The notes under the pieces were generated by a model. That model saw nothing but the letters and a program-made list of their open reading frames with translations, did not search any database and was not told the origin of the DNA. Below are positions 1-22,925 of a stretch of 22,925 bases of DNA, piece after piece (position 1 is the first letter of the stretch; each line of letters starts with the position of its first letter). A program made the position numbers and the translations under genes. The stretch is from Candidatus Iainarchaeum sp. Its GTDB lineage: Archaea; Iainarchaeota; Iainarchaeia; Iainarchaeales; JAFCCJ01. The DNA is taken from positions 1 through 22,925 of the forward strand of contig JBDRHK010000074.1 of NCBI GenBank assembly GCA_043816965.1, written 5' to 3'.

Positions 1-1310
1 CCGACAATAACCCTGTCAGGCCGCATCCTTAGTGTGTCGGTTATCAATGATTGCATTCCGATATCGGATTCTGCAACCGTAGTGAGGCTTAGTTTATGCC
101 TGTGAGGAATTTTTATTTCCGGAGTTTCCTCAACAATGATAATTCTCTCATCCAGTGGAATGAAACTGAAAAGGGCATTGAGTGTGGTGGTTTTCCCGGA
201 ACTTGTGTTTCCGCAAAGAAGAAGCGAGGAATCTGTCTCCAAAACCATCCAGATGAAAGCCATTGCCTTTGCGCTCATTATTTTTCCTGTGATGAGATCA
301 AGTGGGGTGAATGGATTCTGCCTGAATTTTCTTATTGTGAATGCCGGCCCGGAAAATGAAACAGGCTCAATGCATGCATTGATTCTGCATCCATCAGGGA
401 GAACTGCATTGATCTTCGGGGTCTGCACACTCAATCTCCTCCCAATCTTCCTCGCCATCCTGTTGACCAGATTCTTTGCAAAGCTTTCGCTGGAAAAATA
501 AAGGTTGCTTTCCATCCAGCCAAACGAGGAATCATAGACATAAATTGGGTTTTCCCTTCCCAAACCGGTAAGTGCGATTTCCTCAATTTCCTCATTCCCA
601 AGAAATGCTGAAATCGGCGCAAACCTGAATGAAATTTCAGAGGCCAATTCTGCAAGATAATTTTCCTGCTCCTCATCAAGGGCTATGGAATTGTTTTCGC
701 ATATTTTTCTAAGTACCTCTTTAGTGCTTTTATTGCCCTCAGCATTTTCCTCCCTGAATTCCTCAAGCAGCTTTTTGAGAAGAAATGCCTCCTGCCTTGT
801 AAGTTCAGGAAAGCCATTTATGCATAGTATTTTCTTCCCGTTTCTTAGTTCCACTATTTCCTGATTAATTCCGGTTTTTAGCACCCTGCATTTTTCAGGT
901 TCCCTTATTTTTCTTACCCTCCAGCCCAGCAGATTATCTGCTTCCTCCATCTCCCTCCATGACCTTTTCAGCCTTATTGCCCCCTTTTCACAGCTCTCAA
1001 TACACTGCATAAAAAAGCCATTCCCAGCACATAAATCGCACTTTTTCGCCTTTCCCCCGGAAATTTCAATAGCTCCCTGTTCGCATGCCTTTACGCATTC
1101 CCCGCAACCATCGCACAACCCCTCATCAACAGAGAGTATCCCTTCAGCAACCTCATAAATGGCACCTTTCCCGCAGATCAGAAAGCATGCAGCCTTCTCA
1201 GGGCTGCAATGTGCACATTTTATTGCTGCAATGGATTCCAGTCCATTAGGGCAATTTACCAGGCATTTGAGGCAATTATCACACTTCTCCCCATCGACAA
1301 TCAACCTCAT
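1..1310 (-). CDS. Polyferredoxin ([4Fe-4S], DmsB/HydN/CooF-like) fused to a type IV pilus/type II secretion ATPase (TadA/CpaF/FlaI family); 3' end runs off the window
   Basis: Manual translation from ATG 1310 (GGTG upstream) is open to the window edge. It begins MRLIVDGEKCDNCLKCLVNCP...CAHC...CFLIC...CDGCGECVKACE...CDLC...CIESCE (16 Cys). ATPase motifs follow: Walker A GNTSSGKTT, Asp box IVEETPEI, and LRMRPDRVIVG. It is absent from the ORF track because the stop lies outside the window. Confidence 0.9.
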   Translation of the reverse strand, partial: MRLIVDGEKCDNCLKCLVNCPNGLESIAAIKCAHCSPEKAACFLICGKGAIYEVAEGILSVDEGLCDGCGECVKACEQGAIEISGGKAKKCDLCAGNGFFMQCIESCEKGAIRLKRSWREMEEADNLLGWRVRKIREPEKCRVLKTGINQEIVELRNGKKILCINGFPELTRQEAFLLKKLLEEFREENAEGNKSTKEVLRKICENNSIALDEEQENYLAELASEISFRFAPISAFLGNEEIEEIALTGLGRENPIYVYDSSFGWMESNLYFSSESFAKNLVNRMARKIGRRLSVQTPKINAVLPDGCRINACIEPVSFSGPAFTIRKFRQNPFTPLDLITGKIMSAKAMAFIWMVLETDSSLLLCGNTSSGKTTTLNALFSFIPLDERIIIVEETPEIKIPHRHKLSLTTVAESDIGMQSLITDTLRMRPDRVIV

Positions 1311-1416
1311 TAAAACACCAAAATTACGTCAATTGTCTATATTTGTGTGTTTATCTTTTTTTAAGATTATGCCTGGCACAGTAAGGCAGTTTTAGAAACA
1401 GTGGTTGATGTAAAAT

Positions 1417-2289
1417 TCAGCCAATAATTTCAATTCCCTTGTCGGATATTTTATATGGCACCATTTTTTTCACATGGTTGCTGCTTCTCAGCTTGAGTAT
1501 TTCAAGGGCATTCTCCCGCTTCTCATTCTTTTTCAAATTGTAAAGGACAACAACCCCGTCAGCCAAAAATTCCTCGGTTCCTGTCCTGCTGTAAACTGTC
1601 GGGTCCTGCTCGGTTTCTGCAAGGACAAAATTAACCGAATTTATCCTCTCAAAGGTCTCAAACAACTTCCTAATATACTTCCTGTAATTTTCCTTGTCAT
1701 CAAAGGCTATGGAGAGGGCTGAAAGGGAATCAACGACAATCTTGTCAGGAATAAATGGCAGGCGAATCCTTTTCAGTGGAATCCTCAAGCCCCCGCTGGT
1801 TTTCAGTATTTCCTCTTCCATTGAACGGGCTATTTTTGTCGGGTCAAATTTCAAAACTGCAAGTTTCCCCTCAGTCTCAAGCTTCTGCAAATCCCAACCG
1901 AAATTCTGCAGCATATGCTTCTTGATTTTTTTCGGTTCCTCTTCAAACGAGATATAAATTCCTTTCTCCCCATTCATTACCCCGTTGTAGAGCGACTGCA
2001 GGCCAAAGGTTGTTTTGCCTGTTCCTGCCCCGCCCGAAATAAGTATTGTTGAGCCTCGTTCAATTCCCCCATTCATGATAAGCCCGTCAAATTTGCTCAC
2101 CCTTGCAGGAAGAACCTCCTCCTTTGCAGTTTTGGATTTATCAAAGTTATCGAAAAGAATCAGCGAATCCTCGAATTCAGCATCTATCCTCGGGGCGGGG
2201 TTTTTTTCCTTAATCTCTTTCTTTTCGCCGCCAAGGAACTTTGTCCTTTCGTTGACCCAATCCTTAAACCTGTCAATGAATTCAGCCAT
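1417..2289 (-). CDS. KaiC/RAD55-like single-domain RecA-superfamily ATPase
   Basis: Walker A GGAGTGKT, YISFEE, Walker B IVVDSL, EEFLADGVVVL and LEILKLRSSNH are typical of archaeal KaiC-like ATPases. Confidence 0.9.
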   Translation of the reverse strand: MAEFIDRFKDWVNERTKFLGGEKKEIKEKNPAPRIDAEFEDSLILFDNFDKSKTAKEEVLPARVSKFDGLIMNGGIERGSTILISGGAGTGKTTFGLQSLYNGVMNGEKGIYISFEEEPKKIKKHMLQNFGWDLQKLETEGKLAVLKFDPTKIARSMEEEILKTSGGLRIPLKRIRLPFIPDKIVVDSLSALSIAFDDKENYRKYIRKLFETFERINSVNFVLAETEQDPTVYSRTGTEEFLADGVVVLYNLKKNEKRENALEILKLRSSNHVKKMVPYKISDKGIEIIG

Positions 2290-2333
2290 TTAAATCCCCT
2301 ATTTATCTTGTATTTTCTCCTTTAAATCCCTAT

Positions 2334-4148
2334 CTATTTTTCCCTTAACTTGGCAATCTCCTCAGTAAGGATTTTTAATTCCATTTCATACTTCTCCATT
2401 CCGTCCTTGAACTCGCCCTTGGAAATTGAGGTTTCGTCGAAGTATCTCTTCTGCAATTCTATCTCCAGTTCCTCAACCTCCTTTCTCCTCCGGATGAGTT
2501 TGCCAAGCCTCCTTCTCTGAATTATGAAAAAGGCAGTAATCATTCCAACAGATATGAGAACAGCGCCAACGATCGCAATTATTGCGATATTTTTCATTAT
2601 GTCGAAAACAATGCTCTTCCCGGAAATGAGGATTGATTCTTCAACAAAGTTTGAGTTTCCATATTCGTCCTCGGCCCTTACCTCAAATCTCATTTCCCCC
2701 TCATCCTCTTCCTCAACATAATAACTCCCTTCATACAATCCGATACCAACCGCGTTCAGAACTATTTCCTTGCCGTTGATAAGTGTGGTTACTGTCCCAT
2801 TCCCAATAAACTCCAGGGAACCATAACTTGCATCCACTTCAATAGGGATTGTGTCCCCCACCTTATATCGCTTCTCCCTGGGCTCAATTATATCAATAGA
2901 AAGGTCTGCCGGCGCAATAGTAACAAATAGTGTTTCAGAACCGCTGAGAAGCACTTCCCCCTCTTCTTTCCTTGCACTAATCATCAAGTCTCTTCTTTCC
3001 AATTGTTCATTCCAGGGAATCCTGTAAAGGCCTGAATACTGCCCGCTTCTGATCTCGGCAAGGGGTACTGTTTTATTGCCCATAAGAATCTTCACGTCTG
3101 CCCCTGCAATTTCTTCTTCATTTCGGTTGGTCACTTTCACAATAAATTCCATTTCCTGCCCCCGAACATAGATAGATTCCAATTTTTTGATCAATTCTAT
3201 TTCCAAATGGGATTCAGGGATTGATTCCCTGACAAGAATGCTTTTTTCTATAAAAACACTGTTGTTGTTGAGATCAACCCCCCCAATATTCACAAGCCAT
3301 ATTCCCGGTTCCTCAAGAAAATTTGTGTGATAATTGTATCTGAATTCCCCATCTTCTTCGGAGTTAATCTCTGCTTTGTGCAGTGTTTTTTCCCCGGTTT
3401 TAAAAACAATCCTCAATGGAATGGAAATCCCGGTTTTATGCGCTTTAACATAACCAGCAATATCGATAACATCCCCCAAGAAATAGATTCCTTCAATATC
3501 AAAATCGGCAGCCAGCTCAGGCTTGAAATTAATTTTAATCGTTTCATCATTCACCAAGCCAATAAACTCAGCACTCACCACCACCTCTTTCTCCCCGCTT
3601 TCAAGATCAAGGGGCAGCTCAATCCATGTGCCATACACATCATCGCTAATCAGTTCATCCCCGTGTTTCCCATCATTAAATAGGGTAGTAGTGCCGAAAA
3701 ATCCGGTTGCCTTAACCCTCGCGCTTGCAATGCTTCTCCCTTCAGCAGTAATTCTAACTTTAATATTAACAAATTCCCCCCTCAGATACTGGTCTTCCTC
3801 ATCTGGATTAAGCACTGTTATAGATATGGACTTAGGGGTACAGTCAGCAGGGCAATTGCCATAACTTTCCTTTGTTTCGCACAAATCGTTTCCGCAGCAA
3901 TTCAGCTCAATCTGAATTGAGCAGATATCCTCAGTAGTGCAATAGTACTCCCTGCAGCTTTTACTGGGCACAGGCCCTGAACAGCTTCCGCAGTCTTCCG
4001 AACAGGAGCATGAATTTTCCCCCACACCACAGCTGCCATCCCCACAGCTTGCTGCATTTACGGCAGGAATTATAACAACTGAAAAAACCAAAAATAGGGC
4101 AAGTAAAAAAGTGAATTTTCCATCATTCATAGCTACACCTATAGCCAT
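2334..4148 (-). CDS. Secreted, membrane-anchored surface protein with Cys-rich repeats and Ig-like domains
   Basis: N-terminal signal peptide, CGDGSC...CSEDC and CGNDLC...CPADC repeats, an LFNDGKHGD...DDVY motif (choice-of-anchor X-like), beta-rich repeats, and a C-terminal TM helix followed by a charged coiled coil. Confidence 0.8.
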   Translation of the reverse strand: MAIGVAMNDGKFTFLLALFLVFSVVIIPAVNAASCGDGSCGVGENSCSCSEDCGSCSGPVPSKSCREYYCTTEDICSIQIELNCCGNDLCETKESYGNCPADCTPKSISITVLNPDEEDQYLRGEFVNIKVRITAEGRSIASARVKATGFFGTTTLFNDGKHGDELISDDVYGTWIELPLDLESGEKEVVVSAEFIGLVNDETIKINFKPELAADFDIEGIYFLGDVIDIAGYVKAHKTGISIPLRIVFKTGEKTLHKAEINSEEDGEFRYNYHTNFLEEPGIWLVNIGGVDLNNNSVFIEKSILVRESIPESHLEIELIKKLESIYVRGQEMEFIVKVTNRNEEEIAGADVKILMGNKTVPLAEIRSGQYSGLYRIPWNEQLERRDLMISARKEEGEVLLSGSETLFVTIAPADLSIDIIEPREKRYKVGDTIPIEVDASYGSLEFIGNGTVTTLINGKEIVLNAVGIGLYEGSYYVEEEDEGEMRFEVRAEDEYGNSNFVEESILISGKSIVFDIMKNIAIIAIVGAVLISVGMITAFFIIQRRRLGKLIRRRKEVEELEIELQKRYFDETSISKGEFKDGMEKYEMELKILTEEIAKLREK

Positions 4149-4177
4149 TAAACAAGTAAAAAGAACTATTTAAAGAA

Positions 4178-5917
4178 TTACTTCTGGTGGGCATAGATGT
4201 AATAAGCCGCAATGCCTATAATTACCGCAACCGCAACTACAATCAGCAAGGTCATATCTCCTGCGGCAGCGTCTCCAGTTCCCCCTGGCGGAGCAGTAAA
4301 AGCCACACAAATCCCTGCTTTACATTCATTCCCAAATCCACAACTTGTTCCATCAGCAACCTGCACATAACTGCAATTGCCCTCTGAGCAGCTGTCATTT
4401 GTGCATTGATTGCCATCATTACAGTTCACGCCTGAACAACTTCCAACCGGGATTGTCTCCTCTTCAGCATTACTTACAACTGGTGCAGAGTAATCATTTA
4501 ATGCAACCTCACTCACTTCCTTATCAATATAGTAAATGAAGCTGGCAGTCCCTCCTGCAGAAAGTGTTCCTGCATCAAATTCTACAACCGGATCATCCAA
4601 CAGAATAGCAAAATTCCCCCTTAGTTTGGTTGCAGTATCTGCTGCCAATTTTGGGATTTCCTCAAGCACTCTTACGTTTTTCAATTTTTTGCCACTTGCA
4701 TTCGAAACAGTAACAGTAATTTTTGCCTGATAGCTAACAACCCCTTCAGCAGAGGTTAGTTTCTCAACAGTAACTTCCCTCCGCACAGTTGTTTTCCCTA
4801 CAGCTGCACTGGCCTTATCAATTGCATTCTGGGAGGCACCGACTCTTGTAAGTAAATCAACCATTTCCTGCGAAGTTGGTTTCCCTGTGAATGTTCTCTC
4901 CCTTAAAGTTTCCCTTTTTTGCTGTCCCGGGGTTGTTCCCTCACAATCTTCTGGGCAACTCTTTGGCCCATTTCCATTCTCTGTCGGGCTGCAGATTCCG
5001 TCACCACAAACAACAGTAGTGGCAGTAGTACAATCTGCCGGACAGGTTCCTACACTCTCTGTTCTTGTACATGCCCCATCTCCGCAAACCTCGGAACAAT
5101 CCTCCGGGCATGAGGTAGAATCCTCATCATAATAACAGGTTCCGTCACCGCAGAAAGGCCCCTGGCCTCCTGGACCGGTAGTCATTGTAAATGTAGTTGT
5201 TGCGGTTAATGTGTTTTTGTCAGTGGTATCGCTAGCCTTTACATAGATTGTGTGCGAGCTTGAAGTTACTGTCCCAAAATCATATGTTAAAGTCGTCCCG
5301 TTGTTTATTTCAACCCCGCCAGCGGCGTTATTGTCTATAGTGAGATAATAAGTGTCAATCGAGGGATCCTCCATTGCGGCAATGGTAAGGGTAAGGTTAT
5401 TGGTATAAACCACACTTCCCCCGTTAGCCGGAGCGGAAATTGTGGGGGTTGACTCAAATTTGAAAGAGCTGGTTGAAGAACCCACATTGCTGTCCTGAAC
5501 CTGCTCGGTGCTGACATTAAAGTCCGAAATATTTATGTCAATGTAATAATTCCCGTCAGTAACATTGTTGACATCAAGCCAAGAGTATTTGCAATTCACC
5601 ATTGCCGTAAAATCTGTTGTCCCATTACAGCTGAATACGGCATCAACAAGGTTACCATCATAAATTAAATTATCCAAACCACCAGCACTTGTAGAATAGT
5701 AAATAGCAATTGCAAGATTTGAATCAGTCGCATTTGCGGAAACATTCAAATCCATGACATTGAAATTAATGTCCAATGCCCCTGTTGAGGAATAACCATA
5801 ATTAACAACAAAGTTGATGTCTGCCTCGGCCTGATTCAAAACAGCGCCGGCAGAAACAGTTGCGGCCATTGCGATTGCAAAAGCCAAAATTAACAGTATC
5901 TTTTTAGTGGAACCCAT
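4178..5917 (-). CDS. Surface glycoprotein-like protein with three CGDGxC...CPxDC repeats and a C-terminal TM anchor
   Basis: Signal peptide MGSTKKILLILAFAIAMAATVSA, a Thr/Ser/Asn-rich region with N-x-S/T sequons, three CGDG repeats, a CNDGNQCTNDSC repeat, and a C-terminal hydrophobic helix. Confidence 0.8.
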   Translation of the reverse strand: MGSTKKILLILAFAIAMAATVSAGAVLNQAEADINFVVNYGYSSTGALDINFNVMDLNVSANATDSNLAIAIYYSTSAGGLDNLIYDGNLVDAVFSCNGTTDFTAMVNCKYSWLDVNNVTDGNYYIDINISDFNVSTEQVQDSNVGSSTSSFKFESTPTISAPANGGSVVYTNNLTLTIAAMEDPSIDTYYLTIDNNAAGGVEINNGTTLTYDFGTVTSSSHTIYVKASDTTDKNTLTATTTFTMTTGPGGQGPFCGDGTCYYDEDSTSCPEDCSEVCGDGACTRTESVGTCPADCTTATTVVCGDGICSPTENGNGPKSCPEDCEGTTPGQQKRETLRERTFTGKPTSQEMVDLLTRVGASQNAIDKASAAVGKTTVRREVTVEKLTSAEGVVSYQAKITVTVSNASGKKLKNVRVLEEIPKLAADTATKLRGNFAILLDDPVVEFDAGTLSAGGTASFIYYIDKEVSEVALNDYSAPVVSNAEEETIPVGSCSGVNCNDGNQCTNDSCSEGNCSYVQVADGTSCGFGNECKAGICVAFTAPPGGTGDAAAGDMTLLIVVAVAVIIGIAAYYIYAHQK

Positions 5918-5934
5918 GGCAAAATATAGCGCAT

Positions 5935-5952
5935 AAGTTATTTAAATAACTT
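5935..5952 (-). promoter_or_regulatory. BRE/TATA promoter within a perfect 18-bp palindrome, upstream of the surface-protein gene (probably leaderless)
   Basis: AAGTTATTTAAATAACTT is a perfect palindrome. The minus strand reads GAAAGTTATTTAAATA about 20 nt before ATG 5917. Confidence 0.55.
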
Positions 5953-5979
5953 TCGTTTAAGAAAATTGAGGATCAGGAT

Positions 5980-6156
5980 TCAGTCCTTGAAATGAACATA
6001 CTTTTCCTTGCATCTCTCGGAGCAGAATTTTTGGTAGTAGAGGAAAGGGTCATCCCCCCTGGCAACCCCCTCGCCGCAAACCCTGCACCTTTTTTCAGGC
6101 TCTTGTATTCTTGGGCCAAGGGCATTATTCCTCTTAAAATAATCGCTGAAATCCAT
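5980..6156 (-). CDS. Small Zn-finger protein (CxxC...FCSxxC, DUF2116/MYM-like)
   Basis: CRVC...KFCSERC motifs. ATG 6156 is preceded by GGAGGTTGA, so it is preferred over the track's GTG 6189. Confidence 0.7.
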   Translation of the reverse strand: MDFSDYFKRNNALGPRIQEPEKRCRVCGEGVARGDDPFLYYQKFCSERCKEKYVHFKD

Positions 6157-6324
6157 CGGGGCATCAACCTCCAAACCAAAATTCTGCACGAAATTTCATT
6201 TTAATTTCACTATTATATATCACTTCTTTATAGTCTATTTAATTATAACGGTTTTAACCATAGAACAAATAATATTGGCAAAATAGGGCAGTTTTTGGGG
6301 AATTTCTGCTAGTTTTTATTATGT

Positions 6325-7431
6325 TCAGGGCAAGATATAAATCTGATTATTATTGCCTATCTCCTTCAGAAGTTCTTCGGCTTCTTTCCTCATTTCTCCA
6401 AACCAAAATTTTTCTTCTTCCGCATTGTAAGATGGTTCTACCTGAACAAGTTCAAGCATAAATTCAACAAAATCGCCACTGATTATATCTCCCTGTTCTT
6501 TAGGCAGGCTAATCGGCATCAGCTTTCTTGAAATTTTTTTTAAGTAAAACCATAAAGTATCTCGGTTTTTGTGTATTACACTTTGTGTTCCTTCCTCATA
6601 TAAATCAGGAATATCTTTCCCCTCACTTAATTTGCTGAGGAACGGGGAAAGAACCACTTCTTTGTAAACATCTGTTTGTGAAATAACTGTTGTTAATAAC
6701 ATAAAAAATTTGTCTTCGTCTTTAACAAAACCCCTGAAATTTTCCAATCGCTCATTTTCATCACTAAAAGGCGTATCAAATACCTCGCTCAATTTTTTGT
6801 CATATAACCACGTTCTAAAACAAGGATTTGCATGCAAGTTCAATAATTCTTCAGATGGTTTTCTTGAAGGATGATTTTTGTATATGCTTGATAAGTCAAC
6901 ATAGTAGTAGACTGGAGTGTTTTTGTCTAAATCTATTTTTTCGACCAGCTCTCCTTTATCATAAGACATTCGTTTTATTATCTCAAATCTTTGCCGATTC
7001 ATGAAATGCTGAAACTGATTCAATGAAGAAATGCTTTTTACACCCAGTATTTTTTTCAAGTTCTCGGCAGAAACAGGTTTGAAAAAACACTCAGTAAAAA
7101 TAGCAGAATAATTTTTGTTTCTTTGAATTTTGTGAATTAGTTTGAATAAATTTTTAAAATAATTAACCTGGGTTTCTTTTTTAAATTTTAATTTATTGGA
7201 TTCAAAGAAGTCTTTAAATTTTTTGGGTTCTTCTTCCCTATAGTTTAATCTGTTGACATGATACCCTATAGTGTTTAAAGAAGGGGGCTCTAGCTCAGGA
7301 TATTTTTGCCTAAACCAATTTTGTATTTGACGATAAGTTTTATCTTTGCTCATCTTTCGAATTTCCTGAATATCGTCATTATCCAGCCGTAAAATGTTTC
7401 CTTTAACATTATTTCTTTTAATGGTTTTCAT
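6325..7431 (-). CDS. Hypothetical protein with N-terminal HTH-like region; candidate repressor
   Basis: 368-aa ORF. KTYRQIQNWFRQKYPELEPPSLNTIGYHV resembles a helix-turn-helix. It is transcribed divergently from the replication operon. Confidence 0.6.
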   Translation of the reverse strand: MKTIKRNNVKGNILRLDNDDIQEIRKMSKDKTYRQIQNWFRQKYPELEPPSLNTIGYHVNRLNYREEEPKKFKDFFESNKLKFKKETQVNYFKNLFKLIHKIQRNKNYSAIFTECFFKPVSAENLKKILGVKSISSLNQFQHFMNRQRFEIIKRMSYDKGELVEKIDLDKNTPVYYYVDLSSIYKNHPSRKPSEELLNLHANPCFRTWLYDKKLSEVFDTPFSDENERLENFRGFVKDEDKFFMLLTTVISQTDVYKEVVLSPFLSKLSEGKDIPDLYEEGTQSVIHKNRDTLWFYLKKISRKLMPISLPKEQGDIISGDFVEFMLELVQVEPSYNAEEEKFWFGEMRKEAEELLKEIGNNNQIYILP

Positions 7432-7475
7432 ATTAAAATAATTATTATAAAAAGGTTTATAAACATATTTATTTT
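7432..7475. promoter_or_regulatory. Overlapping divergent BRE/TATA promoters
   Basis: A 44-bp AT-rich gap between divergent ATGs contains TTATAAA-aagg-TTTATAA (7445-7462). The plus strand reads AAAGGTTTATAAA and the minus strand reads AAACCTTTTTATAA. Confidence 0.6.
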
Positions 7476-7664
7476 ATGAAAAAAGAAAATTCCGAAAGAA
7501 GGACACAGATTTGCCAGAAATGTAGGTTTCTCTGGAATCCAAGGATAGAAGAACCTAAAGTATGTCCTCGTTGCCATGCTGATTGGAGAGTGCCATACAA
7601 AATTGGTGCAGGGGTAAAGAAATATTGGCAAAGAGAAGCCCCAGTGCAAGAGGTGAAAGCATGA
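7476..7664 (+). CDS. Small Zn-finger protein of the type seen in archaeal viruses/plasmids (CxxC..WxPR..CPxC...W)
   Basis: CQKCRFLWNPR...VCPRCHADW. Confidence 0.75.
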   Translation: MKKENSERRTQICQKCRFLWNPRIEEPKVCPRCHADWRVPYKIGAGVKKYWQREAPVQEVKA

Positions 7665-7873
7665 CCTACACGCCTCAGAGATGTAGCCAGTGTTCCCAGA
7701 TAATCCGAGATGAAGATTACTTCGCGTCTAGGAAAATCGATTTGTATGCTAAATTAATTGATGACCTACTTGAACGGGTCGACTCCAAATTAAAAGGCCC
7801 GAAAGCCCTTGACCCTAGAGCAAAGCTTGAGGCAGTGAAGAAAGAAATTGAGGCATTATTGCTGGAGACGTGA
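7661..7873 (+). CDS. Small hypothetical protein (CxxC plus coiled coil)
   Basis: ATG 7661 overlaps the upstream stop (ATGA) and follows GAGGTGA. The protein begins MTYTPQRCSQC. Confidence 0.65.
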   Translation: MTYTPQRCSQCSQIIRDEDYFASRKIDLYAKLIDDLLERVDSKLKGPKALDPRAKLEAVKKEIEALLLET

Positions 7874-7977
7874 TTTGGCAGGGAATAATCAAAAACACAG
7901 GAAAAAAAAAATAATTACGTTTGTTGCCTCTTTGGCAGAAAATTGGAGATGGTAAGAATGAATGGAGATGGTAAAAG

Positions 7978-8184
7978 ATGGAAAGACAGGAATTGGAATT
8001 GTTTTTGAAAAAAACAGTTAAAATTACAAAGATAACATCTGAAGGAAATATGCGTTTTTTCACTGGTGTGATAAAACAGCTTAGTATTGACAATCTAATT
8101 TTAGTGGATAAGTATGACCAATTGGTCATGATTAAATACAACCACATTGAACACATTCAAACAGTTGGCGGTGGTCTGCAATGA
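7978..8184 (+). CDS. Small Sm/LSm-like (SH3-barrel) protein
   Basis: 68 aa with the pattern FLKKTVKI...FTGVIKQL...LILVD...VMIKYNHIEHI, resembling the Sm1/Sm2 motifs. It has an ATGA overlap with the helicase gene. Confidence 0.55.
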   Translation: MERQELELFLKKTVKITKITSEGNMRFFTGVIKQLSIDNLILVDKYDQLVMIKYNHIEHIQTVGGGLQ

Positions 8185-9275
8185 CTGTTAATTACGCATT
8201 TAACAATGCTACTGATTCACAGAAAACTCAAATGAAAAAGAATTATAGACAATTGAAAGACCAAGAAACGATTTCAGTGGGAGATTTACTCGACACTGAT
8301 ATCCCTCCACAAGAATGGATTATTGAGGGGCTGGTGGATGATGAAGGAATGGACATCATTGCGGGACGACCTAAAGATTTTAAATCAGGGTTTATTTTAT
8401 CTGCGTGCATCCACATAGCGATTGGTAGACCATTCATGGGACTAAAGGTCAAAAAATTGAGAACCTTAATTGTTGATGAGGAAAATGGAATAAGGCGAAC
8501 CGACAGGCGGTTGGAGAAACTCATTTTAGCTATGAAACTAACTCCTGAAGAAATAACCGATTTGCGAAAAAACCTAGGATTTTCTATTTGGAAGGGGATA
8601 CAAGTTACTTCTCCTGAAGGAATACAAAAATTAGAGGCATTAATTGTCAAACACAAACCAAAATTTATCGTAGTGGATAGTTTGGTGAGAGTTATGACAG
8701 GGAAAGAAAATGATGTCGGAGATGCTAGGAAAGTATTTCATAACATCAAGCCACTTTTTACACAATATGGTGTCAAATTTCAGTTTGTACACCACACACG
8801 CAAAAATGGCTATGCAAGAGTAACTGTTGAGGATGTCCGAGGAAGTGGTGATTTCATTGGGCAAGTGAACCAGCTTCTTGTGATGAATAGGGATGGAAAA
8901 ACTGAAAATGGAGTACAATTTTTCAATATTTTCTCAGGAGTCGACAGAGATTTTTATGTGAATCGTGCTTACGGAATAAAATTCAAGATATATGATAAGC
9001 TTTTTGAGGACAAAACAGGGCTTGTTGTTGAAAGAATTGGGGAGATGCAAGAGGGCGAAGTTCCGAATAAAGCAGATAAAGTGCCAGATTTATGTGAAAA
9101 AGATGTATTGAAATGGGCAGAAGAAGAAGAAAGAGCTGTGCTGACAAGTGAGTTTGTTGATAAATTCAAGGAAAAATATGCCCAAACATCAGTGGAAAAG
9201 GCTTTGAGTGTTTTAACGAAAGAAGGAAAGCTGATTAGACCACGCCAAGGGAGGTACATTGCGGTGAGGGATTAG
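8181..9275 (+). CDS. AAA_25/RepA-like RecA-fold replicative helicase with C-terminal wHTH
   Basis: EWIIEGL, Walker A variant AGRPKDFKS, LIVDEE, Walker B FIVVDSL, VHHTRK, RGSGDF, and a C-terminal SVEKALSVLTKEGKLIRPRQGRY wHTH. Confidence 0.85.
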   Translation: MTVNYAFNNATDSQKTQMKKNYRQLKDQETISVGDLLDTDIPPQEWIIEGLVDDEGMDIIAGRPKDFKSGFILSACIHIAIGRPFMGLKVKKLRTLIVDEENGIRRTDRRLEKLILAMKLTPEEITDLRKNLGFSIWKGIQVTSPEGIQKLEALIVKHKPKFIVVDSLVRVMTGKENDVGDARKVFHNIKPLFTQYGVKFQFVHHTRKNGYARVTVEDVRGSGDFIGQVNQLLVMNRDGKTENGVQFFNIFSGVDRDFYVNRAYGIKFKIYDKLFEDKTGLVVERIGEMQEGEVPNKADKVPDLCEKDVLKWAEEEERAVLTSEFVDKFKEKYAQTSVEKALSVLTKEGKLIRPRQGRYIAVRD

Positions 9276-9292
9276 GGCGAAAACTGGCTGTT

Positions 9293-9483
9293 CAAACCCA
9301 TAAAAACCATAAATTGCTTAAGAGATTATGGAAAATATGGGTTTGGATTTGCTACCATTTCAGGGTGGATATGCCCCCAATTTAAGATTGGGGGGCTATA
9401 AAACCACTCCTGAAAGGTTATGAGTCCTTTTTTCCATAAAACCCATAAAAAAGGGAAATATGGAAATTATGGGTTTGAGTTTG
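9293..9483. repeat. Cluster of three palindromic units with CCATA/TATGG iterons; putative replication origin
   Basis: 9293-9312 CAAACCCATAAAAACCATAA is inverted against 9326-9345 TTATGGAAAATATGGGTTTG (16/20). A long imperfect hairpin spans ~9354-9419 with core CCCCCAAT-ttaag-ATTGGGGG. A second CCATA x2 / TATGG x2 unit lies at 9432-9483. The cluster sits immediately after the helicase gene. Confidence 0.65.
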
Positions 9484-9589
9484 GTGGCAAACACTAAAAT
9501 CAAACTAAAAAAAGAGGCCTTCCCCCCAAGAGACCGAGAATATTTTACACTTACAGAATTTGAAAACAGGAAACAAAGAGGTGAAGAAA

Positions 9590-9928
9590 ATGGACATAAA
9601 AAACGAAAAGGAAATCTATAAATGTTTGAACTGCGGAGAAAGGGCAGCCACAGTCGACACCAGAAGGAGTTTCTGCCCAAAGTGCAAGGCAAAGGAGAAA
9701 GTGGATTCAGGCATAGTAGAGGAGAAAAGAGCACCGTCTGCCCCCTCAGAATTTGTTGTTCTCGAAATGCTCGACATAGGACGGAAAAACTGGTGCGCGT
9801 CTGATTTAGGGCTTTATTGGGAAACCCCAGGCACACGCCAAAAAACTCTCCAAAGAAACCTAAGAGAGGCCGACATTGCACTGGGCATTAAGAGAGGAAT
9901 TTTGAAGGTTGTCGAAGGAGATGATTGA
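9590..9928 (+). CDS. Zn-ribbon protein
   Basis: ATG 9590 follows GAGGTGA. Contains YKCLNCG...FCPKC. Confidence 0.7.
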   Translation: MDIKNEKEIYKCLNCGERAATVDTRRSFCPKCKAKEKVDSGIVEEKRAPSAPSEFVVLEMLDIGRKNWCASDLGLYWETPGTRQKTLQRNLREADIALGIKRGILKVVEGDD

Positions 9929-10148
9929 TACTATGCCTAAAGACCTAACCCTTTTGTGGAAAGTCGTTGAAGCTAACAAAAACAAATGGCTTTCCGCCTC
10001 GGAGTTTTTCAATGAATCTGACAGGCTTAAAACGGGCAATCACAATCCCTTTGGGAGTTATAATTCGGTTTGTCAATGCCTGCGAGGGATGGGTCTGCAT
10101 AGAAGGGCAAAATACACAACTGGGCAAATGGAGTATTATTGCCCGTAA
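9921..10148 (+). CDS. Small hypothetical protein, possibly wHTH DNA-binding
   Basis: Overlaps the upstream stop, with ATG at 9921 or 9933. KWLSASEF...SVCQCLRGMGL...EYY pattern. Confidence 0.6.
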   Translation: MIDTMPKDLTLLWKVVEANKNKWLSASEFFNESDRLKTGNHNPFGSYNSVCQCLRGMGLHRRAKYTTGQMEYYCP

Positions 10149-10174
10149 GGAAATAAAGTGTGGAGGTGCGAAAA

Positions 10175-10243
10175 ATGAAATGGTTTATAACAGTAGCAAT
10201 CGTTCAATTAATAGTCATAGTGGTTTTGATTGCACTGATATAA
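10175..10243 (+). CDS. 22-aa hydrophobic micropeptide MKWFITVAIVQLIVIVVLIALI
   Basis: Strong GGAGGTG RBS, ATG 10175, TAA 10241-10243. Its first 29 nt are 26/29 identical to the start of the lipoprotein gene at 15346. Confidence 0.65.
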   Translation: MKWFITVAIVQLIVIVVLIALI

Positions 10244-10461
10244 GTGAAAACACATTTTACGGGTTGGTTTAAGGAAAATTGGTATATACCTTTTCCCCTA
10301 TATAATACCAGAGTTAGATACCCTATTGAGAAACAATAAACCACTATAAGCCATCTTTATACGACCTTCAACAAATTAAAATCCCTTATTGTGGGTTTAG
10401 TTCAAACGAGGATTTTTTCACTAATCTTTCTCAGGCATCTAGGTGATTTATTAACCTCATA

Positions 10462-10495
10462 AAATAAAAAATTTATTAGAAATAAAAAATTTATT
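10462..10495. promoter_or_regulatory. Tandem 16-bp repeat of palindromic AATAAA-N3-TTTATT; candidate RHH operator
   Basis: AAATAAAAAATTTATT occurs at 10462-10477 and 10480-10495, directly upstream of the RHH gene. Confidence 0.5.
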
Positions 10496-10509
10496 TAGGG
10501 AGTGAGTAA

Positions 10510-10848
10510 ATGGAAGAAGAGAATTTAGGGGAAAAAATAACAACTACCATCAGGCTGAATAAATCAACTGACCAGCTATTAGATGATTTTGCTAAGGAAA
10601 GGGGAAGCACCCGAAGCGAGATTATCGAATCTGCAATTCGCATACTCTTCAAAGTGGCAAAAGAAGACAGCGATTCTGTAGGTGTCGAATTGGACTTATC
10701 CAGTTGTTTAGCCGAGCAGAAAAAACTTCTTTTAGAAATACATTCCGCAGTTCACAGGGAACAAAATTTACTTCACGAAAGGAGAACGGCTCTTGCACAA
10801 TCGCAGGCAAGAAGAGATGCAGCTCTAGAACAGGAAAAACAGCGATAA
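10510..10848 (+). CDS. Ribbon-helix-helix (CopG-like) regulator with C-terminal coiled coil
   Basis: TTTIRLNKSTDQLLDDFAKERGSTRSEIIESAIR is a canonical RHH pattern. Confidence 0.85.
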   Translation: MEEENLGEKITTTIRLNKSTDQLLDDFAKERGSTRSEIIESAIRILFKVAKEDSDSVGVELDLSSCLAEQKKLLLEIHSAVHREQNLLHERRTALAQSQARRDAALEQEKQR

Positions 10849-10863
10849 GGAAGTTGAGATGAA

Positions 10864-12339
10864 ATGGCAGAAGATGCAAAACTCAAAGTCAAGATAGAAT
10901 TAGACGACCGAGAATTTAGAAAGAAGGTCAAGGATTTAAAGAAAGGCACTACTGTAAAAATGGGTGCTGGTGGAAGTGATGCGTCAGTTAAACTTAAAGA
11001 AAAACTTTCATCTGGTGGAAGTATATTAGACACAATCAAAAATGCGTTCGGAGGAATGAAAGGAGCAGTTGCAGGCGGTGCTTCTGGAGCAGCAGCAGGT
11101 GGTGCGGGTGCGGCTGGAGGAGCAATCGCAGGAGGAGCGGTTGCTGGATTAGCTGGTGGAGCAGTCCTTGGCGTTTTGGGAATAATTGCATCAGCAGTTA
11201 CAACACTTCTTGGTCTAATATTAGAATCCAGTGGAATACTAAAAAATTCAATTGGAAATCTCCTCAAAGTAATAATGTTGATTCTCCGACCAATTGGGGA
11301 TATATTTGGAAGTATGTTAAAACCATTGATTTGGGTCCTACTGCCAATGGCAAAAATGATTAACCTGCTATTCAAACCTTTTCTCTTGTCTTATCGAAAA
11401 AGGTTAATGGAAGAAAAGCAAAAAGGTTCTTACGACTTTACAAGCGAAAACTTTGACCCATTCGGAGCAAATCTACGCTCAGGGGTCGGCGCATTAGCAG
11501 ACTGGGGAGCATTTTTGTTCTCAGTAGGATTAGAACAACTATTACTCGGAATCACTTCTGCCTTGGCTGAACTCGCAAGGACAATTGTAAACATTTCAGC
11601 GGACACACTAATAATGTTACTAAACGCATTCAAACTTCTTGGCAATAGTTTTTATGATATTATAGAAGCAATGACTCCTTTCAAAGGCATTACTGATGGA
11701 GTGAGGGGAACCTTCAACAATCTCATGGATAGTCTGATTATTGGAGTGGATTCAATGAGAAACAATTCCATAGCCACAATAAATAAATGGGAAGTAGATG
11801 CAAAATTTTTAATTGTAAGTGCGTTTGACCTTATGGAAAAAGCATTCGCAGAAGGATTAGATGCATTACTAACACAAGTACAGGCTTTCAAAAATGCACT
11901 GATGAATATTCCAATCAGAAATGGTGGTGGCGGACCGCGTGTTCCAGCAACTAATGCAATTACGCCTATGGCGAAGATATATGGTGCAACTGGTGCAGAA
12001 ATGGATATATATTCAAAACTTCGAGAAGATGCTTATCAGAACATGAACCAAAAAGCGGATATGTCTATCCCAAGAGAAGCATTTGCGAAACTAGGGTTCC
12101 CAAGCCAACAAGTTGGTTCATCATACATTCCAGAAACGGGCAATTATATGCTTCATAGAGGAGAACAAGTATTGCGAGCTAATGAATCAAAAGAACAAGG
12201 CGTTAATATAGTTCAAAATTTCAATGTTAGTGCAAAAATTGATGGCAGATTGGATTTGAGAAAACTTGTTGATGAAATGTCGGACTTAATGACACTAAAC
12301 CTGCAATCAGAATTAAGAAGAAGGGTGAGTTATACATGA
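10864..12339 (+). CDS. Tape-measure-like protein
   Basis: N-terminal LKVKIELDD, a Gly/Ala-rich stretch, hydrophobic and amphipathic helices, and a C-terminal GSSYIPETGNYMLHRGEQVL motif followed by VNIVQNFNV, as in tail tape measure proteins. Confidence 0.7.
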   Translation: MAEDAKLKVKIELDDREFRKKVKDLKKGTTVKMGAGGSDASVKLKEKLSSGGSILDTIKNAFGGMKGAVAGGASGAAAGGAGAAGGAIAGGAVAGLAGGAVLGVLGIIASAVTTLLGLILESSGILKNSIGNLLKVIMLILRPIGDIFGSMLKPLIWVLLPMAKMINLLFKPFLLSYRKRLMEEKQKGSYDFTSENFDPFGANLRSGVGALADWGAFLFSVGLEQLLLGITSALAELARTIVNISADTLIMLLNAFKLLGNSFYDIIEAMTPFKGITDGVRGTFNNLMDSLIIGVDSMRNNSIATINKWEVDAKFLIVSAFDLMEKAFAEGLDALLTQVQAFKNALMNIPIRNGGGGPRVPATNAITPMAKIYGATGAEMDIYSKLREDAYQNMNQKADMSIPREAFAKLGFPSQQVGSSYIPETGNYMLHRGEQVLRANESKEQGVNIVQNFNVSAKIDGRLDLRKLVDEMSDLMTLNLQSELRRRVSYT

Positions 12340-12414
12340 CGGACAGGCGTCATATTCATTGAAATTGGTAGAGGGAAAACTTAGTTAAAATAAAAAGGAT
12401 TGAGGTGATGAAAA

Positions 12415-12795
12415 ATGGCAGTTCCATTTAATTCAAGTACGAGAGGTGTGTTGCAATATACACTCACAGCATCTAATGATACCACTGGTGCGTCTGATGC
12501 TTTAACAGATGACATATTATTTGGTATGTTGGTTGGTGTAAGATTCCTCAATGGTACAAATACAGCAAACAATTGGGATGTAACTCTTAGAGATGCAGAT
12601 GGTTTGCAGATTTATACTGGCTCTTCGATAAATAGTGCTGACTCACATGCAAACAATTTTGTTGTTCCATCAATAGCGGGAACGAACTCAACAAATACAG
12701 AATTCACTTATCCAGTAAGCGGACAGTTATCGGTAAGTATTGCGAATGCGAGTGCAAGTAGTGCTCCACAAGTGAGATTTTACCTAAGACAATAA
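12415..12795 (+). CDS. Small beta-rich protein, probable virion structural protein (jelly-roll-like)
   Basis: 126 aa, rich in S/T/N/A/G, with alternating beta-strand patterns (LVGVRF, WDVTLRD, LSVSIAN, VRFYL), no signal peptide, and a GAGGTGA RBS. Confidence 0.6.
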   Translation: MAVPFNSSTRGVLQYTLTASNDTTGASDALTDDILFGMLVGVRFLNGTNTANNWDVTLRDADGLQIYTGSSINSADSHANNFVVPSIAGTNSTNTEFTYPVSGQLSVSIANASASSAPQVRFYLRQ

Positions 12796-12822
12796 AATTA
12801 CAAAGAGGAATGAGGTGATGAG

Positions 12823-13350
12823 ATGAAATACCATAAATCAGGAGAAGAATTTCGTTTTAGGTTGGAAAAAGCCCAACAGGAAGATGATGATAAAACATTG
12901 ATGAAGATTTCCTCAATGAATCCATCTGATTTGTTGGATTTGAGCGAAGCGGAAATTGAAAGGAGATTGAAAATCCTTCAAAATCGTCTCAATGAATTAA
13001 GGGGAGGCGAAACTGCCCAAGAGGAAGAAAGTTTAGAATGCGTAACTCAACAAGAAGAGGACGATACTTTAGAAGAAATCGAGAAGATGGATGCAATAAG
13101 GCGGGTAAAAGACGGCAAGATGAGAGAGGAATTAATGCAAAAAGGCGATGCCACTCCTCAAGACACAATCCTTAGACGACAAAACGAAGCAGAATATCAA
13201 AAAAAGATTGAGGCATTGGAAAAATCTTACGGCCATGAAAAAGCTGCTAGATTAAGAAGAGGCTTTGAAAGAGCAGAATTGATTGGCAGTGCAGGGGCAT
13301 TGTCGAGAGCCTATGAGAAGGCACTCAAAACATTCCCTTACCCAATATGA
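12823..13350 (+). CDS. Acidic coiled-coil protein (scaffold-like, function unknown)
   Basis: 175 aa, E/D/K/R-rich and helical, with a GAGGTGA RBS. Confidence 0.7.
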   Translation: MKYHKSGEEFRFRLEKAQQEDDDKTLMKISSMNPSDLLDLSEAEIERRLKILQNRLNELRGGETAQEEESLECVTQQEEDDTLEEIEKMDAIRRVKDGKMREELMQKGDATPQDTILRRQNEAEYQKKIEALEKSYGHEKAARLRRGFERAELIGSAGALSRAYEKALKTFPYPI

Positions 13351-13421
13351 CGCTTAACAGACATGTGTTAAGAAAAATTGCTGAGACAAACCATTATCTC
13401 ACTTCGGCGAAACGGCGAAAA

Positions 13422-13477
13422 ATTGTGTGGAGGGAAGAAAAAGGGGTTCGCACTCCTACCCTCCCCCTCCACACAAT
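13422..13477. other. Strong hairpin upstream of the TerS-like gene
   Basis: A perfect 13-bp stem, ATTGTGTGGAGGG (13422-13434) with CCCTCCACACAAT (13465-13477), encloses the inner hairpin AGGGGT-tcgc-ACTCCT. Confidence 0.7.
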
Positions 13478-13492
13478 ATGGCTGGTGAAAAA

Positions 13493-13924
13493 ATGGAAAA
13501 GAACGGTTACAAAAATACTCCCCATAGGTTTAGTCTGGCTGACCAAATTAAAGGCGGACAAGCAAAGAGTTTGAGAAAGACATTAGCTGTCAGACTGAAT
13601 CCAATGAAAAACCCATCTACACTAAAAAGAGAACTGGAAGAAGTCCTTGACAAAAACCTTAACGCTGACGCATTGAAAAATATTCTGCGTTTAGCCAATG
13701 AGAAAAATGGTCAGATTTTAATTGACGAAATGGTTGAGGTATTGATTGAAATGAAAAAGATTGTTTCTGATGAACCTACATTGGCAAAATATGATTTATA
13801 CTTAAAAAGATTAATTGACTTCAAAACTGCGATTTGGGGAACAAAGCTCATAGTCGAAACCAATGAAGATACACTACTTCACAAAGAATTTCTTGAGAGG
13901 CTAAAAGTCGTAGAGGTTGATTGA
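13493..13924 (+). CDS. Putative terminase small subunit-like protein
   Basis: ATG 13493 follows GGTGA. The N-terminal F...DQIKGGQAKS..K motif, helical core and C-terminal WGTKLIVE beta-tail are reminiscent of TerS. The assignment is tentative. Confidence 0.45.
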   Translation: MEKNGYKNTPHRFSLADQIKGGQAKSLRKTLAVRLNPMKNPSTLKRELEEVLDKNLNADALKNILRLANEKNGQILIDEMVEVLIEMKKIVSDEPTLAKYDLYLKRLIDFKTAIWGTKLIVETNEDTLLHKEFLERLKVVEVD

Positions 13925-14020
13925 ATGACCGACAAACAAATCAAAATTCAATTGGGCAAAATCCGAGAATTAAAGGAAATTATTTATTCAATGAATCCTA
14001 ACCGAGGTGATGCATATTGA
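13925..14020 (+). CDS. 31-aa hypothetical peptide MTDKQIKIQLGKIRELKEIIYSMNPNRGDAY
   Basis: The ATG directly follows the upstream stop, and its stop overlaps the next TTG start. Confidence 0.4.
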   Translation: MTDKQIKIQLGKIRELKEIIYSMNPNRGDAY

Positions 14021-14214
14021 CACAAATTTTTCATACAATATTCAAAGACAAAAGTAAAATACTAAATTCAGAAATCCCGAGTGAAACAAAAGCAGAACTC
14101 GTTCTAACCAATGAAAAAGGTGAAACACGACTAAGCTTTGATTGTGTAGAGGCTTTTTACCTGGGGAAACAGGAAGACATCATAAAGAATCTCTTACCTT
14201 TGGAGAAGAAATAA
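14017..14214 (+). CDS. Small hypothetical protein
   Basis: TTG start preceded by GAGGTGA. It is the last gene of the plus-strand operon. Confidence 0.55.
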   Translation: MTQIFHTIFKDKSKILNSEIPSETKAELVLTNEKGETRLSFDCVEAFYLGKQEDIIKNLLPLEKK

Positions 14215-14338
14215 TAATCACAGGCGTTAGGTTATTGTTTCCCAATAGGGTAATGAACAAGTGGGTTGTATTGGAGGAAAGGTATAACCGTTTGACCTCA
14301 TTTCAAGAGTTTATTAAGATAAGCTAAAAATGAAATAA

Positions 14339-15346
14339 TTAGTTTTGTTTTAGTATTTGGATAGCAATGGTACATTTTACTTCGTCATAACTTCCTTGCT
14401 GGTAACCGCAATCAAAATATACAGTTCCTGAGGTAACTTCTTCTGAAACATTTTCCAACAAAATAAACCCTCTTTTGGTTATTCCTGGATATATCTCCCC
14501 GCTTTCTATTGCGCCCGAGTAACTAGAAAAATAATCTGCTTTACTTTGATTTTTTAAATTATCAATGAATACAATGCTTGATGGGAAAAAGTACCTCTCT
14601 TTGTCTGTAATATTAGTAACCTCTAAATCTAACCTAAGTTTTGTTTCCTCGTCGCCAAAACTATACGCCTTACCTGTGAACCAACCAATCTGTTTGATTG
14701 TTATTAGAAAATATCCTTTTTGGTCACTTTTGTCAATTGTGACTGCTGATTTTTGGTATAGTTCTTCATAAATCTCTTGTAGTTCTTCTTTTGATTTTTC
14801 TGGAATTCCAAATAAACTTGTTTCTATTTTTTCAAATGTTATTCCGCTATCTGTTTCAAATGTTAAATATAAAGTCCCTGTACTTCCAGCAGTAGATTTT
14901 TCAATTTCTTCTTCAAAAATTTCTCCTGCCCAAATAAGTCGCTCTATTTGAGTTATTCCAATAGTAGTGTCAAAAAAATCTGATTTTTTTACATTGAAAG
15001 AATTTGAATAAACTTTTTTGCCTTCTTTATCTTCAATTTCAACTAATGCTGTTCCGTTTGTAGATATTTCATTTTTAGACGCATCAAGAAAGCTAAAATA
15101 AAATCTGATACAATCTTTTCCTCCGCAAGTATCAGTGTAGGCAATAAGACCATAAATCCAATCAGGTTTTGGTGCTAAATCCTTGACAATTGTATCAGGG
15201 GCATTTTGTGTTCCTATTTCTTGATTATCCGTTTTTGGATTTTGTTCTTGTGAAATATCCGTTATTGGTTGATTATCTGAATCAGTGGTTACGCACCCAC
15301 CCAAAAGAATTAAACTTACTATTGCTATTGTTATCAACCATTTCAT
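14339..15346 (-). CDS. Lipoprotein with C-terminal DUF4352-like Ig domain
   Basis: Lipobox LLGG-C. The C-terminal LDLEVTNITD...FIDNLKNQ...GEIYPGITKRGFILLE matches the DUF4352 pattern. Confidence 0.75.
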   Translation of the reverse strand: MKWLITIAIVSLILLGGCVTTDSDNQPITDISQEQNPKTDNQEIGTQNAPDTIVKDLAPKPDWIYGLIAYTDTCGGKDCIRFYFSFLDASKNEISTNGTALVEIEDKEGKKVYSNSFNVKKSDFFDTTIGITQIERLIWAGEIFEEEIEKSTAGSTGTLYLTFETDSGITFEKIETSLFGIPEKSKEELQEIYEELYQKSAVTIDKSDQKGYFLITIKQIGWFTGKAYSFGDEETKLRLDLEVTNITDKERYFFPSSIVFIDNLKNQSKADYFSSYSGAIESGEIYPGITKRGFILLENVSEEVTSGTVYFDCGYQQGSYDEVKCTIAIQILKQN

Positions 15347-15569
15347 CCTAAAACCCTTTTAAAACTATTAATTTTTAATACGGAAAAGTGTTTAAATGGG
15401 CGTTTAAGCAGAAAAAACCAAGGCAAACAATAGGACACAATAAAGAATATTAATGCTTCAAGTGTAAAACAATAATCCCTTATAGCGGGTTATTGTTTAT
15501 CTAAACCACTATGTTCTTGTAGGGTGTTTTTATGGAAAGGGTTAGTAATAATGGTAATTTAACAGAATT

Positions 15570-15626
15570 TCAAAAAGCAATCAAAAGGATTAAACTTACC
15601 AATACTATTCCAATCAGCCACTTCAT
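15570..15626 (-). CDS. 18-aa hydrophobic micropeptide MKWLIGIVLVSLILLIAF
   Basis: ATG 15626 follows AAAGGGG, and TGA is at 15572-15570. The upstream region and codons closely resemble those of the lipoprotein start at 15346 (GTAAGTTTAATyCTTTTG, 17/18). Confidence 0.6.
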   Translation of the reverse strand: MKWLIGIVLVSLILLIAF

Positions 15627-15681
15627 TTCAAAGCCCCTTTAATGTTAATTTTAATGTAAACAAATGTAAAAGATGTTATCC

Positions 15682-16455
15682 TTATTCAATCGTAGTGTAG
15701 GTAATTATATAATCCTCAGGTTCATCAGAATATCCATCACTATAATATAAGCGTTCTTTGTTCATAGTTTCGGGGATTTCAAAAACCAAATTGTAATCAC
15801 TGACTTCAGTAGGCGCTAAACACCCCTTGTCAAGAAGATAATAATGCTGAACAGAAAATCTCCTATCTTCATCATCTTTTAGGTTAAAGCTTCCAGATAA
15901 ACTATTAATGCATTCTGCTTTTTTTCCAAGGTTCGTTATTGTAACTTCTGCTACAAACCATTTCCATCCTTCTTTAGCTGTCCTACTCCAACGACTGTAT
16001 GTTGCGGCTTCGCCCAACTCAATCGCCAAAGAACGACCAATTATTGTTTTATCAGGGTATTTTTCTTGCAAGAGTTCTTTATCAGTTTTATAACCACACT
16101 CAACACTATTTTCTTCTCTTGCTGTTTCCGAAACACACTCATCATTCTTACAGTAAAAAGTCTCGATTACTTTTGTTGTTCCCTCACAATAAGAACCGTT
16201 TTTTGCTTCACAAATAGCGGGGTTGCATTTTGGTTCTGGTTCACTAACTTGCTCTTGCAGAATAGGTTCAGTTGTCGGGTTTTCTAATTCGAGCAGACAT
16301 TCCTGTTTTTGTGAAACATCATTTATTCCTTCACAGATAAAAGGGTCATTGTTCTCAATAGCAATCCTATAATAATCATCATCTGTAAAATCAGTTGTAG
16401 GGCAACCACTAAAAAGAATTAAACCTGCTAAAATTATTGCAATTAACCACTTCAT
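15682..16455 (-). CDS. Lipoprotein with Cys-rich region and C-terminal DUF4352-like domain
   Basis: Lipobox LFSG-C, AKEGWKWFVAEVTITNLGK...FNLKDDEDRRF...LAP...LVFEIP. Confidence 0.75.
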   Translation of the reverse strand: MKWLIAIILAGLILFSGCPTTDFTDDDYYRIAIENNDPFICEGINDVSQKQECLLELENPTTEPILQEQVSEPEPKCNPAICEAKNGSYCEGTTKVIETFYCKNDECVSETAREENSVECGYKTDKELLQEKYPDKTIIGRSLAIELGEAATYSRWSRTAKEGWKWFVAEVTITNLGKKAECINSLSGSFNLKDDEDRRFSVQHYYLLDKGCLAPTEVSDYNLVFEIPETMNKERLYYSDGYSDEPEDYIITYTTIE

Positions 16456-16565
16456 TTTCTCATCTTCTAAAATTTATTAAATATTTTTATAATAAAGGTT
16501 ATTTATAATTAATGTTAGGCAACTGTTACGCTAATTTATAGCCAAAAGTTACGCATCCTTTTTCT

Positions 16566-16817
16566 ATGAGTAAGTATGATTTGATTGCATCAGTTCGGAG
16601 AAGTAAAATCAAATTAGAAATTTTGCGATTACTCGGAGAACCGAAAACGGCGACAGATTTAAAGAAAATAATAAGGGTGCATAGGGAAAGCATAAGTAGG
16701 GCGTTACTACAAATGAGTAGCCAAGGCTTGGTTGAATGTATTAATCCAAAACAGCCTAATTTTAGGTATTATAAAATAACTAAAGAAGGTCAAAAGATTA
16801 TGGCAAAACTAAGTTGA
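16566..16817 (+). CDS. Winged-helix (ArsR/MarR-like) transcription regulator
   Basis: ILRLLGEPKTATDL...ESISRALLQM...GLVEC...YYKITKEG. Confidence 0.85.
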   Translation: MSKYDLIASVRRSKIKLEILRLLGEPKTATDLKKIIRVHRESISRALLQMSSQGLVECINPKQPNFRYYKITKEGQKIMAKLS

Positions 16818-17002
16818 TTTATCAGTATCCTTCTCTTTCTTTTCATCAGGGAAAGGACAATCAACCACCCTCTTTTTTAACCTCTTCAACCCATTGGCCA
16901 TAGTCTATAACTCTTAAAGTTCTGTTAAAATCCTGCATCCCTTCTACTCCAAAAACTGCATTTAAAATGATTTTGTCGTCATTTATTTGAAGGGTGAACG
17001 AT

Positions 17003-18370
17003 ATGGACAAATCAAAACCCGAAAAAATTTCTTTAATGACTTTTGTGACTCTTTCTAGCATCATAGTAGCAATATTAGCTACTTATTTTGAATTATTTAA
17101 TACTCCTGTAGAAATAATAGAAGTATCTTTTATTCTGGTTTTTTTATTGTTCGGCACTATTATGGCGAAAAAATATAAAGTTGAACTCATAGAAGTGCTT
17201 AAGGGGTCTCTTATAGTTGGAACTGTTTGGCTTTTTACAGGGACAGCTGTTTCACTTGTGATTGTTGGAGGATCTTTACCTGAAGATATCGGAATCATAT
17301 GGGTCGGAGGAATTATTTTTAGCATCCTTTTTTCTAGAATTGGAGCACAATCAGTTTCAGAATTTGCTTTTGTAAAACCTTCAGCCTCCCCATCCCCTTC
17401 TAGTAAATCAAAAAATAGTCCTGGGACTCTATATGAAACTGACTCGAGACAATTACTCTTTCGTTTGGTTTTAAGTAAACCCGGAAAAAAAGATGAAACT
17501 TTTGAGGATACTGTCAAAATATTGCTGGACCAATTAAAAGAGACAGGCTTGTCCAAGGATACAGAAATGAAAGAGGGATTACATGAAAGCGATAACTTTA
17601 CCCTGTTTGAGTTGTTTTTCCGTTCAGACATGCCTGAAGAAGTTAAAATGCAATATGATTTGTTCAAGAAAAATTTCCAGCTCATGTTGCTAAAAAACAA
17701 AAAATATAAAGGATACGATTTATCAAACACCGCATATTACACCCTAAACGAGTCTGAAAAAACGATTCCTATCAAGTTGGATGAAATTATTTTCAAAATA
17801 AATCTAGGAATAGGCGGCACTGGGATGACAGTCCATCACGAGAATATGCCCAAAGAAATTAAATTTGAGAAATTTATTGAAACAGTCAATAAAGACATGG
17901 GGACTAAATATTATGTCAATCTGTATTTGAGATACTATGCTTCGGAGTTAAACGAATCTTTTTACACTTTGATTAAGGATGTGAACAAATATCTTGCATC
18001 AAAAAAGCTTATTATCGAATCATTCGACATGCAAGATGTGAAAAAACGGTATAAAGATGCTCAACAAGAATGTGTGGATAATTTTAGCTCAGATTTGGGC
18101 GAAAAATTTAAACAAAAAGGCATTGACGATGGCAGCGAAAAAGAAATCGCAAAAGAAGTTGTGGAAAAAGGGTTCACTAAAATCAATATCTTTAATAGGG
18201 ATATAGAAGGCATAGAACTGAAAAAGTTTGAGAAAATTCAAGAAGAACTTTTTAAGAACATTCCTTCCGAAGAATTTGGCTTCGAGTACGACATTGTAAT
18301 TACAACCTTCACAGTTGCGATATCAAGATATGGCTGCTATACTCTCTTTAAACCACCGAAAATTGAATAA
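17003..18370 (+). CDS. Membrane protein with about four N-terminal TM helices, an S/P linker and a large soluble domain; function unknown
   Basis: ATG 17003 follows GGGTGA. Four hydrophobic segments lie in the first ~115 aa, followed by a PSASPSPSSKS linker. Confidence 0.75.
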   Translation: MDKSKPEKISLMTFVTLSSIIVAILATYFELFNTPVEIIEVSFILVFLLFGTIMAKKYKVELIEVLKGSLIVGTVWLFTGTAVSLVIVGGSLPEDIGIIWVGGIIFSILFSRIGAQSVSEFAFVKPSASPSPSSKSKNSPGTLYETDSRQLLFRLVLSKPGKKDETFEDTVKILLDQLKETGLSKDTEMKEGLHESDNFTLFELFFRSDMPEEVKMQYDLFKKNFQLMLLKNKKYKGYDLSNTAYYTLNESEKTIPIKLDEIIFKINLGIGGTGMTVHHENMPKEIKFEKFIETVNKDMGTKYYVNLYLRYYASELNESFYTLIKDVNKYLASKKLIIESFDMQDVKKRYKDAQQECVDNFSSDLGEKFKQKGIDDGSEKEIAKEVVEKGFTKINIFNRDIEGIELKKFEKIQEELFKNIPSEEFGFEYDIVITTFTVAISRYGCYTLFKPPKIE

Positions 18371-18406
18371 ATATTTGAATACTACTTCTGCAAATCATTC
18401 CGCAAA

Positions 18407-19867
18407 TCACCTCGCCTTCAATCTCTGCAACATTTGTTGTGTACTCAATTCAGGTCTATTCCTAATATCATCTAAAAGGATTAGCAATCTTTCCTCAATC
18501 TCTTTTTCCTTTTGGTCTAAATCCCTTTCCTTCATCACGGTTTTAATTGATAGGGGAGCTCCGCATCTGATACAATATTCTCTTGTGGAATGATTCTCTG
18601 CCGTGCAAATCTCGCAAGTTAAGATATTCAACAAAGGCTTGGCTTCCATCTCCTTCTTCAAGCCCAAGGGCTTTAATAATTTGTTTGTCAAGTGGCTGTT
18701 GCTTAGATGGGTGTAAATTGCAGAGGTATTGGAGGCATCACTCCACCCACCAAATTTGTTTAACTCCAGATTGTTTAAATTTTTATCAATCAGATTAGTT
18801 ATTCTGCTGTGGCGCAGCAAGTGAACAAAAACGTGTTTTTTAATCCCTGCCTTTTTTGCCGTCTTTTTAACAATACTCAATATGCTGGTTGCCCTAATGG
18901 GATAATTCCTGAACTTATTTTTATAAGTCCCAATCGGAACAAACAAAGCAATGTCTGGCTCATCTTTTGCAGGATGCCATTGTAGCCATTGGCGAATAAG
19001 CGGAGCGGATGTAATAAAGGGAAGCGTTCTTTCGCCTGTCTTTCCGCTTACAGTTACCTGATATATTTGAGGGTATTCTGGATGAGGAATCAAACTCCCA
19101 ATGGTTAGATTTGTCAATTCCGAGACCCTCAGTCCGCCTTCCCAAGTCATCGAAATTATGCACTTGTCCCTTGGGTTTTCAGCCGCCTCAATCATTTGCT
19201 TTATTTCTTTTTCTGATAAGATATCCTCCCAATTAACTTTTTTTGGGCCTTGCCTAATCTTTATCCATGAAACACTCTCTGGCGCTGTGCCTTTATTCAG
19301 CCATTTAAAAAAAGTTTTAATAGGGGTGATTGACCCATTGTATGAATGAACTGAATATTTTTTTGAGGTATTAACTGTCGGAACCTCTGCGTTTTTATCC
19401 ATCACAAGAGAGACCCTTGTCCCATCCTTTTTCCTGCTAAACCCTTCATAATTTTCAATGAGTTTATTGATTAATTCCCATGCAAAGCTGTCACTACATT
19501 TCAAAACACGCTTCATTTCGGTGATTGAAATTTTCTTATTTGATTTAAGCAAGGCTAATAATTTGTTAAATTTTGTATTAACCTTAAAACTCCCATTTAG
19601 CATATTTCTACAATATTCCGACATATCCTTTTTAGTCAAATCAATAAATGGGGTATCAGGGTATTCCTTTGAAAGCCTCTTAATAGACTGGACAAAACTG
19701 ATATTAGAATGGGGCGAAAAGCCATTCAATTCTCTTTCATTGAGATATTCAACTACCTTGTCTTTGTTTTCTTGCAGGAAAGGCTCTTCCAGATAACTTT
19801 GTCTATAATTTGCATATTGGTTCTGCAATTTTTGTAACACTATCGGATTTATTTTTGCTCCAACCAC
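18407..19867 (-). CDS. Tyrosine recombinase/integrase with C-terminal Zn ribbon (SNJ2-like architecture)
   Basis: Catalytic motifs GLRVSEL, GKTG, HLLRHS, GW and IYTHL. C-terminal CEIC...CIRCG. Confidence 0.92.
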   Translation of the reverse strand: MVGAKINPIVLQKLQNQYANYRQSYLEEPFLQENKDKVVEYLNERELNGFSPHSNISFVQSIKRLSKEYPDTPFIDLTKKDMSEYCRNMLNGSFKVNTKFNKLLALLKSNKKISITEMKRVLKCSDSFAWELINKLIENYEGFSRKKDGTRVSLVMDKNAEVPTVNTSKKYSVHSYNGSITPIKTFFKWLNKGTAPESVSWIKIRQGPKKVNWEDILSEKEIKQMIEAAENPRDKCIISMTWEGGLRVSELTNLTIGSLIPHPEYPQIYQVTVSGKTGERTLPFITSAPLIRQWLQWHPAKDEPDIALFVPIGTYKNKFRNYPIRATSILSIVKKTAKKAGIKKHVFVHLLRHSRITNLIDKNLNNLELNKFGGWSDASNTSAIYTHLSNSHLTNKLLKPLGLKKEMEAKPLLNILTCEICTAENHSTREYCIRCGAPLSIKTVMKERDLDQKEKEIEERLLILLDDIRNRPELSTQQMLQRLKAR

Positions 19868-19920
19868 ATTTAATATTATAAATAAAAACCTTTTTAAATA
19901 TTATTAAAAATTAGTTTAAT

Positions 19921-19947
19921 GGTAATATATTATTTAAATATATTGCC
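19921..19947. repeat. Inverted repeat around a 7-bp spacer; candidate recombination (att) core
   Basis: GGTAATATAT-TATTTAA-ATATATTGCC (arms 9/10 inverted), just upstream of the integrase. TATTTAAwTATA recurs at 6236-6247. Confidence 0.4.
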
Positions 19948-20004
19948 AGAATTGGTTCGATTTTCAAACAGGAAAAGCTTTTTATATAAAAGAGCCCATT
20001 ACAT

Positions 20005-20102
20005 AAACAGAGGGCAAATTATCACCCCTAAATTCTGTATCGAAGACAAAAAGGCAATGGAGGAAAGTTTGGCTTAAAAACCGGCTTTCCTCTCTGTTTT
20101 TT
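20005..20102 (+). ncRNA. Candidate ~95-nt small RNA
   Basis: A plus-strand promoter GAAAAGCTTTTTATATAAA (19972-19990) has no ORF downstream. The ends pair (AAACAGAGGG with CTCTCTGTTT), there is a GAGGAAAG/CTTTCCTC hairpin, and a T6 run follows. Confidence 0.4.
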
Positions 20103-20136
20103 AAGAGATTTAAAATTCGATTTCTACCAGCTTAAT

Positions 20137-20355
20137 TTATTTCAAAAATTTCAGGAATTTGTTTTTGTCCATTTTGAGGTCTTGCTTGATTATCTTTGTC
20201 AGCAGTTTGATTCTGATTTCTTTATGCAGAGGAATTATTGTCGTCCTCCCATCTGAATGTTCAAAGAAAATGTGAGAGCCTTTTTGCCGGATTTCCTCAA
20301 AACCCAAATTGCGCAGTGCACTAATTACTTTGCGCGTTTTAACAGAACTAAGCAT
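20137..20355 (-). CDS. hicA: HicA-family mRNA interferase toxin
   Basis: LGFEEIRQKGSHIFF...TTIIPLH. ATG 20355 overlaps the end of hicB. Confidence 0.9.
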   Translation of the reverse strand: MLSSVKTRKVISALRNLGFEEIRQKGSHIFFEHSDGRTTIIPLHKEIRIKLLTKIIKQDLKMDKNKFLKFLK

Positions 20356-20572
20356 GCACCAAAACCTTTTCCACGCTGACAAAAGGAGTTTTCTTTTTAA
20401 GTTTGTTCTCTTTATGCACTTCCAAATAAAGCTCTATAGCCTCTTTAATATTTTTCAGTGCCTCCTTTTTGGTTTTTCCCTGGGTATGGCACCCAGGTAG
20501 CGCGGGAACATCTACAATAAACCAGCCGTCCTTGTCCTTTTCAATTACAACATCGAACTTTCTTTCATTCAT
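20348..20572 (-). CDS. hicB: HicB-family antitoxin (short form, no DNA-binding domain)
   Basis: VDVPALPGCHTQGKTKKEALKNIKEAIELYLE, with a GGTGA RBS and an AAAGCTTTTATTTA promoter upstream. Confidence 0.9.
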   Translation of the reverse strand: MNERKFDVVIEKDKDGWFIVDVPALPGCHTQGKTKKEALKNIKEAIELYLEVHKENKLKKKTPFVSVEKVLVHA

Positions 20573-20631
20573 TTTTTCACCTGATTATATATGGGTTTAT
20601 CATAAATAAAAGCTTTTGGTTATGTAGAAAT

Positions 20632-21216
20632 CTATTTTTTTCTTTTCCATGGCCGGTTGCGTTTCTCTTTCTTTGGTTTTGTTTCAGCAGGTTTTCCCTG
20701 AATCTTTTTCGGTTGCTTCTGCACTTCGGGTTGCACAGGGAAAATAGGTTCAGGCCATTTCAGAACCCTGGCAGATTTACCGTGAATTTCCACTTTTCCT
20801 TGCCCCATAGCATTCCTAAATTTTCTATCTACTTCTGGTTCTGTGCCCCACCAACTAAAACCGCTTTTGCTGTGCCTCTTCAGAGTTTGAAGCAGTAGCT
20901 CTGTAGCCATTGAATGCTTTTTGAAAATAGGATCGTAGCTGTAGGGTCTGTGAGTTGCCATAAACTTAATGAATAAGTTATTTGGGTTTCCCCTATCGCG
21001 ACCGTAGATAATATAGCCAGCTACCTCCTCACCATGCAAAAGTATGCCAAAATTGCTAGCAAACAAAGAAGTCTGCATACTTGGATTTTCCTTACTTCGT
21101 CCGGAAACTATATGTCGAAATGTTATGTCTTCATGTTTGTCAAAAGAACCACGTAGATCATGCATCTGAGAGACAGTCAATATTTCGTCGCACTTCTGGC
21201 CCTTCTCAGCAAACAC
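20632..21216 (-). CDS. Hypothetical protein, possibly GNAT-fold, with a basic low-complexity tail
   Basis: VAGYIIY...LFIKFMAT...FKKHSMATELL resembles GNAT motif A. The start codon is uncertain. Confidence 0.5.
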   Translation of the reverse strand: MFAEKGQKCDEILTVSQMHDLRGSFDKHEDITFRHIVSGRSKENPSMQTSLFASNFGILLHGEEVAGYIIYGRDRGNPNNLFIKFMATHRPYSYDPIFKKHSMATELLLQTLKRHSKSGFSWWGTEPEVDRKFRNAMGQGKVEIHGKSARVLKWPEPIFPVQPEVQKQPKKIQGKPAETKPKKEKRNRPWKRKK

Positions 21217-21274
21217 AAGCTTGAACTGTTCTGCCGTAATAATAGATAAAACCGGGGAAATATATTAAGTTTTC

Positions 21275-21628
21275 CTAAACCTTCCAGCTCAATTTATCCC
21301 CGATTTTAATTCCTTTCCCCTTCCCCTGCGGCAATTCAATCAGAAATTTCGCCGCCTTTTTCGGCGTGTAGTTCAGCAACCATGGCTGAACTGTCGCAAC
21401 ATCAACAACCTTTTTCCCAGAATCAAGGTACACAACATCTATCGGGAAGAAAACAAACAGCATGTGGATGCTTGCGCCAATTTTCGCCTCTCCCGCAAAT
21501 TCGAAAACCAGCCCATAATCAAACCTATCCTTCCGTTCAAACATCAAGCCCTTTAACTTAAGGAAATAATTATCCGCAAATTTCAGATTCCCAATCACTT
21601 CAGAATTAGTGGATTCGTTTCTCAGCAT
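21275..21628 (-). CDS. DUF192 family protein
   Basis: ADNYFLKLKGLMF...IHMLFVFFPIDVVYLD...LIELPQG. Confidence 0.88.
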   Translation of the reverse strand: MLRNESTNSEVIGNLKFADNYFLKLKGLMFERKDRFDYGLVFEFAGEAKIGASIHMLFVFFPIDVVYLDSGKKVVDVATVQPWLLNYTPKKAAKFLIELPQGKGKGIKIGDKLSWKV

Positions 21629-21638
21629 CAGAATCAGT

Positions 21639-21845
21639 TTAGTGTTTGCTTTTGGTTTCTCTCAGCATCTTCAGCTCAGGCACCTGTATCTCCTCAAGTA
21701 GTGACTTGGCCTGTGCCGAGCTTATTGTTTTCCCTTCCTCTTTTTCAAGGTCTGCCCTTAAATCATCGAGTTCATCAAGCTTGTCCCTCATGTCAGTGAG
21801 GATTCTTGTCATCCTGTCTTTTTTATGGGAAAGTCTTTTTTTCAT
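21639..21845 (-). CDS. Small coiled-coil hypothetical protein
   Basis: 68 aa with an AAGGTG RBS, co-oriented with DUF192. Confidence 0.6.
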   Translation of the reverse strand: MKKRLSHKKDRMTRILTDMRDKLDELDDLRADLEKEEGKTISSAQAKSLLEEIQVPELKMLRETKSKH

Positions 21846-21961
21846 TTCAGCACCTTAAGAAATATAGTGTATTCGCAACTATTTAAAGATAACCTTAAAA
21901 ATATAAAGAAGGCTTATAGATTATTGCGAAGCCTAACTTTGGGTTTCTTTTGGTGGTTTGA

Positions 21962-22660
21962 TTGGAACTGAATTCAATTGCATTTATTCCCGACGGAAAC
22001 CGCAGATATGCAAAGCTTGGCGGAATTAGCCTGCTTTCGTCCTATCAACTCGGCACCAATAAGGCCCATGAGGTCATTGACTGGCTGCTTAAATACCCGC
22101 AGATAAAAGTGGGGACTTTTTACACCCTTTCCCTTGAAAACATGAACAGGACAAAGCTTGAACTCCATGCATTGTACAAAATATTCGAAAAGGAGCTGGA
22201 CAAAGTTAATGAAGGCAGCAGTTTTGAGATTAACCAGATAAGGCTGCAATTCATAGGGAGGAGAAATATGTTCCCGCAGAAGCTGCAGGATAAAATGGCC
22301 GAGGCTGAAAAATTCACAGAAAACTTCTCCAACAAAACAATCAACCTTGCATTGGGATACAATGGCCAGGCAGAAATAGTTGATGCTGCAAAGAAACTTG
22401 CGCTTGATGCAAAGGAAAATAACCTTGATTTGGATTCAGTGGATGAAAAATCATTCAAAAAATATTTGTACAATGATTTTCCAAATCCTGACCTGTTAAT
22501 TCGCACCTCAGGAACCCACAGGCTGAGCGGCTTTCTCACATACCAATCCGCCTACTCCGAACTCTACTTCCTTGATAAGTACTGGCCAGAGATGGGCGAG
22601 GCAGACCTTACCACCGCCATTAGGGAATACTACGAAAGGCAGCGAAGATTTGGGAAGTAA
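21962..22660 (+). CDS. uppS: cis-prenyltransferase (undecaprenyl/polyprenyl diphosphate synthase)
   Basis: IAFIPDGNRR, SLEN, YNGQAEI and PDLLIRTSG..RLSGFL..Q..YSEL...RRFG. TTG start after GGTGG. Confidence 0.95.
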   Translation: MELNSIAFIPDGNRRYAKLGGISLLSSYQLGTNKAHEVIDWLLKYPQIKVGTFYTLSLENMNRTKLELHALYKIFEKELDKVNEGSSFEINQIRLQFIGRRNMFPQKLQDKMAEAEKFTENFSNKTINLALGYNGQAEIVDAAKKLALDAKENNLDLDSVDEKSFKKYLYNDFPNPDLLIRTSGTHRLSGFLTYQSAYSELYFLDKYWPEMGEADLTTAIREYYERQRRFGK

Positions 22661-22850
22661 AATCAGGTGCTGAACTGCAGAACTCTTGAGGGATTGGTGC
22701 ATGCTATTTGTTTATTTCCCTGGACTTTACTAAACCATTTATTTTTTCAATAAATTTTTCTGTTCTGTCATAAATTTCATTTAATAGTATCGGACTTTAA
22801 TTAGGAAACTTTTTATACTTGTTTGACCTACTATAATAGGTGATTATAGT

Positions 22851-22925
22851 ATGTCTTGGATTACTTCTGGAAACGATTTTCTTGAAGGCGTTTCTACAAA
22901 CGCCTTGCGCAAGGCGTTTGTTTCT
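22851..22925 (+). CDS. 5' end of a gene running off the window; possibly an IS630-type transposase N-terminus
   Basis: ATG follows AGGTGA and a GAAACTTTTTATA promoter. MSWITSGNDFLEGVSTNALRKAFVS recalls, from memory only, the N-termini of archaeal IS630 HTH transposases. Only 25 codons are visible. Confidence 0.4.
   Translation, partial: MSWITSGNDFLEGVSTNALRKAFVS

Follow-up and report, generated by a model that had tools for sequence, protein, structure and literature searches.

An integrated element with tape-measure and TerS-like genes in an Iainarchaeota (DPANN) genome: a candidate PICI-like satellite of a tailed archaeal virus

The 22,925-nucleotide stretch of Candidatus Iainarchaeum sp. 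DNA analysed here (the window) contains a discrete insertion of ~13.7 kb at positions 6235–19929 which, with a probability that we put at about one half, is an integrative, self-replicating, PICI-like satellite of a tailed archaeal virus. The first-pass annotation had raised this idea, and it is partly supported, by the att-bounded insertion, the integrase, a replication module and the homology of the tape-measure protein (TMP) and the TerS-like protein. The intact TMP, the TerS-position homologue and a beta-sandwich gene are all common to siphovirus-like archaeal viruses or TerL-bearing elements.

The limits of the element were set by junction alignment against the empty site of a genome of the same genus (G152), which matches the window at 2931–6247 and then runs straight into 19930–20143. 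The attB core in G152 is TTATTTAAATAT. At attL (6235–6246) the 12-bp core is imperfect (CTATTTAATTAT), while attR (19930–19941), 63 nt from the integrase start codon, carries TTATTTAAATAT, identical to attB, placing an imperfect 12-bp direct repeat on both sides of the element. The target of insertion is this 12-bp AT-rich intergenic site. Limits of 6236–19947 had been proposed earlier; the size was right, but the exact ends are corrected to about 6235–19929. The GC content of the element is 36.0%, compared to 42.5% for the genome. That the host is a member of the DPANN is borne out by the 1.34-Mb genome and by a same-order MAG titled Candidatus Diapherotrites (NCBI phylum Candidatus Iainarchaeota).

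The sole recombinase of the element is a 486-aa tyrosine integrase with a C-terminal Zn ribbon at 18407–19867 on the minus strand (PF00589, 7.4e-22, residues 217–391; phrog_1, 6e-25), whose translation contains HLLR and a downstream IYTH and which is 33% identical over 470 aa to the integrase of the related locus L023. Because it scores 103 bits against a XerA cutoff of 220, it is not a host Xer. The integrase had been expected at the left end, but the 368-aa ORF there (6325–7431, minus strand) was rejected for this role, as it has no family match (Pfam, PHROGs, NCBIfam, PADLOC) and PF00589 occurs only in the right-end ORF. All Atlas leads for the 368-aa protein were below 0.85, its Atlas model has a pLDDT of 0.40, and L038 has a weak homologue in the equivalent position (38% over 70 aa); it is probably a DNA-binding or regulatory protein. 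A gap of 44 bp separates it from the divergent first gene of the early operon, which encodes a 62-aa Zn-ribbon protein with two CxxC pairs (7476–7664, plus strand), and inside the gap lies a 12-bp tandem repeat of 2.3 copies (7445–7472; Tandem Repeats Finder), a candidate operator. Where the first-pass annotation proposed a divergent HTH/Zn-finger switch there is thus a divergent gene pair, but the Zn ribbon is a sub-threshold Pfam match (PF23470, 2.7e-4) and no repressor family was matched by either protein in Pfam.

The early module continues with a conserved 68-aa protein (7978–8184, plus strand), whose stop overlaps, in an ATGA at 8181–8184, the start of a RepA/DnaB-like replicative helicase of the AAA_25 family (8181–9275, plus strand; PF13481, 2.1e-27; PHROG primase/helicase matches down to 2e-24). 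The ORF behind a second claimed ATGA overlap, at 13347, is a doubtful one of 75 aa. Beside the helicase gene, as the predicted iteron region suggested, lies a putative origin (9294–9476) in which AAACCCATAW occurs four times, as two inverted pairs; these are four of the five copies in the window, where 0.22 would be expected overall. The origin is followed by genes for a 122-aa protein combining a Zn ribbon (weak Pfam matches) with a C-terminal DNA-binding-like domain (9560–9928, plus strand), homologous to proteins of L005 and L038 and to a 58-aa ORF of the virus L003, and for a conserved 79-aa protein (9909–10148, plus strand; 35% identical to L005 6340–6597 and 33% to L038 3595–3864). The copies in L005 and L038 are 73% and 78% identical for the 62-aa protein and 64% and 53% for the 68-aa protein. 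Of 215 genomes from the phylum, 8, the window's own (G000) included, have homologues of the helicase, and the family was not found in the four genomes that hold complete proviruses; the replication module therefore differs from that of known viruses.

The late operon has the predicted order, and its RHH, 491-aa, 126-aa, 175-aa and 143-aa frames are all intact. It opens with an RHH (CopG/Arc-like) protein with a coiled-coil tail (10510–10848, plus strand; PF01402, 1e-5), 51% identical to the product of the gene directly preceding the TMP gene in L005. The next gene encodes the 491-aa tail tape-measure homologue, which is full length (10864–12339, plus strand). Its profile matches are weak (phrog_1272, a TMP family, 2.1e-5; phrog_28, 1.2e-3), Pfam and NCBIfam gave no match, and a hydropathy scan located Gly/Ala-rich hydrophobic segments at residues 86–126 and 216–235. 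When 5.8 billion cluster representatives were searched, three relatives were found among the best 8,000 candidates scored, with conserved termini and collinear alignments. The protein is 50% identical over its full length to a protein of L002 and 43–46% to one of L003, both of which sit between tail tube/chaperone and hub. L002, L003 and L004 share the order tail tube, 109-aa ORF, TMP homologue, and in L003, which also has an HK97 MCP, the homologue is upstream of a Prophage_tail hub. Distant homologues occur in four same-order proviruses, with the tube beside them in L011–L013 and the hub in L011, L013 and L014; these proviruses also carry TerL, portal, protease and MCP. The window copy itself follows the RHH gene rather than a tube/chaperone. 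Judged by homology and by the tube/hub position of its relatives, the 491-aa protein is a true tape-measure homologue, as first labelled.

Downstream lies the gene for a 126-aa beta-sandwich protein with five N-x-S/T sequons (12415–12795, plus strand), for which the AF2 model (pLDDT 56) gave only weak fold matches. Five relatives are 65–73% identical, and a homologue in L003 (1715–2110, 70% identity) is encoded within the head/neck region. Because that homologue adjoins a small ORF with a wHTH and the other proviruses have nothing corresponding to it, the 126-aa gene may be a moron-like accessory gene rather than a core virion part. An acidic 175-aa coiled-coil protein (12823–13350, plus strand) follows, which Pfam and PHROGs assign to no family; its C-terminal part shares 38% identity with a 98-aa ORF of L021 situated between an RHH gene and a TerS-like gene. 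The last late-operon gene encodes a conserved 65-aa protein (14017–14214, plus strand) that is 62–64% identical to a 74-aa ORF next after the L021 TerS-like gene.

Between these two lies the gene for the all-alpha 143-aa TerS-like protein (13493–13924, plus strand, 13493 being the true start). No TerS family was matched in Pfam or PHROGs and no TerS HMM or PDB match was obtained, the fold model is poor (pLDDT 55), and seven relatives were found in 1.84 billion representatives, with a conserved N-terminal motif, H-x-[LF]-[ST]-x-x-[DE]-x-x-[KR]-G-G. In a profile comparison (hhalign), it aligned with a 162-aa protein of L022 at 95.2% probability of homology (E 2.7e-8), and the genes for that protein and for the L023 homologue overlap the start of TerL. 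The TerS-like label of the first-pass annotation is thus supported by gene position and one profile comparison. A TerS-position homologue recurs in at least three related elements. Elements that divert packaging to their own DNA are typified by a conserved gene of this kind.

The predicted surface lipoproteins are present, each with a signal peptide followed by Cys: a 335-aa protein (14339–15346, minus strand; 34% identical to a 369-aa protein of L021) and a 257-aa DUF4352 protein (15682–16455, minus strand; PF11611, 1.3e-7; phrog_806), both putative cargo. A lipoprotein-gene remnant at 10175–10339 (plus strand), made up of a 22-aa signal-peptide ORF and a 55-nt downstream block, aligns in inverted orientation with the start and 3′ flank of 14339–15346, of which it is a copy (inverted repeats I1 and I2). 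The right part of the element also encodes an 83-aa winged-helix regulator (16566–16817, plus strand; EarA, HTH_20 and TrmB matches), whose homologues adjoin the L023 element and an element on contig C56 of G000, and a 458-aa membrane protein with about four N-terminal hydrophobic helices by hydropathy scan (16994–18370, plus strand), with no family in Pfam, PHROGs, NCBIfam or PADLOC.

The absence of TerL, portal and HK97 capsid genes, noted from the start, was confirmed: neither a gene nor a fragment for HK97 MCP, portal, TerL or tail tube was found in the element by Pfam, PHROGs or tblastn with the relatives' proteins. A helper was sought in G000, which is 86% complete, and none was found, with no homologue of MCP, portal, tube or hub (tblastn, E<=1e-3). 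The sole other packaging gene in G000 is a TerL-like ORF on C56, within another small element.

Neither of the two comparisons with relatives that might have overturned the satellite idea does so outright. L003, which is metagenomic, and the same-order proviruses L011 (in G019) and L012 (in G052) share the TMP family with the element, L003 also the 126-aa gene and the wHTH domain, and L011 a tyrosine integrase. They differ in carrying TerL, portal, protease, MCP, tube and hub, with MCP, tube and hub around the TMP gene, and in lacking the AAA_25 helicase. In L005, by contrast, the RHH gene is directly upstream of the TMP gene and the replication genes are further upstream, as in the window. 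L005 and L038, from another host family, share the early module (53–78% identity), and elements of this type sit at a different insertion site. An independent element with the RHH–TMP junction exists in that family, where junction and early module recur at 44–78% protein identity. P0003 is a full-length TMP identical to the L005 fragment; because P0003, the TerS-like P0023 and three exact L005 proteins are each recorded with a longest contig of 30,611 bp, one L005-type relative very probably carries the TMP and TerS-like genes together. L021 has the RHH gene, the 98-aa ORF, the TerS-like gene, the 74-aa ORF and lipoproteins and lacks a TMP gene, so the TMP does not belong to the core of the element family. 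L040 combines an integrase, an AAA_25 helicase and a TerS-like gene. Read as satellites, the members of this family have helper-type subsets consisting of a TerS-like gene alone, TerS with TerL, or a TerS-like gene with a tape measure.

The rival explanation that survives best, though we consider it unlikely, is an integrative plasmid-like element that never enters virions and took up a few viral genes by recombination, these now being passengers or anti-virus decoys, a tape measure or TerS that would spoil the assembly or packaging of an infecting virus. The replication and integration backbone is unrelated to that of complete proviruses, the late operon varies (a TMP gene in the window and L005, none in L021), and the surface lipoproteins and membrane protein resemble exclusion cargo. 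Bacterial satellites and prophages are also described as blocking tail assembly (PMC11364771). Against this explanation stand the conservation of the TerS-position homologue across related elements and the lack of any PADLOC defence family match in the element. Interference and satellite transfer are compatible with each other.

Somewhat more doubtful is a defective provirus, in which deletions would have stripped a tailed virus of its head and packaging genes and most of those for the tail, leaving the rest to decay in place. The closest relatives of the TMP and 126-aa genes do lie in true virus morphogenesis modules, the lipoprotein fragments and inverted duplication speak of local rearrangement, and flanks 78–89% identical to the sister genome leave time for decay. 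Remnants were sought by tblastn with all ORFs of 12 related loci (E<=0.05), and real matches were limited to the shared genes: TMP, 126-aa, TerS-like, early genes, integrase and lipoprotein. The MCPs of L003, L011 and L012 matched nothing, nor did the TerLs of L022 and L023, and the two marginal virion-gene matches, an L012 portal ORF (E 0.017, 48 aa, at chance level) and an L002 chaperone (E 0.018), both lie within the integrase gene. None of the retained genes is broken, and the complete proviruses found in the same order have no AAA_25 helicase. The RHH–TMP junction and early module recur at a different site in another host family, a pattern that separate decay events would not produce and that speaks against a provirus decaying at random. 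A very small autonomous virus with capsid and packaging proteins too divergent to recognise is highly improbable. Five ORFs of 175–458 aa have no family match (Pfam, PHROGs, NCBIfam), but TerL and portal genes can normally be recognised and were found in all the related proviruses as well as in L022 and L023. The 458-aa protein is embedded in the membrane, those of 335 and 257 aa are lipoproteins, and for the 368-aa protein the Atlas model (pLDDT 0.40) has no capsid-like match. Nor can a tail be assembled with a tape measure but no tail tube.

If the element is a PICI-like satellite, it would excise and replicate during replication of a helper tailed virus in the same cell, and its late operon would be derepressed. 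The TerS-like protein would then mark element DNA for the helper TerL and portal, bringing the 13.7-kb genome into helper-built heads, and the element's tape measure would enter helper tails, either equipping element particles for DNA delivery or spoiling the tails of the helper. The lipoproteins and membrane protein would be cargo, possibly acting in exclusion. More tentatively, Iainarchaeota (DPANN) may host a whole family of integrated PICI-like satellites that join a plasmid-type backbone to variable helper-type subsets, the window member possibly rewiring the tail or ejection device of its helper. We know of no described satellite with a tape measure, nor of one that rewires its helper's tail or ejection device in addition to packaging specificity.

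Among known satellites, PICIs such as SaPIs share with the element a size of ~14 kb, att boundaries, an integrase at one end, their own replication helicase and repeat-bearing origin, putative in the element, and the absence of capsid, portal and TerL; their divergent small regulators and TerS-type gene have candidate counterparts in it. The window element differs in its archaeal host, in showing no sequence homology to PICI genes, Pri-Rep included, and in carrying, as integrated, its integrase at the end opposite the divergent gene pair. No PICI with a tape-measure gene is known to us. The cf-PICIs likewise carry part of the caudoviral morphogenesis set and obtain the rest from a helper, but as cited in one preprint they encode MCP and head genes and steal tails (bioRxiv 10.1101/2025.02.15.638363), whereas the window element has a tail gene and no head genes. 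According to the same 2025 preprint, the only satellites described in Archaea are those of spindle viruses, namely pSSVx, pSSVi and the SRCEs of haloarchaea and nanohaloarchaea. These too pair plasmid-like replication with an incomplete virion module, and some reside in DPANN, but they are spindle-shaped virus dependent, with a spindle-virus MCP and/or AAA+ ATPase, and are small circular plasmids of 2.7–9 kb (bioRxiv 10.1101/2025.02.15.638363), whereas the window element is integrated, 13.7 kb long and equipped with caudoviral genes. A 2026 preprint adds one putative, gene-poor satellite, NMV2S, proposed to depend on a tailed Asgard archaeal virus; in that account, unlike here, no virion or packaging gene is reported for it (bioRxiv 10.64898/2026.08.12.739948).

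With its att site precisely located, an empty site for comparison and a set of relatives, the element offers concrete material for read mapping and biochemical tests. If the satellite reading is true, these elements would be the first satellites described for Caudoviricetes in Archaea, and the window element the first known case of a satellite contributing a protein for tail length or DNA ejection. The PICI principle would then reach the tailed viruses of archaea and the DPANN, hosts about whose mobile elements very little is known.

The window is a complete contig (C74) of the source genome G000, an assembly of 1.34 Mb in 109 contigs that is 86% complete. The proposed DPANN host holds by virtue of a same-order relative, a Candidatus Diapherotrites MAG that NCBI places in Candidatus Iainarchaeota. 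The element lies between host genes for a T2SSE-type ATPase, a KaiC-like ATPase and two large surface proteins on the left and for HicA/HicB, a DUF192 protein and undecaprenyl-diphosphate synthase on the right. Its limits and att core were set by comparison with contig C8 of a same-genus genome (G152), which matches window 2931-6247 (78% identity), passes without a gap into 19930-20143 (89%) and continues with 21282-22675 (84%). A three-way alignment of the junctions gave attB TTATTTAAATAT, attL CTATTTAATTAT (6235-6246) and attR TTATTTAAATAT (19930-19941), so that, together with the empty site in G152, the element measures ~13.7 kb and the span of the first-pass annotation (6236..19947) proved nearly exact. 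Searches within the window gave no convincing repeat: repeat and k-mer searches found no att repeat of ≥14 nt, and local alignment scores were no better than the shuffle range. Neither a tRNA nor any Rfam RNA was detected in the window, and a tRNA was rejected as the integration target; the site is intergenic. The GC content is 36.0% in the element compared to 42.5% in the genome. A look-up of sequencing runs covering window 5800-15700 listed none.

The same comparison revealed a second insertion at 20144-21281, where G152 joins 20143 straight to 21282 with an overlap of ~19 bp; it comprises the HicA/HicB toxin-antitoxin genes and most of a 194-aa ORF, and HicAB paralogues occur on four other contigs of G000 (C59, C96, C54 and C57). 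At the opposite end of the window, the T2SSE-type secretion/pilus ATPase (3-1310, minus strand) carries an N-terminal 4Fe-4S ferredoxin domain (Fer4, residues 60-112) and has five paralogous ATPase genes elsewhere in the genome.

A tyrosine integrase is present as had been proposed (486 aa, C-terminal Zn ribbon; PF00589, 7e-22), located at the right end 63 nt from attR and the sole recombinase in the element, whereas the 368-aa minus-strand ORF at the left end matched no family in profile searches and was rejected as an integrase. The divergent switch stood in its arrangement, this ORF and the plus-strand Zn-ribbon gene being separated by 44 bp that include a 12-bp tandem repeat, but neither partner matched a repressor family. 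The early operon (plus strand) encodes the Zn-ribbon protein, small ORFs and an AAA_25 RepA/DnaB-like helicase (2e-27) whose start overlaps the preceding stop codon as ATGA. The helicase and iteron region were borne out, as the 280-bp intergenic region 3' of the helicase gene holds four of the five AAACCCATAW sites of the window, in two inverted pairs, against 0.22 sites expected window-wide. The fifth copy (AAACCCATAT, minus strand) lies outside the element at 20589-20598, 17 nt upstream of the HicB start, and is probably a chance occurrence. Beyond the repeat-bearing region lie a gene for a Zn-ribbon/DNA-binding protein, a 79-aa ORF and the remnant of a lipoprotein gene, and then an operon that opens with a ribbon-helix-helix (RHH) gene and whose further products measure 491, 126, 175 (a coiled coil), 143 and 65 aa. 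Across the phylum, the RHH profile gave two additional weak matches (G010 and G074), neither in a related context. The anticipated surface lipoproteins are encoded by two minus-strand genes, of which one has DUF4352 and between which lies a third signal-peptide remnant. A wHTH gene and a gene for a 458-aa membrane protein follow.

The lipoprotein family of the island, with conserved MKW(L/F)I signal peptides, comprises two complete genes and two remnants of 22 and 18 aa, at 10175-10339, 14232-15346, 15582-15642 and 15682-16455. The left remnant, together with the block of 55 nt downstream of it, makes up inverted repeats on either side of the entire operon, and recombination across them could invert it. 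The operon was rejected as a cassette bounded by these repeats, because their left arm is part of a lipoprotein-gene remnant not present in the related element L005, where the RHH and 491-aa genes are nonetheless adjacent.

Based on homology and on the gene position of its homologues, the 491-aa protein (10864-12339) is a predicted tape-measure protein, in agreement with the first-pass annotation. Against the tape-measure PHROGs it scored weakly (2e-5), and among 5.8 billion cluster representatives (8,000 top candidates scored) just three relatives were found, which align collinearly with strongly conserved ends. In three metagenomic loci (L002, L003 and L004), the homologue (43-50% identical) comes after a Phage_tube_2 tail-tube gene and a 109-aa ORF; in L003, a 127-aa ORF and a Prophage_tail hub gene lie downstream, and genes for an HK97 capsid protein and for Neck1 are found upstream. 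The window protein is not truncated, given its 491 aa compared to 489 aa in the L002 virus copy. A profile search of 215 genomes of the phylum matched six including G000, with four distant matches in proviruses of the same archaeal order (L011-L014), where a tube homologue adjoins in L011-L013 and a hub in L011, L013 and L014; L011 and L012 additionally have TerL, portal, protease and an SU10-type MCP. IMG/VR scans with the protein and with its alignment found no relative, tblastn against GenBank phages gave no match, and the profile matched nothing in the PDB below E 0.2.

The neighboring 126-aa protein is also shared with viruses, and its gene is possibly an accessory, moron-like one. It has five relatives at 65-73% identity and is 70% identical to the product of an L003 gene (1715-2110) located between capsid and neck genes; within the phylum it was found in one of 215 genomes, G000 itself, with no counterpart in other proviruses and no relative in an IMG/VR scan with its alignment. 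Its AF2 model is a low-confidence (pLDDT 56) eight-strand beta sandwich that retrieved only generic beta-sandwiches from the PDB by Foldseek, none at E≤1e-3, and two unnamed viral proteins from BFVD at E≤1e-3 (TM 0.53-0.55). In the head/neck module of L003 (1555-2110), a 58-aa ORF that shares homology with the C-terminal domain of the window's 122-aa early Zn/DNA-binding protein overlaps the beginning of the 131-aa ORF homologous to the 126-aa gene, and the pair resembles a cassette of two genes that virus and element have exchanged.

For the 143-aa protein (13493-13924), the start at 13493 follows from agreement with homologue starts. A word-index search retrieved no relative, and exhaustive HMMER found seven. 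The family profile detected a full-length homologue in G101 and N-terminal matches in G111 and G063, where the matched proteins of 161-162 aa overlap the start of a Terminase_6N/6C TerL gene by ~40 nt; hhalign of the family against the G111 protein gave 95.2% probability (E 2.7e-8, 115 columns). The label "TerS-like" thus reflects homology to proteins in the TerS position and not membership in a known TerS family: no known TerS family or solved structure matched, the profile retrieved only designed helical repeat proteins from the PDB, and the model is all-helical and poor (pLDDT 55).

The reported lack of a recognizable TerL, portal or HK97 capsid was upheld. In Pfam and PHROGs, none of the island ORFs matched a family of capsid, portal, TerL, protease, tube or hub proteins, and tblastn of every ORF of 12 related loci against the window (E≤0.05) returned shared genes only, besides two marginal matches (a portal ORF, E 0.017, and a chaperone, E 0.018) that fall within the integrase gene and were taken as chance. 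A decaying provirus, in which such genes would have been lost, is an unlikely reading, weakened by the intactness of the genes that are present, the absence of fragments of others and the recurrence of the architecture in relatives.

Elements sharing part of this gene order were indeed found. In the Diapherotrites MAG, which is of host family f14, L005 begins beside a host UPF0047 gene with an integrase, a 324-aa minus-strand ORF, a Zn ribbon (73% identical) and the homologue (64%) of the 68-aa protein; then come a protein of 512 aa that is not related to AAA_25, a Zn/DNA-binding protein, a small ORF, RHH (51%) and a tape-measure gene cut by the contig end. This fragment is identical to a 462-aa protein (P0003) that shares its longest contig, 30,611 bp, with a 144-aa TerS-like protein (P0023) and three exact L005 proteins; judging from this shared value, an L005-type element very probably carries the full tape-measure and TerS-like genes together. 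L038 (G112) repeats the early module, AAA_25 helicase included. In L021 (G101), the tape-measure and 126-aa genes are both absent; present are a 222-aa RHH protein, an ORF of 98 aa that matches the C-terminal end of the 175-aa protein, the TerS-like gene, a 74-aa homologue and lipoprotein homologues. A minimal element, L040 (G142:C7, 5772-10841), lies next to a host HAD gene and comprises an integrase, a 354-aa minus-strand ORF, the AAA_25 helicase, a GNAT protein and a TerS-like protein of 223 aa that shares 30% identity with the TerS-position proteins of L022 and L023. These last two (G111:C20, 7575-17260, and G063:C3, 6135-14438), in other host families, carry an integrase, regulators, TerS and TerL along with two or three further small ORFs, of which one is Phage_cement-like; neither a portal nor an MCP was seen. 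In addition, L022 has a Shedu SduA_C gene, an IS and a 24-nt direct repeat (23/24 identical) at 5102 and 17932 that may be its att. The AAA_25 helicase family occurs in 8 of 215 genomes, including G000, none of which has a complete provirus.

We place the probability that the element is a PICI-like, helper-dependent satellite at about 0.5. This reading is favored by an architecture shared with satellites, namely predicted self-integration and self-replication and a putative packaging-specificity gene without a head or packaging motor. When the ORFs of the 12 related loci were searched by tblastn across the whole G000 assembly (E≤1e-3), neither MCP nor portal, tube or hub genes were found. A 525-aa TerL-like ORF was found on contig C56 and belongs to a second small element (L048, 8093-13757), which encodes a MarR-like HTH, an RHH and, with RHH and wHTH neighbors, a 369-aa protein that shares 70% identity with the AAA protein of L023; no MCP or portal was detected there. 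The TerL-like ORF has an N-terminal HTH_23-like segment, Terminase_6N and 6C scores just below cutoff, and a BLAST match of 8e-17 to the L022 TerL. G000 thus contains a TerL without TerS on C56 and a TerS-like gene without TerL in the window, and no complete helper provirus is assembled in this genome, although a co-occurring one with homologous genes had been proposed as something to look for. A non-transmissible integrative plasmid using captured viral genes for interference is unlikely but credible, and an unrecognized autonomous virus is very improbable.

A 2025 preprint gives pSSVx and pSSVi as the sole previously known archaeal satellites and adds satellites of spindle-shaped viruses that derive from plasmids and occur in haloarchaea and nanohaloarchaea (10.1101/2025.02.15.638363); the available text of a 2026 preprint on a proposed 3.8-kb satellite of an Asgard tailed virus does not list a virion gene among the reported features (10.64898/2026.08.12.739948). 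A full-text literature search found no paper whose accessible text describes an integrated archaeal satellite with TerS or a tape measure, though Wu et al. (Nat Microbiol 2024; DPANN viruses and mobile genetic elements, cited in PMC13573593) may describe related elements.

As a satellite, the element would be induced, the TerS-like protein would direct its packaging by a helper TerL, and its tape measure would enter helper tails. The last role is the least constrained part of the satellite reading, as the element family can lack the gene (L021). Tape-measure length sets tail length, and the protein has a role in genome injection; accordingly, the element copy could either tune helper tails to the needs of the element or spoil them. 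The backbone is a mobile lineage of its own, made up of an integrase, early regulators, a helicase or other replication protein, RHH, the coiled coil, the TerS-like protein and lipoprotein cargo, which inserts at differing sites in differing host families and carries variable pieces of the caudoviral tool-kit.

Follow-up and report, generated by a model that had tools for sequence, protein, structure and literature searches.

Two hydrophobic micropeptide frames in the window (the whole 22,925-nt stretch of Candidatus Iainarchaeum sp. DNA analyzed here) are probably relics of lipoprotein "moron" turnover in one local paralogous family. The two frames, mini1 and mini2, share their starts with two lipoprotein genes, lipoA and lipoB, and their downstream flanks with lipoB; since they keep nothing of the neighboring lipoprotein genes but the start and the flank that follows the gene, they are better read as leftovers of gene turnover than as a new class of peptide. 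We infer that neither has a selected function, and because their start signals survive they may still be transcribed and translated.

Four Frames with a Common Lipoprotein Leader

In all four frames M-K-W is followed by 12–18 hydrophobic residues, as in the n-region and core of a signal peptide. Their coordinates and translations, first given by an earlier sequence-only reading, were confirmed when re-read from the DNA (Table 1), as was the Shine–Dalgarno-like GGAGGTG that it had placed before mini1; similar GAGGTGA motifs also precede other plus-strand genes of the surrounding element (repeat families D3 and D6). Its figure of 26/29 identical nucleotides between the starts at 10175 and 15346 was recomputed and is correct. 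Over the first 39 nt, without gaps, lipoB agrees with mini1 at 31 positions, with mini2 at 30, and with lipoA at 29; the remaining pairs agree at 30 (mini2–lipoA), 24 (mini1–mini2), and 23 (mini1–lipoA). When 730 ATG-started 39-mers of the window were compared with each of the four heads, the best value outside the family was 22/39, and the likeness of 29–31/39 between neighbors is thus far above chance. Differences between the mini1 and lipoB heads at codon positions 1, 2, and 3 number 2, 1, and 5, a pattern that leans toward constraint in numbers far too small to test.

Table 1. Features discussed in the text, with positions counted from the first nucleotide of the window
Feature	Position	Strand	Basis or remark
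Integrated virus-like element, ~13.7 kb	6235-19942		Empty site in genome G001; end repeats
Imperfect 13-nt direct repeat, left end, CTATTTAATTATA	6235-6247		Element boundary
ORF79, 79 aa, directly 5′ of mini1	9909-10148	+	35% to 85-aa ORF of locus L012, E 3e-11
GGAGGTG Shine–Dalgarno-like motif	10162-10168	+	Read directly; 6 nt 5′ of mini1 ATG
mini1, 22-codon frame, MKWFITVAIVQLIVIVVLIALI then stop	10175-10243	+	Read directly; head without body
mini1 tail	10285-10397	+	Homologous to DNA 3′ of lipoB and 3′ of mini2
Ribbon-helix-helix (RHH) regulator gene	10510-10848	+	Pfam RHH_1; 51% to L012 homologue
491-aa Gly/Ala-rich membrane protein, tape-measure-like	10864-12339	+	PHROG 1272 tape measure, E 2e-5
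ORF65, convergent 65-codon ORF	14017-14214	+	3′ end within lipoB tail
lipoB tail, 3′ flank of full-length gene	14159-14286	-	Repeat search, alignment, nhmmer
lipoB, 335-aa lipoprotein, leader MKWLITIAIVSLILLGGC...	15346-14339	-	Read directly
mini2 tail	15417-15540	-	Repeat search, alignment, nhmmer
mini2, 18-codon frame, MKWLIGIVLVSLILLIAF then stop	15626-15570	-	Read directly; head without body
lipoA, 257-aa lipoprotein, leader MKWLIAIILAGLILFSGC..., DUF4352 domain	16455-15682	-	Read directly; domain search
Tyrosine integrase	18407-19867	-	Pfam Phage_integrase 7e-22; PHROG integrase; 26% to L012 integrase
Imperfect 13-nt direct repeat, right end, TTATTTAAATATA	19930-19942		Element boundary

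The four frames part at the lipobox. lipoA (LFSGC) and lipoB (LLGGC) have the lipobox Cys and a mature protein behind it, their hydrophobic stretches ending ...GLILFSG/C and ...SLILLGG/C; mini1 and mini2 have neither, the Cys being absent from both as the sequence-only reading had said, and end ...VVLIALI and ...SLILLIAF directly before the stop. L-x-[GAS]-C with its Cys occurs in 27 of 27 lipoprotein starts of the genome, found by a pattern that itself required the Cys. Both short frames contain TTTTGATTGC, read in the same frame as L-I-A and lying at the lipobox position of the lipoproteins, and the earlier remark that, with this shared motif and LIA ending, the pair do not resemble truncations that arose separately and at random remains valid.

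Frames of this kind are few: 108 frames in the whole 1.34-Mb genome start with M-K-W, and a hydrophobic continuation follows in only two besides the four family members, one of them a 396-aa lipoprotein on contig C101. The other, a 17-codon frame on contig C66, was rejected as a fifth member, as it sits within a 664-aa ORF in a different frame. Lengthening of the minis by read-through or an alternative genetic code was likewise rejected, since more stops follow within a few codons.

Both Short Frames Retain the 3′ Flank of a Lipoprotein Gene

Homology to lipoB is present on both sides of the segment that the minis lack. At 24–41 nt past their own stop codons, both match lipoB again over a tail of ~110–150 nt. 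The 55-nt core of the mini1 tail (10285–10339) is 75% complementary to 14232–14286, and in local alignment this tail scores z 12.6 against the lipoB tail and 9.1 against the mini2 tail (0 of 1000 shuffles). Tail–tail similarity overall lies at z 8.4–12.6, a level that none of 1000 dinucleotide shuffles attained, and eight downstream control regions gave background scores against tails not contained in them, the lipoA control region being the one that overlaps the mini2 tail. Only three tail copies exist in the genome by nhmmer. On the 5′ side, ~27 nt upstream of mini2 are also homologous to the upstream region of lipoB (repeat D1: 61 nt, 77%). Because 5′ and 3′ ends both match lipoB, each mini corresponds to a head and a tail minus a body of ~1 kb.

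The tails themselves carry gene debris. Decayed copies of the 3′ end of ORF65 are present in the mini2 tail and, more weakly, in the mini1 tail: the ORF65 end ..GKQEDIIKN.. is matched on the mini2 side by ..GKQ(stop)DTIKN.., with an in-frame stop. Moreover, 14159–14190 is repeated at 15417–15448 with 75% identity (repeat D8) and a spacing of 1258 nt, about one gene unit. The decayed ORF65 end in the distal tail and this spacing argue for segmental duplication rather than a tidy cassette.

Under the relic reading, the ~1-kb part coding for the mature protein would have been lost from lipoprotein genes, leaving as mini1 and mini2 a head (start codon and signal-peptide core and, in mini2, also promoter-proximal DNA) and a tail (the 3′ flank). 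A ~1.26-kb tail–gene–head unit may first have been segmentally duplicated; an internal deletion would then have followed, and an inverted copy would have come to lie between the modules for replication and structure. Either route to the two minis has a difficulty: one deletion that was then copied calls for gene conversion later on, since the mini heads agree at 24/39 positions with each other and at 30–31/39 with lipoB, and two separate deletions would have had to match by coincidence, since both minis share TTTTGATTGC with L-I-A in frame.

Several features count against the relic reading. Both minis are intact from ATG to a stop right behind the hydrophobic stretch; mini1 has a canonical, well-spaced GGAGGTG, and mini2 has its promoter-proximal DNA. 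In addition, the piece missing from both is almost exactly the mature-protein portion, from the lipobox to near the stop.

Two other explanations of the tails were rejected. As structured RNA or integron attC-like sites they would be expected to fold, and their fold z-scores against shuffles are +0.8, −1.0, and −0.3; only the mini2 tail has a clear hairpin (12 bp, at ~15466–15498). A G-segment-like inversion between 10285–10339 and 14232–14286, which are 55-nt inverted repeats, would bring no head to a body; these repeats are no more than the tails of two units in opposite orientation.

The Frames Lie on an Integrated Virus-Like Element

All four M-K-W frames lie inside a ~13.7-kb element, the empty site of which is seen in the same-genus genome G001, where a junction alignment joins window position ~6247 straight to ~19930. 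Its GC content is 0.36, against 0.40–0.43 in the flanks, and that of the lipoprotein cluster is 0.326, against 0.385 in the rest of the element. The empty site, a 126-aa gene with 70% identity to a viral contig gene, replication genes unrelated to those of the relative described below, and the low-GC lipoprotein cluster indicate that the element is mobile and mosaic.

The only syntenic relative is locus L012 (genome G130), from the same order and another family; it is distant (44–51% protein identity). There, only 70 nt separate the ORF79 homologue from the RHH gene, and mini1 and its tail are absent. In the window the corresponding interval measures 361 nt and contains mini1 and its tail; extra DNA between genes that are adjacent in a relative, one mark of a phage moron, is thus present. 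ORF79 is shorter at its C-terminus than the L012 homologue, the alignment stopping at YYCP with 13 residues of the L012 protein still to come, and DNA alignment with L012 resumes from about 10436, in the RHH promoter region.

Morons of temperate phages are described as independent cargo units between conserved phage genes (PMC3594210), and the exclusion proteins of prophages are reported often to be surface lipoproteins, such as Ltp of phage TP-J34 (PMC3952083). The resemblance extends to a unit that is found in one element and missing between the same two genes of L012, to cargo of lower GC near the integrase, and to cargo genes that are predicted surface lipoproteins. In contrast to morons, nothing more than a head and a tail was inserted where mini1 lies, and the host is a DPANN archaeon. 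On the relic reading, the lipoprotein family is cargo of the element, duplicated, moved, and deleted as phage morons are.

Beyond L012, relatives were scarce. Of 196 genomes of the order searched for the leader DNA pattern with at most 3 mismatches, 1 has it, the genome of the window itself, and the other 195 do not; viral contigs yielded 0 matches to the DNA patterns of leader and tail. No family in Pfam or NCBIfam matches mini1 at E up to 10, a negative that covers mini1 alone because mini2 is too short for a protein-family search. Single-protein scans of viral contigs returned nothing for the 491-aa protein, the AAA_25 protein, or lipoA, and for the integrase only 20 distant integrases (27–41% over the best aligned segment). 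Using the 491-aa tape-measure-like protein as the hallmark of element relatives, a metagenome scan found three virus-like contigs at 43–72% identity over the matched stretch (43–50% over the full length in two); their genes are ordered differently, and they contain no M-K-W frames. The genome-contig scan for relatives of the element found L012 only, and in an alignment-based search of the phylum 6 of 215 genomes matched, the sole close one again being G130; the 126-aa protein was not found in five candidate genomes, and the comparison with L012 accordingly covers part of that element.

These results bear on what the sequence-only reading had proposed. Its options were type I-like toxins or holins, signal-peptide decoys, and remnants of an exchange of lipoprotein bodies behind a conserved leader; the evidence favors remnants, with head and tail bracketing the lipoB body, and nothing supports a toxin. 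It had added that the peptides would lose their standing if homologous loci continued into full lipoproteins, or if conservation was lacking. The first is nearly what is seen, as the head and flank of the minis bracket a 1-kb body in lipoB, and the second holds as far as the searches reached (L012, viral contigs, and 196 genomes of the order).

Possible Recombination at Leaders

A different explanation is that the head (promoter plus signal peptide) and tail are conserved flanks for recombination, by which bodies are exchanged, inserted, or excised, the minis being "empty" expression sites or by-products. For example, the order head–lipoA–head–tail could arise from one crossover of a circular head plus body into a head–tail unit, and the mini1 and lipoB heads, which form a 38-nt inverted repeat of 82% identity (I2), could move lipoB from one expression context to another, in the manner of the Vpma/Vsp/Vsa systems of Mycoplasma, which switch by a neighboring tyrosine recombinase.

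The lipoprotein genes lend this explanation some weight. What lipoA and lipoB have in common is restricted to residues 1–22 (the leader and C-x-T-T-D); beyond these, the two bodies are unrelated. The only match to lipoB in a search of 5.8 billion proteins was lipoB itself; over residues 45–203 it shares 34% identity with a G133 genome lipoprotein that is itself mosaic, an N-module resembling lipoA being joined to a middle resembling lipoB. The genome also has two further head families, of three and two genes, in which ~100 nt running from about −44/−35 to the lipobox are 80–89% identical and the bodies have little or no similarity. Promoter and signal-peptide modules this similar on otherwise unrelated lipoprotein genes suggest recombination at leaders. 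Furthermore, a tyrosine recombinase is encoded 2 kb from lipoA. The Vpma/Vsp genes are described as having conserved 5′ UTR and signal-peptide regions with an adjacent recombinase (PMC2268961), and the window, as assembled, shows a family-wide conserved 5′ region and signal peptide, divergent bodies, a neighboring tyrosine recombinase, and one inverted head. However, in the account of those systems silent bodies are switched onto a single promoter (PMC2268961), whereas in the present family it is heads, not bodies, that are in excess, every head follows a separate upstream region, and the recombinase is the integrase of the element, with its own att repeats. A head identity of 60–80% is low for recent homologous exchange, the tails have no significant fold and resemble gene debris, no silent body cassettes or further family heads or tails were found elsewhere in the genome, and the other two head families include no orphan heads. 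We therefore regard body exchange through heads and tails as quite unlikely. lipoA itself is without a tail of its own, mini2 beginning 55 nt past its stop.

Minis as Possible Functional Peptides

The minis might instead be expressed and selected as signal-peptide-like membrane peptides that compete with or mimic the leader peptides of lipoA and lipoB, as a signal or a processing decoy, and to this we assign a small but real chance. Enterococcal pheromones are described as the final 7–8 residues of the signal peptide of a lipoprotein, immediately preceding the lipobox Cys, and the plasmid as encoding a short signal-peptide-like precursor that ends with a competing hydrophobic peptide (PMC7117660). 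The minis have the anatomy of such inhibitor precursors, which stop directly behind the hydrophobic stretch (PMC7117660): like those of the cCF10/iCF10 and cAD1/iAD1 pairs of Enterococcus faecalis, they are signal-peptide-like, lie on a mobile element, and have no lipobox Cys, and lipoprotein leaders with a related hydrophobic end are encoded nearby, a likeness in anatomy only. Their start signals are intact, the LIA ending is common to both, and the host encodes an M50 site-2 protease, which is uninformative because it was matched in 14 of 14 control genomes. Against selection as peptides stand the decayed gene debris in the tail and the lack of conservation in L012, viral contigs, and the 196 genomes of the order.

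The enterococcal parallel also has its limits. None of 19 ORFs between ~6.3 and 21.2 kb, of which 18 belong to the element, was recognized as a receptor or regulator of the needed kind; one neighbor is a small winged-helix protein, and the other, of 458 aa, has four predicted membrane helices and no TPR/RRNPP-like match. The lipoproteins and minis are encoded on one element, in contrast to the chromosome/plasmid split in enterococci, the host is an archaeon, and the minis are putative peptides. The more specific proposal that the provirus keeps the minis as leader mimics or competitors, an archaeal counterpart of the pheromone/inhibitor pairs or a processing decoy with a selected rather than accidental L-I-A, appears improbable.

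In size and hydrophobicity the minis resemble the Ibs/Sib type I toxins, hydrophobic single-helix frames, here of 18–22 codons. They could accordingly be toxin-like or holin-like membrane-damaging peptides restrained by antisense RNA, and the plus-strand TATA-like motif GAAAAGTGTTTAAAT, which the sequence-only reading had pointed out and which is indeed found at 15383–15397, is directed at mini2. The same motif is just as much the palindromic TATA region in the DNA preceding lipoB itself. The three minus-strand heads are each preceded by AT-rich, TATA-like DNA; consensus scans, built for bacteria and applied here to an archaeon, did not rise above shuffles (26 promoter-like sites against 20.7 ± 4.3; four terminator-like sites against 4.9 ± 2.5). 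Unlike Ibs/Sib, the minis have a clear origin as lipoprotein leaders, no antisense RNA gene was found (Rfam gave no match near them on either strand), mini1 matches no protein family in Pfam or NCBIfam, and conservation was not detected in viral contigs or the 196 genomes of the order. A toxin or holin is therefore very improbable.

Implications

As read here, turnover in the element is ordinary gene turnover, and its value lies partly in caution: hydrophobic micro-ORFs beside lipoprotein genes can be head relics, and a check for a matching 3′ flank separates such relics from new peptide genes. Were the minis functional after all, they would be the first such peptides, free-standing and signal-peptide-like, known from an archaeal mobile element. 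A limited literature search on lipoproteins of DPANN proviruses returned nothing on the subject, from which we claim no absence from print. Independently of the minis, the window provides a cleanly bounded integrated virus-like element, its limits marked by att repeats and by an empty site, in an Iainarchaeota/Diapherotrites-like DPANN archaeon whose mobile elements are poorly known. In a related provirus-like locus of genome G002, a small lipoprotein gene likewise lies antisense, after the tape-measure-like gene of that locus.

Two micro-ORFs retain both ends of a lipoprotein gene unit

In addition to a lipoprotein-like head (start codon and signal-peptide core), the short MKW frames mini1 and mini2 each carry a tail (3′ flank) shared with the lipoprotein gene lipoB, a new point beyond the sequence-only reading. 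In both, homology to DNA downstream of lipoB begins 24–41 nt past the stop codon, and local alignment of the three tail pairs gave z values of 9.1, 12.6, and 8.4, above all 1000 dinucleotide shuffles. Of eight downstream regions used as controls, all gave background scores apart from the lipoA control against the mini2 tail, which that control region includes. A profile of the three tails found no further copies across the 1.34-Mb genome. The four frames themselves proved exactly as first described when re-read in the window, including the GGAGGTG upstream of mini1 and the 26/29-nt identity of the mini1 and lipoB starts. Over the first 39 nt, each head shares 29–31 identical positions with its nearest family member, whereas the best non-family identity among 730 ATG-started 39-mers in the window is 22; at the sequence level, the likeness is thus more than that of generic signal peptides. 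A 44-nt degenerate leader pattern (≤3 mismatches) matched only lipoB, mini2, and lipoA in their own genome and nothing across 195 other genomes in the order. In the same genome 108 frames begin M-K-W; the other hydrophobic ones are an unrelated lipoprotein (contig C101) and a frame on C66, rejected as buried within a larger ORF.

Since head and tail are both homologous, each micro-ORF equals a lipoB-like unit minus ~1 kb, and the missing part coincides almost exactly with that encoding the mature protein. To this extent the remnant branch of the earlier interpretation is supported. On balance, and by a modest degree, we favor the view that they are relics of lipoprotein cargo genes, perhaps transcribed, with no selected role: as a lipoprotein gene family turned over within its element, genes would have been duplicated and then have lost their bodies by internal deletion, only head and tail remaining. 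The mini2 tail copy reads GKQ-stop-DTIKN, versus GKQEDIIKN in the convergent ORF65 beside lipoB, the stop falling mid-copy, and the two copies of this 3′-end stretch are spaced at 1258 nt, the length of one gene unit. Such a decayed copy and spacing would be the trace expected from tandem segmental duplication, then internal deletion. The distal tail half is, by its sequence, no signal of its own; the three tails fold no better than shuffled sequence, and an Rfam search near the minis returned no family matches.

The minis were also proposed to be type I toxins or holins, which their Ibs-like size and hydrophobicity would suit. We regard this as very improbable: mini1 has no protein-family match, antisense candidates are none beyond AT-rich DNA, and the origin of the minis as leaders is clear. 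The plus-strand motif noted at 15383–15397 is present.

Some features fit the relic reading loosely. Neither frame is interrupted, and each ends directly behind the hydrophobic core; the Shine–Dalgarno motif of mini1 is a good one; and, as the sequence-only reading observed, both share TTTTGATTGC (L-I-A), which lies in the same frame in place of the lipobox. Despite this common TTTTGATTGC, the mini heads are nearer lipoB (30–31/39) than each other (24/39), so that a single deletion plus copying calls for subsequent conversion, and two deletions for a coincidence, the sequences being too short to choose between them. That the peptides are selected, signal-peptide-like products is unlikely, even though their anatomy beside the lipoA and lipoB leaders is strikingly like that of enterococci, where inhibitor precursors are paired with pheromones from lipoprotein leaders (PMC7117660); no cognate receptor or regulator was recognized among the element's proteins, and the host M50 protease is universal, occurring in all 14 control genomes.

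Features of the window and of related loci
Feature	Position	Strand	Remarks
mini1	10175-10243	+	22 codons
mini2	15626-15570	-	18 codons
lipoB	15346-14339	-	335 aa
lipoA	16455-15682	-	257 aa, DUF4352 domain
Tail of mini1	10285-10397		homologous to DNA downstream of lipoB
Tail of mini2	15540-15417		homologous to DNA downstream of lipoB
Tail of lipoB	14286-14159		3′ flank of full-length gene
ORF65	14017-14214		65 codons, convergent; 3′ end overlapped by distal half of lipoB tail
Integrated virus-like element	6235-19942		~13.7 kb; empty site in G001, repeats
Tyrosine integrase	18407-19867		element gene
AAA_25 primase/helicase-like protein			element gene
Zinc-ribbon protein			element gene
RHH regulator			element gene
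Tape-measure-like protein			element gene, 491 aa
Several small ORFs			element genes
194-codon ORF	20632-21216	-	within ~1.1-kb stretch lacking G001 counterpart
T2SSE (type II/IV secretion-family ATPase)	3-1310	-	frame runs past window end
G133 mosaic lipoprotein	L004 (G133:C63) 1048-2157	-	369 aa
Shared promoter-plus-leader lipoprotein genes	C60 (starts 1020-, 2287-), C62 (start 14606-), C54 (starts 479-, 1989-)

The MKW frames are cargo of an integrated element

All four frames are cargo of a virus-like element. In G001, a genome of the same genus, window position ~6247 is joined directly to ~19930, an empty site, and at the junctions there is a 13-nt direct repeat whose copies match imperfectly (att repeats). 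No capsid, portal, or terminase genes were recognizable in the element. Relatives of its 491-aa protein occur on virus-like metagenome contigs bearing many further ORFs, and one such contig has a counterpart of its 126-aa gene at 70% identity; because it lacks those further genes, the element is small, mosaic, provirus-like, and possibly defective. GC is lowest in the lipoprotein cluster (0.326 vs. 0.385 in the replication and structural part). The 491-aa gene contains an imperfectly repeated 30-nt Gly/Ala-rich stretch (11061–11164). Another provirus-like locus, in genome G002, has a lipoprotein gene, and lipoprotein cargo may be recurrent in such elements; that gene (139 aa; L002, G002:C4, 1734–2153, minus strand) lies antisense, directly 3′ of a distant tape-measure-like gene.

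A single syntenic relative was available, a distant one: L012, a contig from the Diapherotrites MAG G130, which belongs to the same order but to a different family. L012 has homologs of the 79-aa ORF (35% identity), RHH gene (51%), and integrase (26%). Between the 79-aa ORF and the RHH gene lie 70 nt in L012 versus 361 nt in the window, the extra DNA being mini1 and its tail; mini1 is thus an insertion, or was lost in L012, and is not a backbone gene. Extra DNA between otherwise adjacent genes is the classical signature of phage morons (PMC3594210), and the mini1 site shares it. The 79-aa ORF stops 13 residues before its L012 homolog, exactly where the mini1 insertion starts (window 10137–10174 compared with L012 6543–6597). 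From this alignment, the DNA with the mini1 Shine–Dalgarno motif may derive from the former C-terminal coding region of that ORF.

Leaders and bodies of the lipoproteins

lipoA and lipoB share residues 1–22 only (leader plus C-x-T-T-D). A search of 5.8 billion proteins matched lipoB solely to itself, and a whole-genome search matched it in 6 of 196 genomes in the order, its own included. The best of these matches, a G133 lipoprotein, is a mosaic: residues 1–58, a cysteine-rich N-terminal module, resemble lipoA (52%), and residues 1–220, including a lipoB-like middle part, align with lipoB 1–203 (34%). The gene stands in tandem with a second lipoprotein gene.

Two more head families occur in the window's genome, three genes starting MKKFLLIS and two starting MK[LF]RLFG. 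In each, ~100 nt, from about −44/−35 to the lipobox, are alike (80–89% DNA identity), and the bodies behind show little or no similarity; orphan heads of these families were not found in the genome. Common 5′ ends occur among the large secreted proteins of this genome, too. In this genome the leaders look younger than the bodies behind them, which suggests recombination or conversion at the heads. That head and tail are recombination flanks, or a Vpma-like switch, is likewise unlikely, slightly more so than selected peptides: the gene order head–lipoA–head–tail, the opposite orientation of the heads of mini1 and lipoB, the proximity of a tyrosine recombinase, and a Mycoplasma precedent (PMC2268961) would suit it, but spare bodies are lacking and identities are low.

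Other features of the window

A second stretch without counterpart in G001 (20144–21281) is flanked on both sides by DNA matching G001 at 84–89%. At the opposite end of the window, the T2SSE ATPase has an N-terminal 4Fe-4S ferredoxin-type domain and adjoins a KaiC-like ATPase.
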